Shown: piece by piece, positions 1 to 64,000 of the stretch
How the letters are laid out: the number at the start of each line of letters is the position of its first letter
Numbering within the stretch: position 1 is the first letter of the stretch
Source: Clostridiales bacterium
GTDB taxonomy: Bacteria > Bacillota > Clostridia > Christensenellales > UBA1242
Assembly: GCA_003522085.1 (NCBI GenBank)
Contig: DPGI01000009.1
Coordinates: 151,396-215,395 of the forward strand
Direction of reading: 5' to 3'
DNA length: 64,000 nt
Translations under genes and position numbers: made by a program
The notes under the pieces: model-generated
What the model saw: the letters and a program-made list of their open reading frames with translations, nothing else
Told to the model about the DNA's origin: nothing
Databases searched by the model: none

Positions 1-110
1 GTCTAGTATAAAATTACTATATATATTTACATATTTCGCCCAGATTAAAGGCAAGTTTACTTGACTAAATTTGCAAATTAAGTAAACTAATTAAATAGGA
101 GAAACTTAAA

Positions 111-2840
111 ATGGGGCTTTTTGGAAGCGAAAATAAATCACAAGTAAAAAAATTAAAGAAGATTGCAGACAGGGTTATCGCTCTTGAAGACAAGTTTGCA
201 GCAATGAGCGATGAAGAACTTAAAAACCAAACTACTGTTTTAAAATCACGTCTTTCTGACGGTGAAACGTTGGATGATATTTTGCCGGACGCATATGCAG
301 TTGTTAGAGAAGGTGCTTGGCGTGTTCTTAACATGAAACACTTTTACGTTCAAATTTTGGGCGGGATTGCACTGCACCAAGGTAGAATTGCAGAAATGGC
401 GACAGGTGAAGGAAAGACTTTGGTTGCAACATTGCCGGCGTATTTGAATGCACTTGCTGGAAACGGCGTGCATGTTGTTACAGTCAATGAATACTTGGCA
501 AAACGTGACGCTGAATGGATGGGAAAAGTTTATAAATTTTTAGGGCTCAGTGTTGGTGTTATTGTTTCAAATATGCCTGAAAAATTAAAGAAAAAGGCAT
601 ACGATGCCGACATAACTTACTGCACAAACAACGAACTTGGATTTGACTATCTTCGTGATAATATGGCCGTTTCAAAAGAGCAGCGTATGCAACGCGGACA
701 CGCTTTTGCAATCGTGGACGAAGTCGACTCAATTTTGATTGATGAAGCAAGAACACCACTTATCATTTCTGGTCGTGGCGGAAAAAGCGGCGACGACTAT
801 ATTGCTGCTCAAAAATTTGTAAAAACATTAAAGAAAGACGTTGATGTCGAAATAGATATTAAAACAAAAGAAATCAACCTTACCGAAAGCGGAATTGCAA
901 AGGCTGAAAGATTCTTTCATATTGCAAACCTTTCTGACCTTGAAAACCTTGAACTTAACCACTATATCAACAACGCATTAAAAGCAAACTTCATTATGCT
1001 TAAAGACGACAACTATATCGTCACAAAAGACGGCGAAGTTATGATTGTCGACGAATTTACTGGACGCTTAATGCCGGGAAGAAGATTTAGCGACGGCTTG
1101 CACCAAGCAATCGAAGCAAAAGAAAATGTTGAAATCAAAGATGAAAACAAAACTCTTGCAACAATTACTTTCCAAAATTATTTTCGTCTTTACAAAAAAC
1201 TTTCGGGAATGACGGGAACAGCAAAAACCGAAGAAGCCGAATTTAGAACAATTTACAGTCTTGACGTAGTTACAATTCCACCAAACCTTCCAAACAAAAG
1301 AAAGGACGAAGCGGATATTGTTTACACAACTTACAACGGAAAAATTGCTGCGATTGTTGAAGAAATCAAACGTTGCAAAGAAGTAGGACAACCTGTGCTT
1401 GTCGGAACAATCACTATTGAAAAATCGGAAGAAATTTCAAAAGCATTAAAGAAAGAAAAAATCGCACATGTAGTCTTAAACGCGAAAAATCACGAACAAG
1501 AAAGTGCAATCGTTGCGCAAGCGGGACGCAAAGGTGCAATTACAATCGCAACAAACATGGCCGGCCGTGGAACGGATATTTTGCTTGGTGGAAATGCTGA
1601 GTTTATGGCTAAAAAGAAAATGCAAGACGAAAAATACACTGACGAACAGATTTCATATGCGACTGCATTCAACCATGTTGACGATGAAGAATTAAACAAA
1701 GCGCGCGAAAGATTTAACACACTTTATAAAGAATTTAAAGTTGAAACTGACAAAGAAAAAGAAGAAGTAGTTGCTCTCGGCGGCCTTCATATTATCGGAA
1801 CAGAAAGACATGAATCGCGTCGTATCGACAACCAGTTGCGTGGACGTGCCGCTCGTCAAGGCGACCCTGGTTCAAGCGTGTTCTTCCTTTCACTTGAAGA
1901 CGACCTTTTAAAACGATTTGGTGGCGAAAGATTGCAAAGAATCGCTTTTATGTTTAAAATTGATGAAAAAACACCAATTCAACTTAAAATTCTGACAAGA
2001 CAAATTTCAAATGCTCAAAAGAAAATCGAAATTCAAAACTTCTCGATGAGAAAGAATGTCCTTCAATTCGACGACGTCATGAACGCTCAAAGAACAATTA
2101 TTTATGACGAAAGAAATCGCGTGCTTGACGGGCTTCCTGTGCGTGACCAAATTTTAAATATGTTCCCAGACATTATTTCAAAAATTGTCTACAAAAATCT
2201 TGACGAAGAGCGCCCTTATTATGAATGGGATTTATCGTCAATCAATGCCGATCTTGAAAAGGGCTGGTTTGCACCAGGAAGCAACATTGTCAACGAAAAA
2301 TTTGTAGAAGATTGCGACATCAATGAGGTTGTTGACAAACTATTAAATTTAATCAAAGTCAGATACAACGCTCACATTAAAGAGGCGGAGGAAATCAAAG
2401 TTGATTTTGCCGATGTTGAAAGATTTGTGCTTTTAAGAGTAGTTGATATGAATTGGATGAACCATATTGACGATATGCAAATTTTGAAAAGCGAAATAAT
2501 TTCTCAAGCATTCGGAAATCAAGACCCAGTGCTTGCTTACAAACGCGAAGGTTATGAACTTTTTGAAAAGATGATCGAAAAGATTAAAGAAACAACTTGC
2601 CAATTCTTGCTTGCAAGTCATCTTGAAAAGGAAGAAGCGCCAAAGCCTCCAATGCAAAGACCAACCTTTACACCTATTGCAAGAAAAGAGCCACAACCAG
2701 CACAAGAACAGAAAAAAGAAAGTAAGCCTTTTGTTCAAAAAACAGTTGTCAACGATACTCCAAAAATCGGACGAAATGACCCATGTCCATGCGGCAGCGG
2801 TAAGAAATACAAAAACTGCTGTGGCAAAAATAACACCTAA
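111..2840 (+). CDS. secA: preprotein translocase ATPase SecA
   Basis: 909-aa ORF; Walker A MATGEGKTL, DEAD-like IVDEVDSILIDEARTPLIISG, C-terminal zinc tail CPCGSGKKYKNCCGK; AGGAG SD upstream. Confidence 0.97.
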   Translation: MGLFGSENKSQVKKLKKIADRVIALEDKFAAMSDEELKNQTTVLKSRLSDGETLDDILPDAYAVVREGAWRVLNMKHFYVQILGGIALHQGRIAEMATGEGKTLVATLPAYLNALAGNGVHVVTVNEYLAKRDAEWMGKVYKFLGLSVGVIVSNMPEKLKKKAYDADITYCTNNELGFDYLRDNMAVSKEQRMQRGHAFAIVDEVDSILIDEARTPLIISGRGGKSGDDYIAAQKFVKTLKKDVDVEIDIKTKEINLTESGIAKAERFFHIANLSDLENLELNHYINNALKANFIMLKDDNYIVTKDGEVMIVDEFTGRLMPGRRFSDGLHQAIEAKENVEIKDENKTLATITFQNYFRLYKKLSGMTGTAKTEEAEFRTIYSLDVVTIPPNLPNKRKDEADIVYTTYNGKIAAIVEEIKRCKEVGQPVLVGTITIEKSEEISKALKKEKIAHVVLNAKNHEQESAIVAQAGRKGAITIATNMAGRGTDILLGGNAEFMAKKKMQDEKYTDEQISYATAFNHVDDEELNKARERFNTLYKEFKVETDKEKEEVVALGGLHIIGTERHESRRIDNQLRGRAARQGDPGSSVFFLSLEDDLLKRFGGERLQRIAFMFKIDEKTPIQLKILTRQISNAQKKIEIQNFSMRKNVLQFDDVMNAQRTIIYDERNRVLDGLPVRDQILNMFPDIISKIVYKNLDEERPYYEWDLSSINADLEKGWFAPGSNIVNEKFVEDCDINEVVDKLLNLIKVRYNAHIKEAEEIKVDFADVERFVLLRVVDMNWMNHIDDMQILKSEIISQAFGNQDPVLAYKREGYELFEKMIEKIKETTCQFLLASHLEKEEAPKPPMQRPTFTPIARKEPQPAQEQKKESKPFVQKTVVNDTPKIGRNDPCPCGSGKKYKNCCGKNNT

Positions 2841-2897
2841 AATTGGTCTTTTCTTGAAAAGGCAAATCGAGAAATTTTAAAATAATTAAATAAAAAT

Positions 2898-2928
2898 AAG
2901 GCGAATTTATTTAAAATTTGCCTTTTTT
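2898..2928 (+). terminator. rho-independent terminator after secA
   Basis: stem aaggcgaattt/aaatttgcctt followed by T-run. Confidence 0.7.
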
Positions 2929-3049
2929 ATGCCTTTTTTGTTTATTTTTTGTTTATTTTGTTATTTTTTATTAAATTTTTCTTTCTTTTTTTGTTTGAGT
3001 TTGTGTTTGGTTTATAAAAAATATTAAGACAAAAAGATTAAAAAATGAC

Positions 3050-3078
3050 TTGCTATCTTTATTTATTTATGTTATACT
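3050..3078 (+). promoter_or_regulatory. sigma-A-type promoter of the rpsF-ssb-rpsR cluster
   Basis: TTGCTA(3050-3055), 17-nt spacer, TATACT(3073-3078) with TG just upstream; about 75-nt leader containing hairpin gcttaaag/ctttaagc before an AGGAGG SD. Confidence 0.55.
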
Positions 3079-3153
3079 ATGCCAGTCGATAAAAAACTCT
3101 TTGCTTAAAGCGTGTGACTTTAAGCCAAATTTGTCCAAAAGGAGGAAATCAAT

Positions 3154-3435
3154 ATGCCAAGATATGAACTTCTTTATATAATTGCTCCAGACGTTGCTGA
3201 AGACAAAAGAGAAGAAATCATTGAAAAATTCCGTGCTTATGTTGAAGCAAAAGGTGGAAAGATTGAAGGCGTTGAAAAGTGGGGAATGAAAAAACTTGCT
3301 TATCAAATCAACTTCAAATCTGAAGGCTTTTATGTTCTCATGAAAATGGAATTACCTGCCGGCGAAGTTGATGCTATGAGCAAACTCATGAACATCACTG
3401 AAGGCATCATGCGTCATCAATTTGTTAGAATTTAA
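3154..3435 (+). CDS. rpsF: 30S ribosomal protein S6
   Basis: 93 aa, MPRYELLYIIAPDV... typical S6 N-terminus; AGGAGG SD; conserved rpsF-ssb-rpsR order. Confidence 0.94.
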   Translation: MPRYELLYIIAPDVAEDKREEIIEKFRAYVEAKGGKIEGVEKWGMKKLAYQINFKSEGFYVLMKMELPAGEVDAMSKLMNITEGIMRHQFVRI

Positions 3436-3460
3436 TTTTTTATAACATTAGGAGAAAAAC

Positions 3461-3877
3461 ATGAATAAAGTTATTTTAATCGGAAATCTTTCAAGGGATC
3501 CAGAACTTACAACCACAAACGGTGGAGTTTCTGTTTGCAGATTTACAATCGCTGTTCAAAGAAGATTTCAAAATGCCGAAGGCGAAAGAGATGCCGACTT
3601 CATCAATATTGTTGTTTGGCGTGCTCAGGCTGAAAATTGCCATAAATATTTAAGAAAAGGTTCAAAATGTGCCGTTGACGGAAGACTTCAAACATCTTCT
3701 TATGAAGCACAAGACGGAACTAGAAGATATGTAACAGAAGTTGTTGCAGATAACGTTGAATTTGTTGGGGCGAGAAGAGATGATGAAGACTCAGCCACAG
3801 TAACTAGAAGTGAAAAAACATCTTCAAAACCAGTTGCTGAACTTGAGCCGATTGATGATGACTCGCTTCCATTCTAA
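3461..3877 (+). CDS. ssb: single-stranded DNA-binding protein
   Basis: 138 aa, MNKVILIGNLSRDPEL OB-fold N-terminus and acidic C-terminal tip DDDSLPF. Confidence 0.94.
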   Translation: MNKVILIGNLSRDPELTTTNGGVSVCRFTIAVQRRFQNAEGERDADFINIVVWRAQAENCHKYLRKGSKCAVDGRLQTSSYEAQDGTRRYVTEVVADNVEFVGARRDDEDSATVTRSEKTSSKPVAELEPIDDDSLPF

Positions 3878-3889
3878 AAGGAGAATAAT

Positions 3890-4147
3890 ATGAGCGAAGT
3901 TAAAACTGAAGAAAGACCAGTTAAAAAATTCCGCAAACCATCAAAGAAGAAAGTTTGTGCTTTCTGCGTTGCTGGTGAAAAGGAAATTGATTACAAAGAC
4001 GTTGCTAAACTTAAAAAATTTATTACCGAAAAAGGAAAGATTTTGCCTAGAAGACAAACAGGTGTTTGCTCTCATCACCAAAGAAAACTTGCACTGGCAA
4101 TCAAACGTGCAAGAAATATGGCACTTCTTCCATTTGTTGGGGACTAA
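3890..4147 (+). CDS. rpsR: 30S ribosomal protein S18
   Basis: 85 aa, CAFC...IDYKD...[42 protein letters not shown]. Confidence 0.94.
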
Positions 4148-4156
4148 GGAGGAATC

Positions 4157-4363
4157 ATGAAAGAAAACATTCATCCAAATTATCATGAAGTTACTGTTGT
4201 TTGCGCATGTGGAAACACTTTCAAAACACGTTCAACAGTTAAAGGAGAGTCGCTTAGCGTCGACATTTGCAATCAATGCCATCCATTCTTCACAGGAAAG
4301 AAGAAAATTGTGGACGCAAGCGGAACAGTTGAAAAATTCAAGAAAAAATATAATATTGACTAA
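4157..4363 (+). CDS. rpmE: 50S ribosomal protein L31 (Zn-ribbon type)
   Basis: 68 aa, [16 protein letters not shown]...[11 protein letters not shown]. Confidence 0.94.
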
Positions 4364-4366
4364 TTT

Positions 4367-4391
4367 AAAAACTCCAAGTTGGAGTTTTTTT
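4367..4391 (+). terminator. rho-independent terminator after rpmE
   Basis: aactccaagttggagtt hairpin followed by T7. Confidence 0.8.
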
Positions 4392-4392
4392 A

Positions 4393-4420
4393 TTGACAAA
4401 AATTATATGTGTGTTAAAAT
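4393..4420 (+). promoter_or_regulatory. promoter abutting the ATG at 4427 (leaderless candidate)
   Basis: TTGACA(4393-4398), 16 nt, TAAAAT(4415-4420), then 6 nt to the ATG; no SD. Confidence 0.55.
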
Positions 4421-4426
4421 TAAAGT

Positions 4427-5074
4427 ATGGAAAGAAAAAAGAAACAAAAATCTTTCATGAGCGCGCAGACTCGTGAAAAAATAAGTAAAGCAATTTTAAA
4501 GAAACAGCATGCAAGTTATGCTGTTTATCAACCACCAAGAAGTTTTGATGAAGTAATCGAACATCTGCAAGAATATATTGAGCAGTTCGGAAATGCTGAT
4601 GTTCCAACTCGATATGTTTGCGGTGATGGATTTAAATTGGGGCAATCAATTTATGCCTATAAAGGCAAAATGCGTGAACTTGAAGAAGGCGTATCAAAAC
4701 GCATAAAACCCGAAAAATACGAATTGCTTAAAAGCATGGGCGTTTCAACAGCTCGCAATGATCCGTATGGCCCCGCAATTGAAAAATGGCAAGAATTTTA
4801 TGAAGAAAACGGACATTTTTATGTCCCAAAAAATTATTTCTGTCCTGGGGTGGACCTTTACAACAAAGTCAAACGAATCATGAAGATGCGTTGCGAAGGA
4901 AGATTATCGAGCGATTATTCAAAAACTCTTGACGAAATGGGGGTTCCTAAAACTTGGAGTGAAGTTAGGCTCCAATATGAAGAGCTGTTAAAAAAACAAC
5001 AAGCAGACAAGCGATTTAAAGAAAGGGTTGCAGCAATTTTAAATAAACATAAAGACGATGTTTATTTAAATTAA
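4427..5074 (+). CDS. helicase-associated (HA) repeat protein, function unknown
   Basis: 215 aa; two repeats of the pattern W/F..y.e..G...VP..Y......LG/LY..v...R (FGNADVPTRYVCGDGFKLGQSIY; NGHFYVPKNYFCPGVDLYNKVKRI). Confidence 0.6.
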   Translation: MERKKKQKSFMSAQTREKISKAILKKQHASYAVYQPPRSFDEVIEHLQEYIEQFGNADVPTRYVCGDGFKLGQSIYAYKGKMRELEEGVSKRIKPEKYELLKSMGVSTARNDPYGPAIEKWQEFYEENGHFYVPKNYFCPGVDLYNKVKRIMKMRCEGRLSSDYSKTLDEMGVPKTWSEVRLQYEELLKKQQADKRFKERVAAILNKHKDDVYLN

Positions 5075-5077
5075 CTT

Positions 5078-6826
5078 ATGAGATTAAAATTTTCATATTT
5101 TGTTAAAAATCAAAGTATGAAAATTTTTTTATTTCCATGTTCGATTGGAGTTCGCGCGCAAAATGGCAATCGTGCTGCGCTTGCTGTCATTGACGAAAGG
5201 GGATTAAAACGAATTCGCGCAGGTAGAACTAAAATAAAAGTGTTAGCACAAAAAATTCCAATAATTAGAGGAATTTGTTACTTTTTTGCTGCAATTTTTG
5301 CTCTTTTTTGCGCATTTTGGGATTCTTGTAAACTTTCAGAGAAGCCGCTTAATAGCGTGAGTAATAAAATTTCAAATAAATTAAATATAAAACGTGAAAG
5401 TGTTGTAATCACTTTACTACTGAGTGTGAGTGTTGGGATTTCGCTGTTTTTACTTGGTTATGTTCCGTCAAAAATGTATTCAGTTTTTATTGAAATGAAC
5501 ACGGATTTTGGTTTAAGAAATTTTTTAATTGCGCTTATAAAAATTGCTATTATATTTTTGATTTTGATGATTTTAAGATTTTTGCCCATGACGCAAGACC
5601 TTTACAAATTTAACGGCGCGTGCAATCAAGTGCAAAGAAGAGGCGGAAGTAGTATCTCTAAAACAAAATTCGACCACCATGGAACGTTTAATGTGCTGAA
5701 TATAATAATATTTACTTTTATTTTAAGCGTTTTTGTGATAACATGTGTTGGAGCAAGAATCGCATGGCATTGGGATATGCTGATAAATGTTGGATTGTTT
5801 TTTACCTGCATGGCAGTAGCCTATGAAATTTGTTACTATTTTGACAAATGGAAAGTAACGCGTGCAATAGGAATTATAACAGATTGTTTTGTTTCGGCAA
5901 AGCCTAACATTACGCATGATGAAGTCGCGCGCATTGCATGGACGGAAGTCAAAATGTTTTCAAAAGAGGACGATGTGAAAGATAAAGAAAACTCGCTTTC
6001 AAGTTTGCTTGTTGAAATGCAAACCATTTTGGAAAGAGCGGGGAAATACGAAAAAAGCGATGTTGAATGGATTATTGCCACAGTTTTAGGGGTGTCAAGG
6101 CCAGAAGCCAAACTCGTAAAAGTTTTTTCGCCAAAACAATATCGCGACATTATCAAAGCAACATATGCACGCGCGGCGGGCAAACCGCTTTCGTCTATTT
6201 TTGGGTTTGTTGAATTTTACGGGTTACGATTTGATGTCAGCAAAAAGGTGCTTTCACCACGAATGGAAACCGAAATTTTGGTTGAACAAGTAGCAAAGGC
6301 GGCTCAAAATGACAAAATAAGCATACTTGACATCGGCACGGGCAGTGGAGCGATTGCGGTCACTCTTGCAAAAATCACAAACGCTTCGGTTACAGCGGTG
6401 GATGTTTCTAAGCAAGCCCTTGTGGTAGCCAAGAGTAATGCAGAAAAAAATGAAGTCAAAGTAGAATTTTTACAATCCGATTTATTTAGTCGATTGAAAA
6501 AATCTCGAAAGTTTGATATAATAGTGTCAAATCCACCATATATTCGTTCACTGGATATAGCAGGACTTGACGAAGAAGTTAAAAATTACGATCCAAAACT
6601 CAGCCTAGATGGGGGCGAAGATGGGCTTGATTTTTACAGAAGAATTTGCCAAGAAGCGCCTTTGCATTTAAAAAACGGCGGGCAAATTTTCTTCGAAATT
6701 GGGAAAGGACAATTTAAAGATGTGTCAAACATCTTACAACAAAATGGTTTCAGTGAGATAGCAAGTAAAAAGGATTATTCAAATATAATTAGAGTAGTAA
6801 GGGCAAAATATGACAAACGCAAATGA
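5078..6826 (+). CDS. prmC: DUF1385-like membrane domain fused to release-factor glutamine methyltransferase PrmC/HemK
   Basis: 582-aa uninterrupted ORF. The first ~300 aa are multi-TM and DUF1385-like. The last ~280 aa carry the SAM motif ILDIGTGSGAIA and the catalytic NPPY (VSNPPYI). An alternative start is the ATG at 5117. Confidence 0.8.
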   Translation: MRLKFSYFVKNQSMKIFLFPCSIGVRAQNGNRAALAVIDERGLKRIRAGRTKIKVLAQKIPIIRGICYFFAAIFALFCAFWDSCKLSEKPLNSVSNKISNKLNIKRESVVITLLLSVSVGISLFLLGYVPSKMYSVFIEMNTDFGLRNFLIALIKIAIIFLILMILRFLPMTQDLYKFNGACNQVQRRGGSSISKTKFDHHGTFNVLNIIIFTFILSVFVITCVGARIAWHWDMLINVGLFFTCMAVAYEICYYFDKWKVTRAIGIITDCFVSAKPNITHDEVARIAWTEVKMFSKEDDVKDKENSLSSLLVEMQTILERAGKYEKSDVEWIIATVLGVSRPEAKLVKVFSPKQYRDIIKATYARAAGKPLSSIFGFVEFYGLRFDVSKKVLSPRMETEILVEQVAKAAQNDKISILDIGTGSGAIAVTLAKITNASVTAVDVSKQALVVAKSNAEKNEVKVEFLQSDLFSRLKKSRKFDIIVSNPPYIRSLDIAGLDEEVKNYDPKLSLDGGEDGLDFYRRICQEAPLHLKNGGQIFFEIGKGQFKDVSNILQQNGFSEIASKKDYSNIIRVVRAKYDKRK

Positions 6827-7898
6827 TATTTTACAAAAAACATTAAAAATTAGACAGAGAAGCGACGAACTTTCTGAGCAAATAGCTTCTCCTTCTGTCA
6901 TTGCAGACAACAAAACTTGGAGAGCGCTTGCAAAAGAGCACGCCTCGCTGCAAGAAATTGTTGAGGCTTCGCAAAAGCTTGAAAAAGCGATTGAAGATCG
7001 CAACAACTGTGAGCATGACCGCGACAACGAGCATGATCACGAACTTAAAGCAATGTTTGAAGAAGAATGCGAAAATTTAAATAAAAAAATTGAACAGTTA
7101 TGTGAAGAAATCAAATTTTTGCTTTTGCCGAAAGATGAAAATGATGACGGCAATATTATTATGGAAATTCGTTCTGCTGCAGGCGGGGAAGAATCGGCTT
7201 TGTTTGCGACTGAACTTATGAGAATGTATAGTTATTATGCAGAAAAACATCATTGGAAAATCGAAATTTCTGATATAAACGAAACCGAACTAGGCGGAAT
7301 TAAAGAAGTTACTTTCACGGTTAAAGGAAAGGGTGCTTACGCTAGACTTAAATACGAAGCGGGAGTGCACAGAGTGCAACGCGTGCCAGAAACAGAATCG
7401 CAAGGAAGAATCCATACGTCTACTGCGACGGTTGCTGTTTTGCCTGAAGTTGAAGATGTTGATTTTGAAATTCTTGACAGCGACCTTAAAATCGATACAT
7501 ATCGTGCCAGCGGCGCTGGTGGACAGCACATTAACAAAACAGAATCGGCAATCAGAATTACACACATTCCAACGGGAATCGTTGTTGCGTGCCAGACACA
7601 AAGATCACAAATTCAAAACCGTGAAGTTGCGATGAATATGCTTAAATCAAAGCTTTATGAACTTTATGAGTCGCAACGACAAAAAGAACAAAAAGACAAG
7701 CGCCATTCACAAGTGGGAACGGGGGACCGTAGTGAAAGAGTTAGAACTTACAACTATCCTCAAGGTCGAGTTACTGACCACAGAGTAAATGTTTCGTCTT
7801 TTGATTTGGAAGGCGTTTTGAATGGAGATATTGACATATTCATCGATGCATTGATTTTAAAAGATAGAACCGAACAACTTGAGAGCGGGGAAGAATAA
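6810..7898 (+). CDS. prfA: peptide chain release factor 1
   Basis: 362 aa; GGQ motif (SGAGGQHINKTESAIRITH) and RF1 PxT-type region (RVQRVPETESQGRIHTSTATV); overlaps prmC by 17 nt. Confidence 0.96.
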   Translation: MTNANDILQKTLKIRQRSDELSEQIASPSVIADNKTWRALAKEHASLQEIVEASQKLEKAIEDRNNCEHDRDNEHDHELKAMFEEECENLNKKIEQLCEEIKFLLLPKDENDDGNIIMEIRSAAGGEESALFATELMRMYSYYAEKHHWKIEISDINETELGGIKEVTFTVKGKGAYARLKYEAGVHRVQRVPETESQGRIHTSTATVAVLPEVEDVDFEILDSDLKIDTYRASGAGGQHINKTESAIRITHIPTGIVVACQTQRSQIQNREVAMNMLKSKLYELYESQRQKEQKDKRHSQVGTGDRSERVRTYNYPQGRVTDHRVNVSSFDLEGVLNGDIDIFIDALILKDRTEQLESGEE

Positions 7899-7959
7899 GC
7901 GGGCTTTGCCAGCGCTTTGGTGCGCTAACAGGCTTTCGACAGCGAAAGCCTGCGAAAAC

Positions 7960-7998
7960 AAAAAAATACGAGCAAAATCAATTTTGCTCGTTTTTTTG
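7960..7998. terminator. bidirectional terminator between prfA and rplI
   Basis: acgagcaaaatcaattttgctcgt hairpin flanked by an A-run and a T-run. Confidence 0.75.
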
Positions 7999-8027
7999 TT
8001 TTGCAAAGCCCGCGTTGTCCTTTGAAC

Positions 8028-8471
8028 TTAGTTTGTTGAGTCTACGACAACTTTTACCACTGATGTAACTTTTGGATGAAGTTTGATTGAAACTGAATAA
8101 ATTCCGGCATTTTTAATTGAAGGGCATTCAATTTTTTTCTTGTCGATATTAAAGCCAAGACTAACAAGTTTTTCAGCAATTTCTTTGCTTGTTATCGCCC
8201 CAAAACTTTTTCCGTTTTCGCCACATTTAATTGAAAGGTTGATTTGTAGATTTTTGAGTTTTTCTGCTTCGTTTTGAGCAGCCTTTAATGCTTCGGCTTT
8301 ATGAAAAGCGTCGGCAGATGATTGTTGTGCATGGTTTGAAAGTGCCGTGTTGTCTGCCACGACAGCAAGTTTGTTTTTCAATAAATAATTTTGTCCATAT
8401 CCGGCAGCAACTTCTTTCACTTCGCCTTTTTTGCCGCAGCCACGAACGTCACTTAAAAGAATAACTTTCAT
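8028..8471 (-). CDS. rplI: 50S ribosomal protein L9
   Basis: 147 aa, [36 protein letters not shown]; AAGGAGAG SD. Confidence 0.94.
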
Positions 8472-8552
8472 TTTTCTCTCCTTATAAAAATATTACTTTA
8501 TATTTGGTTAAAAGTCAATTAAAATGGGAAAACTTATGCCAGGAGAAAAAGC

Positions 8553-8864
8553 ATGGACATTAGGTGTAGAAAATTGAAATGCAAATACAACGATCATTTT
8601 ACGTGCAAAGCAAAAAGTTTGGACGTTTCTAAAAACGCGATTTGCAATATTTATGAGCCAGACGAAAACAAGCCTCAGCCTGACACAACGGCAAGATTGT
8701 TTGAGCGAACTCCAAAATTCAGTCCACAACGGGATTCGAAAGCGGTTGACATATGTTGCGGCGCGGATTGTTTGCTTAAACATGAAGGGAAATGCATCGC
8801 CAATGGCATAACAATAAATGATTATCGAGCCAAGCCTTATTGCCTGACATTTTTGAAAAAGTAA
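8553..8864 (+). CDS. small Cys-rich protein, DUF1540-like (two C-x-x-C...C repeats)
   Basis: 103 aa; repeats IRCRKLKCKYNDHFTCKAKSLDV and ICCGADCLLKHEGKCIANGITI; SD AGGAGA. Confidence 0.55.
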   Translation: MDIRCRKLKCKYNDHFTCKAKSLDVSKNAICNIYEPDENKPQPDTTARLFERTPKFSPQRDSKAVDICCGADCLLKHEGKCIANGITINDYRAKPYCLTFLKK

Positions 8865-8865
8865 C

Positions 8866-8894
8866 TTGCAAAAAAAATGTAACTATTGTATAAT
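8866..8894 (+). promoter_or_regulatory. promoter abutting the ATG at 8901 (leaderless candidate)
   Basis: TTGCAA(8866-8871), 17 nt, TATAAT(8889-8894), then 6 nt to the ATG. Confidence 0.6.
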
Positions 8895-8900
8895 ATTTAT

Positions 8901-10250
8901 ATGGAAAAAAACACACGTCCGCAAAAGGAAACATGGAAGGTTTTTGGAAGTGATGAAATCCTTGAAGATAAGGAATTGATTGACTATTACAAATTGCACC
9001 TTTATGATGAAAAATTGATAAACAAGCTCCTTGGTGAATTTACAGACAAAGGAGAATATGTTTTGCCTGATGATGTAAAAACACCACTTGTTAAAGTGAA
9101 AAAACTCATAACATTTTCGGGCGAAAATTCTTATGCGGCAGAAACGCCAGTTAAAAATCAAACCATGAGATTTTTGGTTAAATACTGGTATGTAGAAAAA
9201 ATGGGGATCGCCAACTTGTATTTTATTGAAAACCTTGATGGCGAAGATATGAGAACATTTGTTGCTCAATTCATAGGTGAAAACAACAGCGATTTTCTTA
9301 CGCGTGTTAAAGCGGCTTTCAATTTAAACAGCGACATAGATGAATTTGCTGACGACTATTTTGATCAGTTGCAACAAAAATATGATTTTTTAACTGCCAA
9401 GAAAGCTGAAAGAGACTTTGTAGTAGAAATTCAATCGGAATATTACCTGCGTGAAATGCTGGAACTTTTAAAAGAAAAAGGCGGTGAAAAAGGGAAAGCT
9501 ATTGCCGAGCAAATAGAACAAGAAATTGAAGAAAAAAAGTTACTTATAAATAAAGAAGGCATGTATACTTTGCTTCGTCTTAAAATGGACAAGTTGATTA
9601 TCGCTTCTGGCGGGTTTAACGAACTTAAAAAAGTGATTATAACCTTGCCAAAGGCCGTGCAAAATTATACTAAGCCAGTTAAAGATTATGATGACATTTC
9701 ACAAAAACTTGATGCTATGAAAGTGCCTGATACTCCTAAAACAAAAGCCGCGTCGGGAGCAAGAAATGCAGCAGGCAAAAAAGCGGCCAAGAAGGGTAAA
9801 CCCTTTACACCACCTAAAACTAAATCTTATTATTCATTAGACACACCTAAAAAGCCGGCAAAAACTAAAGAATTAATGTTGGGGCATAAGTCTTCTGTAA
9901 CACCAGCAGCGAAAGGCAATGATAGTGTTGCGCAAACAAAGCCAGCCACAAGCGACAAAAGTGCAACGACTCCTGTAATCAAGCCAACCATAAAATATAA
10001 CACTCCTGGGGTTATGTTTGATTTTGCAGATGCATATTTCTTAGATAAATACAGCCCAAGCAATATCAATTTAGTGGCTTCATCAAATCAAACCAAGACA
10101 TTACAGATGATGGATGAAAAATATGTTTCATCACCAAAAAACGAGAGCCTTGAAGGTGTTTATTTAAAAGAAACAATAAAGCCAACCGAAAGCAGCCTTC
10201 TAGAAAATCCAGCGCCAAAAGCGGACCTTGTTGATATTCTTGTTTACTAA
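8901..10250 (+). CDS. hypothetical protein with K/P/A/T-rich low-complexity C-terminal half
   Basis: long ORF. The track's TTG start at 8886 lies inside the TATAAT box, so the ATG at 8901 is preferred. No recognisable domain. Confidence 0.6.
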   Translation: MEKNTRPQKETWKVFGSDEILEDKELIDYYKLHLYDEKLINKLLGEFTDKGEYVLPDDVKTPLVKVKKLITFSGENSYAAETPVKNQTMRFLVKYWYVEKMGIANLYFIENLDGEDMRTFVAQFIGENNSDFLTRVKAAFNLNSDIDEFADDYFDQLQQKYDFLTAKKAERDFVVEIQSEYYLREMLELLKEKGGEKGKAIAEQIEQEIEEKKLLINKEGMYTLLRLKMDKLIIASGGFNELKKVIITLPKAVQNYTKPVKDYDDISQKLDAMKVPDTPKTKAASGARNAAGKKAAKKGKPFTPPKTKSYYSLDTPKKPAKTKELMLGHKSSVTPAAKGNDSVAQTKPATSDKSATTPVIKPTIKYNTPGVMFDFADAYFLDKYSPSNINLVASSNQTKTLQMMDEKYVSSPKNESLEGVYLKETIKPTESSLLENPAPKADLVDILVY

Positions 10251-10252
10251 AT

Positions 10253-10286
10253 AAAAAAAGAACAATTTAATTTGTTCTTTTTTTTA
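10253..10286. terminator. bidirectional terminator between convergent genes
   Basis: aaagaacaatttaatttgttcttt hairpin flanked by A- and T-runs. Confidence 0.75.
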
Positions 10287-10299
10287 TAACAAATATATT

Positions 10300-10809
10300 T
10301 TAAATTGAAGGGACGTCGTGTTCAACACATTTGTTTACTGTTTCTTGGAAAGTAACAAGTGCATTGTTTGCGTCGATGTTGACTTTGTCAAGCTCTTCAA
10401 CGGGTTTTAATTGTCCGTTTTCCATAAGATCATTGATATATTGGTGGAAGTTGAAGATTTGAAGTTCGCTTGAATTTCTTGCATATGATCCTGGGTTTCT
10501 TGATAAGCCACCTGTGAATCCTGAAAGATTTTGGAAAACAAGTGAACGTGAATATTTGACAAAGTTTTTGTCAAATTGTCTTAAAAAGTCTCTGCATTCT
10601 GCTTCGTTTACGATTGGAGTTGAAACTGTTGATGCCATTGGGCTGTCAAGCCATGCTTGATAAGTTTCATCATTTTCAACTGGCACATAATTTGCATCAT
10701 GCTTTCTATAAATATAATCCACCAAATTAAACATAATCAAGCATAAATTTTTTTGTTGAATGTTTAATTTATCAACATTGGCTTTACTTAATTCGGTAAT
10801 GTATTTCAT
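10300..10809 (-). CDS. hypothetical protein (169 aa)
   Basis: ORF with a GGAGGAAAAC SD; no motif recognised. Confidence 0.6.
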   Translation of the reverse strand: MKYITELSKANVDKLNIQQKNLCLIMFNLVDYIYRKHDANYVPVENDETYQAWLDSPMASTVSTPIVNEAECRDFLRQFDKNFVKYSRSLVFQNLSGFTGGLSRNPGSYARNSSELQIFNFHQYINDLMENGQLKPVEELDKVNIDANNALVTFQETVNKCVEHDVPSI

Positions 10810-10919
10810 GTTTTCCTCCGTTTGACTTTTGTTTTGTATAACTTTTTTGCTGATTTTAGAGCTATATTGGTCTATGTTTGTCTAATTATAACATAAAAGT
10901 TTTGGTTTGTAAATACCCT

Positions 10920-10949
10920 TTGCATAAGATTTTTTATTAAGTTTACACT
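10920..10949 (+). promoter_or_regulatory. promoter abutting the ATG at 10956 (leaderless candidate)
   Basis: TTGCAT(10920-10925), 18 nt, TACACT(10944-10949), then 6 nt to the ATG; no SD. Confidence 0.45.
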
Positions 10950-10955
10950 AAGATT

Positions 10956-12488
10956 ATGTCAAAAAATATTGGAAGGGGGACCATAATTTTAATTGCAAGC
11001 GGGATTTTGTGCAAGGCGCTAGGGGCGCTTTTTAGACTTCCGCTTACTTCTATTTTGGGCATTGAGGGCATCGGCGTTTTTCAAATGGTTATGGCCGTCT
11101 ATTCATTTGCGCTTGTTTTAACAAGCGGCGGCGTGGCGGCGACTCTTTCTAAATATGTGTCGCAAGCCAGGGCGCGCGGAGACTGGGGAAAGATCAAATC
11201 TCTTCTGAGATCGGCGCTTATTTATTCTTTAACTGGCGGAATAATTGTGGGCGGAATAATTTTCGCTTTTGCCGGCGGAATTTCTGCTGTTCAATCAATT
11301 CCGGATGGGGTGCTGAGTTATCGCTTGATGATTTTGCTTGTTCCTTTTGGCGGAATAATCGCTGCGGTAAGGGGAGTGTTTCAAGGATATGAAAACATGA
11401 CACCAACAGCCGTAAGTCAAGTTTTAGAACAAGGTGGCAAGTTTGGATTTGGGCTGCTGTTTGCTTTTTTGTTTGGCAAAAAAGGTTTGGCGGCTGGTGT
11501 TTTTGGTGCGTTTTTAGGCATAACGATAAGTGAAGTAATCGTAATAATGGTCCTTTCAATATATATGAAAATGCGCGGAAGAAATAACAAAAATGTGCTG
11601 TCTAAAACAAAAACGGCTTTTGTTAAAGACACGGCTACGCTGTCTTTGGGATTGTCGATTATGCCGCTTGTGTCGGCTATTGACAGTTTTATCATTGTTT
11701 CAAGGCTGATGCTTGCTGGTTTTTCGGCCGAAAACGCAACTGCTTTATTTGGACTTCAAACGGGAGTCGTCGGCGCGCTGATGAATTTTCCACTTATTCT
11801 TTCTTCGTCTATTTCTGTCGCGCTGTTGCCGTCTGTTTCATATGACGAAGCAGCGCTTAGCGAGCAAAGTCAAAATTCTATTTCAAAAACACTCAAAATC
11901 ATGTGGCTTGTGCTTATGCCACTTTCGGTCGGAATCGCGTCCATTTCGAGACCGCTTTATAGTTTAATCTACCCAAATTTAGACAAAAATTTACTAGACT
12001 TCGCTGTCAATTTAACCTATTTGGGTGCTGTTTCAACCATAGTCACGGCGCTTATGCAATTTTTTGTTACTTTACTGCAAGCGAAGGGGCTGTTTAGATA
12101 TTGCATGTTAAGTTATCTGGTTGCAGGGGTGGCAAAAATCCTTTGCGTTTATTTTTTGTGTGCCATCGAAAGTGTGAATATTTATGGAATTGCGGTGGGA
12201 AACATTGCGTTTGCAAGCATAGTTGTGATTATGGCGCTTGTCAGAAACAAGCGCAAGGTTTCGGTGGGATTTTTTGATTTGGTGCTGCCACTTTTGTCTG
12301 CTGTCGCTATGAATTTGGCGATTTTAAGGCTGCTTAGCCTGACAAGTTTTTCGCCGATTGTGCAAGTGGTGCTTAGTATTGCACTTGGCGGCGTTATATA
12401 TGTTGTTTCCACGCTTCCGACCAGCAGTGAAATCGTTAAAGATTATGTGAAAGCGAAAAATAAAAAGCAAGAAAAAAAGCCAAACTGA
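10956..12488 (+). CDS. MOP-superfamily flippase (MurJ/SpoVB-like polysaccharide or lipid II flippase)
   Basis: 510 aa, about 14 TM segments, N-terminus GTIILIASGILCKALGALFRLPLTSILG typical of the SpoVB/MurJ family. Confidence 0.8.
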   Translation: MSKNIGRGTIILIASGILCKALGALFRLPLTSILGIEGIGVFQMVMAVYSFALVLTSGGVAATLSKYVSQARARGDWGKIKSLLRSALIYSLTGGIIVGGIIFAFAGGISAVQSIPDGVLSYRLMILLVPFGGIIAAVRGVFQGYENMTPTAVSQVLEQGGKFGFGLLFAFLFGKKGLAAGVFGAFLGITISEVIVIMVLSIYMKMRGRNNKNVLSKTKTAFVKDTATLSLGLSIMPLVSAIDSFIIVSRLMLAGFSAENATALFGLQTGVVGALMNFPLILSSSISVALLPSVSYDEAALSEQSQNSISKTLKIMWLVLMPLSVGIASISRPLYSLIYPNLDKNLLDFAVNLTYLGAVSTIVTALMQFFVTLLQAKGLFRYCMLSYLVAGVAKILCVYFLCAIESVNIYGIAVGNIAFASIVVIMALVRNKRKVSVGFFDLVLPLLSAVAMNLAILRLLSLTSFSPIVQVVLSIALGGVIYVVSTLPTSSEIVKDYVKAKNKKQEKKPN

Positions 12489-12507
12489 AATATCTTTGAA
12501 AATCAGT

Positions 12508-12535
12508 TTGTTTGATTGATAAAGTTTGATAAAAT
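12508..12535 (+). promoter_or_regulatory. promoter abutting the ATG at 12542 (leaderless candidate)
   Basis: TTGTTT, 16 nt, TGaTAAAAT(12530-12535), then 6 nt to the ATG. Confidence 0.45.
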
Positions 12536-12541
12536 ATTGTC

Positions 12542-13474
12542 ATGACAGATTTACTCAAACTTGACAATAACATAGTTATTGCTCCTATGGCGGGATACAG
12601 CGATGTGGGATTCCGCTCTATTTGTTGTGACTTTGGTTCGGGTGCGACGTTTACCGAAATGTTGTCGGCACAGGCTATGCTTTACGGCAACAAAAAGACG
12701 CAAGATATGACATTTAGATATCCAACTGAAAAGTGTGTAATCGCTCAGATTTTTGGAAATGATCCAATTGTTATGGCGCGCGCAGTTGGCAATCCGATAT
12801 TAGATGGGTTTGAAGGCATAGATATAAACATGGGTTGCCCAGCGCCAAAAGTTGTAAAAAACGGCGAAGGCTCGGCGCTTTTGAAGAATTTGCCACTTGC
12901 GGGAAGAATCATTCAGGCGTGCAAAAAAGAGGCGGGAATGCGTCCGCTTAGTGTGAAGGTTAGGTTGGGCTTTAATGAAAACAACATCACCGAAATCGCA
13001 AAAATGTGTGAAGAGAGCGGAGCAGATTTTATCACTGTTCATGGCAGAACGACCAAGCAAATGTTTGCGGGCGAAGTTGATTATGATTCAATCGCAAAAG
13101 CAAAACAAAGCGTTTCGATTCCGGTTTTCGGAAATGGGAATGTGACAGATAAACATAGTTATGAAAAAATGCTTTCGACGGGAGTTGACGGTATTATGAT
13201 TGGCAGAGGTGTTGTTGGCAAACCTTGGCTGATAGCCGATTTGCTTGACAAACCTTATGTTATTTCGCCGATTGAGGCAATAAAAAAACATGTTGAAATT
13301 TTGCGAAAATATTATCCGGAGCAATGGATTGTTTTGTTTATGCGAAAGCATTTTATCGCATATGCCTCTGCCTTTAAAGGTGGGGCGAAAAGCAAGATTG
13401 CGCTTTCGACCAGTCAAAGCATTGATGAAAGTTTAAATATATTGCAAGAACTTTATAATCATTTTGAAATTTAA
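12542..13474 (+). CDS. dus: tRNA-dihydrouridine synthase
   Basis: 310 aa; APMAGYSD, DINMGCPAPKV, TVHGRT, GNG motifs of the Dus family. Confidence 0.9.
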   Translation: MTDLLKLDNNIVIAPMAGYSDVGFRSICCDFGSGATFTEMLSAQAMLYGNKKTQDMTFRYPTEKCVIAQIFGNDPIVMARAVGNPILDGFEGIDINMGCPAPKVVKNGEGSALLKNLPLAGRIIQACKKEAGMRPLSVKVRLGFNENNITEIAKMCEESGADFITVHGRTTKQMFAGEVDYDSIAKAKQSVSIPVFGNGNVTDKHSYEKMLSTGVDGIMIGRGVVGKPWLIADLLDKPYVISPIEAIKKHVEILRKYYPEQWIVLFMRKHFIAYASAFKGGAKSKIALSTSQSIDESLNILQELYNHFEI

Positions 13475-13509
13475 ACAAAAAAGTGTATATTATTTTTAGG
13501 AGGCTTTAT

Positions 13510-14691
13510 ATGAAAAGAAGCATCAGAGATTTAGTCAACCTTGAAGGCAAACGGGTGTTTTTAAGAACAGACTTCAACTTACCTATGGACAATGCTGGTA
13601 GAATTACAGATACGACAAGACTGATCAGCGAATTACCTACGATAAGATTTTTGGTTGAACGCGGCGCGCGCGTTATTATTTGCTCGCACCTTGGCAGACC
13701 AAAGGGGTTTGATTTTAGGCTTTCTTTGTGGCCAATCTCGCTGATTTTAATGAAATATTTTCCTGGAAAAGTTTCGTTTGCGCACAAAGTAGTTGGCGAT
13801 GAAGTTAAAAAACAAGTTGAATGCATGTCAAACGGCTCAATCCTGCTTTTAGAAAATGTTAGATTTTACAAAGAAGAAACTGAAAACGATCCTGAGTTTT
13901 CAAAAGAACTTGCTTCGCTTGCAGACATTTATGTAAACGATGCGTTTGGTGTTATCCACAGAAAGCACGCATCGACTTATGGCGTTGCAAGACTTTTGCC
14001 AAATGCAATTGGATTTTTGGTTGAAAATGAACTCAACATTATTACAAACGCGTTAAAAAATCCACAACAACCTTTCATCGCTATCTTTGGTGGAGCAAAG
14101 GTTGAAGATAAAATTTCGGCAATTTTAAATATTCTCAAAACTGCCGACATTATTTTGGTTGGCGGAGCGATGGCTTATTCGTTTATGATGGCAAAAAATC
14201 AAACCATCGGCCGCAGTTTTTCAAGCTTAAACAGCGTCACAATCGCAAAGCAGATTTTGGAAGAAGCCCAAAAAGCGGGCAAGCGAATTGTGCTTCCTGT
14301 TGACCATATAGCATATATGTATGGTGACAAAAAACGCAAGACTTTTGTTACTGAAGTTTTGTCAGGCGAAATGGTCGGCTGTGATATTGGTCCTAAGACA
14401 ATCAAACTTTTTTCCGAAGAGATAGGAAAGGCAAAACAAGTTATTTGGAACGGACCGCTTGGAATGTATGAAGAACCAAAATTCCAAAAAGGAACATTTG
14501 AAATAGCAAAAATAATTGGTCATAGCACCGCTTATTCAATAGTTGGCGGTGGAGATAGCGCAAGTGCGGTTAAACAGGCGCATTGTCTTAGAATGATAAA
14601 TCATGTTTCAACAGGCGGAGGAGCTACACTTAAACTTATGGGCGGTGAATCTTTGCCAGGGATCGAAGTAATTCAGGAGAAATCAGTATGA
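13510..14691 (+). CDS. pgk: phosphoglycerate kinase
   Basis: RVFLRTDFNLP, SHLGRPKG, STGGGATL motifs; AGGAGG SD before the ATG at 13510 (the track start at 13483 is less likely). Confidence 0.96.
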   Translation: MKRSIRDLVNLEGKRVFLRTDFNLPMDNAGRITDTTRLISELPTIRFLVERGARVIICSHLGRPKGFDFRLSLWPISLILMKYFPGKVSFAHKVVGDEVKKQVECMSNGSILLLENVRFYKEETENDPEFSKELASLADIYVNDAFGVIHRKHASTYGVARLLPNAIGFLVENELNIITNALKNPQQPFIAIFGGAKVEDKISAILNILKTADIILVGGAMAYSFMMAKNQTIGRSFSSLNSVTIAKQILEEAQKAGKRIVLPVDHIAYMYGDKKRKTFVTEVLSGEMVGCDIGPKTIKLFSEEIGKAKQVIWNGPLGMYEEPKFQKGTFEIAKIIGHSTAYSIVGGGDSASAVKQAHCLRMINHVSTGGGATLKLMGGESLPGIEVIQEKSV

Positions 14692-15437
14692 AAAAATTGA
14701 TTATTGCAAATTTAAAAATGAACCAAAATGCAACTGAAGCAAAATTGTATTTCACAAAACTTGTTGCGGGGTTTACAAGTCAAAAATGTGACTTAGTTGT
14801 TTGCCCAAGTTATGTTGCATTGCCAATAGCAAACTATTTGACAGTTGGCAGTCCAATCAAACTAGGCGCGCAAAATGTCAGCGACGAAGAAAACGGCGCA
14901 CACACTGGCGAAATCAGCGCAAGCATGCTTAAAGACATTGGCGCAGAATACGTTATTGTCGGACACAGCGAAAGAAGAACCAAGTTTAAAGAAAGCGATA
15001 AACTTATAAATAAAAAGATTAAATTTGCGCTTAAATACAGACTAAAATGTGTGCTTTGCATTGGCGAAAGCCTTGCAGATAGAAACAGCGGAAAAACTTA
15101 TGAAATATTAAAGAAGCAACTCGATGAAGATTTGCGCGGACTTTATGAAAACGAACTTGAAAGCGTTGTCATCGCATATGAGCCAGTTTGGGCCATTGGG
15201 ACGGGCAACAATGCATCAGTTAAAGATGTGGAACTTGCCGCAAGGCAAATCAGAAAAGTTGTTTATGAAAACTTCTCAGAAAAGGCAAGCCGTGACATTC
15301 AAGTTGTTTATGGCGGAAGTTTAAACGAGAAAATTTATGCCGCACTTATTTCGGCAAGTGGAATTGATGGCGGGCTGTTTGGCGGTTCATCACTAAGCGC
15401 AAACTCATTTTTAAATATGATAAATTCATTAAAATAA
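14688..15437 (+). CDS. tpiA: triosephosphate isomerase
   Basis: 249 aa; IIANLKMN, VIVGHSERR, AYEPVWAIGTG motifs; 4-nt overlap with pgk. Confidence 0.96.
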   Translation: MKKLIIANLKMNQNATEAKLYFTKLVAGFTSQKCDLVVCPSYVALPIANYLTVGSPIKLGAQNVSDEENGAHTGEISASMLKDIGAEYVIVGHSERRTKFKESDKLINKKIKFALKYRLKCVLCIGESLADRNSGKTYEILKKQLDEDLRGLYENELESVVIAYEPVWAIGTGNNASVKDVELAARQIRKVVYENFSEKASRDIQVVYGGSLNEKIYAALISASGIDGGLFGGSSLSANSFLNMINSLK

Positions 15438-15462
15438 CAAAGGCAGTGCGGGCAAATATAAT

Positions 15463-15491
15463 TTGACAAACACCGTCACATAGTTTAATAT
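15463..15491 (+). promoter_or_regulatory. consensus promoter abutting the dnaX ATG (leaderless candidate)
   Basis: TTGACA(15463-15468), 17 nt, TAATAT(15486-15491), then 6 nt to the ATG at 15498; no SD. Confidence 0.65.
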
Positions 15492-15497
15492 AAAGAT

Positions 15498-16604
15498 ATG
15501 GAAAATCATTTAGCACTTTACAGAAAATACAGACCACAAACATTTGATGAAGTGGTAGGTCAAGAACACATTACGAAAACTCTGGCAAATCAAATTGTGT
15601 CAGACAAACTTTCTCACGCCTATCTTTTTACTGGTTCACGCGGAACGGGCAAAACCAGTGTTGCAAAAATCTTTGCAAAGGCAGTTAATTGCACTCACAA
15701 CGAAAACGGATCGCCTTGCGGTCAATGCGAAAGTTGCAAGAGAATCAGCGAAGGTCGCGATGTAAACGTAATTGAAATTGACGCTGCTTCAAACAACCGT
15801 GTTGACGACATAAGAGAATTGCGCGAAAAGGTTAAGTTTGCACCAATAGATGCTAAATACAAAGTTTACATCATCGACGAAGTGCATATGCTTTCAGACA
15901 GTGCATTCAACGCGCTTTTAAAAACATTGGAAGAACCACCAAAATATGTGATTTTCATTTTGGCGACAACTGAAGTTCACAAACTTCCTGCAACGATTCT
16001 TTCAAGATGTTCTAGATTTGATTTTAGATTGCTTTCAATCGAAAACCTTTGCAAGGTTTTAAACAAAGTTTTTGCAAGTGAAGAAATTACCGCCGAACCA
16101 GAAGCCGTTAAACTTATCGCAGCAAGCGGCGAAGGAAGTGTGAGAGATACTCTTTCAATTGCTGACAGTATAAATGCATATGCAGACGGGAACATCACAA
16201 AAGAAGACGTTTTAAAGGTTTTGGGAACAACCGATCACGACCTTTTGATCGAATTCTTTGACAAAATTATAAACAAAGATATTGGCGGCGTGCTTTCGCT
16301 TATAAGCGAAATTGACGGCAAGGGCAAAAACCTAGCAGTGTTTGCTAAGGATTGCGCTAAACATGCAAGAGATTTGCTTGTTTGCAAAACTTGCAATGAG
16401 CCAGCGGCTATACTCAACTTTCCAGAAGAACTTTTGAAAAAATACACCGCACAAGCTCAAGAAGTTAGCGACAAAGATTTGATTTGCTATATGCAAAATT
16501 TTGCAGCAAGCGAAACCGAACTTAGATATGCACTTTCAACTAGATTGCTGCTTGAAAGCATTGCAATAAATTGCATTAACGGTGAAACCGCAAAAAAAAA
16601 CTAA
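15498..16604 (+). CDS. dnaX: DNA polymerase III subunit gamma/tau, zero-frame product (domains I-III)
   Basis: 368 aa; LYRKYRPQTFDEVVGQ, GSRGTGKTS Walker A, Zn module CTHNENGSPCGQCESC, IIDEVHML; ends in GCA AAA AAA AAC TAA. Confidence 0.93.
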   Translation: MENHLALYRKYRPQTFDEVVGQEHITKTLANQIVSDKLSHAYLFTGSRGTGKTSVAKIFAKAVNCTHNENGSPCGQCESCKRISEGRDVNVIEIDAASNNRVDDIRELREKVKFAPIDAKYKVYIIDEVHMLSDSAFNALLKTLEEPPKYVIFILATTEVHKLPATILSRCSRFDFRLLSIENLCKVLNKVFASEEITAEPEAVKLIAASGEGSVRDTLSIADSINAYADGNITKEDVLKVLGTTDHDLLIEFFDKIINKDIGGVLSLISEIDGKGKNLAVFAKDCAKHARDLLVCKTCNEPAAILNFPEELLKKYTAQAQEVSDKDLICYMQNFAASETELRYALSTRLLLESIAINCINGETAKKN

Positions 16605-16933
16605 TTAAACAAGTTGCCTCTAATAACGAGCGTGACATTTGGGGAAAAGTTGTGCTGTTTTTAAAAGAACACCGACATATTGCCATGTTTGTTGCTTGTG
16701 GAGACATTACAGAAGTTGCTGTGCAAGACGGAAAATTTATTATCACAGCACCAGACAAAACAGTTTATGCGCTGCTCAGCCAAGGTAAGCGAGAAATCGA
16801 ACGTGCGCTTTCATGGCAGGGGCTTGAACTTAATGTAGTCATCGAAGAAAAAGAAATCGTGCCGGATAAATTTGAAGACGACAAAAAAGTGCTTTCAAAA
16901 ATCTTTGGCAAAAAACTTACAACCATAGAATAA
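16586..16933 (+). CDS. dnaX: dnaX downstream segment in the -1 frame (tau C-terminal region)
   Basis: The -1 frame is open from 16586 through the A9 run (16592-16600) to 16933. It encodes ..ERDIWGKVVLFLKEHRHIAMFVACGDITEVAVQDGKFIITAP.., which matches the usual IW..vl..l pattern of Bacillota DnaX C-termini. Confidence 0.6.
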   Translation, partial: NRKKKLIKQVASNNERDIWGKVVLFLKEHRHIAMFVACGDITEVAVQDGKFIITAPDKTVYALLSQGKREIERALSWQGLELNVVIEEKEIVPDKFEDDKKVLSKIFGKKLTTIE

Positions 16934-16945
16934 TTGGAGGAATAT

Positions 16946-17266
16946 ATGGGATACGGATTTGGTGGATTTGGCGGAGGAAATATGCAACAACTCATGCGCC
17001 AAGCACAAAAAATGCAGCAAGACATGCAACGTGCGCGTGCCGAACTTGACGAAAGAGAATTTACAAGCAGTGTTGGCGGAGGAATGGTTGAACTGACTAT
17101 GCTTGGAAACAAGACAGTAAAATCACTTTCCATCAAACCTGAAGTTATTGATCCTGATGACAAAGAAATGCTTGAAGACTTGATTGTAAGCGCGTTTAAC
17201 GACGTTATCGCTAAAATCGAAATCGCAGAAAAAGAAACTATGCCTAATATGCCGGGGATGATGTAA
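16946..17266 (+). CDS. ybaB: nucleoid-associated protein YbaB/EbfC
   Basis: MQQLMRQAQKMQQDMQ...GGGMVELTMLGNKTVKSLSIKPEVIDPDD; GGAGG SD before the ATG at 16946; conserved dnaX-ybaB-recR order. Confidence 0.9.
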   Translation: MGYGFGGFGGGNMQQLMRQAQKMQQDMQRARAELDEREFTSSVGGGMVELTMLGNKTVKSLSIKPEVIDPDDKEMLEDLIVSAFNDVIAKIEIAEKETMPNMPGMM

Positions 17267-17267
17267 G

Positions 17268-17861
17268 ATGGCAAGATTTGACGAACCTATTGAAAGACTG
17301 ATTGAATATTTTCGCTCTTTGCCTGGGGTCGGTTATAAAACTGCACAAAGATATGCCTATTCAATAATCGAAGGCTCAAACGAACGTGCTGAAAACTTTG
17401 CAAACGCCATAAAAGACGTTAAAAGTAAAATCGGACTTTGCACTAAGTGCGGGAATTATACGGACAAGCCTGTTTGTGATATTTGCGAAAAGCGCAGCGG
17501 CAAAACTATTTGCGTAGTTAAAGAGCCAAAAGATATTCTTTCAATGGAAAAAATAAAAAACTACGACGGAGTTTATCACGTGTTGTTTGGACTTATAAGT
17601 CCGCTTGAAGGCAAAGGTCCAAATGATATTAAAGTGAAAGAACTTTTAAATCGCATAAACGAACTTGGAACAGAAGAAGTCATTATGGCAACTGATCCAG
17701 ACGTTGAAGGCGACGCGACAGCAATGTATATCGCAAAACTTTTAAAGCCAATGGGCATAAAGGTTACGCGTCTTGCTCAAGGAATCTCTATGGGCAGCGA
17801 TCTTGAATACGCCGATGAAATTACGCTTTCAAAAGCGATGGAAGGAAGAAGAGAAATTTGA
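17268..17861 (+). CDS. recR: recombination protein RecR
   Basis: 197 aa; LPGVGYKTAQRYAY HhH, C4 zinc finger CTKCGNY..CDIC, Toprim region VVKEPKD..ATDPDVEGDATA. Confidence 0.95.
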   Translation: MARFDEPIERLIEYFRSLPGVGYKTAQRYAYSIIEGSNERAENFANAIKDVKSKIGLCTKCGNYTDKPVCDICEKRSGKTICVVKEPKDILSMEKIKNYDGVYHVLFGLISPLEGKGPNDIKVKELLNRINELGTEEVIMATDPDVEGDATAMYIAKLLKPMGIKVTRLAQGISMGSDLEYADEITLSKAMEGRREI

Positions 17862-19594
17862 TTAGAAAACTTTTAGAACAAAAACTTAATAATGCTGCTA
17901 AAACTGAAAACCTGCCACAATCGTTTTCAGTTTCTTTTTCGGGCATACCTGCAATGTGCGACTTTCAAAGCAACTCATGCTTTGTTTTGGCAAAACAACT
18001 TCATGCAAACCCACTTGATATAGCGCAAAAAATTGTTGCAAATCTTCAAAATGACGAAGATTTTGTTTTTGAAGCAGTTCGACCTGCATTTATCAACATT
18101 AAACTCACAGATAAGGGTATAAACAAACTTGCGCAAGATATTAAACTTGACAAAGTTGGTCGCATTGGCGATGGCAAGCGCATATATCTTGACTACGGCG
18201 GGCCAAACTGTGGCAAAGCGATGCACATTGGGCATATGCGCTCGTTTAATATTGGTGAAGCATTTAAACGCCTTTACAAAAAACTTGGCTACGACGTTAT
18301 CAGCGACATTTTCTTGGGCGACTGGGGAATGCCAATGGGACTGATTATGGCTATGCTTGAAAAAGAAGGAACGCTTGATGATTACATAGCGGGCAAATTG
18401 CCACTTACCCTTGATGTGATGAATGTGGCATATCCAAAAGCAAGCAAATTAAAGTCAGAAGACGAAAAGTTTAAGGCGCGCGCCGAAGAGATTACTTTGC
18501 TTTTCCAACACAAAACACAACCTTATTTTGATTTTTGGAAGAGACTTCGAAATACATCGGTTTCGGCAATCAAACAAGTTTGCAAAATGCTTAACATAAG
18601 CTTTGACCTTTGGAACGGCGAAAGCACTGCAAATGAATATATCCCGGAGGTGCTTAAAATATTTAGAGAGAAAAATCTCGTTCGTCAAAGCCAAGGTGCA
18701 CTTGTTGTTGACGTGGCACAAGAAGGGGAACAAATTCCTATTCCAAAAAAATCGCCAGACGAAGTTCAGAGATATGAAAATCCTATGCCACCACTTATTT
18801 TGCAAAAGTCAAATGGTGGGGATATGTATGCAACAAGCGACGTTGCAACTATATATTTAAGAAATAAACTTTATCACCCGGACGCTATTCACTATTTCAG
18901 TGACGCAAGACAAAATCAACATTTTACGCAAGTTTTTAGAGCCTGCAAAATGGCGGGCATATCGCCCGAAAATCAGCAACTTTGGCACACTGGCTTCGGG
19001 ACGGTCAACGGCAAGGACGGCAAGGCTTTAAAGACGCGTGATGGCAATAATATGCAACTTCTTGACCTTATGAACATGCTTTATTCTAAGGCTGAAGAAA
19101 AGTTGATTGCAAACGGAACAGAATATGACGAAAACCTTAAACGCCAAATAGGCAATGCCGCTTTAAAGTTTGTTGACCTTTCAAGTAATGTTGAAAAAGA
19201 TTATAACTTTGATATTGACCGCGTGCTTGCCTTTGAAGGGAAAACAGGCCCATACATTCAATACACCGCTTGCAGAATTAAATCTATTTTAAACAAGGCG
19301 GGAGAGTTTGAAGAAAACTTTAACCTTTTGCCAGAACACAGAAAAGTTATTTTGGCGCTGAACAAACTTCAATCAAGTTATGCTTTGAGTTTTGAAGAAA
19401 AAAGTCTAAACAGCATTTGCACAAGCCTTTACGAAGCAGCAAGCGAATTTGCAAGTTTTTACAACACTTGCCATGTCCTTTCTGAACCAGATTTGCAAAA
19501 GCGTTCGGCACATCTTACACTTTTAAAACTTACGCTTGACGCGCTTACAAGAGGCGCAGATATTCTTGGAATTGAAATTCCACAAAAAATGTAG
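17858..19594 (+). CDS. argS: arginine--tRNA ligase
   Basis: 578 aa; class I HIGH-type motif (MHIGHMRS); TTG start overlapping the recR stop. Confidence 0.93.
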   Translation: MIRKLLEQKLNNAAKTENLPQSFSVSFSGIPAMCDFQSNSCFVLAKQLHANPLDIAQKIVANLQNDEDFVFEAVRPAFINIKLTDKGINKLAQDIKLDKVGRIGDGKRIYLDYGGPNCGKAMHIGHMRSFNIGEAFKRLYKKLGYDVISDIFLGDWGMPMGLIMAMLEKEGTLDDYIAGKLPLTLDVMNVAYPKASKLKSEDEKFKARAEEITLLFQHKTQPYFDFWKRLRNTSVSAIKQVCKMLNISFDLWNGESTANEYIPEVLKIFREKNLVRQSQGALVVDVAQEGEQIPIPKKSPDEVQRYENPMPPLILQKSNGGDMYATSDVATIYLRNKLYHPDAIHYFSDARQNQHFTQVFRACKMAGISPENQQLWHTGFGTVNGKDGKALKTRDGNNMQLLDLMNMLYSKAEEKLIANGTEYDENLKRQIGNAALKFVDLSSNVEKDYNFDIDRVLAFEGKTGPYIQYTACRIKSILNKAGEFEENFNLLPEHRKVILALNKLQSSYALSFEEKSLNSICTSLYEAASEFASFYNTCHVLSEPDLQKRSAHLTLLKLTLDALTRGADILGIEIPQKM

Positions 19595-19646
19595 ATCCCT
19601 TTAAAATAAAGAGAGAAAAATATTTTAATTATTTTTTAAAAAGGTA

Positions 19647-19675
19647 TTTACAAATCAAATTTTTTATGATATTAT
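19647..19675 (+). promoter_or_regulatory. promoter of the 40-codon small ORF
   Basis: TTTACA(19647-19652), 17 nt, TGaTATTAT(19670-19675). Confidence 0.5.
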
Positions 19676-19698
19676 CTAGGTATCAATAGGAGGTAGAC

Positions 19699-19821
19699 AT
19701 GCCAGTTTATACATTAAGAATTCCAAAAGAAATGAATATTGTAAGTTACAATCCTGTTCAAGCAGGCAAGACAAAAGAAGCGTCAATCGGCAAAGTTGCA
19801 GAAAAGGGTCTTGAATTATAA
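19699..19821 (+). CDS. small ORF (40 aa), unknown function
   Basis: MPVYTLRIPKEMNIVSYNPVQAGKTKEASIGKVAEKGLEL; AGGAGG SD 5 nt upstream; own promoter and terminator; below the ORF-track size cutoff. Confidence 0.4.
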   Translation: MPVYTLRIPKEMNIVSYNPVQAGKTKEASIGKVAEKGLEL

Positions 19822-19838
19822 TATATAATTTTTTCTTT

Positions 19839-19863
19839 AAACGAGCGTTTTGCTCGTTTTTTT
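19839..19863 (+). terminator. rho-independent terminator
   Basis: acgagcgttttgctcgt hairpin followed by a T-run. Confidence 0.75.
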
Positions 19864-19924
19864 ATGTCATTTTGTTTGCTAAACAATGTTTTGTTGTGCT
19901 AAAATAAAATAAGTGGAGAGAAAA

Positions 19925-20212
19925 ATGCAACAATTTATTTACCCAGCAATTTTTTATATCGACGAAGACGAAACAAAAGTCTACTTTCCAGACCTTGACA
20001 TTTCAACCTCGGGAGACAATTATGACGAGGCCTTTTTGTTTGCAAAAGAACTTTTGAAAGTCTATTTTCTTTACGCAATCTCAAATGATTTGGACTTTAA
20101 TTTCCCTTCAAGTTTCAACGACATCAAAAACAAATGCACAGGCAAAGAAGTTCCGCTTTTGATTGATACGGTCATTGCACCAGCCGACATCAAAGCATTT
20201 AAAAAAAGTTAA
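19925..20212 (+). CDS. HicB-like (UPF0150) antitoxin-fold protein, orphan
   Basis: YPAIFYIDEDETKVYFPDLDISTSGDNYDEAFLFAKELL matches the YPa.f...dg...v.fPDl.g..t.G.t.eEA signature; ATG at 19925 follows a GGAGAG SD. Confidence 0.65.
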   Translation: MQQFIYPAIFYIDEDETKVYFPDLDISTSGDNYDEAFLFAKELLKVYFLYAISNDLDFNFPSSFNDIKNKCTGKEVPLLIDTVIAPADIKAFKKS

Positions 20213-20231
20213 GTTTTTGCTCGCTTTTCTC

Positions 20232-20260
20232 TTGACATAAAAACATGGTTATGTTAAAAT
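20232..20260 (+). promoter_or_regulatory. candidate promoter of rpmG-secE-nusG
   Basis: TTGACA(20232-20237), 17 nt, TAAAAT(20255-20260) with TG upstream. Confidence 0.5.
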
Positions 20261-20262
20261 AC

Positions 20263-20295
20263 ACTAACACTTCCAATTGGGGTGTTAGTTTTTTG
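20263..20295 (+). terminator. strong terminator-like hairpin between the candidate promoter and rpmG
   Basis: actaacacttcc / ggggtgttagt stem (two G-U pairs), loop aatt, then T-run. Confidence 0.6.
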
Positions 20296-20311
20296 TTAGG
20301 AGAAAATAATT

Positions 20312-20473
20312 ATGGCAGCACCAAAACGTAAAGATATCACTCTTGCATGCACAGAATGCCAAGAGAGAAACTATGCTACATCAAAGAACAGCACTGCAAA
20401 TCCTGAAAGAATTGAAATCAAAAAATTCTGCCCAAGATGCGGAAAAAGAACTGTTCATAAAGAAACAAAATAA
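20312..20473 (+). CDS. rpmG: 50S ribosomal protein L33
   Basis: 53 aa, not in the ORF track: [53 protein letters not shown]; SD AGGAGA. Confidence 0.9.
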
Positions 20474-20493
20474 TTTTAAGCAGGAGAGAGAAT

Positions 20494-20883
20494 ATGTCTA
20501 AGAAAAAAAACTTAGAACAAGAAGTTTTAATTTCTGAAACTGAAGAAACCACAGACGCTGTTGTTGTTACTGACGAGAGCGAAGTTAAGCCTGCAAAAGA
20601 AGAAGAAGAAAAAGTTTCGAAAAACAGCAAGCAAGAAAACAAGTCGAAAGATGACAAATCTAAAAACAAAAAAGACAAAAAGCCTAAAGAAAAAGGCAAG
20701 TTTAAACGCAAAGCCAGAGAAACAATGAGCGAACTTAAAAAAGTTACTTGGCCAAGTTTTGGTGAAGTTTGCAAAAAGACGGGAATTGTTTTGTCAGTAG
20801 TTGTTGTGTTTGGTTTGGTTTTGTTTGGACTTGATGCCCTTCTCGGATTTTTGTTTGGTCTTTTGACTAAGGGAGGAAAATAG
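20494..20883 (+). CDS. secE: preprotein translocase subunit SecE with a long K/E-rich N-terminal extension
   Basis: C-terminal RETMSELKKVTWPSFGEVCKKTGIVLSVVVVFGLVLFGLD is the SecE TM core; position between rpmG and nusG. Confidence 0.85.
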   Translation: MSKKKNLEQEVLISETEETTDAVVVTDESEVKPAKEEEEKVSKNSKQENKSKDDKSKNKKDKKPKEKGKFKRKARETMSELKKVTWPSFGEVCKKTGIVLSVVVVFGLVLFGLDALLGFLFGLLTKGGK

Positions 20884-21495
20884 ATGGAAGAAAACGAAGT
20901 TTTTGATGAACAAACACCAGTTGAAGAAAATGCAACAGAAGTTGTAGAAGACAAAATTGCAGATCCATCAAAATCTAAAGATGCAAAATGGTATGCTCTT
21001 CACACATTTTCAGGTTATGAAAACGTAGCAAAAGAAAACCTTGAAACAGTTGTTACAAAATTTGGGCTTCAAAATCGTATTTTTGACATTATTATTCCTA
21101 TGGAAAGTGTTGTCGAAGAAAAAAATGGCAAGAAAAAACTTGTAGAGCGCAAAAGTATGCCATGCTACATCTTTGTAAAGATGATTTATGGCGATGACCT
21201 TTGGCACAATGTTACAAGAACACGTGGCATTACAGGTTTTGTAGGACCAAACGGACGTCCTCTTGCGCTTACTGAAGAAGAAGTAAGAAAGAATAAACTT
21301 GAAAAAATTAAAGTTGAAGCAAATCTTCAAATTGGCGACAAAATTGAAGTTATCGATGGACCTTTGGAAGGAACAATCGGACAAGTTCAATCTGTTGACG
21401 CTGAAAACGGCATTGCAACTGTTTTGGTTGAAATGTTTGGAAGAGAAGCTCCGGTTGACCTTGATTACACTCAAATGAGAAAAATCGAACTTTAA
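20884..21495 (+). CDS. nusG: transcription termination/antitermination factor NusG
   Basis: KWYALHTFSGYENVAKENL NGN domain and a C-terminal KOW (GDKIEVIDGPLEGTIGQV). Confidence 0.95.
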   Translation: MEENEVFDEQTPVEENATEVVEDKIADPSKSKDAKWYALHTFSGYENVAKENLETVVTKFGLQNRIFDIIIPMESVVEEKNGKKKLVERKSMPCYIFVKMIYGDDLWHNVTRTRGITGFVGPNGRPLALTEEEVRKNKLEKIKVEANLQIGDKIEVIDGPLEGTIGQVQSVDAENGIATVLVEMFGREAPVDLDYTQMRKIEL

Positions 21496-21617
21496 TCCAA
21501 AACAAATTTGGTATTTCGCAAGCATCGCTTGCTTTAAATACACAAAGGCACAGCCTTTGATTAAAAATGTGGCAGAGCGCGCTGCAACCGCTCAAAACGA
21601 CCACAAAGGAGGATAAA

Positions 21618-22049
21618 ATGGCAGCAGTAAAAAAGATTGGCGCAGTTGTTAAACTTCAACTCCCAGCCGGTAAAGCCACACCTGGACCTCCAGTAGGATC
21701 ATCACTTGGTCCTCATGGAATCAACATCGCGGCATTTACCAAAGAATTCAACGAGAAGACAGCTTCTCAAGCGGGCTTGATCATCCCAGTAGTTATCACT
21801 ATCTACCAAGACAGATCATTTACTTTCGTTTTGAAAACCCCACCTGCAGCAGTTCTTATTAAGAAAGCTTTAGGTCTTGACAAGGGTTCAGCAAAACCAA
21901 ACAAAACAAAAGTCGGAAATCTCACAAAAGCACAAGTTCGTGAAATTGCAGAGCAAAAAATGCCTGACCTCAACGCTGCAAGCATTGAAGCAGCTATGAG
22001 CATGATCGAAGGTGCTGCACGCAGCATGGGCGTTACAATCAGCGAATAA
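21618..22049 (+). CDS. rplK: 50S ribosomal protein L11
   Basis: [37 protein letters not shown]; AGGAGG SD before the ATG at 21618. Confidence 0.96.
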
Positions 22050-22060
22050 GGAGAAGGAAA

Positions 22061-22744
22061 ATGAGAAAAGGTAAAAGAATGACTCTTGCTCTTTCTACTT
22101 ATGACAAAACAAACGCTTATACTGTAAGCGAAGCATTTGATCATATGCTTGAAACTGCAAAAGCTAAATTTGATGAAACAGTTGAACTCCACGTTAAACT
22201 TGGCGTAGACGGAAGAAACGCTGACCAACAAGTAAGAGGCGTTGTTGTTCTTCCTCACGGAACAGGAAAAAGCGTTAGAGTGTTAGTAATCGCAAAAGGT
22301 GACAAAGCTGATGAAGCTCTTGCCGCTGGTGCTGACTTTGTTGGCGCTGAAGAAATGGTTGCAAAAATCCAAGGTGGATGGCTTGATTTTGATGTCTGCA
22401 TCACAACACCTGATATGATGGGCGTTGTAGGCCGTGTAGCTAGAGTTCTCGGACCTAAAGGCTTGATGCCAAACCCAAAGAGCGGAACAGTTACTATGGA
22501 CGTTAAAAAGGCTATTAACGACGTTAAAGCTGGTAAAGTTGAATACAGACTTGACAAAACAAACAACGTTCACGTTATCCTTGGTAAAGTAAGCTTTGGA
22601 AAAGATAAACTTGTTGAAAACTATCAAACAATCATTGAAGCATTGCAAAAAGCTAAACCAGCTGCAGCAAAAGGACAATATTTCAAAAATATTTCAATTT
22701 GCTCAAGCATGGGCCCTGGCGTAAAAATTGTTTCTATTGGATAA
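22061..22744 (+). CDS. rplA: 50S ribosomal protein L1
   Basis: 227 aa; [34 protein letters not shown] typical of L1. Confidence 0.96.
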
Positions 22745-22759
22745 GATAATTTTTAAATA

Positions 22760-22790
22760 AAAAACACCTTACAATGTAAAGTGTTTTTTT
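22760..22790 (+). terminator. terminator after rplA
   Basis: acaccttac/gtaaagtgt hairpin followed by T7. Confidence 0.7.
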
Positions 22791-22845
22791 ATGTTTGTTT
22801 ATTTGACAAAAACCCAGCAATAAAAATTTTACAAATGAAACAATA

Positions 22846-22881
22846 AGAAAAAAACCGACTAAGCTCAAAGTCGGTTTTTTG
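22846..22881. terminator. bidirectional terminator that closes the giant minus-strand gene
   Basis: ccgact...agtcgg hairpin flanked by A7 and T6. Confidence 0.75.
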
Positions 22882-22891
22882 TTTGATTAGA

Positions 22892-25800
22892 TTATTTTAC
22901 TTTAATCTTCTTTCTAAGTTTGATGATTACAACAACAACGATTATTGCTCCAACTGCGCCGATGCAGATTGCTGCGATGGCCCATGCGTTGAGAGGTTCG
23001 TTTTTGATTACTTTATAACTATAAAGCAAGTTGCCACTTGTTGATCTGACTGTAATAAAGTAAGTTCCGGTTGTTGAGATTGGTTGTGTAACTGTGCCGA
23101 TAGTTGCGATTGTGTCTGCATTGATTTCAAATTGTTGAGAACCAATGGTGATTACGCATTCACCGACTGCTTCAAATACTCTTTCAGCGTTGAATGATAC
23201 GTCGATGTTTTTGCTTGTTGCTTCACCTTCTGTCACTGAAACTGAAATTGGAACTGTGCTGGTGTTTACCCAGTAACTAAAACTAAAATCAGTTGTAGCA
23301 GTGTAGTCGGTGCGGTTTAACGCTTTTGTTGTGCAGATTGTAATTGTGTATCTTCCAACACCGGTCAAACTGTCTAAGAATGATGTTGTAAAGTGTTTCA
23401 AATATTCTTTGTTGTTTATGATTACGGTTTGATAAACATCTTTGAACGCTTGTTTAAGTTGTCCGTTTTCATCTCTTGTGATGTCGCCAAGGTTGTCTTT
23501 AACGATTGACTTGATGTAGTAACCATCAAATGGCGCGTATTCAAATGAATATCTAGATTCTTCAGGGTTTACGATTGTGAAGTTGTAAATTTCTTCTCTG
23601 ATTGGCACGCCAGTTGTGCTTGTTGCTGAGAAGTAAACACTGTAATATCCAGGCATTTCAAAAGTGAAGGTCTTTGTTGTTGCATTAAATTTGAAGTCGG
23701 TGAATTCTTGTCCATTTCGTGTTGCTGTGATCATGCTTTGACCACTTCCGACAGATTGTGCCGTATAGTATTCTTCGGTTTTTAACAGTGTTAATTCAAC
23801 TTTTTTGTTAAACACGCCTTTTTGAATAGGGTCTGTTGTGTGGGTTACGCCGTCTGTGTCTGTGTAAGTCATTGTAAAGGCTACATCTTTTAAGAATATC
23901 AATTTAAGAGTTCCAGACGCTTGTGATGTTCCTGCTGCAAACACTTGTCTGTTTCCTGCAATATCTGAAAGTGAAATTGTGTATGTTCCAGATGTTGTAA
24001 GTTCGACATATCTGTAAGTTTTGTTTGCTTTTCCGCTTTCTGATGAAACTATTTCTTCGGTTTTTGTTTCGATAGGGTAAGCAACACCATCTTTAAGAAT
24101 TGAAATTTTAATAAGGTTGTTTGCGATGCCGTATGAGTTGGAGAAGATAAGTTTTACAGAACTTAATGCAGAATCATTTTTGTCAGCCGCTGCAGTGATG
24201 CTGCTTGATGTAAGCATATCTATTTGGTCGGCTGAGTTGAATGTAAAGTATGCTTCGCTTACAGGTTGTGATGTAGGAGGGATGAAGGTGATGAAGACTG
24301 TTCTGTTAAATGGGCTAGTTCCCGGTTTAACGGTTTCGGTTTCGCTGTAGTTGTAAACGCGATATCCGATTGTAAACACGCCTTCGCCTTCGGCTTCTTT
24401 AATAGAAGTTGGTTGAACTTTAACGTTTTGATAATTGTTTGGAACAATTTGAACAAGTGAAGCTGATGTGTTGTAGTTTACGTTTACTATGTAGTATTCA
24501 GAATATTCTGTTCCTCTGTAGTAATAGTAAGAACCTGCTTTTTCAACTTGTTTTCCATTGTTTGTTACGCGATAGAATTCGGTTGCAGAATCAAGTATTT
24601 CAAGTTTGTAAAGACTGTATTCGTTGGTCAATACTGAATCATAACTGATTAAGAAGTAATAAACTCCGCTTTCAGTAAATGATGTTCCGCTCTTTACAAC
24701 TGTCCAGCCGCTGCTTTCACCACCTTCTTTATAGTAGTATGCGGTGAATGGATAGTCAAACGATTCAGAATTTGAATATGTGAATGTAACTGAACTTGCA
24801 AATGTTGAGCCTGAACGTGAAATTGTATATACGCGATTGTTGATTGTGATTCTTTGAACGGTTGTGTCGGTAAGTGTTGCATCTGTGATGTTTTCGCCAT
24901 AGTTATCACTAAGTTTAAAGTATGATTCAAGTGTTTCATCTGTTTGTGGAAGCATATTGTAAATGTGGAAGTAAACCGTTTTTACATATTTGCTGTCGTC
25001 AACGTTGTTTGGCGAGTCTTCGTCATATTCATAAACGTCGATCTTGTATTTGTTGTTGATAAGTCCGCCGCTAGGGTTTGAGAATGTCATCGTTGTAAGA
25101 TTTACTCTTGAGTAACCATATTCGGTGGTTGGCGCCCAAACGTTTCCGTCCCATTTAAACACTTTCAAAGTGTGAACAGTGTCGTTGTATGAGAATCTTA
25201 AATCAACAGGGCTGATGTAATATGTTTGCGCTTCGTGTCCGGTCGTTGCGTCGTTGATAAGTGCTGTATACATATTGCCTGAGCTTTCGATTTCGTTGTA
25301 AAGGTTTTGCCCATAAACGTGAACGATTTTTGTTGTGTTTCCAAAGTTGTCAACGATTTCATATTTAATCTTTGAGTTTGGATTTGGAAGAGTGATGAAT
25401 GTGAAGTTAAGTCTTGAAAGTGTTTGATCGGCAGTTGCTACGATTGTGTCGTTGTCGTATTTGCTCCAATTTGCAAGATAAGCATAACTTGAATTCAGGT
25501 TTGCAAGAGTATTTGGATCATTTTGTGCCGAGTAAACTTGATTTCCGTTGTAAACGGTAACTTTAACAGGATATACACTGTTTGAATAGCCAATCGAAAT
25601 GTATTCTTGTGCAGTTGAATCTGCAAGGTAAGTGTTGAGTGATGCGCCGTCAAGCAACGTCAATTTGATGTTTGCAAATGATCCATCTGCGGCGTTTGAA
25701 ATAGCAATATTGATTGGCGTGGTTGAAGAACTAAACGAAGCGAAAATTGCATTGAGAGAAACGATTTCTGCGTTTTGTCCAGCAAGTCTGTATGCTTGTC

Positions 25801-28800
25801 CGTTTTCAAGCCATGGGGTTAACATATAAAGTGAACCGTTGATGTTAAGTTCAAGCCATCTGTCACCCATAAAGTTGAGTTTTTCAACAGAGAATGTTGT
25901 TGAAGAATAGATGTTGAGAAGATTTGTAAGTATTTGCTTATCAAATACATATTTGTCGGTTTTGCCGTCGGTGTAGTGCAGGCCTTGTGAAAATTCTTGT
26001 ATTTCGTTTCCTTGGTCATCGATTGTATCTGTCATGCCTTCTGCGGCTGTATATTTGTGAACGAGATAGATTGTCAGGTTTCCAGCAAGATCTTGTTCTA
26101 CAATTTCAAAATATCCAGACTCTTGAGTTGGAGTTCCGTTTACGATTTCGTTGTATTTTGATGCAGCAAAGTTGTCATAACTTGTTTCAGTGAATGTTCC
26201 TGAATATGGATCTTCATTAAGAAGTTTATAGTATGCTGCGATTGTATCGCCACGATAGTTTGCGCCAAGTGTGTTGTTGGTTTCAACCATAGTTTTGAGA
26301 GCAGTGAAGAAATCGTCAGAAACTTGATAAGCATAATATTTTAAGTAGCCAACATTTTTTGAAATGTTGTATGCGGCTTCGTCTGCTGTTTTAACAGATT
26401 TGCCTTCGATGTTGTAATAATTTCTAAGATTTGATTCATCAAGTGGGATAGCATCGTTTGTGAATGCTGAAAGCTTTGCAATAAGCGATCCAACTGTTTC
26501 GTAAGATGCTTTTTTGTCGATCACAATAGTTTTTGTTGTTTTTTGATAGTATTCATCATTGTGACCTTCGAATTGCATTGTGAGTGAGAATTTGTCATCG
26601 TTGCTGTAAATGCCTAATTTGTCAAAGTTTACAGCAAGATAATTCATTTTGCCTGATCTAGTAAATTCAAGTGCAGACACAAGGGTCGCGTTAGAATTTT
26701 CTGTTGTTATTTCATATCCGCCGTTTGCTGCAGTCGTGATTGAAATTATGTCAGAGAATTGATTTTGCGACTTTGTGATTGTTACTTCAATTTTTGTTTT
26801 ATCAATTTTTGCAATGTAACGATCGTCAGTGTCTTCTTTCCATGAAATGGTTGCTGATTTTTCATTTGTGTAATAGTTTGCTTGGTCAAGAGTGTTAAGT
26901 TCTTTTCCTGATGCGCTGATGTTAAACTCAGGGGTAGATGATTCGATTGTAAAAGCAAACTTATAATTTTTACGGAAGTTGTTTGTTGAGTTTGAGTCTG
27001 AATAGTAGCCTTGAGTGATAGTTACAATGTATGACCCTGGTTTTGAGAAGTTTTTAACAGCGGCGCCGTTGCTGTCGACAAATGCCAAGAATCCATTTTC
27101 TCCAGCGGTTGAAGTATAAACTTCAGTTTCAGATGCGCCTGTTGCAAGAAATTCGATTGATGCAACAATTTGATAAGGAGTGATAATTGATGTTTGTCTA
27201 AAGTTTTCGTCATTATCAAAATAAGTAAGGTCGTTGTTTAAAATGTTTTTGATGAAAACTTGTTCGTCTGCATCAATGTCGTCTTCGTTAGTTATTGTAT
27301 ATTTCACTTCAGGGATATATAATTTTACAGGAAGTTTGTTTGTCTTTAATGAAGTTGTAACGCTTGTGTCGTTGTCGCTCCAGTTATTGTTGTTTGCGGT
27401 ATACAAGCTGTCACCTGAGTTGATTCCGTTGTTGTAATAAGGGAAAGATACTGAAATAACACCTTCTGGCAAGTTTTTGTCGTCATACATGTTAATCAAG
27501 ATGTCGCCGCCAATGATACTTTCAAGTGATGGGCCAACAGAAACGTTAGTCGTTGCGGATTCTGAAAGAGTCACATCAGGTATTAAAAGCTTGAAGTTAA
27601 AGTCTTTGCTTACATTGTTTTCGAATATTGCAAAAACCTGATAGTCGTTAACACCAAACATTTCGATTGGTCTGATTCCCCCATCTGTTATCTCGCAGTT
27701 GGCATCGCTTATTTTTGGTGAGCCATCAGCAGGGGTAATAATTACAATATTGCCGTAAGTTTGTGCCGTGTAAGCAGTGGTTGTTCCGCCATTTATTGTG
27801 TATTCTTTTTTGATGCTTTCAGCGCTGATTGTTTCTGGAGCGGTGATTACGCCATATCGGTCAACAATCGCGGTGAGTTTTCTTTCGAAATAGTCGAAGA
27901 TGTCGATTGTGTATCCTTCGCCTGTTTTGTAAGTTCTTGTAAGAATATATTTTCCGGCTACTGTGATTTCTTTGTCGATGTTGATTTCTTTTTCGACAAT
28001 CGATTCATTTGCTCCGTCAATGCTTAAATCATATATAACATTTTCGAAAAGTGGGTTAGTAGAAAGTGTTTTATAGAATGCAAAGTATGGAGTTTTGTTT
28101 GCGTCAAGTTTTGTGACTACTTTGGTTTCGTATGGATAGAATGACAATGTTACTTTGTCAACCTGTGTGATTGTGCTGCTTCCTGCATTTCCAATGGTTG
28201 GTTGGAATGAAACATAAAGCTTTTTATCAACTGAAGTAGGGTTGAAGTAACTTGATTTTTTGTTGTAGCCAGTTGGGTTTCCGTCTTCTAATATTTCATC
28301 GATTCTAGCAAATGAAGCATCTGTAAGTGTTGTTTGCAAGGTGCTGTCTTCTTTGTAGTAAACTTGCATTTGTGAAGAATCGCTTGTCACTCTGATATAT
28401 TGGAAACTTGAAGCATAGCGAAGGAATTTTTGATCTTGTGAAAGGTGTGCGCCTTTTGTGTTTGATGCGTCTCTGATGTAGAATATATATGTTCCTTCCA
28501 TGTCAACAAAAGGCATTTTTGATGCGGCTTTTCCGTTGATGTAGCATACGCCGTTTGTGATTGTTGCTGTTACACTTTCGCCTTTAAGTGAAGTAAGTGA
28601 AAGTGAACCAGATTGTCCGTAATAATATTGATAGCCAGTTTCGGTTGCCAGCATATAAATATCAGCTGAGTATAAGATGTTTCCATCTATGTAAGTTATG
28701 CCGCCACTTTGAGTAGCGTCAACAAGTTCTCTTTCGCCTGATTCACCGGCAGTCATTGTGAGATATTGTGATGCGTTTGAAGTTGAAAGATAATATTTTA

Positions 28801-31588
28801 CTTGTTCTGCATTTAAGGTGTAATGAATAGTGTATGAGAATTGAATATCTTTTTGCGACATTGTTTCAAGTGATGGTCTTTCGGTTGATTTGTCTTTGTA
28901 TGCCATTTCTGCATCAATTGGAGAGAGATAATACAATCCTTTTTTTGCTGAACCAAGGTCGTAGTTGTTAATGTTTTTGTCTATGAAAGCATTTAAGGCG
29001 TCTTGAAGTTTTGTGTCTTCTTTGCCATTTCTGTTTTTGCAAATTGCCGTTAAATTGCTTGCGTCATAGTTTGTTTTGATTGCTTTGTTTTTAGACCAAA
29101 TAACAGTTGCATCTGTTGTTAATGTGTAATTTGAAGTGATAAGTTGATATCCTTCGCTTTGAGTATACAAAACAAAGTAAGGTTTCGAATCGTCAAGGAA
29201 TACAAGATAAACTGCACTGTTTCCGGCATCGTCAAAGATTTCAAACATATACAAGCCCGCGCTTTCTTTAACATAGCTTGAAGGGATTGATGAGTTGTTT
29301 AAAGTCAAATGTTGAGCGTTGGCATAATTGATCCAAGAGTTGTCTTTTGAAATGGTCAGTTCTCTATCTGCTGCAAGCATTTCGTTGCGCAACAAGTTTC
29401 CGATCAATGAGTTGATGTCAGATGTGTTGTAATAGTTTGAGTATGTAAGTGGAAAGTATTTGTAATAGCCATATGTTCTTGCTCCGCTCTTCTTTACATT
29501 GTCCCAAGTGAAAACAAATGGTTGGTTTGTTGCATTTGCAAAAGTGCTTGTTGTTCTGTAATCAGCGTTGATTCCAGAAGTTTCAACTGCGTATGGAGTG
29601 AGTGCTGAGATGTCTTGTCTATCGATTGTGAAAGTTCTTGTGATTGGAGTAAGTGCAAGAGATTGTTTTCCGTAATAGACTTTGAGAGTGTAAGTTCCTT
29701 CATCTTCGATAATCTCTTCAGTTTTTGAGCCTGTTAATATTGAGATTGCAGGTTGTTCTACGTTAGTAAGGAAATCTTTGCGGATAAGTTCAAACTTAAC
29801 TGGAGCGTCGAAGTCACTTTGATTTGATGCATATTTGATTAAAACTTTTTCAGCGTTTGTGTATTCGCGAGAATATAACTCTTTCTCATTTGCTGTGATG
29901 TTTACGCTAGGTGTAGTTTTTTCAATTTTGAAATAGAAGAATTGATTGAAAACTTTACCTGAGTCTGGGTGAGAAGCATAACTAAAATTTGTTAGTGAAA
30001 CTAAATATGTTCCAGGTGTGCTTAAGTTTGATGTGATGGCAAAGTCGCTAGCTTCTCCCCAGCTTTTTCCATCATTTGCCAACTTTTGAATTTGAATCGT
30101 TGCATTTTCTGCGTTAAAGTTGTTTGTAAATTTAATTGGAGTTTGGTTTGTCGAAACAGGTTTCCTTTTTTCCAATGGGATCTCTAATAAGTATTCGGCA
30201 AGACCTTTTGTTGAGTTTGCACTTTTCCAGGTTGTATACTCACTGTCTGTCAAAAGGTAAGAAACATCAGCGCCTTTTTGGGCAGTATATTTGCCGTCAT
30301 TGTAAATAATCTTTTTAAATTCTTTAAATTCGTTGTTGGTGTAATCGGTGTAAGATGCTTGTGAACCTACAACATGGACTTTTTGGTCAAGAACTTTAAC
30401 TATGTCGCCCTGATTATTAAAGTTAAGATTTAAAGGTTGATTGATTTCATATGTGTGATGCGTAGTTGTTTCGCCAGCGGTTGTTGAGTAGTTGTAAATC
30501 ATGTCGTAGTGCATATTGTAAACGCCGACGTCGTTAAAATAAACTGTGGTTTTGTTTCCGTTTTCTGCAACAACTACATCTTGCACAAAGTCTGGTTTTA
30601 CAATTTCGTTTGTTTCTGGGTTGAAAGTAAGAGTTGCGCTTTCAGTATTGTTGTTAAAGTTTTTAGTAAGTGTAAGTCTGAAGTGATTAGCGTCGTATGT
30701 GATGCTTGGCAAGTCTTGAGTTCCGTAATTGTAGAAGTATTCCCATTTATGTGTTGATGATGACAAACTTGCACTTCGAGAAAGTGATGAAAATTCAATC
30801 TTTGGAGCGTCTTGGCAAGAAGGTTCAAAATAATCATCATTGTTGAAAAGGAAAGCGGTGTATGAGAAAGTTTGATTTGTATAAGTTGTGGTTTCGGTGA
30901 AATCTGGGTCGACATCGTTCTCTTTATAATTTTTTCCAGGGACGAAAGTTGTATCATAAAGCCCATAAGATATGTTAACTTCTAAAAGTCCTGATTTGTC
31001 TATTGAAAGTATGCCCGGAGTGACTTTCCATCCCGTTATTTCACCATTCGTGTCTATTATTGCAGATTCCGTGGCTGTCGTTTCGCCAAGAGTCGTGTCG
31101 CGAGCAATTTTCATTTGCAGAGTTTGAGGATAAATTGCTGCGTCGCTATTGCGAATAGTATCGTTTGATGTAAGTATATATTTGCTTGAGTCGACAGGGA
31201 TTTGTTTGCCGTTTAAATAAACTGAAATTTGAATGTCGTTGAAAAGGTAGTAGTGATTTGGGTCTTCAGTTTGGTTTGGGAAGTAGGCATATACTTGTTT
31301 AGCTTCATTTGTAGTTTCGCCACCTACCGTTTTGACTATCGTCCCTCTGCCGGATTTTTTCTCAGTGGTGAATGACAAAGGAAGATCTTTTGAAAAGTAT
31401 GTATTGTTTTGAGTCAGCACGCCTTTGTTTATATAAGGTGGGATCACGTTTGTAATCGTCTCTTCAACAACGTCAGCACTTGACTTTGAAATGCTGGTTG
31501 GTTGAATTAAAAAGCAGGCGCCGGTTGCCATTGACAAAGCCGCCATACTAAGAACTGATAAACTTAAAACCTTTTTAAATTTGTTCAT
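22892..31588 (-). CDS. giant (2,898 aa) secreted surface protein with a C-terminal membrane anchor; adhesin-like, multiple Ig/HYR-like beta-sandwich signatures
   Basis: N-terminal signal peptide MNKFKKVLSLSVLSMAALSMATGA. C-terminal TM AWAIAAICIGAVGAIIVVVVII followed by KLRKKIKVK. T/S/N/Y-rich. Recurrent D-x-AGN motifs (FDDAGNSAVYLVF, QDLAGNLTIYLV, SDIAGNRQVF, VDNFGNTTKIV). Confidence 0.85.
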   Translation of the reverse strand: MNKFKKVLSLSVLSMAALSMATGACFLIQPTSISKSSADVVEETITNVIPPYINKGVLTQNNTYFSKDLPLSFTTEKKSGRGTIVKTVGGETTNEAKQVYAYFPNQTEDPNHYYLFNDIQISVYLNGKQIPVDSSKYILTSNDTIRNSDAAIYPQTLQMKIARDTTLGETTATESAIIDTNGEITGWKVTPGILSIDKSGLLEVNISYGLYDTTFVPGKNYKENDVDPDFTETTTYTNQTFSYTAFLFNNDDYFEPSCQDAPKIEFSSLSRSASLSSSTHKWEYFYNYGTQDLPSITYDANHFRLTLTKNFNNNTESATLTFNPETNEIVKPDFVQDVVVAENGNKTTVYFNDVGVYNMHYDMIYNYSTTAGETTTHHTYEINQPLNLNFNNQGDIVKVLDQKVHVVGSQASYTDYTNNEFKEFKKIIYNDGKYTAQKGADVSYLLTDSEYTTWKSANSTKGLAEYLLEIPLEKRKPVSTNQTPIKFTNNFNAENATIQIQKLANDGKSWGEASDFAITSNLSTPGTYLVSLTNFSYASHPDSGKVFNQFFYFKIEKTTPSVNITANEKELYSREYTNAEKVLIKYASNQSDFDAPVKFELIRKDFLTNVEQPAISILTGSKTEEIIEDEGTYTLKVYYGKQSLALTPITRTFTIDRQDISALTPYAVETSGINADYRTTSTFANATNQPFVFTWDNVKKSGARTYGYYKYFPLTYSNYYNTSDINSLIGNLLRNEMLAADRELTISKDNSWINYANAQHLTLNNSSIPSSYVKESAGLYMFEIFDDAGNSAVYLVFLDDSKPYFVLYTQSEGYQLITSNYTLTTDATVIWSKNKAIKTNYDASNLTAICKNRNGKEDTKLQDALNAFIDKNINNYDLGSAKKGLYYLSPIDAEMAYKDKSTERPSLETMSQKDIQFSYTIHYTLNAEQVKYYLSTSNASQYLTMTAGESGERELVDATQSGGITYIDGNILYSADIYMLATETGYQYYYGQSGSLSLTSLKGESVTATITNGVCYINGKAASKMPFVDMEGTYIFYIRDASNTKGAHLSQDQKFLRYASSFQYIRVTSDSSQMQVYYKEDSTLQTTLTDASFARIDEILEDGNPTGYNKKSSYFNPTSVDKKLYVSFQPTIGNAGSSTITQVDKVTLSFYPYETKVVTKLDANKTPYFAFYKTLSTNPLFENVIYDLSIDGANESIVEKEINIDKEITVAGKYILTRTYKTGEGYTIDIFDYFERKLTAIVDRYGVITAPETISAESIKKEYTINGGTTTAYTAQTYGNIVIITPADGSPKISDANCEITDGGIRPIEMFGVNDYQVFAIFENNVSKDFNFKLLIPDVTLSESATTNVSVGPSLESIIGGDILINMYDDKNLPEGVISVSFPYYNNGINSGDSLYTANNNNWSDNDTSVTTSLKTNKLPVKLYIPEVKYTITNEDDIDADEQVFIKNILNNDLTYFDNDENFRQTSIITPYQIVASIEFLATGASETEVYTSTAGENGFLAFVDSNGAAVKNFSKPGSYIVTITQGYYSDSNSTNNFRKNYKFAFTIESSTPEFNISASGKELNTLDQANYYTNEKSATISWKEDTDDRYIAKIDKTKIEVTITKSQNQFSDIISITTAANGGYEITTENSNATLVSALEFTRSGKMNYLAVNFDKLGIYSNDDKFSLTMQFEGHNDEYYQKTTKTIVIDKKASYETVGSLIAKLSAFTNDAIPLDESNLRNYYNIEGKSVKTADEAAYNISKNVGYLKYYAYQVSDDFFTALKTMVETNNTLGANYRGDTIAAYYKLLNEDPYSGTFTETSYDNFAASKYNEIVNGTPTQESGYFEIVEQDLAGNLTIYLVHKYTAAEGMTDTIDDQGNEIQEFSQGLHYTDGKTDKYVFDKQILTNLLNIYSSTTFSVEKLNFMGDRWLELNINGSLYMLTPWLENGQAYRLAGQNAEIVSLNAIFASFSSSTTPINIAISNAADGSFANIKLTLLDGASLNTYLADSTAQEYISIGYSNSVYPVKVTVYNGNQVYSAQNDPNTLANLNSSYAYLANWSKYDNDTIVATADQTLSRLNFTFITLPNPNSKIKYEIVDNFGNTTKIVHVYGQNLYNEIESSGNMYTALINDATTGHEAQTYYISPVDLRFSYNDTVHTLKVFKWDGNVWAPTTEYGYSRVNLTTMTFSNPSGGLINNKYKIDVYEYDEDSPNNVDDSKYVKTVYFHIYNMLPQTDETLESYFKLSDNYGENITDATLTDTTVQRITINNRVYTISRSGSTFASSVTFTYSNSESFDYPFTAYYYKEGGESSGWTVVKSGTSFTESGVYYFLISYDSVLTNEYSLYKLEILDSATEFYRVTNNGKQVEKAGSYYYYRGTEYSEYYIVNVNYNTSASLVQIVPNNYQNVKVQPTSIKEAEGEGVFTIGYRVYNYSETETVKPGTSPFNRTVFITFIPPTSQPVSEAYFTFNSADQIDMLTSSSITAAADKNDSALSSVKLIFSNSYGIANNLIKISILKDGVAYPIETKTEEIVSSESGKANKTYRYVELTTSGTYTISLSDIAGNRQVFAAGTSQASGTLKLIFLKDVAFTMTYTDTDGVTHTTDPIQKGVFNKKVELTLLKTEEYYTAQSVGSGQSMITATRNGQEFTDFKFNATTKTFTFEMPGYYSVYFSATSTTGVPIREEIYNFTIVNPEESRYSFEYAPFDGYYIKSIVKDNLGDITRDENGQLKQAFKDVYQTVIINNKEYLKHFTTSFLDSLTGVGRYTITICTTKALNRTDYTATTDFSFSYWVNTSTVPISVSVTEGEATSKNIDVSFNAERVFEAVGECVITIGSQQFEINADTIATIGTVTQPISTTGTYFITVRSTSGNLLYSYKVIKNEPLNAWAIAAICIGAVGAIIVVVVIIKLRKKIKVK

Positions 31589-31741
31589 ACTTCTACCCCT
31601 ATGTCAACTATATTTTGACACGATCATTTTATCATAATTTTTCCCAAAAGCAAAATAATTTATGTATAAATAAATATAATATATATTATTAAATATAAAT
31701 ACATATTAAAATTTATTTATTTTTATTTTTTAAAATTGCAA

Positions 31742-31775
31742 AAAATAAAAAGCGAAAAATATTTATTTCGCTTTA
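31742..31775 (-). terminator. terminator between the sigma-factor gene and the giant gene
   Basis: on the minus strand, aaagcgaaataaatatttttcgcttt followed by a T-run. Confidence 0.6.
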
Positions 31776-31803
31776 AAATAAAGGGGTTAAAATAATAATT
31801 TAA

Positions 31804-32910
31804 TTAAAATAACAGAATATTTACGTTATTTTCGTCAATTATTTCGTTATTTTCGAAAATTGTGAATTTTTTTAATAAATCGCGGCGCACTTTCCCAAGC
31901 GCTGATGACTCGCGTGGGGTGATTGGTTCGCCCCTTAAAACCTTGTCTTCAAAAAACTGTTTTTCTTTTGGACCGAGCGACGGAATAATCAAAGTTTGCT
32001 TTGCAATTCCTTTTGGAAAGCATTTGATAAAGTTTTCTTTAAAGTGCTTGCTTAAAAATCGTGGAGGTTTGATGTAATTTTCAATCACATAGGTTTCCAT
32101 GGCATACATGGTGTTCCGCCACTTTGCCCGCATATGCGGATGTGAGATGCCTCTTTCATCACCAATCTTATACAGCGGCTCTAAGTGGTCGTTCACTGCG
32201 TGCCTTAAAATTAGTTCTTTTTCAAAATCATTGAATCTTTTATCAAAATAATCTTTAAAACATTCATCGTGTTTCCAGATATATCTCAAGTGCAGTATAG
32301 ACGGCGAGCCATATCCGCCCATGCGCCTGCGAAGCGAACCGTAAAGGTCTTGTTCTATCATATCAAAATCATTTGCATCAAAGTCCAACATCTTCGCCAC
32401 TTCTTCGGGCGTTTTCATTTCTTTATGATAAAGCCTGAAAAAATCTTGCTCACAAATTGGCAAAAGTTGAATCGCATTGTCGATTTCGGCGGCTTCTTTA
32501 AGTTCTAAAACTTCTTCGGGGCGAACTCCGCCTTCTATCAAGTCGATTTTTTCACAGCGCTCTTCGTCATCAATCATTGCATTTAATACGGCGACTTCAT
32601 TACGGGAATTTTGCCTGCGGTTTTCCATGAAGATTTCGTTTCGCATACAATATATGGCGTAGGTTGCAAATCGGTTGCCATGTTGAATGTCAAAGGTGTC
32701 AATCGCTTTAAGCATACCAATAGCGGCGAGTTGAAAGATATCGTCATAGTCGATTGTTGTGCGCCCTTGACCTACATTACAATATCGATTTGCTACTTGA
32801 TAAATCATTTTAATATTAAGCTTGATAATCTCGTCTTTTGCAGACTGGTCACCTTCGTGATATTTTTTTATGAGTTCGATTGTTTTGGAATTATAGTCGA
32901 TATTTTTCAT
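31804..32910 (-). CDS. sigma-70-family RNA polymerase sigma factor with a ~170-aa C-terminal extension
   Basis: region 2 DDIFQLAAIGMLKAIDTFDIQHGNRFATYAIYCMRNEI; region-4-like HTH (EQDFFRLYHKEMKTPEEVAKMLDF); the remaining C-terminal part is unassigned. Confidence 0.8.
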   Translation of the reverse strand: MKNIDYNSKTIELIKKYHEGDQSAKDEIIKLNIKMIYQVANRYCNVGQGRTTIDYDDIFQLAAIGMLKAIDTFDIQHGNRFATYAIYCMRNEIFMENRRQNSRNEVAVLNAMIDDEERCEKIDLIEGGVRPEEVLELKEAAEIDNAIQLLPICEQDFFRLYHKEMKTPEEVAKMLDFDANDFDMIEQDLYGSLRRRMGGYGSPSILHLRYIWKHDECFKDYFDKRFNDFEKELILRHAVNDHLEPLYKIGDERGISHPHMRAKWRNTMYAMETYVIENYIKPPRFLSKHFKENFIKCFPKGIAKQTLIIPSLGPKEKQFFEDKVLRGEPITPRESSALGKVRRDLLKKFTIFENNEIIDENNVNILLF

Positions 32911-32916
32911 AGAAAA

Positions 32917-32945
32917 AGTATATTTAAAAGCGAGATTAAAAATTA
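32917..32945 (-). promoter_or_regulatory. -10 box abutting the sigma-factor ATG (leaderless candidate)
   Basis: minus strand TATACT (plus 32917-32922), then 6 nt to the ATG at 32910; weak -35; no SD. Confidence 0.4.
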
Positions 32946-33008
32946 CATTTAGCGGTATTTCATTTTGATAATATTGTCAAATATTGTAAAATTGTATAAA
33001 GGTGAGTT

Positions 33009-34424
33009 ATGAATAGATTTATATGCAGAGTATGTGGATATGTTCATGAGGGAGAACTTGATGAAAAGACAGTTTGCCCAGTTTGTCATTTGGGTGCAGA
33101 ATTTTTTAAGCCCGAAGCAAAACAAGAGCGCGACGAGCACGTTTTTGTAGATATTGACGAATCAAACGTGGCAATTTGTCGCGATCCTGAAAAATGCATG
33201 CATTGTGGAAATTGCAAATCGGTGTGCAGATATAAGCAGGCTGTTTATGGTAGATATAACGCGCAAAAATGCAAATGCAAATCAGTTTGTGTTGATTGCG
33301 GGCAGTGCTCTATTGCATGTCCAGCAGGCGCAATTGAATATAAAAACGATTATTCACGCCTAAAAGCAGAAATGGAAGATGAAAACAAGGTTTTTGTTTT
33401 TATTACAGCGCCTGCAACACGTGTTTCGCTTGCTGAAGTTTTCGGTCAGCCGGAAGGAACTATCTGCACACAGCACGTTGTGGGAGCGCTTAGAAGCCTT
33501 GGCGCGGATTATGTTTTTGATGCCACATTTGGCGCAGATTTAACGATAATGGAAGAAGCGAAAGAACTCGTTTCGCGCTTGCAGTCGGGTAAAAAACTGC
33601 CTATGTTTACAAGTTGTTGTCCATCATGGGTGAAATATACCGAGATTTTTTATCCCAAAATGTTAAAAAATCTTTCTACTTGCAAAAGCCCGCTGTCAAT
33701 GCAAGCGGAAGTTATAAAAACCTATTGGGCTCAAAAGCAAAACATTGAGCCAGAGCGAATTAGGGTGGTTGCAATCACTCCTTGCACAGCAAAAAAGGCG
33801 GAGGCAAAGGAAAGAAAGGCGTTTGATTATGCAATTCCTGTTCGCGAACTTGCAAAGTGGATGGTCGAAGACGGCATCGTGTTTAACGATATTGTGCCAA
33901 GCGAGTTTGACAGTGTGGTCGGTTCTGGCAGTGGCGCGGGTGTTATTTTTGGCTCGGCTGGTGGAGTCATGGAAGCAGTGCTGAGATCAGCATATTATTT
34001 CGTGACTGGTAAAAATGCAGAACAACTCAATTTCAAAAACATTCGCAGTTTAAGCGGTTATGCCGAAGCGCAAATCAGCATAGGAGGCTACAACCTTAAA
34101 GTTGCGGCTGTTTCGGGGCTTGCAAATGCAAAAAAACTTTTGGACGAAATTCAAAAGGGCAAACATTTTGACTTTGTTGAAGTAATGGCTTGCCTTGGCG
34201 GTTGTATAGCAGGCGGCGGTCAGCCTAAAAACATCAATCATACTTACGAAGAAGTTAGAAAGTGGAGAAGCACGGCTCTTTATTATCTTGACCAGTGCCA
34301 AGAAGTGAGATGTGCTCATGATAACCCAGAAATTAAAACGTTATATCGCGATTTTTTGTCAAAACCGGGGGCGACGCAAATGTTGCATACAAAATTTGTT
34401 GACAAAAGTGGAATATTGGGCTAA
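33009..34424 (+). CDS. [FeFe] hydrogenase catalytic subunit with an N-terminal rubredoxin-like Cys4 module and 4Fe-4S domains
   Basis: H-cluster motifs TSCCPSW, ITPCTAKKAEA, EVMACLGGCIAGGGQP; N-terminal CRVCGY..CPVCH; ferredoxin-type CxxCxxCxxxC clusters. Confidence 0.9.
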   Translation: MNRFICRVCGYVHEGELDEKTVCPVCHLGAEFFKPEAKQERDEHVFVDIDESNVAICRDPEKCMHCGNCKSVCRYKQAVYGRYNAQKCKCKSVCVDCGQCSIACPAGAIEYKNDYSRLKAEMEDENKVFVFITAPATRVSLAEVFGQPEGTICTQHVVGALRSLGADYVFDATFGADLTIMEEAKELVSRLQSGKKLPMFTSCCPSWVKYTEIFYPKMLKNLSTCKSPLSMQAEVIKTYWAQKQNIEPERIRVVAITPCTAKKAEAKERKAFDYAIPVRELAKWMVEDGIVFNDIVPSEFDSVVGSGSGAGVIFGSAGGVMEAVLRSAYYFVTGKNAEQLNFKNIRSLSGYAEAQISIGGYNLKVAAVSGLANAKKLLDEIQKGKHFDFVEVMACLGGCIAGGGQPKNINHTYEEVRKWRSTALYYLDQCQEVRCAHDNPEIKTLYRDFLSKPGATQMLHTKFVDKSGILG

Positions 34425-34484
34425 TATTATCAAAAATTTTACAATTTGCATATAAAAATATGTAAATTTTAGAAGGAGGGAAAC

Positions 34485-34973
34485 ATGAATAAGTCTAGAG
34501 ATATATTTTTAATTGCACTCGCATTTCTTTCATCGCTTTTGTTTGTTTTTGGTGGGGTAGGAATTTTTGCGAGCGTGCTTGTGGGAATTTTGATTGTCGG
34601 CGTGGCATATCTTGTTTTCAAAGATAAATCGCTTGCGGCAAGAACTTTACAACCTTACATAATTTTGTGTGCGGTTACTCTTGTTAGGCTTGTGTTTGAA
34701 GCAATTTTTGCCATGATTCTTGCATTTACAAACGATTCAACTGTTTACTCAAACACGATACAGGCAGCATCGATTGTCCGCGGAATTTTGATGATTGTTT
34801 TGATTTGCCTTCAAATCGTTGCTCTTGTGTTTATTTGCTGCAAAAAAGATGCGCCACTTGTTGGAACATTTGCAAATAAAATTGTTTCAAATCCAGTTGA
34901 AAGCAAAACAAAAGCTCAAAAAAGCAAGAAAAATGAGCCAGAAACAGACAAAACCGAAAACGAAGAAAAATAA
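34485..34973 (+). CDS. hypothetical membrane protein (4 predicted TM segments)
   Basis: 162 aa, hydrophobic segments, GGAGGG SD. Confidence 0.6.
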   Translation: MNKSRDIFLIALAFLSSLLFVFGGVGIFASVLVGILIVGVAYLVFKDKSLAARTLQPYIILCAVTLVRLVFEAIFAMILAFTNDSTVYSNTIQAASIVRGILMIVLICLQIVALVFICCKKDAPLVGTFANKIVSNPVESKTKAQKSKKNEPETDKTENEEK

Positions 34974-35030
34974 ACTTGGTGATTTCCAAGTTTTTTCATA
35001 AAAAATTTAGATAGTGAATATTATATCATT

Positions 35031-35537
35031 ATGATTAAAGAACCTATTTTTGAAAAGTCACGTCTAAAAAGTTTGGTTGCAGATTCGCCGATTGATTCTA
35101 CGTCGGCGTGTGTTGCGAAAGATATGAGTGATACTTTAAATTATTTCAGGCAACACGGCAGCGGAGTCTCATATATTTGCGCAAATCAAATTGGCGACAA
35201 CGAAAGGATTGTCGCTGTTTTTGACAGTGCAAACAACAAGATGAAATTTTTATATAACCCTGAAATATACACCAAGCGTGAATTGCAAGATTATTGGGAA
35301 GAAAGTTTGTCGCGCCCCGGTAGACTTTATAATGTAAAATGTTATTTTGAAGTGGTTGTTTATTATTTTGACGAAAATGGCTCGCGAAAACATATGATTT
35401 GCAACGGCAAAACCGCCGCACTAATTCAATCGGCAATAAGCACGCTGGACGGAGTGTTGCCGGAAGAACGCGCAAGCGAGTGTGCAATTATTGAAAATGT
35501 GGTCAAAATACTAAACGATAGCGCGCTAGAATTATAA
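35031..35537 (+). CDS. peptide deformylase homolog lacking the catalytic/metal-binding residues
   Basis: collinear with Def. Motif 1 GIGLAAxQ is GVSYICANQ, motif 2 EGCLS is EESLS, and motif 3 QHExDH is QSAIST. Confidence 0.75.
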   Translation: MIKEPIFEKSRLKSLVADSPIDSTSACVAKDMSDTLNYFRQHGSGVSYICANQIGDNERIVAVFDSANNKMKFLYNPEIYTKRELQDYWEESLSRPGRLYNVKCYFEVVVYYFDENGSRKHMICNGKTAALIQSAISTLDGVLPEERASECAIIENVVKILNDSALEL

Positions 35538-35543
35538 AATCAT

Positions 35544-35572
35544 TTGCAAATCTTAAAAATTTCGACTAATAT
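35544..35572 (+). promoter_or_regulatory. consensus promoter abutting the ATG at 35579 (leaderless candidate)
   Basis: TTGCAA(35544-35549), 17 nt, TAATAT(35567-35572), then 6 nt to the ATG. Confidence 0.6.
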
Positions 35573-35578
35573 ATAGTT

Positions 35579-36850
35579 ATGTTAGATTTGCAAATTTCAG
35601 ATTTAGGAGCAAACGGAAGCGGAGTCGCTAAACAGGGTGGCTTCGTTTATTTTGTTCCATTTTCAATCGACGGTGAAATGGTGGAAGCTGAGATTGTAAA
35701 ATCTGAAAAACGATATGCCGTGGCAAAGGTCACAAAAGTGATTGAAAAATCAGCCTATCGCACAAAACCTGCTTGCCCTTATTTTGAAAAATGTGGTGGT
35801 TGCTCGTTGCAACATATGACCTATCAAAAGCAACTTGCATATAAGACGAATTTTATCAAAAACGAACTTTATCGCGCTTTTGGTTGCGAAATTGCCATTG
35901 ATGAATGTTTTCCATCAAAAAATCAATTAAATTATCGAAATAAAATCAATTTTAATATAAAAAACAATAAATTATGTTTTTTAGATGTAAATAATCAGCC
36001 AATTCAAATCAATTATTGCCCTTTATTTTGCTCGGAAATAAATAAAAATATAATTTCAATTTTTAATAATTATTTTTCAGAAATAAAAAATAAATTTTTT
36101 GCATTACATATCAGAAAAATATCTGAAAAATATCAATTTACGCTAATTTCAAGCGATTTTGAGTTGAAAAATCAGGAAAAACTTGTAAATTCTTTAAAAC
36201 TACTCGAAATTCAGTTTTCTTTGTTTGTTTCAAAAAGTGTGTCGCAAACTAGTTCAAATATAACTGACAATATTGTTTGTAAATATGGCGAACCAGCAGT
36301 TAGTTATAATGTTGGCGGGGCGAGTTGCCAAGTTTCTCCAGGAGCATTTTTGCAAGTAAACGAAGATGTGCAAAATGAAATTTACAAGCAAATATCGGTC
36401 ATGATAAAACCAAATTCAAGAATTGTAAACGCTTATGGCGGCACAGGGATTTTGGCGGTTGCGCTTGCAAAAGAAGTTGAAAAAGTTTTTTCTATCGAAA
36501 TAAATAAAGCTGCGGCAGGTGATTGCAAACAGCTTTTTGAAAACAACAAAATAGAAAATGCCATCAGCATTTGCGGTGACTGCAAATATGAAGTGCCAAA
36601 ACTTTTGAAAAAAGAAAAAATCGATGCGGTGATTTTAGATCCGCCAAGAAGCGGGGTTGAAAAGTCGATTCTTGATATGATAAAAAAGACAGACATACAA
36701 GAAATTATATATCTGTCGTGCAGTCCTCAAACGCTTATTCGTGATTTAAAAGTGCTGCAAGAATGTTTTTATATTGATAGTGTTAAACCTTATGATATGT
36801 TTCCACAAACTTATCATATTGAAACACTTGTTAAATTGTCAAGAAAGTGA
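35579..36850 (+). CDS. 23S rRNA (uracil-5-)-methyltransferase, RumA/TrmA family
   Basis: N-terminal TRAM domain, Fe-S Cys cluster CPYFEKCGGCSLQH, SAM fold, DPPRSG and catalytic YLSCSPQTLIRDL. Confidence 0.9.
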   Translation: MLDLQISDLGANGSGVAKQGGFVYFVPFSIDGEMVEAEIVKSEKRYAVAKVTKVIEKSAYRTKPACPYFEKCGGCSLQHMTYQKQLAYKTNFIKNELYRAFGCEIAIDECFPSKNQLNYRNKINFNIKNNKLCFLDVNNQPIQINYCPLFCSEINKNIISIFNNYFSEIKNKFFALHIRKISEKYQFTLISSDFELKNQEKLVNSLKLLEIQFSLFVSKSVSQTSSNITDNIVCKYGEPAVSYNVGGASCQVSPGAFLQVNEDVQNEIYKQISVMIKPNSRIVNAYGGTGILAVALAKEVEKVFSIEINKAAAGDCKQLFENNKIENAISICGDCKYEVPKLLKKEKIDAVILDPPRSGVEKSILDMIKKTDIQEIIYLSCSPQTLIRDLKVLQECFYIDSVKPYDMFPQTYHIETLVKLSRK

Positions 36851-37438
36851 TTAAATCAACTTTAAATTTTCGTCTTTATCCCAAAAGTTTGTTTTCATAT
36901 CTAAAAAATGCATAATATCATTTTCATCATAAAGGTGGAAGTGACTTAAATCGCAACCAATATTGAAGCCAAAACTTTTATAAATCCCCATAGCGTTGTG
37001 GCTGTGTCCAAAAAGCGTCAACATTGTTTTGCTGTGATTTATTGGCTTGTGTGTAAGATAAAAGGCTCTGTGTTTTATCTTAATTTTATCGTGATATTTC
37101 ACATCAAGATAGCCAAGTTTTAAACAATATTGCCTAAATGCTTCAAAATCATTGTTAAAAAAGTATTTTACAACTCTTTCTTCATTGTTGCCCATAATCA
37201 ATATGATTTTAGAGTTGATTTTTTTTACGATATTTAAACTTTTCTTCCATGTGTCGTTGTCTTTGTTATGGCAATCGACCAAATCTCCAATGACATATAT
37301 AATATCGTTGCCGTCTACTTGGCTGTTCCAAGTTTTTACGAGATATCTTTCAAATTGTTTATAATCTTTGAATGGGCGTTTGTTTAATATAAGGTTATAA
37401 TTGTTGCCAAGATGTAAGTCGCTTGTGAAATAATACAT
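36851..37438 (-). CDS. small metallophosphoesterase (calcineurin-like)
   Basis: 195 aa; SDLHLG, VIGDLVD, MGNNE, GHSH motifs; AGGAGAAAAAC SD. Confidence 0.8.
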   Translation of the reverse strand: MYYFTSDLHLGNNYNLILNKRPFKDYKQFERYLVKTWNSQVDGNDIIYVIGDLVDCHNKDNDTWKKSLNIVKKINSKIILIMGNNEERVVKYFFNNDFEAFRQYCLKLGYLDVKYHDKIKIKHRAFYLTHKPINHSKTMLTLFGHSHNAMGIYKSFGFNIGCDLSHFHLYDENDIMHFLDMKTNFWDKDENLKLI

Positions 37439-37530
37439 GTTTTTCTCCTGTTACAATTAAAGTATAACATGCAAAACGAGAAAAAGCCAACAAAATTTAT
37501 GAATGAGATTGTAATTTTTTCATGCTCTTG

Positions 37531-37559
37531 AATAATTGTTGGTTGTGTGTTATAATTAA
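37531..37559 (+). promoter_or_regulatory. promoter of the DUF3800 gene
   Basis: TTGAAT, 17 nt, TGtTATAAT, followed by an AGGAGA SD. Confidence 0.55.
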
Positions 37560-37574
37560 ATATAGGAGAAAATT

Positions 37575-38381
37575 ATGCAATATCTATTGTTTGTTGACGA
37601 CACTGGATTTAACAAAAATAAAAACTCAAAAAGGCTTAACGACGAAAAAATTTCGATGGTTGGCTGTTTGGTGGCGGTTGATAAAATTCAAGACCTTGCA
37701 AATGAATTAAATTTTCAGCTTAGCGAACTTAAAGAGCTCTACAATGCCGACGAATATCATTTTACTGACATTTGCAATCATAAAAATCAATTTGAAGGCA
37801 TTGACGGTTACGATGCACTTTCAATGATTCAACTGTTTGCTGAAATCATAAAAGAATATGACATAAAAATTGTTACGCAAACAATAACCAGCGAAATGCT
37901 AGAAAAGAAGGGCGACCTTATCGCTGGCGTGGATGCAATTGCGAGAGAATGCGGATTTTCAAGCAAAAGCGAAGCGCAAAAAAACGAAAGCCGCGCGCTT
38001 ATTTTGAATATTTTAGATGCTAAAAAATACGTTGAGTCATTAAGCGGCGACAACGAAATTGCAGCTGTATTTTGCGACGAAGGGTTGAGGAAAAATAACG
38101 CCGAAACAAAAATTAAACTTGGCGGCAAAGATGTTGAAATCGATTTTTGCTCGTCAAAGGAGTTTCCATATTTGCAAATAGCCGATTTTGCGGCATGGGC
38201 GCTTACTAGAAGCAAGTTGAATTTAGAAAAGTCACAGGAAAAAGAGATGAAAGACTTTGATTTGATGACAATGAAAATTTTGGAAGATATAGTGCCAAAC
38301 TACATAAACATCGAAGCCGTTTCAACTAATGCCGGATATGGAATAAACATAGACAAAACTTTTGATGAAATTATTAAATAA
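37575..38381 (+). CDS. DUF3800-family protein
   Basis: 268 aa; N-terminal LLFVDDTG (hhhDESG-like), mid EYHFTDI, C-terminal YLQIADFAAWAL (LQ.AD signature). Confidence 0.65.
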   Translation: MQYLLFVDDTGFNKNKNSKRLNDEKISMVGCLVAVDKIQDLANELNFQLSELKELYNADEYHFTDICNHKNQFEGIDGYDALSMIQLFAEIIKEYDIKIVTQTITSEMLEKKGDLIAGVDAIARECGFSSKSEAQKNESRALILNILDAKKYVESLSGDNEIAAVFCDEGLRKNNAETKIKLGGKDVEIDFCSSKEFPYLQIADFAAWALTRSKLNLEKSQEKEMKDFDLMTMKILEDIVPNYINIEAVSTNAGYGINIDKTFDEIIK

Positions 38382-38382
38382 A

Positions 38383-38405
38383 GCACCCCGACGGGTGTTT
38401 TATTT
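38383..38405 (+). terminator. terminator after the DUF3800 gene
   Basis: caccc-cgac-gggtg hairpin followed by T-rich tract. Confidence 0.55.
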
Positions 38406-38590
38406 GAGACAAAATTAAAATTATGCTTTAAAAATGTCTAAAATAAGTGCTAAATCTGATATGTCTTTTTAAGATATATGTTATACTAAAATCGTTAGGA
38501 GAACGCATGTAAAAATGCGTCTTCGGCAAAATGAATGATAAAGAATTTATAAAAGTGCAATTTTAAAAAATTGCGGTGTTGGAGCAAAAA

Positions 38591-39097
38591 ATGAGATTGA
38601 TAAGCATAGACATAAACGATAAAAAGAATTTTGATATTTTTCTTCAACAAATTAAAAAATCTTTTCCCGCAAGCGAAAGAACTGAAAGAGAAGAGTATGT
38701 TAAGTTTGTTGCTTTTGGGGGACAACCATATTTTATATTGGACGACGAAACAACGGTAGGCGTTTGCTATGTGTTTGAAGGAACAAATATGGCGTATGTG
38801 TATTATCTTGCCATAAATGAAGATTTACGAAACAACGGGCTTGGCTCGAAGACAATCAAAACGCTTAAAAATTATTTTTTTAAAAAACCGCTTGTGCTGT
38901 CTATTGAAGACATAGAAAGTGGGAATGAAACCGCTTTAAGAAGATACAAATTTTACACAAAAAATGGCTTTACACATCAAAACTTGTCGTATACATGGCA
39001 GGGGGTTAGGCTTATGATGCTCAGCGATGAAAGGGTTGATATTTTTGAATATCAAAACACTTTTGGAAAATTGTTTAATTATTCTGATTATAAATAA
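38591..39097 (+). CDS. GNAT-family N-acetyltransferase
   Basis: YYLAINEDLRNNGLGSKTIKTL matches the acetyl-CoA motif A (Q/R-x-x-G-x-G/A); ATG at 38591 follows a GGAGCA SD (track start 38576). Confidence 0.7.
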   Translation: MRLISIDINDKKNFDIFLQQIKKSFPASERTEREEYVKFVAFGGQPYFILDDETTVGVCYVFEGTNMAYVYYLAINEDLRNNGLGSKTIKTLKNYFFKKPLVLSIEDIESGNETALRRYKFYTKNGFTHQNLSYTWQGVRLMMLSDERVDIFEYQNTFGKLFNYSDYK

Positions 39098-39157
39098 AGT
39101 CACAAAACGACTTTTTGGGGGAGTATGAAAATTTAAAAAACAATTTGCGCACTTGCA

Positions 39158-39754
39158 TTGATGCTGTGTCTTGGCGTTTCAGCCGTGTTGCTTACGGCGT
39201 GCGGGGGGAATGACGTGTCAAGCTTGTTTGGGAAAACACTTTCGTTTTATGGATATGCAAACATTTCTGAACACAACTATACAGTAGAAAATAAAACCAT
39301 GAAACTTGACGCGCTTGTAAAAGATTATTTTGACAAAATCGATTGGAATGCAACTCTTGGAAAAAGCAAAGAAGAAGTTAAAGATTCAAACAATGCGATG
39401 AGAATTATGTCAGAGCAAATCTATCAAAATGTTGATGAAAAAGCCCTTAAAGCTGTCAAATTTGAATTTTCAAGCGAAGAAGCCGCCAAAGTTACTGTTG
39501 ACGGGAATGAATATGCCATAAATTTACATACACTTTACGAGTATAGATTTAAAACCGGAAAAGATGAAGAAGAAATAACCATCAGATATGAGGGCGACAA
39601 CGCATTCAGCTATGGCACGAATGCTTGGAATAATTCAGCCTTGCCAATAAGTGAGACAAACACAGTTTTTATTAAATTTTTACAACCAACCGAAATTGCT
39701 GACGGGCAAACGGGAGACATATGCGTCTCAGGTAGAGTTTTATACAAAGCATAA
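39158..39754 (+). CDS. lipoprotein (lipobox LLTAC)
   Basis: MLCLGVSAVLLTACGG. An in-frame ATG at 39125 with a better n-region is separated from it by a TAA at 39134-39136. Confidence 0.65.
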   Translation: MMLCLGVSAVLLTACGGNDVSSLFGKTLSFYGYANISEHNYTVENKTMKLDALVKDYFDKIDWNATLGKSKEEVKDSNNAMRIMSEQIYQNVDEKALKAVKFEFSSEEAAKVTVDGNEYAINLHTLYEYRFKTGKDEEEITIRYEGDNAFSYGTNAWNNSALPISETNTVFIKFLQPTEIADGQTGDICVSGRVLYKA

Positions 39755-39756
39755 AC

Positions 39757-39815
39757 AAAAAATCCAAGATATCGATTAGAGCTTCAGCTCATTTGATTTC
39801 TTGGATTTTTATTTT
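39757..39815 (+). terminator. terminator-like hairpin after the lipoprotein gene
   Basis: atccaaga...tcttggat stem with an inner gagc/gctc stem, then a T-run. Confidence 0.5.
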
Positions 39816-39894
39816 GTCATTTTATAGCGTGATAACATTTTATTGTTAATCATTTAAAAATTAACATAGTAAAACAATTTCAAAGCATTCTTAT

Positions 39895-39933
39895 AAAAAA
39901 TACGCACCCCAGCACACCTTATCAGGGTGCGTA
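39895..39933 (-). terminator. terminator hairpin next to the displaced tRNA-Ser 3' fragment
   Basis: tacgcaccc/gggtgcgta 9-bp stem with a T6 run on the minus strand. Confidence 0.6.
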
Positions 39934-39941
39934 TATTTTGT

Positions 39942-39955
39942 TGGCGGAGACGATG
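39942..39955 (-). repeat. partial copy of the tRNA-Ser 3' end (att-like direct repeat)
   Basis: TGGCGGAGACGATG versus TGGCGGAGACGGTG at 45794-45807. Both copies are preceded by AGGGTGCGTA (39924-39933 and 45773-45782). Confidence 0.65.
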
Positions 39956-40012
39956 CTATCCAATTCTAACTTTAAAGTCTATGTTGGTGATAGGTGGATT
40001 AAGATTTGTTGT

Positions 40013-41113
40013 TTAATCTAAAGGTGGAAATCCTGTATAACATTTTTGAGCATTGGCATGTCCTAACACTCTCCCTATTGAAGTAATAGAAAATCCATTT
40101 GGAATTTTATCCCACCAATCGTGTATAACTTTTAATGCAGGAAACGTGTCAAGTTTTTCGTAGAATTTATTTAATACAATATTTTTCTTATCTGCGACTT
40201 TATCATAGAAATCAATAACTTTATAAAGACATTCCTTTTCTTCTTGCGATAAAGGTAAAATAGTGCCATTTGATTGAATTTTATCAAGTTTGTCAATTTC
40301 CGTTGTTTTTGTCAAAGGTAGTCTTACATGATTATCTATAAGTTCGTGGTCAATGAGGATATTTTCTAATCCATAAGGTTTTAATAAATTAATTGCTTTT
40401 TGATAATTTTCAGAGTTTTTATCAATGCCCACGCAAAAATAACCATCAAGATTTTGTAAATAAAATTCTTTTAATTTCTTTAACCTACAAAATGAATTTA
40501 ATCTTATTGCCTTTAAAATATCTAATTGGTCTAACCAATCATTATTATTGGGCAAGTCGCAAATTAAAAGACTTTCAAACAATTTATTCATTACATTTAA
40601 CCCTTCGGTTATATTGCCAGTTATAGGGCATATCCCTATTAAAATTGTAGTAATAACAGTTAGAGCTACAAGGCTTTCATCTGATATTTGTTCTACAATG
40701 TCTACAGCTCCATTAATTCCAATACAGCTTGCCTTATTGTTTTGTTTTTTGTATCTATGAATAAGCAATTCTGATAAGATGTTGTAATCACTTTCTCTTG
40801 TCGTTGTAGCGGCTTGAATTTGGGCTTTTCTATATACTAATTTAAAAGCGGGGTCATTGAAGATTTCTAACGCATTCTCTATTTCTGCTAATTTTGGAAT
40901 AAATCTATTTTCAAAATCATTCATTCTTTTTTGTGCCAACTCATCTGCGTTTGAAAAATATTCTTCCATTATTTGCTTTGCAGAATACTCTGAAATTTGT
41001 TTTGCTTTCTCTTCATCAAATTGAGTAATATGATTATGTACAATAGTTAGATTTTCGCCTTGATAATTATTTGAATTTGCCCCAGAACTAATTTCTTGAT
41101 TTCTTTTTGTCAT
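40013..41113 (-). CDS. hypothetical protein (366 aa from MTKRNQ), island cargo
   Basis: The track ORF 40013..41230 is trimmed to the internal ATG preceded by a GGAGAAAAT SD. No recognisable motif. My character-level reading of the homopolymers near 41105 and 41160 disagrees with the track by compensating 1-nt shifts, so the start has an uncertainty of 1 nt. Confidence 0.6.
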   Translation of the reverse strand: MTKRNQEISSGANSNNYQGENLTIVHNHITQFDEEKAKQISEYSAKQIMEEYFSNADELAQKRMNDFENRFIPKLAEIENALEIFNDPAFKLVYRKAQIQAATTTRESDYNILSELLIHRYKKQNNKASCIGINGAVDIVEQISDESLVALTVITTILIGICPITGNITEGLNVMNKLFESLLICDLPNNNDWLDQLDILKAIRLNSFCRLKKLKEFYLQNLDGYFCVGIDKNSENYQKAINLLKPYGLENILIDHELIDNHVRLPLTKTTEIDKLDKIQSNGTILPLSQEEKECLYKVIDFYDKVADKKNIVLNKFYEKLDTFPALKVIHDWWDKIPNGFSITSIGRVLGHANAQKCYTGFPPLD

Positions 41114-41267
41114 GATTATTTTCTCCGAATTGTATATTGTTGCAATTATCTCCAGACGAAATATTTTGTTTGTTTGTCTGTTTATTATTGTAAATTGATA
41201 TTCCACCGAATATTGCAGAAATAATAGCAAATATTCCGGATATTATTGTGCAAATAATTTCAACCAT
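41088..41267 (-). CDS. small single-TM peptide (about 59 aa) overlapping the start of the downstream ORF
   Basis: MVEIICTIISGIFAIISAIFGGISIYNNKQTNKQN...; AGGAGG SD 7 nt upstream and TGgTATAAT promoter upstream. The 3' end follows the track-consistent frame. If my literal reading is right the ORF stops near 41145 instead. Confidence 0.45.
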   Translation of the reverse strand: MVEIICTIISGIFAIISAIFGGISIYNNKQTNKQNISSGDNCNNIQFGENNHDKKKSRN

Positions 41268-41498
41268 AATTACCTCCTATTTAGTGCTTAATCATTATAC
41301 CATATTTTGTAAAAAAATGAAAGGTCTATAAGAAAAAAAGAAGAAGTGTTTTTCAACTTCTTCTCGTGGGTGTTTTATTGATTGTTTTGCAAGTGAGAAT
41401 AGACATCTTTTGCTGTTAGATTTTGGATTTTGCCACTAGATTCGGCGAAGTTTTTTATGTCTGTTGCAAACATTAAACTTATTCGTTTAAGTTGCTGA

Positions 41499-41774
41499 TT
41501 TGACAAACTTGCTTGCCAAAGACTTGTTGATATGTTTTTAAATAGAGTTGTTTTGTATGATGACCACTGCGATATTTATTTCAACACAAATGATGATAAA
41601 TCTAAACATCTTAAACTTAAAGAGCAACTAGACTTAGAAAGCGAAATTTTGTTTGAAAACAAAAAGAACACCACTAGTGTTCTTGCGTACCTAAAAAAAG
41701 AGCAATCTAAACTAAAAAGTTCGGATTACTCCCTAATGGCGGGGCTAACAAAGTTCAGATTGAACTATTTTTAA
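41499..41774 (+). pseudogene. possible C-terminal remnant of a large serine recombinase
   Basis: open frame ..LVDMFLNRVVLYDDHCDIYFN.. resembles the fi.kI.vydd..ieI.F tail of large serine recombinases; no catalytic domain upstream. Confidence 0.3.
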
Positions 41775-41900
41775 TCAATGATCATTTACGATTATCGTTT
41801 ATATTAAAACAATTATAAAATATTGTTTGTAATATTTTGTCGAATATATAGAAATTATTAAAATATATGTTATAATGGTGCTATAAAGTGAGGTAAACTT

Positions 41901-44876
41901 ATGAAAAATTTATTTTTTGTTTTAAGCGATATACATATGAGAGAAGATCAATATATTGATAAAAAATATATTAATGGAATTGGAAATGTTTTGAATTCAA
42001 TAGAATGCTTAGATAATGCCTGTGTAATTGTTGCTGGCGATTTAGCTTTTTCTGGAAAGAAAAATGAATATAGAAAAGTTGGAAACTTGTTTGGGCTTAT
42101 TACTAATCAGTTAAAGAAAAAGTTAGGGAAAGAAGATATTATACCATTCTATGTTGTCCCAGGGAATCATGATATTAATTTTGATGGCAATCCTCGCGAA
42201 AGAGTAGATGTAAGAGAATTGCACAATAATGGAACTATTGATAATGAAATTGATACTGAATTAACAAAATTTGGTTCTTTTTACGAGCTTGCAGAGAGAA
42301 ATAGATGTTTTTTGCACAACAAATTGTATAATTATAGATGTTTTGGAACTGGCGAAATTAATACACAAATCAATCTACTTAACTCAGAATTGTTTTCTAC
42401 TTTTATGGATAAAAATGGAGATGATGATAAAGGATTACACTATTTCCCTGAATCAAGTATTTCCAAAATAACAAAACAAAAATGGGCAAACTATACAATA
42501 ACCGTTATGCATCGAAGCCCAGAATGGTTTTCTTGGCAATCTTCACAAAATTTAAAAAATAACTTTTACAGGGCAAGTAATATTTTAATTTGTGGGCACG
42601 AACATTCTTCAGATATTCAAGACATAGAAAAAGAACAAAAAAATCTAATTATGGTAAAGACAGGGATGTTTGATTTTCGTGAAAATAGTTATTCATTCAA
42701 TTTAATCATAATTGACACAGAAAAAAATACATGCGATATAAAATATTATACTTGGAATTCTGAAAGACAAATGTATGTTATAACAACGGAACAAAATGAT
42801 ATAGAACTTAAAGAAATTGTCGTTGATGATTTGTTAAAACCAAACATTAACTTTACAAGAGAATTCCTGACTATAAATAATTATAAAGTAGATGAACTTT
42901 TCGTTTTTCCTGACATTGATAAGATCAATAATCAGCAAGATAAAAATGAAAAAACGATAAAAAATATGGATGAACTCTTTGATTTTGTGAAAGAAAACAA
43001 CATAATATATATTGAAGGTGATGCTATGGCCGGCAAATCTTCTTTAGCAAAATCATTTTATAGTAATAGCATAAAACGAAAGAAGATTCCATTATATATT
43101 GATTTAGATCAAATCAGTAGAAAGAAATATGAAAATATTATTCGAGACGCTTTTTGTGAGCAATATAGCTATAATAGTTTAGACTATGAGAAATTTAAAC
43201 AAACATTAAAAGAAGATAAGGTTGTTATTGTTGATAATCTAGATAAGATTCCTGATAAATTAATTGATGATTTTGTGTGTAATTTAAAATGTGATTTTAA
43301 AAAAGTAATACTTTTATATAAACCTAATGATAAATGTGATATCGTTGAATTAACAAAAAAAAGTTTGAATGATAATGATAAATGTGAAAGATTGAGAATT
43401 TTGCCTTTCTACCTAAGAAAAAGAAAGGAATTGATAAAAAATGTCTTGTGTACTTCAGTAAATAAAGTGGATAATATTGATAATAAAGTTACAGAAATAA
43501 ATAATTTTATTTCAAATCAATTACAAGTTTTCAGTATCAATCCTAATTTTATTACAATGTATGTGTCATATTATGTTGATGATATACACAATGCTGATGT
43601 ACAGACTAATCTGTTTAGTAAAGTATTTGAAACAAATTTAGTTAAATCGTTACAAAAATATATAAGCAATGAAAATATAGAAGAATATTTCACTATTTAT
43701 GAGAACTTAGCATATAAGATACATTTTGAGAAAAAGTATCCAATTTCAATAAATGATATACAGAATGTTATAAAGTCATATAATGATAAATATATGCTAG
43801 AAATTGATTGTGCTGAATTCAGAAAAAATAGTATAAAAGCAAACATTCTAGATGAAATGGATAATGACACTTTTAAATTCTTTGATAATTCATATCTTGC
43901 TTATTTTGTTGCGAGTGCACTAAATAAAAAGGCAAATAATGGACAAAAAATTGATGATGAATTAAGTTGGATATGCACAAATTTGTGCTTTAATATTAAT
44001 GGAGATATATTATTGTTTTTGTCTTACATAACAAAAAATGTCTCCATTTTGGATTATATAATTAAGAGTACAAAAGAGATAATGCAACAATGGACTGAAT
44101 TTGATATTGACAATAACAATATTTCATTTTTAAAATTAAATGCTGAGGAAAAAGTTGAATTGCCAACTAGTGAAGACAAAGAAATCCATGAACAAAACAT
44201 AGAAAAACAGGAAAAAGCAATAAAGAAGAATTTAGAAATAAAAACTAGATCAATATATGATGACTATGATGAAACGAAGTTAGACTCCAAAGCATATAAA
44301 GTAAATCAAGCAATGAGACACTTGGAATTAGTAAGTAAAATTTTACCTAATTTTAATCATCTAATTGAAAAGGATAAGAAACTTGATTTGGCTCGAGGGA
44401 TATATGAATATCCTAATAAGATTTGTAATGAAATTTTACATGAAGTGGATTCGAATTTCAACTATATTTTAAAAGACTTATTGCAATATTGTGAAGAAAA
44501 TAATATTGAAAAAGGTCAAGATAAAATAATAAATCAATTGCAAATACAAGCTGAAATGTTTATATTGAATTTATTTGATATGACTGCGAGATTGTCTACT
44601 ACGACTAAAACCATTAAAGTATTAGACTCTATTGAACTAAGAAGTATTAATAATTCAATTTTAAATGTTATGATGTATGAAAATCTAGGGAACTTCAAAG
44701 AATTTGCAAAACGTGCTGACGATATTTATGACAAATCTAAAAACCCATTAGTAAAAACTATGATAAAAAGAATTGTAAGAAAGCATTTCTTATGTAACAA
44801 AGATTTAAAACAAGTAGGAGATGTTCAAAGAGTTGCGGATAAATATTTTGGACAATCTAGAAAATATTTAAAATAA
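41901..44876 (+). CDS. metallophosphoesterase / NACHT-STAND-like P-loop NTPase / helical C-terminal domain fusion protein (991 aa)
   Basis: MPE motifs SDIH (aa 9-12), GD (46-47), GNHD (88-91), H204, GHEH (232-235); Walker A GDAMAGKS (373-380); Walker B VVIVDNLD (441-448); GAGG SD and TATAAT upstream. Confidence 0.85.
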   Translation: MKNLFFVLSDIHMREDQYIDKKYINGIGNVLNSIECLDNACVIVAGDLAFSGKKNEYRKVGNLFGLITNQLKKKLGKEDIIPFYVVPGNHDINFDGNPRERVDVRELHNNGTIDNEIDTELTKFGSFYELAERNRCFLHNKLYNYRCFGTGEINTQINLLNSELFSTFMDKNGDDDKGLHYFPESSISKITKQKWANYTITVMHRSPEWFSWQSSQNLKNNFYRASNILICGHEHSSDIQDIEKEQKNLIMVKTGMFDFRENSYSFNLIIIDTEKNTCDIKYYTWNSERQMYVITTEQNDIELKEIVVDDLLKPNINFTREFLTINNYKVDELFVFPDIDKINNQQDKNEKTIKNMDELFDFVKENNIIYIEGDAMAGKSSLAKSFYSNSIKRKKIPLYIDLDQISRKKYENIIRDAFCEQYSYNSLDYEKFKQTLKEDKVVIVDNLDKIPDKLIDDFVCNLKCDFKKVILLYKPNDKCDIVELTKKSLNDNDKCERLRILPFYLRKRKELIKNVLCTSVNKVDNIDNKVTEINNFISNQLQVFSINPNFITMYVSYYVDDIHNADVQTNLFSKVFETNLVKSLQKYISNENIEEYFTIYENLAYKIHFEKKYPISINDIQNVIKSYNDKYMLEIDCAEFRKNSIKANILDEMDNDTFKFFDNSYLAYFVASALNKKANNGQKIDDELSWICTNLCFNINGDILLFLSYITKNVSILDYIIKSTKEIMQQWTEFDIDNNNISFLKLNAEEKVELPTSEDKEIHEQNIEKQEKAIKKNLEIKTRSIYDDYDETKLDSKAYKVNQAMRHLELVSKILPNFNHLIEKDKKLDLARGIYEYPNKICNEILHEVDSNFNYILKDLLQYCEENNIEKGQDKIINQLQIQAEMFILNLFDMTARLSTTTKTIKVLDSIELRSINNSILNVMMYENLGNFKEFAKRADDIYDKSKNPLVKTMIKRIVRKHFLCNKDLKQVGDVQRVADKYFGQSRKYLK

Positions 44877-44979
44877 AAAGCAGGCCTGTCGTTTTATCAT
44901 ATAAGATAACGACATAACTCATATGATAGTATGTTAACCTGCCTAATATAGCATATTCATTTACATGAAAATTATGTTA

Positions 44980-45009
44980 AAAGCGAACAATTTTTTGTTC
45001 GCTTTTTTG
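44980..45009 (+). terminator. terminator after the 991-aa gene
   Basis: agcgaacaa/ttgttcgct hairpin followed by T6. Confidence 0.75.
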
Positions 45010-45019
45010 TTTAAAAAAT

Positions 45020-45720
45020 AAAAACCACCAGCTGTGCTGGTGAGAAATGAAAAGCTTAAGCTATGCGTAGACAAAAAATTCCTCCTAAATAAAAATAGTG
45101 TTTGCTGACACGAAAATTAATAATGGGGGGGGATTTTTTGTTTATGAACGAAAATAGTATAGCACATACAAAATGGAATAGCAAATACCATATAGTATTC
45201 ACACCAAAGTATAGAAGAAAAGCAATATACGGAGAATTAAAAAAAGAGATAGGAGCAATATTAAGAGAATTAAGTAATTGGAAAGAAGTAGAAATAATAG
45301 AAGCACACGGATGTGTAGAGCACATACATATGTATGTATCAATACCACCAAAAATGTCAGTTGCCGGTTATGTGGGGTTTCTAAAAGGGAAAAGTACATT
45401 AATAATATATGAAAGGCATTCAAACCTAAAATATAAATACAGCAACAAGCATTTTTGGTGTAGGGGTTACTATGTGGATACAGTAGGAAGAAATGAAAAG
45501 GCAATAGAGGAATATGTAAGGAATCAAGAGAAAGAAGATATTATGAGTGACCAAATAAGTATGAAAGAATACTTAGACCCATTTAAAAAAATTTCTCGTT
45601 ACACACAATGGGTGTGTTATGGGGATTATATAATTGTCTTGTAAAAATCTTTCTCGTTTGACAAAATGGTGATAAAGTGAGATGGATTTTCAATCTTTGG
45701 TTTTTCAAAAGGAATAATTG
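45020..45720 (+). mobile_element. IS200/IS605-family insertion sequence (boundaries approximate)
   Basis: contains tnpA; subterminal hairpin caccagc-tgt-gctggtg at 45026-45042. The right end was not defined. Confidence 0.6.
45144..45644 (+). CDS. tnpA: IS200/IS605-family Y1 transposase TnpA
   Basis: HTKWNSKYHIVFTPKYRRK, HUH motif EHIHMYVSIPPK, catalytic Tyr region GYYVDTVG. Confidence 0.92.
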   Translation: MNENSIAHTKWNSKYHIVFTPKYRRKAIYGELKKEIGAILRELSNWKEVEIIEAHGCVEHIHMYVSIPPKMSVAGYVGFLKGKSTLIIYERHSNLKYKYSNKHFWCRGYYVDTVGRNEKAIEEYVRNQEKEDIMSDQISMKEYLDPFKKISRYTQWVCYGDYIIVL

Positions 45721-45742
45721 CACCAAAACATTCATGTAAAAT

Positions 45743-45785
45743 AAAAAACTGCACGCATTTCTCATTTTCACGAGGGTGCGTACAG
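45743..45785 (-). terminator. terminator downstream of tRNA-Ser
   Basis: minus strand ctgtacgc...gcgtgcag hairpin followed by T6. Confidence 0.6.
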
Positions 45786-45793
45786 TTCTCTAC

Positions 45794-45886
45794 TGGCGGA
45801 GACGGTGGGATTCGAACCCACGTGCCCGGGTTAGCGGACAACTTGATTTCGAGTCAAGCTCGGTGCGACCACTTCGATACGTCTCC
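45794..45886 (-). tRNA. tRNA-Ser (anticodon CGA), CCA encoded
   Basis: manual cloverleaf: acceptor GGAGACG/CGTCTCC, 3-bp D stem, anticodon stem CTTGA/TCAAG with loop CTCGAAA, long variable arm, T arm GTGGG-TTCGAAT-CCCAC, GCCA end. Confidence 0.9.
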
Positions 45887-45904
45887 TTGTTTGCTTCATC
45901 CGCT

Positions 45905-45933
45905 ATTTTATCACGCATCATTTTTTTTTGCAA
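45905..45933 (-). promoter_or_regulatory. promoter of tRNA-Ser
   Basis: minus strand TTGCAA, 17 nt, TGaTAAAAT, about 18 nt before the mature 5' end. Confidence 0.55.
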
Positions 45934-46183
45934 CTCTTCTGATTAATTATTTTTTTCACATTAACCTAACAGTAAATAGCTAAAGCAAAGCTTGCATTAC
46001 TCCCGATATTAAATGCGGAGTGAAAACAAAATGCAACATATATTGTGATGTTGTTTTGTTCGTTTCACTCACAAATCTATTTGCCTGCTGCAAATAGGTT
46101 GCAAGCAACACCATCACAATATGTATTATCATCAGTTGCTGGCAAGTATCCCTACGGGCTGTTTGCCGACAACTTCCGATAAT

Positions 46184-46339
46184 ATAAGCGAAGCGAAAAC
46201 AAGAAGAAAAAGCAAAGCTTGCGTTACAACGTAACATAAGCGAAGCGAAAACAAGAAGTAGTAACAAAGCTTGTATGGCTACGCAACATAAAGCGAAGAG
46301 AGAAACGCTGAAAAACATAAAGAAGGGAGGAAGAAACAG
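46184..46339 (+). repeat. 52-nt-period tandem repeat (3 units starting at 46184, 46236 and 46288)
   Basis: perfect 23-nt core ATAAGCGAAGCGAAAACAAGAAG at 46184 and 46236; a degenerate third unit, ATAAAGCGAAGAGAGAAACG, starts exactly where the 83-nt inverted repeat begins. Confidence 0.75.
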
Positions 46340-46370
46340 GGCGAGGGCCCGAAAAACGGAGGTTTCTTAT
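46288..46370 (+). repeat. 83-nt leader, left arm of a perfect inverted repeat
   Basis: identical to the reverse complement of 47290-47372 (checked base by base); contains a GGAGG SD. Confidence 0.9.
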
Positions 46371-46371
46371 A

Positions 46372-46728
46372 ATGAAAATGCTTAATTTTATATCTATGTT
46401 GGGTAATGCATGGGAAAAAGCCCTAAAAAATAAGGAAGGCAAGACATATGCGGGTTATGAATGGCTGGTTGACCTTTTTAAATATCTTAGCCCAATTTTA
46501 TACGCAATCTTAGCAGTAGTTGGTGCGGCTGGTGTGATTTACTCAATTGTTCTGGGTGTTAACCTTGCAAAAGCGGAAGACCAGTCAAAACGTGACGAAG
46601 CAAAGAAAAGATTAATTACAACAATTATTGCCGTAGCTGTTACAGTAGTGCTGATCATTTTCTTTAACGAACTGCTTCCTCTTATTGTAGGTGCAGTTGC
46701 TAAACCTGGCGATATACCTGGAGCTTAA
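46372..46728 (+). CDS. small two-TM membrane protein, paralog A (pilin/VirB2-like topology, tentative)
   Basis: 118 aa. The core ILYAILAVVGAAGVIYSIVLGVNLAKAEDQSKRDEAKKRLITTIIAVAVTVVLIIFFNEL is shared with paralog B; the N- and C-terminal parts diverge. Confidence 0.75.
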   Translation: MKMLNFISMLGNAWEKALKNKEGKTYAGYEWLVDLFKYLSPILYAILAVVGAAGVIYSIVLGVNLAKAEDQSKRDEAKKRLITTIIAVAVTVVLIIFFNELLPLIVGAVAKPGDIPGA

Positions 46729-46742
46729 TTAAAATATAAACA

Positions 46743-46796
46743 AAATAAATCTCTAAAAAATTAATTAATAAATTAAAATTTTTTAGAGATTTATTT
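46743..46796. terminator. 20-bp perfect hairpin between the convergent paralogs
   Basis: aaataaatctctaaaaaatt / aattttttagagatttattt with a 14-nt loop. Confidence 0.7.
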
Positions 46797-46876
46797 TATT
46801 AAATGTCGAAATTTGAGAAACGTCTTTCCTAAGAATTGATAGGAAAAATGAATTGCATTTAATAAGTCACGCGCGC

Positions 46877-46909
46877 AAAAAAACGACCCGTTCGGGTCGT
46901 CTATTTTTT
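46877..46909. terminator. bidirectional terminator
   Basis: acgacccg-tt-cgggtcgt hairpin flanked by A7 and T6. Confidence 0.75.
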
Positions 46910-46922
46910 ATATGTTAAATTA

Positions 46923-47291
46923 TTACATATGGATGAAGCCGGTATTTTTATGATTTGGTAAATTACCACTATTGTTACCGCCGACAGCTTTGATGATCAT
47001 AGGGAATAATTCATTGAAGAAAATAATCAAAACAACAGTAACAGCAACTGCAATAATTGTTGTAATCAATCTTTTCTTTGCTTCGTCACGTTTTGATTGG
47101 TCTTCCGCTTTTGCAAGGTTAACACCCAGAACAATTGAGTAAATCACACCAGCGGCTCCAACTACAGCCATGATAGCGTAAAGGATAGGTCCAAGATATT
47201 CATATACTTGTGCAACCCAGTGTAAATCAGATTCGGCTGGGAAATTTGTGTTCCAATCATAACCTAACATCGAAGAAATAAAATTTAACAT
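46923..47291 (-). CDS. small two-TM membrane protein, paralog B
   Basis: 122 aa. It has the same core as paralog A. The central ~115 nt are nearly identical at the DNA level, whereas the flanks differ. Confidence 0.75.
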   Translation of the reverse strand: MLNFISSMLGYDWNTNFPAESDLHWVAQVYEYLGPILYAIMAVVGAAGVIYSIVLGVNLAKAEDQSKRDEAKKRLITTIIAVAVTVVLIIFFNELFPMIIKAVGGNNSGNLPNHKNTGFIHM

Positions 47292-47372
47292 AAGAAACCT
47301 CCGTTTTTCGGGCCCTCGCCCTGTTTCTTCCTCCCTTCTTTATGTTTTTCAGCGTTTCTCTCTTCGCTTTAT
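47290..47372 (-). repeat. 83-nt leader, right arm of the perfect inverted repeat
   Basis: reverse complement of 46288-46370. Confidence 0.9.
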
Positions 47373-47571
47373 ATTAAAAAAGGTTGAAAGTTTTTTTGTT
47401 TTAATTAAATTAAAACTTTTAAATAATATTTGTAAAAAATAACTTTCTATGCGAACTATTTATTTACAAGATAATAGTAGCATAAAAAAATTTTTATGTA
47501 AAATGATTTTACATATTTTTTTAAAAATTTTTAAAAAATTTTATTTTTCTTTTTTTACCTATTTTTTCCGC

Positions 47572-47600
47572 ACAAAAAAAGCGACATTTTATGCCGCTTA
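47572..47600 (-). terminator. terminator after the rubrerythrin gene
   Basis: minus strand aagcggcat-aaa-atgtcgctt followed by T7. Confidence 0.65.
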
Positions 47601-47605
47601 ATTTT

Positions 47606-48193
47606 TTATTGATTTTCAAAGTTGATTATTACATAGCCTTGCGGATAGTTGCACAGGGGGCAAGTTTTCCAGGCTTCTTTTTTGGTTTCACGGTGGCCGC
47701 AGTTTGAACATTCATACAGGCGAGGCGTTTGCGATTTGTATAATTTGTGATGATTAAACATTTCGCCGAGATCGGCAAGTTTTTGCGCGTGAACTTTTTC
47801 TACTTCTGCAACCAGTGTAAATGTTTTGGCAATTTCGGGGAAGCCTTCGTCTTTTGCGACTTTTGCAAATGCGGGGTAGATGTTTTGGGCTTCATAGTCT
47901 TCGATTACTGCTGCCGCGGCGAGAGATGTTTTAAGTTCGGACTGCTTGAACGGATAGCCGGCTTCGATGTTTACATTTCCGTTTTTAGTTTGCAAATTGT
48001 CGACAAGATGTTGATAGAACATTTTGGCGTGCGCCATTTCGTTTTTAGCAAGCATTTTTAAAATTGTAGAAATGTAATTCATTTGGTTTTGCTTTGCATC
48101 TTTTGCGATAAACTGATAGCGGGCTCCGTCTTGACACTCTGCGGCGAAGGCGCGGGCTAAATTTTCTTTTGTTTTACTTTCTGAAAAATCCAT
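47606..48193 (-). CDS. rbr: rubrerythrin
   Basis: ferritin-like diiron domain (ENLARAFAAECQDGARY, EMAHAKMF) plus a C-terminal rubredoxin-like CSNCGH...CPLC; GGAGGA SD before the ATG at 48193. Confidence 0.9.
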   Translation of the reverse strand: MDFSESKTKENLARAFAAECQDGARYQFIAKDAKQNQMNYISTILKMLAKNEMAHAKMFYQHLVDNLQTKNGNVNIEAGYPFKQSELKTSLAAAAVIEDYEAQNIYPAFAKVAKDEGFPEIAKTFTLVAEVEKVHAQKLADLGEMFNHHKLYKSQTPRLYECSNCGHRETKKEAWKTCPLCNYPQGYVIINFENQ

Positions 48194-48294
48194 GGTTTTT
48201 TCCTCCAGAAAATATATTGACATAAATTAACTATTTAAACATTTGCATTTTTGTTTTAAAAAATGTAAAATATTCTTATATATAAGGAGTTGTT

Positions 48295-49068
48295 ATGGCA
48301 AACGAATATACGCCTATTAAAATTCACTATGATATGATTCGCGACAACGAAGCTCAGGTTGTGGACAAACTCGACCGTGAACTCAAGTTTTATCGCATTC
48401 TTTTTCAGAAAAAAATAAAGGGTTTGGAAATTATTTACGATACTCCAAACTGCTTGCTTTCTGGAGCGGGGATTGTTCTTAGCAAACAATACGACGACGG
48501 AAAGGCATTTTTTAAGGTTAGACGTATCTCATATCTTCCTACCGAATTCAGAAAGCCAAGTCAAAAATTTTACCTTTCACAAACAAACAATCGCGAAACC
48601 CCAAAGGATTTTCCTTTGCAAATCGCTACTGCAATCAACAATGCGTTTTCAAATGTTTTCACTATTGACCTTGTTGAAGTTGTTAAGCAGACTATGCCAA
48701 GATATGAAATAAAACTAAAAGGCAATTTGTATTCATTGACAAGCGGACTTGGAATGAAAGGGCAGATTGTTTTTGAAAAAGTTGTTTACAAAGACTGCGC
48801 CAATGGAAGAAAGGTTAAGCATCAAAGCGTAACCGTTACTTTGCCTGGTGACCCTGCTTATAAGCGTGAAGTTGAAGAAGTGCAAAACGCGATTGAGAAA
48901 AGCTGCAAAGAGCTTTTGAGATATAATGAAAGCCGATTTGAAATTGCACAACGCATTTTGAGAGTTAGAACTCCTATGACCAAGGAAGAGCGTAAGGCTG
49001 CCGAAGAAAAGGAGAGAAAACGCAAAGAGATGCTTGAAGAAGAAGCACAAAACGAAGAGAATAAATAA
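48295..49068 (+). CDS. hypothetical protein with a K/E-rich C-terminal tail
   Basis: 257 aa, AAGGAG SD; no motif recognised. Confidence 0.6.
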   Translation: MANEYTPIKIHYDMIRDNEAQVVDKLDRELKFYRILFQKKIKGLEIIYDTPNCLLSGAGIVLSKQYDDGKAFFKVRRISYLPTEFRKPSQKFYLSQTNNRETPKDFPLQIATAINNAFSNVFTIDLVEVVKQTMPRYEIKLKGNLYSLTSGLGMKGQIVFEKVVYKDCANGRKVKHQSVTVTLPGDPAYKREVEEVQNAIEKSCKELLRYNESRFEIAQRILRVRTPMTKEERKAAEEKERKRKEMLEEEAQNEENK

Positions 49069-49082
49069 ACTGCGCCCTTGCC

Positions 49083-49117
49083 AAACCTCGACGTGAAAAA
49101 ACGTCGAGGTTTTTTTT
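49083..49117 (+). terminator. terminator inside the GC-rich palindromic element
   Basis: aacctcgacgt/acgtcgaggtt hairpin followed by T8. Confidence 0.75.
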
Positions 49118-49160
49118 CGCCGGCACAGGCAGGGCGCGCGTGGGCGCGCGAGCGCGGGCG

Positions 49161-49187
49161 AAAAGCCCCGCTTCCGCGAAGCGGGGC
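49161..49187 (-). terminator. terminator of the minus-strand small ORF
   Basis: gccccgcttc/gaagcggggc 10-bp stem with a T4 run on the minus strand. Confidence 0.55.
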
Positions 49188-49244
49188 GCAAGGGCGCAGG
49201 TTTTTAGCGCAATGAAAATTTAAATTGATTATTAAAAGGACGGG

Positions 49245-49421
49245 TTAAAAAAGTCTGCCGGAACAGCCGGAGCAAGTGTTTGCACAACTTGAAAAACCGC
49301 TATTGTTTGAGAGAGCAAGCAGCAAAAGAAGCAGGAAATTGGTGTTTGTGTTCAAGTTTGTGTCGGTTGCATTTGAAAAAATTGAAAGCAACAGCACCAG
49401 CAAAATATCTTGAGAATTCAT
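49245..49421 (-). CDS. small hydrophobic Cys-tailed peptide (58 aa)
   Basis: MNSQDILLVLLLSIFSNATDTNLNTNTNFLLLLLLALSNNSGFSSCANTCSGCSGRLF; AAGGAGG SD 4 nt upstream; divergent from the ArsR-family gene; below the track size cutoff. Confidence 0.4.
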   Translation of the reverse strand: MNSQDILLVLLLSIFSNATDTNLNTNTNFLLLLLLALSNNSGFSSCANTCSGCSGRLF

Positions 49422-49610
49422 ATAACCTCCTTTTCAACAATAAAATAAAAAAATCAGCAAAAAAAGTGGAACAAATCCAAATTACTAATTTGCCTTTCTT
49501 CTTTAGTGCGATAAAATATCTCTAAATGTTTGTCGAGTGAGTTTGACAGCATTTAGCATATCAATTTATATGATTTTGCGGCAAAGTGTGATACAAAAAA
49601 GGAGATAAAA

Positions 49611-49943
49611 TTGGGGGATTATTTAGTTCTTTCAGAAAGACGGAAAAGTGAAATACTTGGGTTTTTGCCAACAGACCCGCAGATTAACAAGCTTGCGGAC
49701 TATTTTCAAAACTTTTCGGACTTTACACGGCTTAAAATTATTTCATGTTTATCTGTTTGCGACATGTGCGTTGGAGATATTTCAAACTTGTTGGATATCA
49801 ATCAAACAACTGTTTCGCATCAACTTAAAATCTTGAAGGATCAAGGGCTGGTGAGTTATAAAAGAGATGGAAAAATTTTGCTTTACACGCTTTTAGATAA
49901 ATCGGTCAGTGACGTTATGATGTATGCGGTGGAGTATTTGTGA
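49611..49943 (+). CDS. ArsR/SmtB-family metalloregulator
   Basis: 110 aa; wHTH ISNLLDINQTTVSHQLKILKDQGLV; Cys cluster CLSVCDMCVGD at the position of the ELCVCDL metal site; TTG start after an AAGGAG SD. Confidence 0.85.
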   Translation: MGDYLVLSERRKSEILGFLPTDPQINKLADYFQNFSDFTRLKIISCLSVCDMCVGDISNLLDINQTTVSHQLKILKDQGLVSYKRDGKILLYTLLDKSVSDVMMYAVEYL

Positions 49944-49972
49944 TTGACTTTTTTATGGCATAATGATAAAAT
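49944..49972 (+). promoter_or_regulatory. consensus promoter abutting the ATG at 49979 (leaderless candidate)
   Basis: TTGACT(49944-49949), 17 nt, TGaTAAAAT(49967-49972), then 6 nt to the ATG. Confidence 0.6.
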
Positions 49973-49978
49973 TATGGC

Positions 49979-50419
49979 ATGAAAAACGAAGTTAAAATGT
50001 TCGATTTGCCACACGGCTGGAAAAGAATAAACGAAACATATCAGTTGAAAAACGATCAAGGTTTGGATTTTGTGACAAACATACTTTCGCCAAGCGGGAG
50101 GGTTGTCACAGTGTTTAAAGCACAACCACTTTTGGGGCTTCCAAGTTTTGATAAGATGATAAATGATTACGGTGAAATAACCGCGCTACTTAAACTCAAA
50201 AAGAAGTTTAATATTAAGATGAAAGAAAAGACCTTTCCTATATATATTATAGAAGGCGCTGACGGAACGATTTTTGCACAAGCATTTTTTGACACCGAAA
50301 ACAAAGATGTGTTTAGTTTGTTTACGTGTCTTGAAACGGCGGGGAAAAATTTTAAAGAATATGCCCAAAACAATCCCGTTTTAAATGAAATTGTTTCACT
50401 TTTAAGGGTGGCAAAATGA
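49979..50419 (+). CDS. hypothetical protein (146 aa)
   Basis: ORF in an operon-like arrangement with queH (4-nt overlap). Confidence 0.6.
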   Translation: MKNEVKMFDLPHGWKRINETYQLKNDQGLDFVTNILSPSGRVVTVFKAQPLLGLPSFDKMINDYGEITALLKLKKKFNIKMKEKTFPIYIIEGADGTIFAQAFFDTENKDVFSLFTCLETAGKNFKEYAQNNPVLNEIVSLLRVAK

Positions 50420-50988
50420 AAAAGTTGTTGCTTCACAGTTGTTGCGGACCGTGCTCGACTCACGTAATTAACGTTTTAAAAGACAGATACGACTTGACAA
50501 TCTTTTATTATAATCCCAACATTTTTCCCGCTGAAGAGTATCAAAAACGTTTGGCAGAACAAAAACGATATGCTATGATTATGAGAATTGATGTTTTAGA
50601 AGGCGAGTGGAACGAAAAAGAGTTTTTAGAACTTGCCAAAGGGCATGAACTCGACAAGGAAGGCGGCGCGCGTTGCGAAATCTGCTTTAAAATGCGTTTG
50701 CAAAAGACGGCGCAAGTCGCAAAAGAAAATGGCTTTGACCTTTTTGCCACAACGCTTTCGGTCAGCCCACACAAAAACACAATGCTTATAAACAAGGTGG
50801 GGGAAGAAGTTGCTCAGGCGGAGGAAATTGAGTTTTTGCCTGAAAACTTCAAAAAACAAAACGGATATCTTGATAGTATCCAAATTTCAAAACAATACAA
50901 TCTTTACAGACAAAATTACTGCGGATGCAGATTTTCAATAAGGAAGGATTTGTGCTCGGATTTAGATTTAAAAAACAAAATACGATAA
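50416..50988 (+). CDS. queH: epoxyqueuosine reductase QueH (DUF208)
   Basis: LLLHSCCGPCS, FYYNPNIFP..EY, CEICF..RL, TTLSVSPHKN, YCGC motifs. Confidence 0.88.
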   Translation: MKKLLLHSCCGPCSTHVINVLKDRYDLTIFYYNPNIFPAEEYQKRLAEQKRYAMIMRIDVLEGEWNEKEFLELAKGHELDKEGGARCEICFKMRLQKTAQVAKENGFDLFATTLSVSPHKNTMLINKVGEEVAQAEEIEFLPENFKKQNGYLDSIQISKQYNLYRQNYCGCRFSIRKDLCSDLDLKNKIR

Positions 50989-51761
50989 GGCAGGAAGAAT
51001 ATTTAGAAAAGCAAGCAAAGAAATTTCCTAAAGTGCTTTTTTATGTCTTTCTAGTTTATTTCATCTTGTTTTCAATCTACATCGGCGGTTATATCTATTT
51101 TAGAAACACTTACGAACTTTCAGAAGTGTTTGGTGCAAGTATGCAAAACACGCTTAACCCAAACATCTATTCGCAAAATGATGGAGACGACCTTGTGTAT
51201 GTCAACATCAAGAAAAAACCTGAAAGGTTTGACATCATTGTTATTAAAGACAAAGATTCTTCGGGCAAAGAAATCAAACTTATCAAACGTGTCATTGGCA
51301 TGCCTGATGATTTGATTACGATTAAAAAAGACACCAGTGGCGGATTTTACCACGTATATTACGTAAACCGTGAAACCAAAGAAATTGAAAAACTTGATGA
51401 AACATATATAAAAAGTTATAAGGACTGGACAGACTCAAAAAGTTCATACACCGTTGGGGATATTGAATATGAAGATGAATTCTATACAAACTTCATAGCA
51501 AGTGGTAAATATAAAACTGAGAAAATCGACGGGACGACATTTTTTAAAGTTCCTGACAACAACATTTTTTACTTAGGTGACAATCGTGCACGCTCATCTG
51601 ACTCACGTGCAAGGGGAACGGGCGAAATAAAAAATGTTGAAGGAGTTGCTGAAATCATCCTTTCAGACGCAGCAAAAACAAATGCCAACGTTTTTGGAAT
51701 CAAATTTAAATCAATCTTTTCATTTTTATGGAAAGAACTTACAAGATTTTTTGCTAGATAA
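50925..51761 (+). CDS. lepB: signal peptidase I
   Basis: GASMQNTL (catalytic Ser box), KRVIGMPDD (Lys box), GDNRARSSDSR. The start is uncertain; a GTG at 50952 after AGGAAGGA is an alternative. Confidence 0.88.
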   Translation: MQIFNKEGFVLGFRFKKQNTIRQEEYLEKQAKKFPKVLFYVFLVYFILFSIYIGGYIYFRNTYELSEVFGASMQNTLNPNIYSQNDGDDLVYVNIKKKPERFDIIVIKDKDSSGKEIKLIKRVIGMPDDLITIKKDTSGGFYHVYYVNRETKEIEKLDETYIKSYKDWTDSKSSYTVGDIEYEDEFYTNFIASGKYKTEKIDGTTFFKVPDNNIFYLGDNRARSSDSRARGTGEIKNVEGVAEIILSDAAKTNANVFGIKFKSIFSFLWKELTRFFAR

Positions 51762-51797
51762 AGAAAAACGGCTAAAAATTGGTCGTTTTTCTTTTTT
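51762..51797 (+). terminator. terminator after lepB
   Basis: agaaaaacg...cgtttttct hairpin followed by a T-run. Confidence 0.65.
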
Positions 51798-51907
51798 AAG
51801 TGTTTAAATTGCCTAAAAATGGGCAAAATCGCTTTGTTTTAAAGTATTTTTATGATATAGTTTTTATAGCATAGAGATATGCAAATTCATAAAAAGGGAG
51901 AAATAAT

Positions 51908-52180
51908 ATGAATAAGTCTGAATTTATTAAGGCATTTGCTGAAAAAGCTAACTTCACACAAAAAGATGCTGGAATCGCTTTTGAAGCAATGGTGGCAACA
52001 ATTGTTGACACACTCAAGAAAGGAGAAAAAATTGCTATTGCTGGTTTCGGAACATATGAAATCAAAAACAAACCTGCTAGAATGGGAATCAATCCTATGA
52101 CAAAGCAACAGGTTAAAATCAAAGCATCAAAAGCTCCTAACTTCAAGTTCGGCAACAGCTTTAAAGAAATTTTTAACTAA
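51908..52180 (+). CDS. hup: DNA-binding protein HU
   Basis: 90 aa; MNKSEFIKAFAEKA...GFGTYEIKNKPARMGINPMTKQQVKIKASKAPNFK. Confidence 0.94.
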   Translation: MNKSEFIKAFAEKANFTQKDAGIAFEAMVATIVDTLKKGEKIAIAGFGTYEIKNKPARMGINPMTKQQVKIKASKAPNFKFGNSFKEIFN

Positions 52181-52202
52181 GATATTGTTTAATCTCGAAC
52201 AA

Positions 52203-52231
52203 AAAAGTCTCTCGTTAGGGAGACTTTTTTA
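52203..52231. terminator. terminator after hup
   Basis: agtctctc-gtta-gggagact hairpin followed by T6. Confidence 0.7.
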
Positions 52232-52272
52232 TTGCCTTGATTATTTCTGTGGCTAAATAAAAAAAACAGATA

Positions 52273-52929
52273 TTACTCTGTTTTTTCTGTTTCGGTTGGT
52301 TGGGTTTCGGCGGTTGCCTCAACTTGCGCTACAAGTGCTGGGTTGTTGTTCTTTTTAAGTTCCGCTAAAATTTCAGCAAGAAGTTTTTCTGTGGTTGGTT
52401 TTGCCGCTTCTTCAGCTGCCTTGCGCGCTGCTTCTTCGGCTGCTTCTTGTTCTTTCTTTGCTCGAAGTGCTTTTGTTGCTTCATGAACGGCTTTGCGGTC
52501 TTTCATGTTTACGCCTTGTGCTTTAAGTTCTTTTCTTTCTGCTTTTGATGGGCCAGCATGTAAAAGCTTGTCGGTTGTTGTGCGGAACATCTCACTAGAT
52601 TTCATTGCAATTTTCAAGATTATGAACAATGTAAAAGCGATAAGGAAGAAGTTGATTACGGCTGTGATGAATGCACCCCAGTCGATGTAGATGCTTTTGT
52701 TAAGGTCAATTGTTCCGTTTTCAAGATAGGCTTTTCTCAGAAAAGTGTATGCAGATTCAAGACCAGTCCCTCCAAAAGAAAGGAGCCAATTGATAAGTGG
52801 CATTATGATTTTGTTGGTCAGAGCGGTCACAATTGCCGAGAACGCACCACCTATGATAACGCCGACTGCCATGTCGATTACGTTTCCACGACTAATAAAC
52901 TTTTTAAAGTCACTAAAAAATTTTTTCAT
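52273..52929 (-). CDS. mscL: large-conductance mechanosensitive channel MscL with a ~90-aa A/E/K-rich C-terminal extension
   Basis: FKKFISRGNVIDMAVGVIIGGAFSAIVTALTNKIIMPLI is the MscL signature; total length 218 aa. Confidence 0.9.
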   Translation of the reverse strand: MKKFFSDFKKFISRGNVIDMAVGVIIGGAFSAIVTALTNKIIMPLINWLLSFGGTGLESAYTFLRKAYLENGTIDLNKSIYIDWGAFITAVINFFLIAFTLFIILKIAMKSSEMFRTTTDKLLHAGPSKAERKELKAQGVNMKDRKAVHEATKALRAKKEQEAAEEAARKAAEEAAKPTTEKLLAEILAELKKNNNPALVAQVEATAETQPTETEKTE

Positions 52930-52950
52930 TTTTCCTCCGGTCTAGTTATT

Positions 52951-53394
52951 CTAAAAGTTAGAGTCGGCTGTTGCGACAGAGAGACACACGACTACTAAGA
53001 TTATCATCGCTATAGAAATAGCAAGTGTAACCGCTGCGATTGTGCGATATTTTTTTTGAGTTGATTTTAATGTGATTGAAGAAGTTACGATTGATGCAAT
53101 GCTTAACCCTGTAATTAAAACAGCCATAATTATTCCTAAAATCATATATGTGAGCACAAACGATATAGCACTGTCGAGCGCGCTCTCAGAGCCTTCCGAT
53201 GAATTTATAAACCAAAAGAAGATTCCTATAAAGATGCCAAAAGCGATTGCGCATACCACTGAAATTGCCGTGCAGATAATTGATGCAATAAGAGTTTTGC
53301 GTTTGCTATTTGAATCTACTGGTTTTTCAGTAGTAAGAATTTGGTCGGCAGCTATTGAAGACAAATGATTTTCATTTTGTGTTTCATTCTGCAT
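52951..53394 (-). CDS. hypothetical membrane protein
   Basis: 4 hydrophobic segments; AGGAGG SD before the ATG at 53394. Confidence 0.55.
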   Translation of the reverse strand: MQNETQNENHLSSIAADQILTTEKPVDSNSKRKTLIASIICTAISVVCAIAFGIFIGIFFWFINSSEGSESALDSAISFVLTYMILGIIMAVLITGLSIASIVTSSITLKSTQKKYRTIAAVTLAISIAMIILVVVCLSVATADSNF

Positions 53395-53513
53395 AACTAA
53401 TCCTCCTATACTAAATTTTATCAAAAATTTTAAATAAAAACAAATATTTGCTTATAATATTTTGAAAAAAAACACAAATTTGATACTATTAAATCAAATA
53501 TGGAGGTTCAAAA

Positions 53514-54308
53514 ATGAAAATTGCTGTAATTACTGGTGCGTCATCAGGAATGGGGAGAGAATTTTGCAGACAACTTGATGATCGTGGATTTGATGAGATT
53601 TGGGGGCTTGGCCTTGGTGAAGAGAATTTTAAAGCGCTTGAAGCAGAACTTAAAACGCCACTGAGATATTTTGATCGAGATCTCACTAAACTTGAAAATA
53701 TTGAATATTTTAAATCTGAACTGGAAAAATACAAGCCAGCAGTTGAGTGGCTTGTAAACGCAAGTGGGTTTGGCAAATTTGGCAGATATGACGAAATTGA
53801 AACCGAAACAAGCGTAAACATGATTGAACTTAACTGTGTGGCCCTTGTTAGAATGACCGAATATGTTCTTCCATATATGGTTAAGGGCGGAAGAATTATT
53901 GAAATTGCTTCAGTCGCAGGGTTTCAACCTATTCCTTGCATCAACGTTTATGCAGCGACAAAGGCATTTGTCATCAGTTATTCAAGAGCGCTAAATGTCG
54001 AACTTAAATCTCGCAATATTTCTGTGACATGTTTGTGCCCATTCTGGACAAAGACTGCGTTCTTTGACAGAGCAAAAAAAATCAACTCCAAAACTGGAAT
54101 TGAGGTTGTAAGCAAATATGTTGTAATGTATGACCCGATTATGATTGTTAAGAAAGCAATCAAATCAGCTGATAAACGCAAAGACATGTGTATTCCTGGG
54201 TTTATTGCAAGAAGTCAAGTTCGTCTTGTAAAGATGTTGCCACACAAAATGGTTATGAAAATTTGGTGTAAGCAACAAAAACTTACAAAGAAATATCGTG
54301 ACAAATAG
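53514..54308 (+). CDS. SDR-family oxidoreductase
   Basis: TGASSGMG cofactor motif and YAATKAF catalytic Y-x-x-x-K. Confidence 0.88.
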   Translation: MKIAVITGASSGMGREFCRQLDDRGFDEIWGLGLGEENFKALEAELKTPLRYFDRDLTKLENIEYFKSELEKYKPAVEWLVNASGFGKFGRYDEIETETSVNMIELNCVALVRMTEYVLPYMVKGGRIIEIASVAGFQPIPCINVYAATKAFVISYSRALNVELKSRNISVTCLCPFWTKTAFFDRAKKINSKTGIEVVSKYVVMYDPIMIVKKAIKSADKRKDMCIPGFIARSQVRLVKMLPHKMVMKIWCKQQKLTKKYRDK

Positions 54309-54807
54309 AAATATTACGTTTTAATAAACTAAAAAAATTTAATGCAGGGCTAAAGAGCTTGTTACTTTTAAGCGATAAGCCCTTTTTTGTTTTCTCATTC
54401 TTTTTTGCGGCTTGGTCAAGTTTGATTTTGTTCATTTTAATAATATATTTTTCTGCAAAGGTAGAAATAAAATTTGTAAGTGACGGCTTTTCGTATGGAA
54501 AAAGATATTGACAACCGAGAACTTTGTTTAAAACCTTAAAACCACCTTGATAATAACTCGTGTCAAGCGCATGCCTGCATGAACGCTCAACGTTTTCAAC
54601 CTTAGTCTCATAAAGATTCGCGATTTTCGGGAAGAGTTCGGCCTTGATCGACCGAGGCGGCTTTCCGCTTAAAGCGGCGAGAAGTATTGCGTGACATAAA
54701 TATAAATAACCTCTGCAATTTGGACTGATATTCAACTTTCGTAAATCTGATGCAATGCGCCCTAAGCACTGCATCTCAAGCGAATCGCTTGTGTACGGGC
54801 TAAACAA
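54283..54807 (-). CDS. stand-alone Spo0A C-terminal (DNA-binding effector) domain protein, no receiver domain
   Basis: collinear with Spo0A_C: CRGYLYLCHAI, ELFPKIANLYETKVENVERSCRHAL, KPSLTNFISTFAEK; TTG start 8 nt after a GGAGG SD; 3' end overlaps the SDR gene by 26 nt. Confidence 0.7.
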   Translation of the reverse strand: MFSPYTSDSLEMQCLGRIASDLRKLNISPNCRGYLYLCHAILLAALSGKPPRSIKAELFPKIANLYETKVENVERSCRHALDTSYYQGGFKVLNKVLGCQYLFPYEKPSLTNFISTFAEKYIIKMNKIKLDQAAKKNEKTKKGLSLKSNKLFSPALNFFSLLKRNISICHDISL

Positions 54808-55047
54808 TTTGGCAGCCTCCTCAATTTAAATTTATGATATTCATGTTTTTATTATGCTCAGCAATGGTTAGACAAATAGTAGTGTCAAAATTTTGACTTG
54901 CTAATGTTTTTAAATCATTGGTTTATTGTAACGCTGTTTTGATTTTAAACAAAACAAATCGTCCGTGACTTTTTGTCGAATTTTGTCCTTAAAAAAATAT
55001 TTAAAAGGTGCTTGCTGTTTTTTGTTAAAACTGCTAGAATATATTGT

Positions 55048-55632
55048 ATGAAGATTATCGATGCCCAATACCTAACAAGTGTGGTTGACAAGAATAAACT
55101 TATTGACGATGATATCAGTGAGTTTGCTTTTGTCGGCAGAAGTAATGTCGGGAAATCAAGCATAATAAACAATTTGACAAACAAAAAAAGTTTGGCAAAA
55201 ACTTCGTCAAACCCTGGACATACTCGTATGATAAATTATTTCAACATCAATGGCGGGCTGTTCCGTTTTGTAGATTTACCTGGATATGGATATCACAAGG
55301 CCGGGAAGGGGAATGAAAGAATGTGGTCGAGTTTGATTGAAAAATACTTGCTTAATAGCCAGTGCTTAAAATTGGTGTTTATACTTGTTGACATAAGACA
55401 TGATCCAAGCGAACTTGACAAAATGATGATTAGATTTTTGATTGAAACGGGTCGAAACTTTGTTGTGATTGCAACAAAAGCCGACAAACTTTCAAAAGCG
55501 CAACAAGCAAACATGAAACAAAGAATCGCGTCACAATTAAAAATAATCCCTGAAATGATTGTTTTGCACAGCAGCCAAACTTCTCAAGGCCGCGAAAAAA
55601 TTTTAAATCATATCGAACTTTTAATAAATTAA
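55048..55632 (+). CDS. engB: ribosome biogenesis GTPase YsxC/EngB
   Basis: GRSNVGKSSIIN (G1), DLPGYG (G3), TKADK (G4). ATG at 55048 with TAGAAT 7 nt upstream. Confidence 0.9.
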   Translation: MKIIDAQYLTSVVDKNKLIDDDISEFAFVGRSNVGKSSIINNLTNKKSLAKTSSNPGHTRMINYFNINGGLFRFVDLPGYGYHKAGKGNERMWSSLIEKYLLNSQCLKLVFILVDIRHDPSELDKMMIRFLIETGRNFVVIATKADKLSKAQQANMKQRIASQLKIIPEMIVLHSSQTSQGREKILNHIELLIN

Positions 55633-55674
55633 GCCGATTAAAGAAAAAGATGGTTTTATTTATTTTAATTGAAA

Positions 55675-55702
55675 ACAAAAAACACGCTTTTGCGTGTTTT
55701 TT
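55675..55702. terminator. bidirectional terminator
   Basis: acacgc-tttt-gcgtgt hairpin flanked by A- and T-runs. Confidence 0.7.
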
Positions 55703-55738
55703 ATTTGGGTTTATATTTATTTGCTAATTAAAGTGAAT

Positions 55739-56350
55739 TTATATTTGTTTTTCATAAGTGAATTTTGCTTGGAAATCACTTAAGCATGATATAAATGGTT
55801 TTAGCCATTTTTTGTTTGTGTCAGGAACAGCAAATTTTATCATATTGTCAAATGGGGAGAGCGCTACTTTTTCAAGACCGTCATGGTTGGCGTCTTCAAC
55901 TTCTTCGATTGTCGTAGGAGACGATGCTTTTACATAAAGGTAAGGGACGAAACCTTCTTTGAGAAAAAAGCCAGAATTGTTTGCGTCAGCATTGATTTGA
56001 AGATTTTTAAAACCTTCTTTTTTTGCAGACTTGGCTAAAATCGTCATAAATCTTTTTGCAATGCCTTTTCCTCTAAATTTTGAAGAAACAGCGACAATGG
56101 ATAAGAAAAGCTCTTTGTCATTTAGTTTTACGGCTATAATTGAGCCGATGATTTCTTTTTCATAAACAGCATAAAATTGAATGTTAGTTTTGGTTTCAAC
56201 ATTTTCCATCATGGCTTGATAGATTTCATGCATAGGAAGAGCAACGCTACATTCAGTTTCACAGGTGTGAAAAGCACACTTCTTAAAGAAGTCGAATGTT
56301 TCTTTGACTTCATTTACTGTTTTAATAGGTAAATATTTTATCCCTCTCAT
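55739..56350 (-). CDS. GNAT-family acetyltransferase
   Basis: VAVSSKFRGKGIAKRFM motif A; ATG at 56350. Confidence 0.75.
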   Translation of the reverse strand: MRGIKYLPIKTVNEVKETFDFFKKCAFHTCETECSVALPMHEIYQAMMENVETKTNIQFYAVYEKEIIGSIIAVKLNDKELFLSIVAVSSKFRGKGIAKRFMTILAKSAKKEGFKNLQINADANNSGFFLKEGFVPYLYVKASSPTTIEEVEDANHDGLEKVALSPFDNMIKFAVPDTNKKWLKPFISCLSDFQAKFTYEKQI

Positions 56351-56356
56351 ACTTAT

Positions 56357-56384
56357 ATTATAACAAGTTGTTGCTATTTTGCAA
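56357..56384 (-). promoter_or_regulatory. consensus promoter abutting the ATG at 56350 (leaderless candidate)
   Basis: minus strand TTGCAA(56379-56384), 16 nt, TGtTATAAT(56357-56362), then 6 nt to the ATG. Confidence 0.6.
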
Positions 56385-56436
56385 AGCAAATTAACCCTTA
56401 AACACGATTTTTCATAAAATGCAATGTGGAGGGATT

Positions 56437-58200
56437 ATGTGTGGTATAGTGGGTGCAATTTGCCGATCGCATTGCGAAAGACTTACACTTGATAGTTTAA
56501 AGAAAATTGAATATCGTGGCTATGATTCGGCAGGGATATGTGTGAAAAACAAATGTCAAATGCATATTTATAAAACCGAAGGTTACATAGAAAAACTCGA
56601 TGGCATCGTGCCGTCATCGCTGGCGCCAGTCGCGATTTCTCACACAAGGTGGGCTACTCATGGTAAGGTGAGCAAAGAAAACGCGCATCCGATTTCAAGT
56701 GAAGATGGAGTATGGACGATTGTTCATAATGGCATAATAGAAAACTTTGATGAACTTAAAAGTATGCTTTTGGCAAAAGGCGTAAAATTTTCAACTCAAA
56801 CAGATAGTGAAGTGATTTGTGCACTGCTTGCACTAGAAACATTTTCCAATCCGATAAAAAATATTATGTGGGTTGTCAAAAAACTTAAAGGGAGTTTTGC
56901 TTTTTGTGCTGTCAAAAAAGACACCGAAAATGCAATTTATGCAGCGCGTCAAGGAAGCCCACTGTATGCTTATTTAAGGAATGGGAAAGCAATGATAGCC
57001 AGCGATCCAATTTGTTTTTTTGGTGACAGATATTATAAATTTGAAGACGGCGAAATTTGCAAGTTGACTCAACAAAGTATAGATTTTTATGCTTTTAGTG
57101 GCAAAAAACTTAAAAAAAGCGAAGTTTTTAATGAAAACATTCAATTTTCAGCCGAAAAAGGTGATTATTCACATTTCATGCTTAAAGAGATTTATGAAAC
57201 GCCACAAACTTTGCTAAACCTTGCAAGGCAATATCAAAAACTGGATTTGTCGATATTGGGCAAACTTAAATTCAACAAAATAAAACTCATTGGCTGCGGA
57301 ACGGCTTATCACTCATGCCTTATGGGTGCAAGTTTTATGCGAACGTTTTTGAAAGCAGATGCCGAAGCCTTGCAAGCCAGCGAGTTTAGATATGGCAACT
57401 ATATAATTGATGCGCAAACGCTGTGTATTTTTATTAGCCAAAGCGGAGAGACGGCAGACACTATTGCCGCTTATCAAAAAGCTGAACAAAAAACAAAAAA
57501 TTTAATATCATTGACAAACGTGCCACACAGCACGCTGGCAAGCATGAGCGGAGTTTGTTTGCCAATTTGCGCGGGACCTGAAATAGCAGTGGCGTCAACG
57601 AAAGCATATTCAAATCAAGTTGCAGCGCTGTTTGTGCTGACAAAAGCTTTAAAATCAAAACAAGACTTTTGGGGCGCGATTAGAAACGTTGTGGAACTTT
57701 CCAAAAAATTACAAAAATTTGATGTTGACATGAAAGGCGTTGCTCAAAAGATTTGCGGGCTTGATAAGATATTTTTTATAGGCAGGGGCGAAGATTATGT
57801 TACGGCGCAAGAGGGTGCGCTTAAACTTAAAGAAATATCTTACATAAATTGTAGCGCGTTTGCCGCGGGCGAACTTAAACACGGCTCGCTTGCACTTGTG
57901 GAAGACGGAACTCCCGTATTCGTGATTGCTAATGACGAAAAAGTTTTTGAAAAAACTATGAACAGCGCATTTGAAGCGAAAAGTCGAGGCGCGAAGCTGT
58001 TTTTGGTTTCGTCGCTTAGCCCTAAACAAAGCGAAGCTGACAATTTTGAAGATATTATTTTGCTGCCAAAATGCGGCAAATCGCTTGCGAACATTATGGC
58101 TGTTGTGCCCCTTCAACTGCTGAGTTATTGGACGTGCATTTTTAAAAATTTAAACCCTGACAAACCGCGCAATCTTGCCAAGTCTGTTACCGTTGAATAA
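56437..58200 (+). CDS. glmS: glutamine--fructose-6-phosphate aminotransferase
   Basis: MCGIVGA N-terminal nucleophile; two SIS domains; C-terminal NLAKSVTVE; GGAGGG SD. Confidence 0.95.
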   Translation: MCGIVGAICRSHCERLTLDSLKKIEYRGYDSAGICVKNKCQMHIYKTEGYIEKLDGIVPSSLAPVAISHTRWATHGKVSKENAHPISSEDGVWTIVHNGIIENFDELKSMLLAKGVKFSTQTDSEVICALLALETFSNPIKNIMWVVKKLKGSFAFCAVKKDTENAIYAARQGSPLYAYLRNGKAMIASDPICFFGDRYYKFEDGEICKLTQQSIDFYAFSGKKLKKSEVFNENIQFSAEKGDYSHFMLKEIYETPQTLLNLARQYQKLDLSILGKLKFNKIKLIGCGTAYHSCLMGASFMRTFLKADAEALQASEFRYGNYIIDAQTLCIFISQSGETADTIAAYQKAEQKTKNLISLTNVPHSTLASMSGVCLPICAGPEIAVASTKAYSNQVAALFVLTKALKSKQDFWGAIRNVVELSKKLQKFDVDMKGVAQKICGLDKIFFIGRGEDYVTAQEGALKLKEISYINCSAFAAGELKHGSLALVEDGTPVFVIANDEKVFEKTMNSAFEAKSRGAKLFLVSSLSPKQSEADNFEDIILLPKCGKSLANIMAVVPLQLLSYWTCIFKNLNPDKPRNLAKSVTVE

Positions 58201-58287
58201 TGCGAAAATCATAGATTTATTTTGCCAAAAGATATTGACTTGTAGCATAAACTGGGATACAATGGAACTGTATACTAAGGAGGAAAA

Positions 58288-58617
58288 ATGAAAACGCGCA
58301 AGGTTGTTAAACCAGTAGACACAAGTATTTTTAAGGGAGTTAAATTTGACGTAGAAGATTTAGAGTTTGCTGAGTGTAAAACTGAATATGAATATGTCCC
58401 AGTAGAGATGAATAAAAGAGACAGACGAGAAAATGTTGTTAAAACATTAAACGAAAAAGAGAGAGCAAAGCGTATTCGCATCAGAAAAAATAAAGAAAGA
58501 TTTGAAAATAAAGAAATTTTTGAAGAAGAAGAAAAAGCATTGAATTATTATTGTGCTGCACAAAACACAGCAAAAAGAAGAAAAGAAAAAAAAGTAGATG
58601 CAATCTGGTCATATTGA
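58288..58617 (+). CDS. hypothetical K/E-rich small protein
   Basis: 109 aa; AAGGAGG SD; TTGACT-17-TACAAT promoter at 58235-58263. Confidence 0.5.
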   Translation: MKTRKVVKPVDTSIFKGVKFDVEDLEFAECKTEYEYVPVEMNKRDRRENVVKTLNEKERAKRIRIRKNKERFENKEIFEEEEKALNYYCAAQNTAKRRKEKKVDAIWSY

Positions 58618-58651
58618 TCAATTAAATTTTAAAATTATCATATAAAAAGTC

Positions 58652-59464
58652 ATGAGAAAATTTTTTAAAGATTCTGATGACTTTTTTTATATCATCAATT
58701 CACAGGTCAAATCTGTTAAAAGCATCTCACAGATTTCCACCGGCTGGACTAACTTTGTTTTTAGGGTAAAAGCGAGAGACGGAACATATATCTTTCGATT
58801 TCCACGCAACAACTTTTTTTCTAAACAACTAGAAAAGGAGTGCGCTTTTTTGGCAAGTTTTGACCACACTTTGCTTTCTGTCAAAATTCCTAAAATGAAA
58901 CTTTGCTCCTTTATTGGACGGCCCTTTTCTGTGCATAAAGCTCTTAAAGGAAAGCCGCTTTCAAAGTGCAAACTTCATTTTTGGCAAAAACAAAAATTAG
59001 CGTGGAGCGCGGCGAAGTTTTTAATGGAGCTTAGCAGCATTCACACCAGCGTGCCTTTGCCTACAACTTCGGAATTTTTAAGGCAACTTTCGTTGGTCAG
59101 TGGCACAGGTTATGAGTTAAAAAAGCACACTCCGCTCCTTTTTGCCGAAAGGCGCGGACTTGTTTTGTCGCATGGGGATTTTAACCCCGGTAATATTTTG
59201 ATTCGTCATGGAAAAATGTGTGGGGTGTTGGATTTTGCATTTGTTTCATATTCTTCGCCGCTTGACGATATTGCAAGACTTGTCGGCAGAATGCCAACGC
59301 TGAAAGATTTTATGTTTTATCAGCTTGAAAAGATTGGCTTTGACGCAAGTGACAAAGCATTGGTTATGCAGATTTGCGGAGTTTGGGATTATGTCGAACA
59401 GCGATATATAGAATATATCAAACGAGAACATCCCGATATAATTCTGCCAGAAAAAGAATCTTAA
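58652..59464 (+). CDS. aminoglycoside/choline-kinase-like phosphotransferase (APH family)
   Basis: Brenner motif LSHGDFNPGNILI and the downstream GVLDFAF. Confidence 0.75.
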   Translation: MRKFFKDSDDFFYIINSQVKSVKSISQISTGWTNFVFRVKARDGTYIFRFPRNNFFSKQLEKECAFLASFDHTLLSVKIPKMKLCSFIGRPFSVHKALKGKPLSKCKLHFWQKQKLAWSAAKFLMELSSIHTSVPLPTTSEFLRQLSLVSGTGYELKKHTPLLFAERRGLVLSHGDFNPGNILIRHGKMCGVLDFAFVSYSSPLDDIARLVGRMPTLKDFMFYQLEKIGFDASDKALVMQICGVWDYVEQRYIEYIKREHPDIILPEKES

Positions 59465-60209
59465 ACTCAAGCATTTGTTGTTCGGAGTAAATCAGTGGCG
59501 AGATTTGTTTTTGCCTTTTTAAAAACACGCTATAACAGCCGTTTAGATTTCCACTGTAAATTGGTGATAAATCATATGGTGACCATAAAAAACATTGAAA
59601 ATTTGCATATTTTTTCAAATATTTCATGGATTTTGGCATAATTTTATAAAAATAATCGCTAGATTTTGATAAAGTTAGGCGTTTTGTGTTAGCTTTTCTT
59701 TTTAATATAAACGAGTCGGATAAAAGTTTGTTGACGCATAAAATGTGATAGCAAACTTTATAGTTCTGCTGTATTAAATTTTCTACTATAAATTTTTCAA
59801 AACGTTTGTCAAGCAGTGCAATTTCTAAGATGATATCACAGCCGTCGTGCATGGCTTTGTCAAGCACGCAAATCAAAACTTTTAGTGCAAAGCCGTTTGT
59901 CGCTTCGCGAAAGTTTGAAGAATTTTTAAGCTTTTCAAAATCGGGGTGAAAGCGCGCAAAATTTCTAACGGCGATGTGCATAGGTTTTATTCGTGATTTT
60001 TCAAAAATGGCGTTGTGGCTTGCAAACAATTGCGATGTTTTTCCGCTTCCGCTTTGCCCTGCCAGCCGAAAAAAATGCCTGCTTTTGGTGCAATTTTGTT
60101 GCAGGGACGAATATGCCTTTTTTGCTGCTGCAAAAATTTCACAATTGCTTGTTTTGTCCTTCCAAATGCTATGGGTTGCGTATGAAAAAGCCTGTAAAAA
60201 AAACTCCAT
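59418..60209 (-). CDS. zeta-toxin-like P-loop kinase family protein
   Basis: Walker A GQSGSGKTS in a ~260-aa protein of zeta/UNAG-kinase size; 3' end overlaps the APH gene by 47 nt. Confidence 0.55.
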   Translation of the reverse strand: MEFFLQAFSYATHSIWKDKTSNCEIFAAAKKAYSSLQQNCTKSRHFFRLAGQSGSGKTSQLFASHNAIFEKSRIKPMHIAVRNFARFHPDFEKLKNSSNFREATNGFALKVLICVLDKAMHDGCDIILEIALLDKRFEKFIVENLIQQNYKVCYHILCVNKLLSDSFILKRKANTKRLTLSKSSDYFYKIMPKSMKYLKKYANFQCFLWSPYDLSPIYSGNLNGCYSVFLKRQKQISPLIYSEQQMLEFKILFLAELYRDVLV

Positions 60210-60279
60210 CCTTTTTATCTATTCAGAATGAAGTTTTTTTGACATTTTATATTGAATTTTTTTGGTAAGATTGGTTTAA

Positions 60280-61074
60280 TTAAAGGCTTGCTTCAGTATA
60301 TCCATCAAGCTTAGGGAAGTTGATTTTGCCATCAAATTTTTCCATTGTGATGTCTGATGAGATTGATGCGTCGCCAAGTTGTTCGAAGCTACTCGTTTTA
60401 TAGTTGAAAGTAAGTTTTGCACCAGTGAGCATATTGTTGTCAAACACAAAGTAGCAGTTAAAGTTACTTCCAAGCACTTTTGTTGTAACGTCTAAAAGTA
60501 GTGAAAGATCGGCTTCGTCAGTTGAGAAATGATATTTTACATGATTTCCTTCAACAGAGCATTGAATGTCAAGTTTTCCCATCTTTTTAAGAGAATCCAT
60601 AATTTCTTGAACATCGCCAACGCCTGTTTGACCAAGGTCTTCTAAGAAATCTTTATCAACATCCATTTTTGTTTTTGTTTTAATTGTGTTTCCATAGGAT
60701 TCTGCTTCCATGTAAACATATCCGTCTTTAATATACATTGACATTTGAGTCTGGCTGCCTGCGGTAACTTTAAATGCGGCTTCAACTCCGCCGTTGGCAG
60801 TCTTTTTGATGATTCCGTTTGTGGTTGTTTCAACGCTTCCTTGCAAAGAAGATGATGCTGTTGTTTTCATTGTGAAACGATAGCCGTTTAATGAAACGTT
60901 TACGTCGTCTTTTGCCACATAAGTGTCAAATTGTTGTTGGCTTGCTGCTTGATAGTTTCCTGTTGTATTTACTTTTGCCTCAGTTGCAAGTTGGTCTTGT
61001 CCGCATCCTACGAAAAGGAAAGCGCATGGCACTAATGCGAGTGATGACAAAGCGATTTTTAATGATTTTTTCAT
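60280..61074 (-). CDS. lipoprotein
   Basis: MKKSLKIALSSLALVPCAFLFVGCGQD lipobox; AGGAGG SD. Confidence 0.75.
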   Translation of the reverse strand: MKKSLKIALSSLALVPCAFLFVGCGQDQLATEAKVNTTGNYQAASQQQFDTYVAKDDVNVSLNGYRFTMKTTASSSLQGSVETTTNGIIKKTANGGVEAAFKVTAGSQTQMSMYIKDGYVYMEAESYGNTIKTKTKMDVDKDFLEDLGQTGVGDVQEIMDSLKKMGKLDIQCSVEGNHVKYHFSTDEADLSLLLDVTTKVLGSNFNCYFVFDNNMLTGAKLTFNYKTSSFEQLGDASISSDITMEKFDGKINFPKLDGYTEASL

Positions 61075-61131
61075 AATTCCTCCTTTATGATATAATAATT
61101 TTAACTCATTTTTATTGACGTTGTCAAACGA

Positions 61132-63135
61132 TTAGTAGTTGCTGAATTGAGAATTATAGAGATTAAAGTAGAATCCTTTTTTTGCCATAAGCTCTTCGTG
61201 CGAGCCTTGTTCGATGATGTTGCCTTTGTTCATAACTAAAATCACATCAGAAGAGGTAATGGTTGAAAGTCGGTGTGCGACAACGAAACTTGTTTTACCT
61301 TTCATCATCTTGTTGAATGCGGCTTGAATTTCAAGTTCTGTGCGCGTGTCGATGTTGCTGGTTGCCTCGTCTAAGATTAGCATTGGTGGTCTTACAAGCA
61401 TTAAACGGGCGATGCAAAGCAGTTGTTTTTGCCCTTGAGACAAGTTGTCTCCGTTTTCATTTATGATTGTGTTGTAGCCGTCAGGCATGGTTTGAATAAA
61501 GAAGTCCGCGCCCGCCTTTTTAGCAGCATTTCGTATTTCTTTGTCGGTTGCATCAGGTTTTCCATACGCGATATTGTCGCGGATACTTGCGCGGAACAGC
61601 CAAGTTTCTTGAAGAACCATTCCAAAGTGGCTTCTTAGGCTTGCACGGGTAATTTGTCTAATGTCGTGACCGCTGATTTCAATTTTGCCTTTGTTGACGT
61701 CATAAAAACGCATTAGCAAATTGATAAGGGTTGATTTTCCGCAGCCGGTAGGGCCGACGATGGCAATTTTTTGCCCCTTGGTTACGGCAAGATTTAAATC
61801 TGTTATAAGTTTTTTATCAGGCAAGTATGAAAAGTCTACATGATCGAATTTGACTCTGCCCGTGCAATGTTTAATTTCAGGAAGAAAAGCATCACTTGAT
61901 TCATTTGGAATATCCAGAACGGAGAATACTCTCGCTGCCGAAGCATACGCGGCTTGCAAGTCTGCAAACACATCTGCGATGTCGTTGAAAGGGCGTGAAT
62001 ATTTGTTTGCATATGAAAGCAAAACTGAAATACTTCCGATTGAAAGTTGACCTTTTATTGCAAATAAACAGCCCATGATCGCTACGATAGCATACAAAAT
62101 ACCATTTACGAAACGTGAGACAGGCCCAGTTAGTGAAGAATAATAAGATGCTTTTTCGTTGCTGTTTCTAAGTTTTGAGTTGATTTTATCAAATTTTTCG
62201 ATAGAACGGTCTTCATACTCAAACGCCTTAACGATTTTTTGATTTCCGATCATTTCGACAAGCGTTCCAGAAAGTTCGCCCAGTTCTTTTGCCTGAATCT
62301 TAAATAAATCGTGTGTTTTTTTGATGATTATTGATGAAACGATAACTGATAATGGAGTCACGCATACAATCACTACAGATATTGGCACGTTAAGCTTGAA
62401 CATAAATGCCAGTGTAAATACAATTGATGAAATGCAGTCAAAGAAAGTTGTAAGCCCTTCGATAAATCCGTCTGTGATTGCGTCAACGTCGTTAATCATT
62501 CTGGATTGCAAGTCGCCATGGCTTGACGCATCGATGATTTTTAGTGGAACACGATTGAATTTGTTGAAGATGTCATTGTGCATCTGTTGCTCAATGCGAT
62601 AGGAAAGGTCGTTTGCCGTTTTTGTTGTCAGCCATTTCAAAACGACATAACCAATTATGCAGACTATCAAAGCGATAAGATGTTTACCAACCATAGCAAA
62701 ATCGACATTGCCTTGACCGACAATATGGTCGATTGCACTTCCAGTGATAAGAGGAATGCCGATTTCGAATACTGAGTTGGCAAGTCCGCAGAAAATAGAT
62801 ATTGCAAGCAGCCACCAATTTTTGCCAATGTATTTAAGAACGCGAGTGGTGATGTGTCGTTTCTTTTGAAGCTTAACATTTGCAACGCGTTCAATCTTTT
62901 TACCACCGCTGTCCAAGATGATTCCAGAATCAGTAGGTTTTGTGCGCATGTCTTCTGCAGAGGTGAGCTTGGTCGACTCTTGCATTAAAGAGCCAGGCAC
63001 AGCCGTTGGAACATTTACTTTTGGCTGCACTTTTTCAGGGTTGTTGAAAGCAGGCTTTGGAAGCGATGCTATCGCTTTTTTAAGCTTTCGATAATCCTTT
63101 TGCTCTTGAGTTTTGTTTTTGTTTTCTTCCGCCAT
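61132..63135 (-). CDS. ABC exporter, fused permease/ATPase, with a ~100-aa hydrophilic N-terminal extension
   Basis: 6-TM domain, Walker A GPTGCGKST, signature LSQGQKQ, Walker B LILDEATS. Confidence 0.92.
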   Translation of the reverse strand: MAEENKNKTQEQKDYRKLKKAIASLPKPAFNNPEKVQPKVNVPTAVPGSLMQESTKLTSAEDMRTKPTDSGIILDSGGKKIERVANVKLQKKRHITTRVLKYIGKNWWLLAISIFCGLANSVFEIGIPLITGSAIDHIVGQGNVDFAMVGKHLIALIVCIIGYVVLKWLTTKTANDLSYRIEQQMHNDIFNKFNRVPLKIIDASSHGDLQSRMINDVDAITDGFIEGLTTFFDCISSIVFTLAFMFKLNVPISVVIVCVTPLSVIVSSIIIKKTHDLFKIQAKELGELSGTLVEMIGNQKIVKAFEYEDRSIEKFDKINSKLRNSNEKASYYSSLTGPVSRFVNGILYAIVAIMGCLFAIKGQLSIGSISVLLSYANKYSRPFNDIADVFADLQAAYASAARVFSVLDIPNESSDAFLPEIKHCTGRVKFDHVDFSYLPDKKLITDLNLAVTKGQKIAIVGPTGCGKSTLINLLMRFYDVNKGKIEISGHDIRQITRASLRSHFGMVLQETWLFRASIRDNIAYGKPDATDKEIRNAAKKAGADFFIQTMPDGYNTIINENGDNLSQGQKQLLCIARLMLVRPPMLILDEATSNIDTRTELEIQAAFNKMMKGKTSFVVAHRLSTITSSDVILVMNKGNIIEQGSHEELMAKKGFYFNLYNSQFSNY

Positions 63136-63143
63136 TTTTCCTC

Positions 63144-64000
63144 TTATTTGGTTTGAGAATCGTAAATTTCTTTATAAACAGGGCAAGAGTCTATTAATTC
63201 TTTGTGTTTGCCAATGCCCACGATGTTGCCGTTTTCAAGCACGACAATTTGGTCGGCATTTTTAACGGTGTTTGCCCTTTGTGAAACTAAAAACACAGTT
63301 GAGTCGATATCGTTTTTAATTGCTTTGCGCAAACTTGCATCTGTCGCAAAATCTAGAGCGCTTGCGCTGTCGTCTAAAATCAGAATTTCAGGGTCACCTA
63401 CCAATGCTCTTGCTATGGTTAGACGTTGTCTCTGTCCGCCAGAAAGATTTTTTCCACCGGCTTGGATTCTGTAATCATATTTGCCACTGAGTTCGTTTAC
63501 AAACTCATCGCTTTGTGAAATTTTTATCGCTTTCGTTATTTCTTCGGCGGTTGCGTCTCTCTTGCGCCATTTCAAGTTTTCTCTAAGGCTGCCTTTAAAC
63601 AAAACTGCCTTTTGTGGGACAATCCCCATTTTAGAACGCAATTCGTGAAAGGAATAATTCTTTACATCAACTCCGTCAATATAAACACTGCCTTCGGTAG
63701 CGTCATAAAAGCGGGGGATGAGATTGACTATGCTGCTTTTTCCGCTGCCTGTCCCGCCGATGATTCCGATTGTTTGCCCTGGCATAACAACTAAATTGAG
63801 ATTGTTTACTGCATTTTTTGCTGCTCCTGAATAGGCAAACGAAACATTTCTAAATTCAACCTTAGGAACTTTTTTGTCTTGAATTATGTTTAACGGATCG
63901 TGATTTGTTTCGGGTACACTAGGGTGTGTGTCAAAAACTTCATTTATACGCTTTGCGCAGTTTGAAGCCTTGATGAAAGCGACGGTATAATTTGCGATTG
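63144..64000 (-). CDS. ABC exporter, fused permease/ATPase (5' part lies beyond the window)
   Basis: the frame stays open to the window edge; Walker A GGTGSGKSS, signature LSGGQRQ, Walker B LILDDSAS. Confidence 0.9.
   Translation of the reverse strand, partial: IANYTVAFIKASNCAKRINEVFDTHPSVPETNHDPLNIIQDKKVPKVEFRNVSFAYSGAAKNAVNNLNLVVMPGQTIGIIGGTGSGKSSIVNLIPRFYDATEGSVYIDGVDVKNYSFHELRSKMGIVPQKAVLFKGSLRENLKWRKRDATAEEITKAIKISQSDEFVNELSGKYDYRIQAGGKNLSGGQRQRLTIARALVGDPEILILDDSASALDFATDASLRKAIKNDIDSTVFLVSQRANTVKNADQIVVLENGNIVGIGKHKELIDSCPVYKEIYDSQTK

Follow-up and report, generated by a model that had tools for sequence, protein, structure and literature searches.

In the dnaX gene of Candidatus Caccovivens, an uncultured gut Clostridia bacterium (Christensenellales, family UBA1242, Bacillota), the core of the clamp loader is encoded in one reading frame and the C-terminal domain of tau in the -1 frame, the two being joined only by a run of nine A's (A9), and this arrangement is conserved under selection. 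Judging from the sequence, this run at the boundary between gamma and tau is probably a site of programmed recoding, where slippage of RNA polymerase would give a heterogeneous mRNA. The layout itself has been known since 2013 (Antonov, Coakley, Atkins, Baranov and Borodovsky, NAR 41:6514, PMC3711429; taken up again by Atkins et al. 2016, PMC5009743); it is the lineage that is new. The range of reversed-polarity dnaX, which took in Bacteroidota, Chlorobi and Verrucomicrobia, now extends to Bacillota too, and a literature search found no report of it for Clostridia.

Positions refer to the window, the whole stretch of 64,000 nucleotides that was analysed. The zero frame of dnaX ends GCA AAA AAA AAC TAA, a single C (16601) separating the run from the stop. 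All Pfam matches of the gene fall in this zero-frame part (DNA_pol3_delta2 at residues 21-177, 7e-50; DNAX_ATPase_lid at 186-224; DNA_pol3_gamma3 at 233-361), and the short product therefore comprises domains I-III only. The -1 frame opens at 16586, reads NRKKKLIKQVASNNERDIWGKVVLFLKEH... and closes with a TAA at 16931-16933. It overlaps the zero frame by only 19 nt, and the run lies within that overlap. Residues 1-365 together with the -1-frame continuation make a 478-aa tau-like product, and an A10 run would fuse the two frames. The preliminary description had given the run, the zero-frame stop, the 368-aa product and the extent of the -1 frame (16586-16933) at the coordinates used here, and these were right throughout.

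Features of the dnaX locus, by position in the window
Feature	Position	Strand	Basis
dnaX zero-frame ORF from ATG at 15498 to the stop after ...NGETAKKN; short, gamma-like form of 368 aa with domains I-III of the clamp loader	15498..16604	+	sequence and Pfam
TGA closing the -1 frame upstream; 5' limit for any shift	16583..16585	+	sequence
A9 slippery run, which begins on the last base of a GCA codon	16592..16600	+	sequence; congener alignment
-1-frame continuation KKKLIKQVASNNERDIWGKVVLFLKEH...TTIE and stop, 113 aa; tau C-terminal domain	16592..16933	+	frame, codon-position differences, HHalign, AF2
Zero-frame stop TAA, one base past the A9 run; ends the short form	16602..16604	+	sequence
+1-frame stop TAA	16606..16608	+	sequence

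An A9 run with so long an open -1 frame lies far outside chance: for positions drawn at random within genes of the genome, the probability of a -1 frame open for at least 109 codons is 0.0017. The other frames close around the run. In 23 of 24 aligned congeners a zero-frame stop (TAA or TGA) occupies the position equivalent to 16602-16604, and in the remaining one (G002) it comes two codons later. In all 24 the +1 frame is shut no more than seven codons from the run (two codons past it in the window), while the stop that closes the -1 frame upstream lies only 3 nt 5' of the run in many congeners. Since an mRNA with A8 or A11 reads ...ACT AAT TAA, transcripts slipped in that way would also yield short forms.

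The preliminary description had proposed that the -1 frame encodes the missing C-terminal region of tau, and this is borne out. An HHalign comparison of the -1-frame domain profile with the last 125 aa of 71 ordinary single-ORF DnaX proteins aligned end to end (probability 96.9%, E 1.7e-10), whereas the control against the domain III region of single-ORF DnaX gave 0.2%. The domain is also fused in frame with the N-terminal part in two congeners, both with A10, and in several other Clostridia. Differences among sequences fall on the three codon positions in the proportions 0.40/0.27/0.59, a third-position bias as in coding DNA, which indicates that the frame is translated and the domain under purifying selection. 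The profile-profile comparison was needed for the homology, because a genus-level HMM of the domain did not reach the Lachnospiraceae or Bacilli; nor did the domain have a significant match by sequence in Pfam or PDB. An AF2 model (pLDDT 84.6) gave weak Foldseek matches in PDB, none at E <=0.001, of which DnaA domain I (E 4e-3) and the DciA N-domain were the best and E. coli tau domain V (2aya) ranked 30th; such matches to a predicted structure are compatible with a module for interaction with replication proteins.

Both the length of the run and its codon phase are identical in all 24 aligned congeners, in each of which it is followed by C-T-N-A, and this holds at identities across the gene that fall to about 65% in the flanks. 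Of 24 relatives sampled, 23 bear dnaX, and in all 23 the C-terminal part lies at an offset of 2 mod 3. For a census of the genus we anchored the motif to the conserved Trp-Gly codons (the unanchored motif AAAAAAAAACTNA was dropped, having too many control matches). An A9-CTNA site in phase with these codons was present in 140 of 154 species, against a single control match, and the length of every anchored match was 2 mod 3. Exactly nine A's were found in 138 of the 140. The other two, Ca. Caccovivens faecavium (G190) and G260, belong to separate subclades and have A10, with the C-terminal domain in frame and one fused ORF each. The check on relatives that had been proposed for the A-run and its two-frame layout came out in favour of a real site, both being kept in 23/23 dnaX-bearing relatives and 138/140 site-bearing species.

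The same material bears on whether the run is real. According to one reading, the split is an artefact or decay: a one-base homopolymer error in the assembly (the true run being A10) or a strain-specific pseudogene. That A10 would restore a single ORF, and is seen in two species representatives of the genus, gives this reading its appeal. However, 89 independent public contigs, the output of many studies and assemblers, carry the exact 368-aa product, the fused 478-aa sequence is absent among about 15 billion proteins, and all 15 listed members of the 82-member 90%-identity cluster of the short product are 368 aa long. Six retrieved loci all have A9, as do independent assemblies of the species, and A10 and A11 runs were assembled without trouble in other genera. 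With purifying selection on the -1-frame domain and A9 in 138 of 140 species as well, the error or pseudogene that the preliminary description had kept as its alternative is exceedingly improbable, and we reject it. A related reading places the variation in the DNA, with replication slippage giving subpopulations of A9 and A10 cells and tau made only in the latter. Homopolymers are mutational hot spots, and the genus does contain both lengths, with A10 in separate subclades. Yet dnaX-tau is essential to the replisome, so that A9 cells would need to be non-viable, whereas all assemblies of the species have A9 as their consensus. Nor would phase variation account for the stops that are conserved in the other two frames. 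We consider such phase variation highly improbable and reject it too.

Nor does the C-terminal domain appear to be made on its own. Without any recoding, DnaX would be gamma-only and re-initiation past the dnaX stop would give a small stand-alone protein; gene callers do annotate an 82-aa ORF 3' of dnaX, and the family offers a precedent for a stand-alone domain in genus g51, where it has its own SD and ATG and lies in a frame that differs between species. In the window, however, the -1 frame contains no ATG, GTG or TTG before the nearly invariant Trp-Gly-Lys (WGK), the first being a GTG at 16652, past it. Eight of the 24 congeners lack any such start, an SD precedes it in none of the 24, nor is its position conserved. 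Across the 140 species, every indel located between the run and Trp-Gly is a multiple of three, from which it follows that translation enters this frame at the run itself, and independent translation would leave both the invariant A9 and the immediate stop unexplained. This reading is very unlikely, and it too is rejected.

We propose instead that RNA polymerase would slip on the tract of nine A's (T9 on the template strand) to produce a mixed population of mRNAs. Unslipped A9 transcripts would give the 368-aa gamma-like protein (ending ...AKKN), whereas in A10 transcripts (also A7 or A13) the downstream frame would come into register, giving the 478-aa tau-like protein (...AKKKLIKQ...), which by homology with tau would carry the tether between clamp loader and replicative polymerase. 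Transcripts with A8 or A11 should stop within 2-3 codons, adding further short forms. The polarity is thus reversed, as had been suggested beforehand: the zero frame yields the short form, and full-length tau requires a slip. As the long form would come only from slipped transcripts, the efficiency of slippage would determine the proportions of the two proteins. Slippage of the ribosome by -1 on A_AAA_AAA or A_AAA_AAC may contribute.

The preliminary description took no account of the earlier report of such reversed genes, and it did not choose between polymerase and ribosome. In the main rival to our proposal, programmed -1 ribosomal frameshifting, all mRNA would have A9 and some ribosomes, helped by the adjoining stop, would slip on these heptamers into the tau domain. 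Several observations fit this. The two heptamers lie in the X_XXY_YYZ phase in all 24 aligned congeners, 23 of which have the stop immediately afterwards, and the phase of the run is fixed across the genus. Genera g43, g45 and g71, nested within the poly-A clade, keep the split with A6-A7, then C or T, then a stop (for example tcA AAA AAC TAA); as A6-A7 is too short for efficient slippage by polymerase, the ribosomal route can apparently suffice there. In addition, E. coli dnaX shifts on A_AAA_AAG, and the literature treats both routes as interchangeable for dnaX (PMC3711429, PMC5009743).

Against this, the site reads A_AAA_AAA_AAC, with no AAG and no A_AAA_AAG heptamer, and in E. coli A_AAA_AAA and A_AAA_AAC are far less prone to shift than A_AAA_AAG (PMC5009743). 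SD-like motifs upstream of the run are not enriched (4 of 24 congeners, against a background of 11%), and neither side of it shows a conserved RNA structure (RNAalifold -0.68 kcal/mol for a 10-sequence alignment and 0.0 for 24 species). In this dense sampling the run and the C-T-N-A that follows it are the only conserved cis element. Seven bases suffice for a ribosomal slippery site. All nine A's are nevertheless invariant, two of them beyond any single heptamer, and the first occupies the wobble position of a codon with four-fold degeneracy (GCA, GTA, TCA or ACA). In other genera the run is A9-A11 and is used in all three codon phases. Furthermore, sister genera in which tau is in the zero frame have an in-frame A9 or A10 at the same boundary, with stops no more than four codons away in both shifted frames. 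This was so in 9 of 9 cases, against a background of 0.062 per site, and a +1-frame stop would be irrelevant to a -1 ribosomal shift. Such double-frame stops beside poly-A are the signature of the Thermus slippage site, for which slippage has been shown by experiment (as described in PMC3711429 and PMC5009743).

The genome as a whole also avoids long homopolymers. It has 11 A/T runs of at least nine in 875 kb where roughly 290 would be expected from a rough first-order Markov estimate, a depletion of about 25-fold, and the run in dnaX is the sole one deep within a long coding frame. This avoidance, together with the lack of SD enrichment and of conserved RNA structure, may be read as favouring polymerase over ribosome, although the depletion could stem from instability during replication instead of from transcriptional slippage. 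Taking these points together, we regard ribosomal frameshifting as a rather unlikely explanation of the site. As to the tRNA-Lys repertoire, which bears on how slippery AAA and AAG are, aragorn found only 29 tRNA genes on the 9-contig assembly, with no tRNA-Lys among them.

Comparison with known systems places the site closest to the reversed two-ORF dnaX genes of Antonov et al. Species named there include members of Chlorobi, Bacteroidetes and Coraliomargarita, mostly with A10, out of 12 genera in all (PMC3711429). The window shares with those genes a core of domains I-III that stops directly past a conserved poly-A run, and a tau C-terminal part in the -1 frame. It shares, too, that polymerase slippage is deduced from the run and that the whole is not annotated as one gene. 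It differs from the species just named in being from Bacillota, in having A9 and in the depth of sampling, here about 18 genera of the family and, within a single genus, 140 species. Thermus thermophilus dnaX, whose A9 run is a site of programmed transcriptional slippage (Larsen et al. 2000, as cited in PMC3711429 and PMC5009743), has in common with the window the gene, the domain III/C-terminal boundary, the nine A's and nearby stops, in the frames that do not continue, that give a short form. In Thermus, however, tau is the zero frame and a slip leads to gamma, whereas in the window gamma is the zero frame and a slip would lead to tau. E. coli dnaX likewise makes two clamp-loader proteins from one gene, with an A-rich shift site at the same domain boundary. 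There it is a -1 programmed ribosomal frameshift on A_AAA_AAG, flanked by an SD on the 5' side and a stem-loop on the 3' side, and the shifted product is the short one, whereas the window has no AAG, SD-like element or stem-loop and its shifted product would be the long one. Transcriptional slippage also rescues genes interrupted by poly-A in the endosymbionts Buchnera and Blochmannia and in tssM of Citrobacter rodentium (PMC4256274). As in those cases, a frame-disrupting A-run within an ORF would be bypassed in the RNA to give two length variants, but here the genome is generally intolerant of such runs, and the dnaX run is ancient and conserved across genera rather than a recent lesion.

The junction varies widely in the rest of the family. 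About 18 genera of UBA1242 carry A9-A11 there, and six layouts occur. In two of them the gene is fused, either lacking a run or having an A9 or A10 in frame, the latter being the Thermus polarity. Two others are split to -1, at A9-A11 as in the window or at a heptamer with A6-A7. In the fifth the split is to +1 and falls on a rare CCC codon beside a stop (GGTG-N3-CCC-stop or TTT_CCC_AGN-stop), and in the sixth the C-terminal domain has a gene to itself. The CCC-stop split looks, from its sequence, like a +1 ribosomal frameshift of the prfB kind, for which no description in dnaX was found in the literature. On a gene tree of 82 sequences the layout changes at least 23 times. Besides the two congeners with A10, the Thermus polarity is found at the same site in genera g34, g41, g42, g46, g62, g68 and g36 (G059), and single-A indels flip the polarity even inside Ca. 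Caccovivens. The presence of both polarities at one site supports an idea put forward in Atkins et al. 2016 (PMC5009743).

It is quite possible that UBA1242, a family of gut Clostridia with genomes of about 1 Mb, constitutes a natural experiment in which the dnaX junction has been switched many times among these layouts, slippage being efficient for either polarity and a short DnaX being wanted. If so, slippage would be efficient enough for viability whichever product is in the zero frame, and the need for a gamma-like short DnaX in these Bacillota would contrast with the picture from Bacillus subtilis, which is tau-only. Tau is the link between the clamp loader and the replicative polymerase. 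Were it made only by way of a slip, an essential replisome subunit of a very species-rich gut genus would rest on the programmed infidelity of polymerase or ribosome. For annotation, the truncated dnaX and orphan 82-aa ORF called in hundreds of public contigs should be joined.

The A-run, the stop, the 368-aa product and the limits of the -1 frame lie exactly where the preliminary description had placed them when the window sequence is re-read, with the zero frame of dnaX ending ...GAA ACC GCA AAA AAA AAC TAA. The zero and -1 frames overlap by only 19 nt, the A9 run lies inside this overlap, and an A10 in place of A9 would by computation give a 478-aa fusion (...ETAKKKLIKQVASNNERDIWGKVVLFLKEH...). 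Pfam assigns no domain to the 368-aa product after aa 361, in agreement with the claim that it comprises domains I-III only. Upstream of dnaX in the window lie pgk and tpiA. Downstream, ybaB/ebfC (PF02575; 16934-17266, probable start ATG 16946 after GGAGG) is followed by recR (17268-17861), and dnaX-ybaB-recR is the usual Bacillota order.

Features of the dnaX junction in the window, with dnaX layouts and loci of relatives (g, genera of family UBA1242; L, loci from relatives)
Feature	Position or loci	Strand	Remark
dnaX zero-frame ORF	ATG 15498 to stop 16602-16604	+	368 aa
A9 run	16592-16600	+	read from sequence
Zero-frame stop TAA	16602-16604	+	read from sequence
TGA closing -1 frame	16583-16585	+	read from sequence
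-1 frame, open	16586-16933	+	read from sequence
+1-frame stop TAA	16606-16608	+	two codons past run: ACT AAT TAA
DNA_pol3_delta2 (clamp-loader ATPase)	aa 21-177 of 368-aa product		Pfam, E 7e-50
Lid	aa 186-224 of 368-aa product		Pfam
DNA_pol3_gamma3 (domain III)	aa 233-361 of 368-aa product		Pfam
Layout 1, -1 split at A9-A11			about 18 genera, window's included
Layout 2, -1 split at A6-A7			g43, g45, g71
Layout 3, +1 split beside CCC codon			g23, g48, g53, g63, g66, g69
Layout 4, separate C-domain gene			g51; own SD + ATG
Layout 5, fused gene, in-frame A9/A10 run			
Layout 6, fused gene without run			
In-frame A9/A10, single-ORF dnaX	L125, L128, L133, L134, L138, L150, L154, L178-L180, L183, L185		
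+1 split	L116, L143, L151, L153, L155, L166-L171; L036:2600-2700		CCC at zero-frame end

The exact 368-aa product is possible only with A9, and we therefore used its look-up as a test of run length. In the public collection 127 index blocks contain it, and it was seen on 89 contigs that belong to assemblies of various studies in NCBI, ENA and Logan; its 90%-identity cluster has 82 members, and all 15 members listed are 368 aa long. The fused 478-aa sequence was not found among about 15 billion proteins, and A9 stood in the same context at 6/6 fetched loci. A homopolymer sequencing error (a true A10), which the preliminary description had named as the trivial alternative, is excluded by the recurrence of the product in independent assemblies and the absence of the fusion.

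dnaX was found in 23/24 sampled congeners, and in 23/23 the C-part matched on its own, offset by 2 mod 3, the -1 frame; in genomes from other families of the order dnaX is a single ORF of 388-706 aa. When 24 dnaX regions were aligned (mean column identity 69%), the nine A's, the C and T that follow and an A two bases on proved invariant amid variable flanks, and the codon phase of the run was NNA AAA AAA AAC in every aligned species. The zero-frame stop comes 1 nt past the run in 23/24 species (two codons later in genome G002), the -1 frame stays open for 109-119 codons beyond the run, and in many congeners it opens just 3 nt before it, leaving a 16-nt window for the shift. We then took a census of 154 species representatives of the genus with the pattern A9-CTNA-N(25-55)-TGGGG, tied to conserved Trp-Gly codons. 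It matched once each in 140/154 genomes, against a control total of a single match, and at least one of the 14 species without a match (G015) has no dnaX in its assembly. The listed matches were 53, 56, 59, 62 or 68 nt long, all 2 mod 3; it follows that insertions and deletions separating the run from Trp-Gly come only in complete codons, and that reading of this frame comes from the run itself. Only two species in the census, G190 and G260, carry A10, each with one unbroken ORF (...DAKKKLKIEP...VWGKIVLYLKEH... and ...DVKKKLKIAAQ...VWGKVVLYLKER..., respectively) and with both shifted frames shut within 1-3 codons. G190 and locus L032 have an identical site sequence and thus represent one congener species, Candidatus Caccovivens faecavium; Ca. 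Caccovivens is GTDB genus UBA11517, family UBA1242, order Christensenellales (Gilroy et al. 2021, PMC8035907). The A9 run and the two-frame layout are kept in 138 of the 140 species with the site, and with them the proposed reversed polarity, in which the zero frame gives the short form and the -1 frame the tau part.

That the -1 frame encodes the missing tau C-terminal region is supported by HHalign, in which a profile of 54 -1-frame domains matched the C-terminal 125 aa of 71 single-ORF DnaX (Lachnospiraceae, Bacilli and others) with 96.9% probability (E 1.7e-10, 103 columns), compared with 0.2% when the region of domain III in these proteins served as control. Per site, sequences of the domain differed pairwise by 0.40/0.27/0.59 at codon positions 1/2/3. 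Judged by these comparisons of sequence, the domain is a real tau C-terminus under selection. Its AlphaFold model is a confident, compact alpha-alpha-beta-beta-alpha-alpha-beta-alpha fold (mean pLDDT 84.6), the PDB matches of which are all weak (DnaA domain I best, E 4e-3; DciA; 2aya, domain V of E. coli tau, ranked 30th) and would fit a replication-protein interaction module. Polymerase binding is predicted for it by analogy with tau.

Independent translation of the C-domain is unlikely in the window, where neither ATG nor GTG nor TTG occurs in the -1 frame upstream of the nearly invariant WGK motif. This stretch has no start codon in 8/24 congeners and a start with an SD-like motif ahead of it in 0/24, and the candidate start positions differ among congeners. 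One genus, g51 (L141, L172, L173), seems to tolerate a C-domain that stands alone: there it is encoded separately, with an SD-like sequence and an ATG of its own right after the dnaX stop (aaggtgaattaATG, agaggataaattATG, taggtgaaaaATG), in a frame relative to dnaX that differs between species.

A survey of the family (151 genomes of about 1 Mb in 58 genera, with 73 junction regions then analysed at the sequence level) yielded six dnaX layouts. An in-frame A9 or A10 occupies the same domain boundary in g34, g41, g42, g46, g62, g68, genome G059 of g36 and genome G141 of g21, and is kept in 4/4 g42 and 2/2 g41 species; g36 has both polarities, G059 being fused (gtA AAA AAA AAC gag) and G111 split. 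A quickly built maximum-likelihood tree of domain III and the C-domain (82 rows, 232 columns) places the window in a clade that has SH-aLRT support of 95 and comprises about ten genera, all with the -1 poly-A layout, and puts the A10 congeners in two different supported subclades. The six layout labels need at least 23 changes on this tree, a rough count because the search was short and many forks are unsupported.

We are highly confident that recoding at the site is programmed, whether it is the polymerase or the ribosome that slips. The mechanism that we consider probable from the comparative evidence is transcriptional slippage: RNA polymerase would slip on the A9 run, and a transcript with one extra A would encode the 478-aa fusion. 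Frameshifting by -1 on the ribosome, which we regard as rather unlikely, draws on the two in-phase heptamers that the run holds and on its phase, fixed throughout the genus. However, all nine A's are invariant, the first being the third base of a four-fold degenerate codon, whereas a ribosomal heptamer needs only seven, and in other genera of the family A9-A11 runs occur in all three codon phases. An upstream SD-like sequence is not enriched (4/24 vs 11% background), and no conserved RNA structure was found up- or downstream of the run (consensus energy -0.68 kcal/mol for a 10-sequence and 0.0 for a 24-species alignment; upstream 45 nt, mean z-score -0.35). In the genera with tau in the zero frame, stops lie 0-4 codons past the in-frame run in both shifted frames (9/9 tabulated cases; probability of stops that close, 0.062 at random gene positions), and a +1 stop would be pointless for a -1 ribosomal shift. 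Polymerase slippage as the sole route is argued against by g71, g43 and g45, which keep the -1 split on A6-A7 only (L135, L137, L157, L174: tcA AAA AAC TAA; ctA AAA AAC GAA TAA; tcA AAA AAA TTT TAA), where polymerase slippage should be inefficient. Here a ribosomal heptamer has likely taken the place of a longer run; g71 is nested inside the poly-A clade. Both processes may contribute.

The genomic context of the run also points to polymerase slippage. In the window's own genome (875 kb, 9 contigs, 37.7% G+C), 11 A/T runs of 9 or more were observed against roughly 290 expected by a rough first-order Markov estimate, about a 25-fold depletion, and only the dnaX run lies far inside a long coding frame, so that such runs are normally selected against. 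The others are intergenic, at gene ends or directly past a start codon, as at C4:77372 (contig C4; ATG AAAAAAAAA CAA); a second run in the window is a T9 at about 45921-45929. aragorn found only 29 tRNA genes in this assembly, and none for Lys, Asp, Phe, Tyr or Val, despite a rated completeness of 99%, which indicates that tRNA loci, and probably rRNA loci too, were not assembled or binned.

The +1 class is a candidate for a programmed ribosomal frameshift making tau. CCC-stop or CCC-AGN-stop terminates the zero frame in 12/12 sequences, after which 107-157 codons of the +1 frame encode the tau C-domain, with a frame overlap as small as 8 nt and no conserved start codon. The junction reads GGTG-N3-CCC-stop, a prfB-like layout, in 7/12, GGAG-N5-CCC-TAA in 1/12 and TTT_CCC_AGN-TAA in 4/12; elsewhere in these segments CCC makes up 1/49 proline codons.

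Antonov et al. described two-ORF dnaX of reversed polarity for 17 genes spread over 12 genera, and 12 of these genes have poly-A runs, A10 in most; among those named in the text and Figure S3 of that paper are Chlorobium, Prosthecochloris, Chloroherpeton, Flavobacterium, Cytophaga, Capnocytophaga and Coraliomargarita, and transcriptional realignment was inferred there, not shown by experiment (PMC3711429). The window carries every sequence-level feature of this class, and our literature search found no report of such a dnaX in Clostridia. On its sequence features, the window thus brings into the class a lineage that is new at the level of phylum, and the comparative support for it is unusually dense. 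The sister genera have Thermus-type polarity, and their in-frame A9/A10 with stops in both shifted frames is a feature of the Thermus dnaX site, where slippage is experimentally shown and the +1 frame is also closed (PMC3711429, PMC5009743). The interpretation in the preliminary description is supported overall, and we infer the mechanism. Beyond the family, a Desulfobacteraceae MAG (L106:2650-2700) carries A10 in frame at aa 386, and stops close its shifted frames 0 and 3 codons away; a Bacteroidia MAG (L109:2580-2640) is split at A10 and goes on in the -1 frame for 219 more codons, as in the type previously described in Bacteroidetes.

What the first reader, a model, noticed from the sequence alone, without database searches (positions are those of the whole stretch)
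39942..45886. About 5.8-kb genomic island at tRNA-Ser(CGA), bounded by a duplicated tRNA 3' end and a duplicated terminator-like flank
Seen in the sequence: an intact tRNA-Ser(CGA) lies on the minus strand at 45794-45886. Its 3' terminal 14 nt, TGGCGGAGACGGTG on the plus strand at 45794-45807, recur at 39942-39955 as TGGCGGAGACGATG. In both places the motif AGGGTGCGTA lies 8-11 nt to the left (39924-39933 and 45773-45782). In both places that motif is part of a hairpin followed by a T-run on the minus strand, which looks like a tRNA terminator. Established knowledge: elements that integrate into the 3' end of a tRNA gene regenerate the tRNA at one junction. They leave a displaced partial copy, together with the native downstream terminator, at the other junction. 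Inference: 39956-45793 is an integrated and now decayed element. It has no intact integrase, only a possible serine-recombinase tail at 41499-41774, plus IS200 next to the tRNA. It has kept its cargo: the 991-aa MPE-NTPase and a small-TM plus 366-aa gene pair.
Basis: partly seen in the sequence, partly recalled or inferred. Interest (0 to 1): 0.65.

Follow-up and report, generated by a model that had tools for sequence, protein, structure and literature searches.

The report
Two-part defence island at tRNA-Ser
A 5.8-kb piece of foreign DNA carrying anti-phage genes sits at the 3' end of a serine tRNA gene; related strains have that site empty or filled with other cargo, so the island is real but of a familiar kind.

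Summary
tRNA-Ser(CGA) lies at 45794-45886 (-). Its last 14 nt recur, 13/14, at 39942-39955. A terminator hairpin with the AGGGTGCGTA motif lies next to each copy. The DNA between them has 27.7% GC, against 37.1 +/- 1.2% elsewhere. In two other strains (L018, L003; flanks about 96-98% identical over most of their length) base 39941 joins directly to the tRNA body. Other strains carry different islands at the same site. One of these (L014) has an intact 519-aa large serine recombinase (LSR) whose 3' end runs into the tRNA. Window 41502-41744 is the decayed tail of such an LSR (tblastn E 1e-29).

The island is therefore two remnants in tandem. Module A (39950-41744) holds a Vpar_1526-family gene, a small TM gene and the LSR tail. 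Module B (41745-45793) holds a 991-aa metallophosphatase-STAND protein, IS200 and a terminator arm. The 991-aa protein is a full-length homolog of the recently validated DS-8 anti-phage protein. An intact two-recombinase array (L039) has the same LSR/core/DS-8-like junction. This is a new member of a known kind. Its mobility and its defence function are inferred, not shown.

The parts
39893..39941 (-). Native terminator of tRNA-Ser (the B arm), displaced 5.8 kb from the tRNA by the insertion
   Evidence: The hairpin TACGCACCC/GGGTGCGTA plus a U-run folds at -18.9 kcal/mol, z -3.8. The same sequence abuts the tRNA directly in the empty sites L018 and L003.
39942..39955 (.). Left junction (attL): displaced copy of the tRNA 3' end. 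The core is TGGCGGAG, followed by ACGATG.
   Evidence: 13/14 identity to 45794-45807, with 0.11 matches expected by chance. The L014 island has TGGCGGAG + CCAACG at the same place.
39956..40002 (.). Left-end (P') arm of module A
   Evidence: It is shared with the left end of the otherwise different L014 island: L014 1-732 matches window 39274-40002 at 97%.
40013..41113 (-). 366-aa LPO_1073/Vpar_1526-family protein, cargo of module A, function unknown
   Evidence: NCBIfam NF045477 scores 92.8 bits against a cut-off of 45. Pfam PF28206 is on record for the same protein. The AlphaFold2 model has pLDDT 87.5 and no PDB or BFVD match.
41088..41267 (-). 59-aa single-TM protein that overlaps the start of the 366-aa gene; its partner
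   Evidence: ORF listed. The same small-ORF + Vpar_1526 pair is conserved in L090-L097. Homologs with a fused TM segment exist, P0166 and P0173.
41294..41542 (-). Backbone remnant of the parent element, including a truncated copy of an 80-aa ORF
   Evidence: 83% identical to L014 3579-3797 and also matches L044. tblastn of the L014 80-aa ORF gives E 1e-20 at 41378-41542 on the minus strand. L032 continues past 41514 as L014 does.
41502..41744 (+). Remnant of the C-terminal end (about the last 70 of 519 residues) of a large serine recombinase (the P arm of module A)
   Evidence: tblastn of the L014 LSR gives E 1e-29. The alignment has a stop codon just upstream, and real homology starts at DKLACQRLV. 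In L014 the same tail runs into the tRNA.
41737..41744 (.). Third, internal copy of the att core (TGGCGGGG): the junction between module A and module B
   Evidence: Homology of L039 to the window starts exactly at 41737, directly after an intact 578-aa LSR.
41745..41900 (+). P' arm of module B (CTAACAAAGTTCAGATTGAAC...) plus a conserved promoter-like region upstream of the first cargo gene
   Evidence: The arm is found next to the core in 7 metagenome contigs with unrelated cargo and in L044/L045. A TAGAAA-16-TATAAT site with TG lies at 41849-41876.
41901..44876 (+). 991-aa metallophosphatase + STAND NTPase, DS-8-like anti-phage candidate, cargo of module B
   Evidence: Pfam Metallophos and nSTAND_NTPase4. 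NCBIfam DS8_antiphage gives E 3.6e-113 over residues 8-967, at 379 bits, below the equivalog cut-off of 790. Catalytic and Walker motifs are intact. The DS-8 experiments are in PMC13092281.
45022..45674 (+). IS200/IS605-family insertion sequence (tnpA at 45144-45644); boundaries approximate
   Evidence: Y1_Tnp E 2e-34. NF033573 scores 134 bits against a cut-off of 55. Homology to L044 ends at 45021 and homology to L019 starts at 45675.
45675..45793 (-). Element-borne arm next to the tRNA ('arm2'), with a terminator hairpin that now terminates the tRNA
   Evidence: -26.9 kcal/mol, z -8.5. 97% identical in the L019 island, which has different cargo. It aligns with the terminator arms beside the core in other lineages, best with L101. 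No LSR homology was detected in it.
45794..45886 (-). Intact tRNA-Ser(CGA); its last 8 nt (CTCCGCCA) are the recombination core
   Evidence: ARAGORN; Rfam tRNA 55.9 bits.

Best explanation
The interval 39942-45793 is a fixed, composite genomic island. I think it was built by site-specific integration of large-serine-recombinase (LSR) elements into the extreme 3' end of tRNA-Ser(CGA).

Intact relatives show the plan of such an element: core, conserved left (P') arm with a promoter-like region, variable defence cargo, and an LSR gene whose last codons form the right (P) arm. Some relatives also carry a small backbone (80-aa ORF, HNH, DNA methylase, 260-aa ORF) between the cargo and the LSR gene. 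The LSR exchanges strands inside the 8-nt core TGGCGGAG, which is the CTCCGCCA-3' end of the tRNA. The tRNA is therefore rebuilt. Its native terminator, with a copy of the core, is pushed to the far end, and the element supplies what follows the tRNA.

Two such elements ended up in tandem here. Module A kept its cargo (the Vpar_1526-family gene and its small TM partner) but lost HNH, methylase and all but about the last 70 codons of its LSR in one deletion. Module B kept its P' arm and its first cargo gene, a DS-8-like metallophosphatase-STAND protein. The rest of module B is replaced by IS200 and a terminator-bearing arm. With no recombinase left, the island cannot move by itself.

The likely function of the cargo is anti-phage defence. 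For the 991-aa protein the model is: the C-terminal sensor detects the phage, the STAND NTPase oligomerises, and the N-terminal metallophosphatase effector is activated.

Shown: the insertion polymorphism, the three core copies, the LSR remnant, the separate occurrence of both modules' parts elsewhere, and the homology of the cargo. Inferred: catalysis by the LSR, the exact crossover position, the order of events, present immobility, and the defence activity.
For: Empty site: L018 spans both flanks with nothing between them, and L003 ends in the same junction.

Other islands at the same site: L014, L019 and L020.

L014 has an intact LSR with Resolvase, Recombinase and Zn_ribbon_recom domains, and its 3' end reads straight into the tRNA. 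Its two junctions share only TGGCGGAG.

Window 41502-41744 is the homologous LSR tail, E 1e-29, and is followed at 41737 by a third core.

L039 is an intact two-LSR array at tRNA-Ser(TGA). Its homology to the window begins exactly at 41737, right after LSR1, and covers an 89%-identical DS-8-like gene.

L100 is a complete 4.5-kb element at tRNA-Ser(GGA) with the same P' arm and a truncated LSR tail.

The module B P' arm is found beside the core in 7 metagenome contigs whose cargo is unrelated and mostly defence-like.

GC is 0.277 against 0.371 +/- 0.012.

DS-8 homology and intact motifs.
Against: The window has no intact recombinase, so integration by an LSR is inferred from sibling elements.

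The tRNA-proximal arm (45675-45793) is not a recognisable LSR tail. It resembles the terminator arms that lie left of the core in other lineages. Module B's right end is therefore not explained by the simple model; it may come from a third element, like the one in L019.

No contig among those fetched shows module B alone at this species' attB, and none shows a circular junction.

The window's attL has ACGATG after the core where L014 has CCAACG. This is unexplained.

The 991-aa protein scores below the NCBIfam equivalog cut-off for DS-8 (379 vs 790 bits). PADLOC 2023 has no model for either cargo system.
Confidence: 0.8

Rival explanations
1. This is a single element that integrated once. The internal TGGCGGGG at 41737 would be only the end of the recombinase reading frame, with no role as a junction.
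For: The two outer repeats and the empty site fit a single insertion of 5.8 kb. Every carrier strain fetched has both modules together.
Against: In L014 the LSR tail plus core abuts the tRNA itself. In the window, therefore, the DNA to the right of 41744 lies where the tRNA should be. Homology to L039 begins exactly at 41737. The sequence after the core is a P' arm found with the core in many unrelated contexts.
Confidence: 0.1
2. The island variants at this locus spread among strains mainly by homologous recombination in the conserved flanks (a replacement hotspot). Site-specific integration would have happened only long ago or in other hosts.
For: The flanks are mostly 96-99% identical among strains whose islands are quite different. 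L020 lacks the left terminator and core altogether. L017 and L049 have different genes between DUF3800 and the tRNA with no extra cores. The exact IS200 transposase was found only in this context.
Against: This does not explain how the junctions arose. The precise core copies, P and P' arms and LSR tails still require site-specific integration at some point. It is compatible with the main explanation rather than an alternative to it.
Confidence: 0.35
3. The island is ancestral, and the 'empty' strains lost it by deletion between the short direct repeats.
For: A 13/14-nt direct repeat could in principle support a rare deletion.
Against: GC and GC3 are far below the genome background. The sister lineage (L049, L017) lacks the island. 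The site holds at least three other unrelated islands. The junction structure matches LSR attL and attR.
Confidence: 0.05
4. A tyrosine integrase, since lost, made the 14-nt duplication, as is usual for tRNA-targeting islands. The serine-recombinase tail would be unrelated debris.
For: Duplicated tRNA 3' ends are the hallmark of tyrosine-integrase islands (established knowledge). A Vpar_1526 homolog travels on a tyrosine-integrase element elsewhere.
Against: There is no tyrosine-integrase remnant in the island. In L014, L039 and L100 an LSR gene or remnant directly abuts tRNA-Ser. In L014 the junctions share only 8 nt.
Confidence: 0.04

Closest known systems
Genomic (defence) islands integrated at tRNA 3' ends, including tandem arrays with partial tRNA copies and degraded integrases (for example tycheposons of Prochlorococcus, bioRxiv 10.1101/2020.12.28.424599)
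   Same: Integration next to a tRNA. A partial tRNA copy lies between successive elements. Integrase fragments remain. The cargo is variable and adaptive or defensive. Strains differ in presence and absence (for the published description; here).
   Different: Here the recombinase is a large serine recombinase, whereas 910 of 937 of those elements have tyrosine recombinases. The shared core is only the last 8 nt of the tRNA. The host is an uncultured gut Clostridia-type bacterium.
SCCmec and SCC composite islands of staphylococci (CcrAB/CcrC large serine recombinases at the 3' end of rlmH). This comparison rests on my own knowledge plus weak NCBIfam similarity.
   Same: LSR-driven integration at the 3' end of a conserved gene. 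Tandem composite islands separated by repeated att cores. Cassettes that have lost their recombinase. The L014 LSR's best NCBIfam hits are CcrB and CcrA (E 2e-32 and 2.5e-28).
   Different: The scores are far below the Ccr cut-offs (112 vs 900 bits), so this LSR is not a Ccr. The target is a tRNA rather than rlmH. The cargo is phage defence rather than methicillin resistance.
DS-8, a single-protein metallophosphatase + NACHT anti-phage system (DefensePredictor, Science 2026, PMC13092281)
   Same: Same length and the same domain order. The match to NCBIfam NF053861 runs end to end, residues 8-967 against profile positions 2-979 of 994, E 3.6e-113. The metallophosphatase motifs and Walker A/B motifs are intact.
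   Different: The score of 379 bits is below the equivalog cut-off of 790, so this is a distant member. The host is a Firmicute-type gut bacterium, not E. coli. It has not been tested against phage.
Cis-mobilisable elements (CIMEs) and accretion of ICEs in Streptococcus thermophilus (my own knowledge, not checked in a paper here)
   Same: Recombinase-less remnants flanked by att sites lie in tandem with, or next to, a site where related intact elements integrate.
   Different: Those systems use tyrosine integrases at fda. Here no intact element is present in the window that could mobilise the remnants.

Membership tests
tRNA-targeting integrative genomic island | Inserted at the 3' end of a tRNA gene, which stays intact | tested here: met
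   tRNA-Ser(cga) at 45794-45886 is intact and the island abuts its 3' end.
tRNA-targeting integrative genomic island | Direct repeat of the tRNA 3' end at the distal junction | tested here: met
   13/14 nt at 39942-39955, with 0.11 expected by chance.
tRNA-targeting integrative genomic island | Presence/absence polymorphism with a precise empty site | tested here: met
   L018 and L003.
tRNA-targeting integrative genomic island | Atypical base composition | tested here: met
   GC 0.277 vs 0.371 +/- 0.012.
tRNA-targeting integrative genomic island | Own integrase gene | tested here: not met
   The window holds only a remnant of about 70 residues of the LSR C-terminus. The gene is intact in the sibling island L014.
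Large-serine-recombinase integrative element | Recombinase with Resolvase + Recombinase + Zn_ribbon_recom domains | tested here: not met
   Absent from the window; only the tail remains. Present in L014 (519 aa) and L039 (578 and 554 aa).
Large-serine-recombinase integrative element | attB and attP share only a short core around the crossover, without long repeats | tested here: met
   The L014 junctions share 8 nt, TGGCGGAG. The window's internal junction shares TGGCGG.
Large-serine-recombinase integrative element | Imperfect dyad symmetry of attP about the crossover | tested here: inconclusive
   By eye, the reconstructed attP sites of L014 and L100 have GTT..../....AAC motifs about 47 nt apart, centred on the end of TGGCGG (sequences). 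No statistical test was made.
Large-serine-recombinase integrative element | Recombinase catalyses attP x attB integration | not testable with these tools
   Needs an experiment.
DS-8 anti-phage protein (NCBIfam NF053861) | Score above the equivalog cut-off | tested here: not met
   379 bits vs a cut-off of 790. The alignment is nevertheless full-length, E 3.6e-113.
DS-8 anti-phage protein (NCBIfam NF053861) | N-terminal metallophosphatase with catalytic residues, central P-loop STAND/NACHT NTPase | tested here: met
   Pfam Metallophos and nSTAND_NTPase4. Motifs D10-x-H12, GD at 46-47, GNHD at 88, H204, GHEH at 232, Walker A at 373-380, Walker B at 441-448.
DS-8 anti-phage protein (NCBIfam NF053861) | Protects against phage | not testable with these tools
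   Shown only for E. coli DS-8 (PMC13092281).
LPO_1073/Vpar_1526 family (NF045477 / PF28206) | Score above the curated cut-off | tested here: met
   92.8 bits vs 45. PF28206 is on record for the same protein.
IS200/IS605 insertion sequence | Y1 (HUH) transposase | tested here: met
   PF01797 E 2e-34. NF033573 134 bits vs a cut-off of 55.
IS200/IS605 insertion sequence | Defined ends with subterminal hairpins; further copies in other contexts | tested here: inconclusive
   The ends are only bracketed, at 45021 or beyond on the left and at 45675 or before on the right. The exact transposase was found only in this context.
Composite / tandem island (accretion) | Three or more att core copies in direct orientation that delimit modules, with module parts found separately elsewhere | tested here: met
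   Cores at 39942, 41737 and 45794. Module A's arms and backbone occur in L014 and L032. Module B's P' arm with a DS-8-like gene occurs in L039, L044 and L045.

The most novel reading that the evidence does not exclude
The conserved unit 'core + P' arm with promoter-like region + one defence system + terminator arm' may be a cassette of an array system driven by large serine recombinases, loosely like an integron, at the 3' ends of tRNA-Ser genes in gut Clostridia. A cassette without a recombinase would be captured, stacked and perhaps mobilised in trans by an LSR encoded on a neighbouring cassette. L104 and the window suggest this. The terminator arm would rebuild a usable attachment site next to the tRNA after each insertion. 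Within such arrays, the small-TM + Vpar_1526 pair, which has a confidently predicted fold with no relative in PDB or BFVD, would be a new anti-phage system.
Probability: 0.2. Interest if true: 0.65.

Novelty: new member of a known kind. Interest (0 to 1): 0.4.

Why it matters
The finding gives a precisely mapped example, supported at population level, of a defence hotspot in an uncultured gut bacterium. One tRNA-Ser site is found empty, or filled with at least four different islands. A family of large serine recombinases appears to target the last 8 nt of tRNA-Ser; examples were seen at the CGA, TGA and GGA isoacceptors.

It is useful in three practical ways:
- The attB/attP pairs could be tested as new integrase landing pads.
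- The conserved P' arm is a short DNA tag that retrieves further defence cargo from metagenomes. Seven hits with unrelated, mostly defence-like cargo came from one scan.
- It nominates two candidates for phage-defence tests: a distant DS-8 relative, and the uncharacterised small-TM + Vpar_1526 pair.

It does not change any general concept.

Tried and rejected
- PADLOC-DB 2023 gave no hit for any island protein. The database predates DS-8.
- Sequence search of the PDB found nothing for the 991-aa protein and only noise for the 366-aa protein.
- Foldseek of a confident model of the 366-aa protein found nothing at E <= 0.001 in PDB or BFVD. Its function remains unknown.
- PHROGs gave one weak family of unknown function.
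- The L014 LSR has no close relative in IMG/VR viral contigs. Its best GenBank phage relatives are about 40% identical. There is no evidence that the island is a prophage or a satellite.
- I looked for LSR remnants in the tRNA-proximal arm and in the L019 and L020 islands. None was found beyond the tRNA-encoded residues.
- I looked among all fetched loci for circular or excision junctions and for module B alone at this attB. None was found.
- I looked for other copies of the IS200 to fix its ends. The exact transposase occurs only in this context.
- Literature searches for Vpar_1526 and LPO_1073 gave nothing functional.
- Rfam finds only the tRNA in 39000-47500.
- The simple terminator scan missed both tRNA terminators because their loops exceed 8 nt. 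Folding confirmed them.
- The organism name is unsettled. The nearest GTDB representative (L049, RumA 93% identical) is labelled Eggerthellaceae. That conflicts with the low GC, the Spo0A gene and the Clostridia/Christensenellaceae labels of the next relatives, so I treat the label as a probable binning error.


Full report
**1. Observation**

ARAGORN finds a single tRNA in the window, tRNA-Ser(cga) at 45794-45886 on the minus strand. Rfam agrees and finds nothing else in 39000-47500. On the plus strand the tRNA 3' end reads TGGCGGAGACGGTG (45794-45807). The only other match with up to 2 mismatches in 64 kb is TGGCGGAGACGATG at 39942-39955, where 0.11 matches are expected. AGGGTGCGTA occurs exactly at 39924-39933 and 45773-45782. 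Transcribed from the minus strand, both flanks fold into strong hairpins followed by U-runs: -18.9 kcal/mol (z -3.8) and -26.9 kcal/mol (z -8.5). The interval between the repeats has 27.7% GC. Windows of the same size elsewhere have 37.1 +/- 1.2%, minimum 33.9%. GC3 of the two large cargo genes is about 0.20.

**2. The decisive comparison**

Look-ups of flanking proteins in public assemblies returned many contigs of the same species. Their flanks are mostly 96-100% identical to the window, except in the more divergent L017 lineage.

- Several contigs carry the same island (L001, L002, L005, L007, L021, L027-L030).
- Two show the empty site. L018 (ERZ28637120 scaffold_53) aligns to window 32224-39955 and then to 45773 onward. 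The two alignments overlap by the 32-nt duplicated stretch, and the tRNA follows immediately. L003 ends with the left flank fused to the tRNA body. Both contain TATTTTGT-TGGCGGAG-ACGGTGGG.
- The site holds other islands in other strains. L014 has DUF87 + SIR2_2, HNH, a DNA methylase and a large serine recombinase. L019 has a methylase + HATPase_c_3 + Z1 + DUF4420. L020 has a 1125-aa ResIII protein.
- The nearest GTDB species representative (L049) and the related L017 have yet other genes downstream of the tRNA, and no extra cores.

**3. Which recombinase**

In L014 a 519-aa protein with Resolvase, Recombinase and Zn_ribbon_recom domains ends inside the tRNA...GATTACTCCCTAA-TGGCGGAG-ACGGTGGGATTCG. 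The left junction of that island is ...TATTTTGT-TGGCGGAG-CCAACGCTATCC. attB and attP therefore share only the 8-nt TGGCGGAG. That fits a serine recombinase rather than the long identity segments of tyrosine integrases.

Window 41502-41744 aligns to the last ~70 residues of this LSR (tblastn E 1e-29, stop codon just upstream).

The stretch just before it (41294-41542) matches a backbone segment that lies about 5.6 kb upstream of the LSR tail in L014. A single deletion in the window therefore removed HNH, the methylase, a 260-aa gene and most of the LSR. L032 is a variant that is less deleted.

LSR genes or remnants also abut tRNA-Ser(TGA) in L039 and tRNA-Ser(GGA) in L100. The family thus targets the CTCCGCCA-3' end common to serine tRNAs.

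**4. The island is composite**

The LSR tail in the window is followed by a third core, TGGCGGGG at 41737-41744. After that comes not the tRNA but CTAACAAAGTTCAGATTGAAC....

An 89%-identical copy of the 991-aa gene lies in L039, directly after an intact 578-aa LSR. Homology to the window starts exactly at 41737 and ends at 44956. That element continues through NUDIX, a restriction-helicase and a second LSR to tRNA-Ser(TGA). L039 is thus an intact two-element array with the same junction.

A 73%-identical copy in L044/L045 is preceded by a terminator arm, the core and the same arm sequence. A scan of JGI metagenome contigs for core + arm returned 7 contigs with unrelated cargo:
- a DEAD/MZB helicase + RhuM + N6 methylase;
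- an SbcCD-like pair;
- an AAA_15 ATPase;
- a Schlafen AlbA_2 protein.

L104 holds two cassettes in tandem.

Hence module A is 39950-41744 and module B is 41745-45793. Module B is itself truncated. After the 991-aa gene come IS200 (about 45022-45674) and a 119-bp arm with the terminator. The L019 island, with different cargo, shares that arm at 97%.

**5. Unexplained detail**

That tRNA-proximal arm is not a detectable LSR tail. It aligns best with the terminator arms that lie left of the core in other lineages, such as L101. This explains the shared AGGGTGCGTA. Two origins are possible. It could be a shrunken P arm: the LSR tails of L039 and L100 embed a terminator hairpin in their last codons. 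Or it could be a captured host flank. I could not decide between these. The order in which the two modules integrated is also unknown.

**6. Cargo**

The 991-aa protein has an N-terminal metallophosphatase, a central STAND NTPase (nSTAND_NTPase4) and a C-terminal region of about 320 residues. It aligns end to end with NCBIfam DS8_antiphage (E 3.6e-113, 379 bits, below the equivalog cut-off of 790).

DS-8 is a single-protein system validated in E. coli. Mutating its metallophosphatase or NACHT residues abolishes defence (PMC13092281). All the metallophosphatase motifs and Walker A/B motifs are intact here. The NTPase part also matches TIR-fused proteins on Vibrio plasmids, as expected for a modular effector-STAND design.

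The 366-aa protein is a member of the LPO_1073/Vpar_1526 family. Its small TM partner is conserved, or fused, in distant homologs. The confident structure model has no PDB or BFVD relative. Its function is unknown; a defence role is suggested only by where it sits.

**7. Verdict**

It is a decayed, two-module island of the large-serine-recombinase type, carrying defence-type cargo, at a polymorphic tRNA-Ser hotspot. Tandem accretion at tRNAs, with partial tRNA copies and integrase fragments, is already described. This is therefore a new member of a known kind, of moderate interest. Two testable leads remain: the cassette-array reading, and the Vpar_1526 pair.

Noticed in passing
window 41088-41267 (-) and 40013-41113 (-): The C-terminal tail of the 59-aa TM protein (QNISSGDNCNNIQFGENN) repeats the N-terminus of the overlapping 366-aa Vpar_1526 protein (QEISSGANSNNYQGENL). 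Distant homologs P0166 and P0173 (442-451 aa) have the TM segment fused. The window therefore carries a split version of a membrane-anchored protein.
   Followed up: partly
L090-L097 (gene at 6001-7092 in each): A 40%-identical Vpar_1526 homolog, with its own 57-aa TM partner, lies next to a tyrosine integrase in an integrase + Rep + relaxase element. That element is inserted in at least 8 different genomic contexts, so the pair is recurrent cargo of mobile elements.
   Followed up: partly
window 46285-46728 (+) and 46923-47376 (-): Just right of the tRNA, two T4SS_pilin-like small membrane proteins (118 and 122 aa) form an inverted duplicate pair about 80% identical. A 96%-complementary 24-nt inverted repeat (46739-46800) lies between them, and a 52-nt tandem repeat (46180-46283) lies upstream.
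   Followed up: no
L104 4786-10007: A human-gut metagenome contig holds two defence-type cassettes in tandem: an SbcCD-like MPE + AAA_23 pair, then an AAA_15 ATPase. Each starts with the core and P' arm, and a terminator arm separates them. No recombinase lies between them.
   Followed up: partly
L032 1529-2359 (window 40161-40321 missing): One strain has a 161-bp deletion inside the Vpar_1526 gene (276-aa product). The same strain retains more of the parent element's backbone beyond window 41514.
   Followed up: partly
window 37575-39754; L017 2726-7656; L049 5826-10820: The stretch between the 195-aa metallophosphatase gene and the tRNA also varies between lineages. The window's lineage has GNAT + a lipoprotein. 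The sister lineage has DUF308 + NTPase_I-T, and an extra HTH/HMA/P-type ATPase block, without att cores.
   Followed up: partly
L020 2159-7476: In strain L020 the island at this site replaces the native terminator and left core as well; homology to the window stops at 39892. Not all variants at this site are bounded by att copies.
   Followed up: no
L049 (CAVCJG010000013.1): The nearest GTDB representative is labelled Eggerthellaceae. Its sequence, about 93% identical to the window's left flank, is low in GC, and the next relatives are labelled Clostridia or Christensenellaceae. This is probably a binning or label error.
   Followed up: no
window 41901-44876, residues 316-772: The STAND NTPase module of the DS-8-like protein matches proteins annotated as TIR-domain-containing on Vibrio parahaemolyticus plasmids at 23% identity (E 8e-8). 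This suggests that effectors have been swapped on a common NTPase scaffold.
   Followed up: no

Follow-up and report, generated by a model that had tools for sequence, protein, structure and literature searches.

Does a single gene that joins a metallophosphoesterase to a NACHT/STAND-like NTPase in an uncultured gut Clostridia bacterium represent a new kind of anti-phage system, or a relative of a known one? The gene lies in a 64,000-nucleotide stretch of contig DPGI01000009.1, hereafter the window. A preliminary description of this DNA, made from its letters, had put the gene forward as a candidate undescribed one-gene defence system. Our analysis makes it a divergent Clostridia relative of DS-8 and thus a case of an already known kind of system. 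The 991-aa ORF itself is as described: it appears in the program-made ORF list, starts with ATG and contains zero internal stops, and the motif coordinates given for it were all exact. Its composition count bears out the K/N/I richness, and its GC content of 25.7%, against 36.2% for the window, agrees with the reported AT-richness. The AlphaFold2 model of the full-length protein has a mean pLDDT of 87.6. The gene is under purifying selection (dN/dS = 0.05-0.10). Its homolog family comprises 2348 representatives at 50% identity (E<=1e-30, single-domain matches counted too), of which the best 150 all score above 700 bits and are mostly full-length matches; the conservation counts given below refer to a 97-sequence alignment. 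The features of the locus are collected in Table 1.

Table 1. Features of the locus, in window positions
Feature	Position	Strand	Basis
Probable large serine recombinase 3' remnant; frame broken, catalytic part absent	41532..41815	+	tblastn
Mobile single-gene cassette, 3.2 kb: gene, ~165 nt upstream and ~80 nt downstream	41737..44956	+	blastn against homolog loci
Promoter-like site (TAGAAA, 16 nt, TATAAT with extended TG), ~25 nt before the ATG	41849..41876	+	Consensus scan only
Ribosome-binding site GAGG	41890-41893	+	Read from sequence
991-aa ORF, DS-8-family metallophosphoesterase-NACHT/STAND protein	41901..44876 (stop codon included)	+	ORF list, NCBIfam NF053861, AlphaFold2
Calcineurin-like metallophosphoesterase domain, aa 1-305, predicted effector	41901..42815	+	Pfam PF00149, domain model, Foldseek
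P-loop nucleotide-binding domain, aa 355-500	42963..43400	+	Walker motifs, weak Pfam NACHT/AAA_14 matches, Foldseek
STAND helical and winged-helix domains, aa 501-740, including invariant R508	43401..44120	+	Pfam PF24406, model secondary structure, Foldseek
All-helical C-terminal domain, aa 741-991, presumed sensor/regulatory	44121..44873	+	Model, DS-8 profile
Hairpin resembling an intrinsic terminator, with a T run after it, ~100 nt past the stop codon	44979..45006	+	Consensus scan
IS200/IS605-family transposase gene, downstream of the cassette	45102..45644	+	Pfam Y1_Tnp (E 2.2e-34), NCBIfam transpos_IS200 (E 3.7e-39)
tRNA-Ser(CGA), 3' end facing the low-GC patch at ~40.0-45.7 kb	45794..45886	-	ARAGORN, GC profile

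DS-8 (E. coli WP_032203427.1, working name 'MNAC') is a one-protein metallophosphatase-NACHT anti-phage system reported with DefensePredictor (bioRxiv 2025.01.08.631726; Science 2026; PMC13092281). It protects E. coli MG1655 as a single gene without a cognate cyclase, and defence is lost in its D52A, N84A and K375A mutants, so that both the phosphatase site and the Walker A lysine are needed (PMC13092281). We found that homology to DS-8 is collinear and essentially full length. The NCBIfam model NF053861 (DS8_antiphage) matches aa 8-967 with its positions 2-979 of 994 (E 3.6e-113), and hhalign between the clade of the window gene and the DS-8 clade gives a probability of 100% (E 2.8e-51, 632 columns). 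Both proteins have about 1000 aa (1014 for DS-8 and 991 here), are encoded monocistronically and begin with a metallophosphatase, followed by a NACHT-like P-loop NTPase in the centre and a helical C-terminus; a DS-8-clade protein also carries the nSTAND_NTPase4 signature at the same position. Moreover, the residues essential for defence are conserved: D52, N84 and K375 of DS-8 align with D47, N89 and K379, which are kept in 97/97, 97/97 and 96/97 sequences.

On the other hand, the two proteins are divergent. BLASTP against the first 399 aa of WP_032203427.1 yields a collinear alignment of only 24% identity (E 3e-23), and the NF053861 score of 379.2 bits falls below the 790-bit equivalog cut-off. 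Since nine 1014-aa representatives of the window gene's clade likewise reach only 322-386 bits, we place the protein in a sister clade of DS-8 and not among its equivalogs. The host is a gut Clostridia bacterium instead of E. coli, and the nearest solved phosphoesterase folds are those of GpdQ, Lmo2642 and Rv0805 and not that of SMPDL3A. Altogether, we consider it very probable that the gene belongs to the DS-8 family and has a defence role; anti-phage activity and the need for the equivalents of D47, N89 and K379 are experimental results for DS-8 only. Hence, the proposal that one anti-phage polypeptide unites an intact effector with a NACHT/STAND NTPase and a C-terminal helical domain is supported, whereas the term 'undescribed' has to be given up: the architecture was listed in 2022 among bacterial NACHT effector fusions, has been validated as DS-8 and has its own NCBIfam model. 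The validated family would thus reach from E. coli to a large divergent clade of gut Clostridia, with the residues mutated in DS-8 conserved across it. In this sense, the window copy is not a new kind of system; it is a reasonable second test case in a Gram-positive background.

The calcineurin-like superfamily is recognised by five ordered motifs, a Pfam gathering score and a fold, and all of these are present in the N-terminal domain. The motifs SDIH (aa 9-12), GD (46-47), GNHD (88-91), VMHRSPEW (202-209, with H204) and GHEH (232-235) follow the canonical order, and with 45 bits Pfam Metallophos (PF00149) exceeds its threshold of 21.5 (E 2.2e-11). G46, D47, V86-D91, H204, G232, H233 and H235 are invariant among the 97 homologs; D10 is kept in 95/97 and H12 in 96/97. 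All ligands of the binuclear site are present and, judging from these residues, the active site is intact. The domain model (pLDDT 93.1, pTM 0.92) also displays a helical insertion at aa ~100-135 and an extra C-terminal beta-sheet extension at aa 263-302. Its best Foldseek match, by a wide margin, is chain B (481 residues) of the Bacillus subtilis YydD-YydB integrative model (PDB 9a6c; E 1.8e-17, TMq 0.69, rmsd 4.0 over 325 columns), which is the top match of the full model too. This chain has 17% identity to the window protein and, unlike it, is a separate protein complexed with a second protein and not a STAND fusion. We found no functional literature on the chain B protein, and 9a6c was absent from the PDB sequence file used for the sequence search.

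For the domain model, the closest solved folds are those of the bacterial small-molecule phosphodiesterases GpdQ (E 1.6e-10), Lmo2642 (1.8e-10) and Rv0805 (4e-10), ahead of mammalian SMPDL3A/B (E 5e-9 to 6e-8, TMq 0.55-0.59). Together, the class III phosphodiesterase/GpdQ/Lmo2642 group and SMPDL3A/B provide the best solved-structure matches (E 1.6e-10 to 6e-8, TMq 0.46-0.59), and the family sequence profile likewise finds its best PDB matches in the first group, with GpdQ, Lmo2642 and Rv0805. However, these enzymes are free-standing or secreted, have no NTPase switch and lack the helical insertion and the beta-sheet extension of the window domain. Because they share only 11-16% identity with it, substrate specificity is not transferable from them.

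The P-loop region had been assigned to the NACHT/STAND class from its Walker motifs, and the predicted fold agrees. Walker A, GDAMAGKS (aa 373-380, nt 43017-43040), and Walker B, VVIVDNLD (aa 441-448, nt 43221-43244), lie exactly where they had been placed and conform to GxxxxGK[ST] and hhhhD[DGN]xD. G378 and D445 are invariant, K379 is found in 96/97 sequences and D448 in 67/97. Pfam NACHT (PF05729) reaches 16.8 bits, under its threshold of 26.7, and nSTAND_NTPase4 (PF24406) matches aa 613-670 (nt 43737-43910) with 36.3 bits against a cut-off of 27; this match lies within aa 501-740, the most conserved region of the protein. Searches with the full model returned NLRC4 (E 8.9e-9, 569 columns), NAIP5 (2.3e-8), NLRP3 (4.8e-8) and NOD2 (2.3e-7), with Avs4 weaker at 4.8e-5. 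The alignments to NLR NACHT modules span 450-590 columns, with low TM-scores (0.2-0.4) because the models contain several domains. These model comparisons support a NACHT-type module with nucleotide-binding, helical and winged-helix parts.

The last ~500 aa had been described as a single motif-less helical tail. The helical character stands, but the region is not a single tail: residues ~500-740 belong to the STAND module, as the nSTAND_NTPase4 match indicates, and the separate C-terminal domain comprises only ~250 aa. The model shows this domain as helices only, with a pLDDT of mostly 85-95. It has no Pfam match and no repeat family, and the DS-8 profile covers it up to aa 967. Its mean pairwise identity is 0.28, against 0.30-0.36 elsewhere in the protein, and with a dN/dS of 0.06-0.15 it is not hypervariable. 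Neither diversifying selection nor a repeat scaffold was found in it. As this is atypical of many pattern-recognition sensors, the sensing step of the mechanism proposed below is unsupported.

The phosphoesterase domain is also related to that of DS-9A, since aa 5-169 match positions 196-358 of the DS-9A profile (NCBIfam NF053862, E 4.5e-11). This match is limited to the N-terminal half of the domain, and DS-9A lacks a STAND NTPase and acts together with a HAD phosphatase. With bNACHT and Avs proteins, the window protein shares the combination of effector, STAND NTPase and C-terminal region in one polypeptide and a fold close to NLR NACHT modules, with Avs4 a weaker match; its short non-repeat C-terminus resembles that of the bNACHT01-type clade. 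It differs from them in its sub-threshold Pfam NACHT score, in a winged-helix region that falls under nSTAND_NTPase4 and in having no Avs or bNACHT match in PADLOC. Avs1-4 carry a TPR-type sensor array, and Pfam detected no repeat family of any kind in the window protein. DS-9A is the metallophosphatase of the two-gene system DS-9, and its catalytic residues are needed for defence (PMC13092281). In bNACHT01, Walker A is required and the SNaCT domain is rapidly diversifying (Kibby et al. 2022/2023), unlike the C-terminus of the window protein.

The gene is mobile as a self-contained 3.2-kb cassette. Using blastn, the cassette aligned to homolog loci L005/L024 (85% identity, 41737-44956), L017 (76%, 41755-44956), L016 (92%, 41734-45589) and L010 (70%, 41899-44942), and the flanks of the cassette did not align to these loci. 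Thus, at least five unrelated contexts harbour the cassette, which is the sole DNA that they have in common. Upstream of the gene, the recombinase remnant mentioned in the preliminary description is weakly borne out by tblastn to C-terminal parts of large serine recombinases. With the search space very limited in both cases, 41535-41591 aligned to recombinase aa 453-471 (47% identity, E 0.002) and 41732-41812 to the last 27 aa (56%, E 7e-6). The matching recombinases sit upstream of an 89%-identical homolog, and in L005/L006 the homologous gene follows an intact recombinase at a distance of 82 nt. The adjoining IS200 transposase was confirmed with both Pfam and NCBIfam. As for the tRNA-Ser island that had been proposed, ARAGORN places the tRNA beside the low-GC patch, but no direct repeat of its 3' end was found within the window, so that a tRNA-targeted island with att sites is not borne out.

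PADLOC-DB v2.0.0, which dates from 2023 and predates DS-8, returned 0 families at E<=1 for the protein and no match for its neighbours in the window; the window itself is therefore not a recognisable defence island. Elsewhere, the homologs have defence-type neighbourhoods. In each of the eight other contexts that we examined, genes of defence systems or mobile elements lie nearby; among them are GmrSD, PLD-helicase, KAP NTPase, type I and II restriction-modification, TIR, SieB, Mrr, integrases, serine recombinases, a relaxase and the end of a prophage. Synteny was not conserved among these contexts.

The reading that we favour, and hold to be reasonably probable as a whole, is that the cassette encodes a single-polypeptide anti-phage STAND (NACHT-like) protein of the DS-8 family that works as follows. 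The resting protein would be an inactive monomer with bound nucleotide. The C-terminal helical domain, together with the winged-helix region, would sense an infection cue, and the P-loop module (K379, D445/D448, R508) would then bind or exchange NTP, leading to oligomerisation. This would gather the N-terminal binuclear metallophosphoesterase domains and activate them to hydrolyse a phosphodiester or phosphoanhydride substrate. The substrate would most likely be a nucleotide-type small molecule, with depletion of a nucleotide or cofactor pool (compare class III cNMP phosphodiesterases, GpdQ and SMPDL3A), and less likely a nucleic acid. Phage replication would halt, probably at the infected cell's cost. 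We infer the trigger, the oligomerisation, the substrate and the abortive infection; for a small-molecule substrate, the chances appear close to balanced. The choice of substrate is weak because the metallophosphoesterase fold is promiscuous, and because the gap between phosphodiesterases and nucleases in Foldseek amounts to a few E-value orders at TM-scores of 0.4-0.6.

The same STAND switch could instead drive an Mre11/SbcD-like or Pseudomonas putida MPE-like nuclease that degrades phage DNA, host DNA or both, in line with the nuclease effectors of many Avs and bNACHT proteins; we consider this unlikely. Nucleases are the commonest effector type of bacterial STAND proteins (Kibby et al.) and would offer a one-gene system without a partner cyclase a simple killing route. 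Mre11 is indeed a significant Foldseek match for the domain (E 1.5e-7, TMq 0.43) and for the full-length model, but for the domain it ranks below ~28 phosphodiesterase, phosphatase and nucleotidase chains, and Mre11/SbcD is absent from the best 60 of 81 PDB profile matches (E<=1), among which GpdQ, Lmo2642 and Rv0805 appear. The Mre11 motif GDLFH carries a histidine that is lacking from motif II of the family, GD[IL]A[FY]SG, and no capping or DNA-binding domain is evident in the window protein. Alternatively, the effector may degrade a nucleotide messenger, cyclic or linear, on which the phage depends or whose production it induces, as SMPDL3A cleaves cGAMP; no bulk metabolite would then be depleted. 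SMPDL3A/B are significant matches here and the cyclic-nucleotide phosphodiesterase Rv0805 is among the best-ranked solved bacterial ones, as is Lmo2642, presumably a cyclic-nucleotide phosphodiesterase as well. Such signal degradation is the proposal of the DS-8 authors, who tied the phosphatase domain to SMPDL3A/B by HHpred and structure (PMC13092281), and Kibby et al. list calcineurin-like phosphoesterases among the N-terminal effectors of bNACHT proteins as 'nucleotide-signal-generating/degrading'. We nevertheless regard it as quite improbable: DS-8 worked in MG1655 with no cognate cyclase present, none of the homologs examined has a conserved cyclase or nucleotide-signalling gene next to it, and the loss of a signal is by itself no block to a phage.

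A role outside defence, as a housekeeping or repair phosphoesterase-ATPase or as a decaying remnant on a dead mobile element, is most improbable. The window copy does lack a recognised defence neighbour and adjoins the IS200 element and the recombinase remnant, and split copies of the gene are present in other genomes. However, the ORF is intact, 11 contigs from several samples encode an identical protein, and the low dN/dS is accompanied by a full set of catalytic residues. The shifting defence and mobile neighbourhoods of the homologs and the full-length homology to an experimentally validated defence protein argue in the same direction. Within the favoured DS-8-family reading, the Clostridia clade might use its phosphodiesterase for an undocumented immune chemistry, for instance to drain one particular nucleotide or cofactor pool once a conserved phage component, or a disturbance of the host, has been sensed. 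This suggestion is tentative and rather doubtful. The score of the clade lies below half of the DS-8 equivalog cut-off, and its C-terminal domain is conserved, free of repeats and under purifying selection. The phosphoesterase may also be an immune module shared with DS-9A and the matching YydD-YydB chain; if so, it would define a broader class of phosphoesterase effectors paired with different switches.

Regarding the expression signals around the gene, the promoter consensus scan gave no more sites than in shuffled sequence. The terminator consensus scan found 5 sites in the region, against 0.7 expected.

We found that the 991-aa protein is homologous to DS-8, a "DefensePredictor discovered system" (bioRxiv January 2025; Science 2026, PMC13092281). 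In DS-8, one E. coli protein combines metallophosphatase and NACHT domains; it protected MG1655 from phages, a defence that was lost on mutation of two catalytic residues in the phosphatase or of the ATPase residue in the NACHT domain (PMC13092281). The tables of that paper identify it as WP_032203427.1, of 1014 aa, and list the mutants D52A, N84A and K375A (PMC13092281). The window protein matched the NCBIfam model NF053861 ("DS8_antiphage") over its full length (E 3.6e-113; aa 8-967 on profile positions 2-979 of 994), and its phosphoesterase domain partially matched NCBIfam "DS9_1_antiphage". For direct comparison we used the first 399 residues of DS-8, taken from the paper's table. In BLASTP, this fragment aligned collinearly with the window protein between residue 1 and the Walker A motif (24% identity, E 3e-23), pairing D52, N84 and K375 of DS-8 with D47, N89 and K379. 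Profile-profile comparison of the window clade (97 sequences) with the DS-8 clade (seven) gave a probability of 100% and an E value of 2.8e-51 over 632 columns. The Pfam nSTAND_NTPase4 signature of the window protein also occurs in one DS-8-clade protein, at the equivalent position; Pfam NACHT matched aa 369-454 only below threshold. On the DS-8 model, nine representatives of the window's clade, each of 1014 aa, all scored 322-386 bits. All scanned 1014-aa representatives fell into this same clade, and the proteins matched in a search with the 399-aa fragment were all of 688 aa or less. Together with the evidence of homology, the clade scores place the window protein, as judged by sequence, in a sister clade to the curated DS-8 equivalogs. 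Our literature search found no later mechanistic work on DS-8.

The gene has the architecture and the catalytic residues of DS-8, but its score of 379 bits lies under the 790-bit equivalog cut-off of NF053861. We therefore file it as a divergent Bacillota member of the already described DS-8 architecture, a membership known from sequence. The preliminary description had proposed an undescribed one-gene conflict system. Its structural and functional inference was right, given the DS-8 homology, the NACHT-type fold and the catalytic residues, and all its motif coordinates proved exact when the ORF was re-read. The word "undescribed" has to be dropped: calcineurin-like phosphoesterases are already among the bacterial NACHT effector fusions of Kibby et al., and the architecture, validated in the form of DS-8, is covered by an NCBIfam model. 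The finding is real, was read correctly in outline and is already explained. Phosphoesterase effectors go unmentioned in the text of the 2026 Nature STAND survey, and a literature search for Lamassu with metallophosphoesterase effectors found nothing. What remains new are the family-wide questions of substrate and trigger, along with the strong likeness of the effector domain to a B. subtilis protein described below.

Features of the DS-8-like gene, its surroundings and selected homolog loci (window coordinates unless a locus is named)
Feature	Position	Strand	Details
DS-8-like gene	41901-44876	+	ATG start, 991 aa, no internal stops
SDIH	aa 9-12		metallophosphoesterase motif
GD	aa 46-47		metallophosphoesterase motif
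GNHD	aa 88-91		metallophosphoesterase motif
H204 in VMHRSPEW	aa 204		metallophosphoesterase motif
GHEH	aa 232-235		metallophosphoesterase motif
Walker A GDAMAGKS	aa 373-380; nt 43017-43040
VVIVDNLD	aa 441-448; nt 43221-43244
Pfam Metallophos	aa 5-236		E 2.2e-11
Pfam nSTAND_NTPase4	aa 613-670		36.3 bits (cut-off 27)
Alpha/beta sandwich	aa 1-305		AlphaFold2 model
P-loop alpha/beta domain	aa ~355-500		AlphaFold2 model
Helical and winged-helix domains	aa ~500-740		AlphaFold2 model
All-helical domain	aa 741-991		AlphaFold2 model
TATAAT box with extended TG	~25 nt upstream		consensus-level match only
GAGG ribosome-binding site	7 nt 5' of ATG		consensus-level match only
Terminator-like hairpin	44979-45006		downstream of gene; consensus-level match only
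DNA common to window and four homolog loci	41737-44956
Low-GC patch	~40.0-45.7 kb		contains DS-8-like gene
Serine recombinase alignments	41535-41591		E 0.002 (tiny search space)
	41732-41812		E 7e-6 (tiny search space)
IS200 transposase gene	45102-45644		3' of DS-8-like gene
tRNA-Ser(CGA)	45794-45886	-	3' of DS-8-like gene and IS200
Stand-alone metallophosphoesterase gene	36851-37438	-	194 aa, YfcE/LpxH-like at weak scores
DUF3800 gene	37575-38381	+
LPO_1073/Vpar_1526-family gene	40013-41230	-	NCBIfam NF045477, E 3.4e-26; ~28% GC
Repeat-rich stretch	45980-46290		between tRNA-Ser and first pilin-like gene
19-nt repeat	45982 and 46209
52-nt tandem direct repeat	46180-46283		81% identity
Inverted pilin duplication	46285-47375
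Pilin-like gene	46372-46728	+
Pilin-like gene	46923-47291	-
NUDIX and PLD-helicase genes	L005 13284-16795		also in L006-L009
NUDIX gene	L051 2259-2762		near 73% homolog
Split copy	L055 5251-8220		217-aa and 739-aa ORFs

The full-length AlphaFold2 model had a mean pLDDT of 87.6 and a pTM of 0.66. Foldseek searches of the PDB with this model returned NLRC4, NAIP5, NLRP3 and NOD2 (E 1e-8 to 1e-7, 450-590 columns) and Avs4 (5e-5). From these matches, the P-loop region is predicted to fold as a NACHT-type STAND module, as had been proposed. The 500-aa sensor tail envisaged earlier is shortened accordingly in the model: about 240 aa belong to the STAND module, and only the last domain, from residue 741, stands as a separate helical unit. 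Modelled on their own, aa 1-315 (pLDDT 93.1, pTM 0.92) matched GpdQ (E 1.6e-10), Lmo2642 (1.8e-10), Rv0805 (4e-10), purple acid phosphatase (4.7e-10), SMPDL3B, acid sphingomyelinase and SMPDL3A (5e-9 to 6e-8), lower down 5'-nucleotidases and Vps29, and then Mre11 (1.5e-7, TMq 0.43). The family sequence profile likewise matched GpdQ, Lmo2642 and Rv0805 in the PDB, and Mre11 was absent among the matches listed. The DS-8 phosphatase was related by its authors to SMPDL3A/B (PMC13092281). Chain B of the integrative model of B. subtilis YydD-YydB (9a6c; E 1.8e-17, TMq 0.69) outranked by far every phosphoesterase crystal structure. This match to one chain of a complex model suggests that B. subtilis has a related phosphoesterase that acts together with a second, distinct protein; we searched for functional literature on YydB/YydD and found none.

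A word-indexed search yielded 160 homologs, almost all of 970-1030 aa and sharing one set of domains; named homologs come from Clostridiales and [Clostridium] innocuum. An exhaustive profile search returned 2348 representatives at E<=1e-30, single-domain matches included; the best 150 of these all scored >700 bits, most of them matching over the full length. Among genomes, MAGs of uncultured Clostridia (Bacillota) come nearest, and full-length relatives were also found in Dorea, Eubacterium, Lachnospiraceae, Tissierella and Oscillospiraceae, as well as in Anaerolineaceae at 21% identity. Across the alignment of 97 sequences, G46, D47, V86-P-G-N-H-D91, H204, W209, G232, H233, H235, G378, D445 and R508 are invariant, and D10, H12 and K379 nearly so (95-96 of 97). 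Comparison with the 97%, 89% and 73% identical homologs gave an overall dN/dS of 0.05-0.10, and no domain stood out. The C-terminal domain showed neither hypervariability nor diversifying selection. Its dN/dS of 0.06-0.15 (last 250 aa) and a mean pairwise identity that is alike across protein regions (0.28-0.36) argue that the C-terminus is not a hypervariable sensor. No other effector was found fused to the same NTPase, and matches that looked truncated proved to be fragments or split genes; in one case, a phosphoesterase ORF of 217 aa precedes an NTPase ORF of 739 aa. This split copy, in locus L055, adjoins an integrase, and its 739-aa NTPase/C-terminal ORF shares 75% identity with the window protein; it probably reflects a frameshift in a pseudogene or faulty assembly. 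This copy accounts for the "ATP-binding protein" matches without a phosphoesterase domain among the 160 homologs.

The identical protein is present on 11 metagenomic contigs, all with the window's neighbourhood. In four homolog loci, nucleotide identity to the window was 92% for the 97% homolog (L016), 85% for the 89% homolog of Candidatus Caccovivens faecavium (L005/L024), 76% for the 73% homolog (L017) and 70% for the 60% homolog (L010). Since the common DNA is limited to a short interval with unrelated flanks, except in L016, where it runs on through IS200, the gene and its own upstream region behave as a cassette. The gene has a GC content of 25.7% against 36.2% for the whole window, bearing out the AT-richness reported before, and the IS200 neighbour is also present as described. 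A claimed recombinase remnant holds weakly, through two short alignments with the C-terminal portions of serine recombinases encoded upstream of the DS-8-like gene in L005/L006. The implied tRNA-targeted island found no support, as a search of the window for an att-like copy of the 3' end of tRNA-Ser found none; flanking direct repeats at the island boundaries were not convincing either. A megablast search of plasmids gave no match, and tblastn gave only five distant ones (~23% identity; Clostridium botulinum, Paenisporosarcina, Jeotgalibaca). A tblastn search of phages gave none.

Nor is the window itself defence-enriched as suggested: PADLOC-DB v2 (2023) returned nothing relevant for the window protein and ten neighbours. 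Eight further homolog contexts were inspected. The 89% homolog lies near GmrSD, a DUF4011/AAA_11/AAA_12 helicase, two large serine recombinases and a NUDIX plus PLD-helicase pair; the 73% homolog, near an SLFN-g3-type helicase, a DUF4011 helicase, NUDIX and MazE; and the 60% homolog, near a KAP NTPase, an Eco57I-like gene, Bsp6I restriction-modification, conjugation genes and an integrase. More distant homologs accompany Fic, a TIR/SEFIR protein and type I restriction-modification (38%), SieB and inovirus-like genes (one of 32-33%), a prophage end adjoining an Mrr-like gene (a second of 32-33%), an AAA_21 protein, IS elements and a helicase (29%), or type I restriction-modification, an integrase and a relaxase (28%). 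Directly downstream of the 89% homolog, in five contigs, the NUDIX hydrolase gene is followed by a ~1038-aa PLD-nuclease/helicase/DUF3427 gene; the two genes may form a defence module of their own. IS200 takes their place in the window. The NUDIX gene near the 73% homolog sits beside the DUF4011 helicase.

Our analysis revealed an intact binuclear phosphoesterase site and an intact Walker A/B NACHT-like module, as well as DS-8 homology, mobility, defence-type neighbourhoods and purifying selection. Anti-phage activity dependent on the equivalents of D47, N89 and K379 has been demonstrated for DS-8 only (PMC13092281). By analogy with STAND/NLR proteins, a cue would be sensed by the C-terminal region and would trigger NTP-dependent oligomerisation, which would in turn activate the N-terminal effector via proximity. 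We reject a housekeeping or repair function on account of the non-conserved synteny, the mobile-cassette behaviour and the homology to DS-8.

As to the substrate, we favour a nucleotide-type small molecule, at close to an even chance, because the nearest relatives by sequence and fold are small-molecule phosphodiesterases and no nuclease-specific feature was seen, the fold comparisons being in themselves too weak to choose among a small-molecule hydrolase, a nuclease and a signal-degrading enzyme. A nuclease effector is unlikely. The authors of DS-8 proposed a phosphodiesterase that degrades a signal; this appears rather improbable here, as no cyclase partner is conserved, which speaks against a dedicated signalling pair and for the small-molecule substrate.

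Several neighbours in the window deserve mention, besides a GNAT acetyltransferase gene and core genes. The LPO_1073/Vpar_1526-family gene shares the low-GC patch with the DS-8-like gene, to which it is divergently oriented, and may also be horizontally acquired cargo; we found no relevant literature on this family. The DUF3800 gene and the small phosphoesterase gene lie between a tRNA(U5)-methyltransferase gene and this patch; the latter of the two has no relationship to the effector domain found in the 991-aa protein. In the repeat-rich stretch, a 112-aa minus-strand ORF had no meaningful family match (NCBIfam E 0.006, far below threshold). Beyond it, two convergent pilin-like genes match the Mbov_0395-family conjugal-transfer pilin and Pfam T4SS_pilin, and no further conjugation genes were identified nearby. 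Their products are 68% identical, with an 86-nt inverted repeat in the upstream regions (99% identity) and a 205-nt repeat in the coding regions (86%). This inverted arrangement could permit inversion or gene conversion between the copies.
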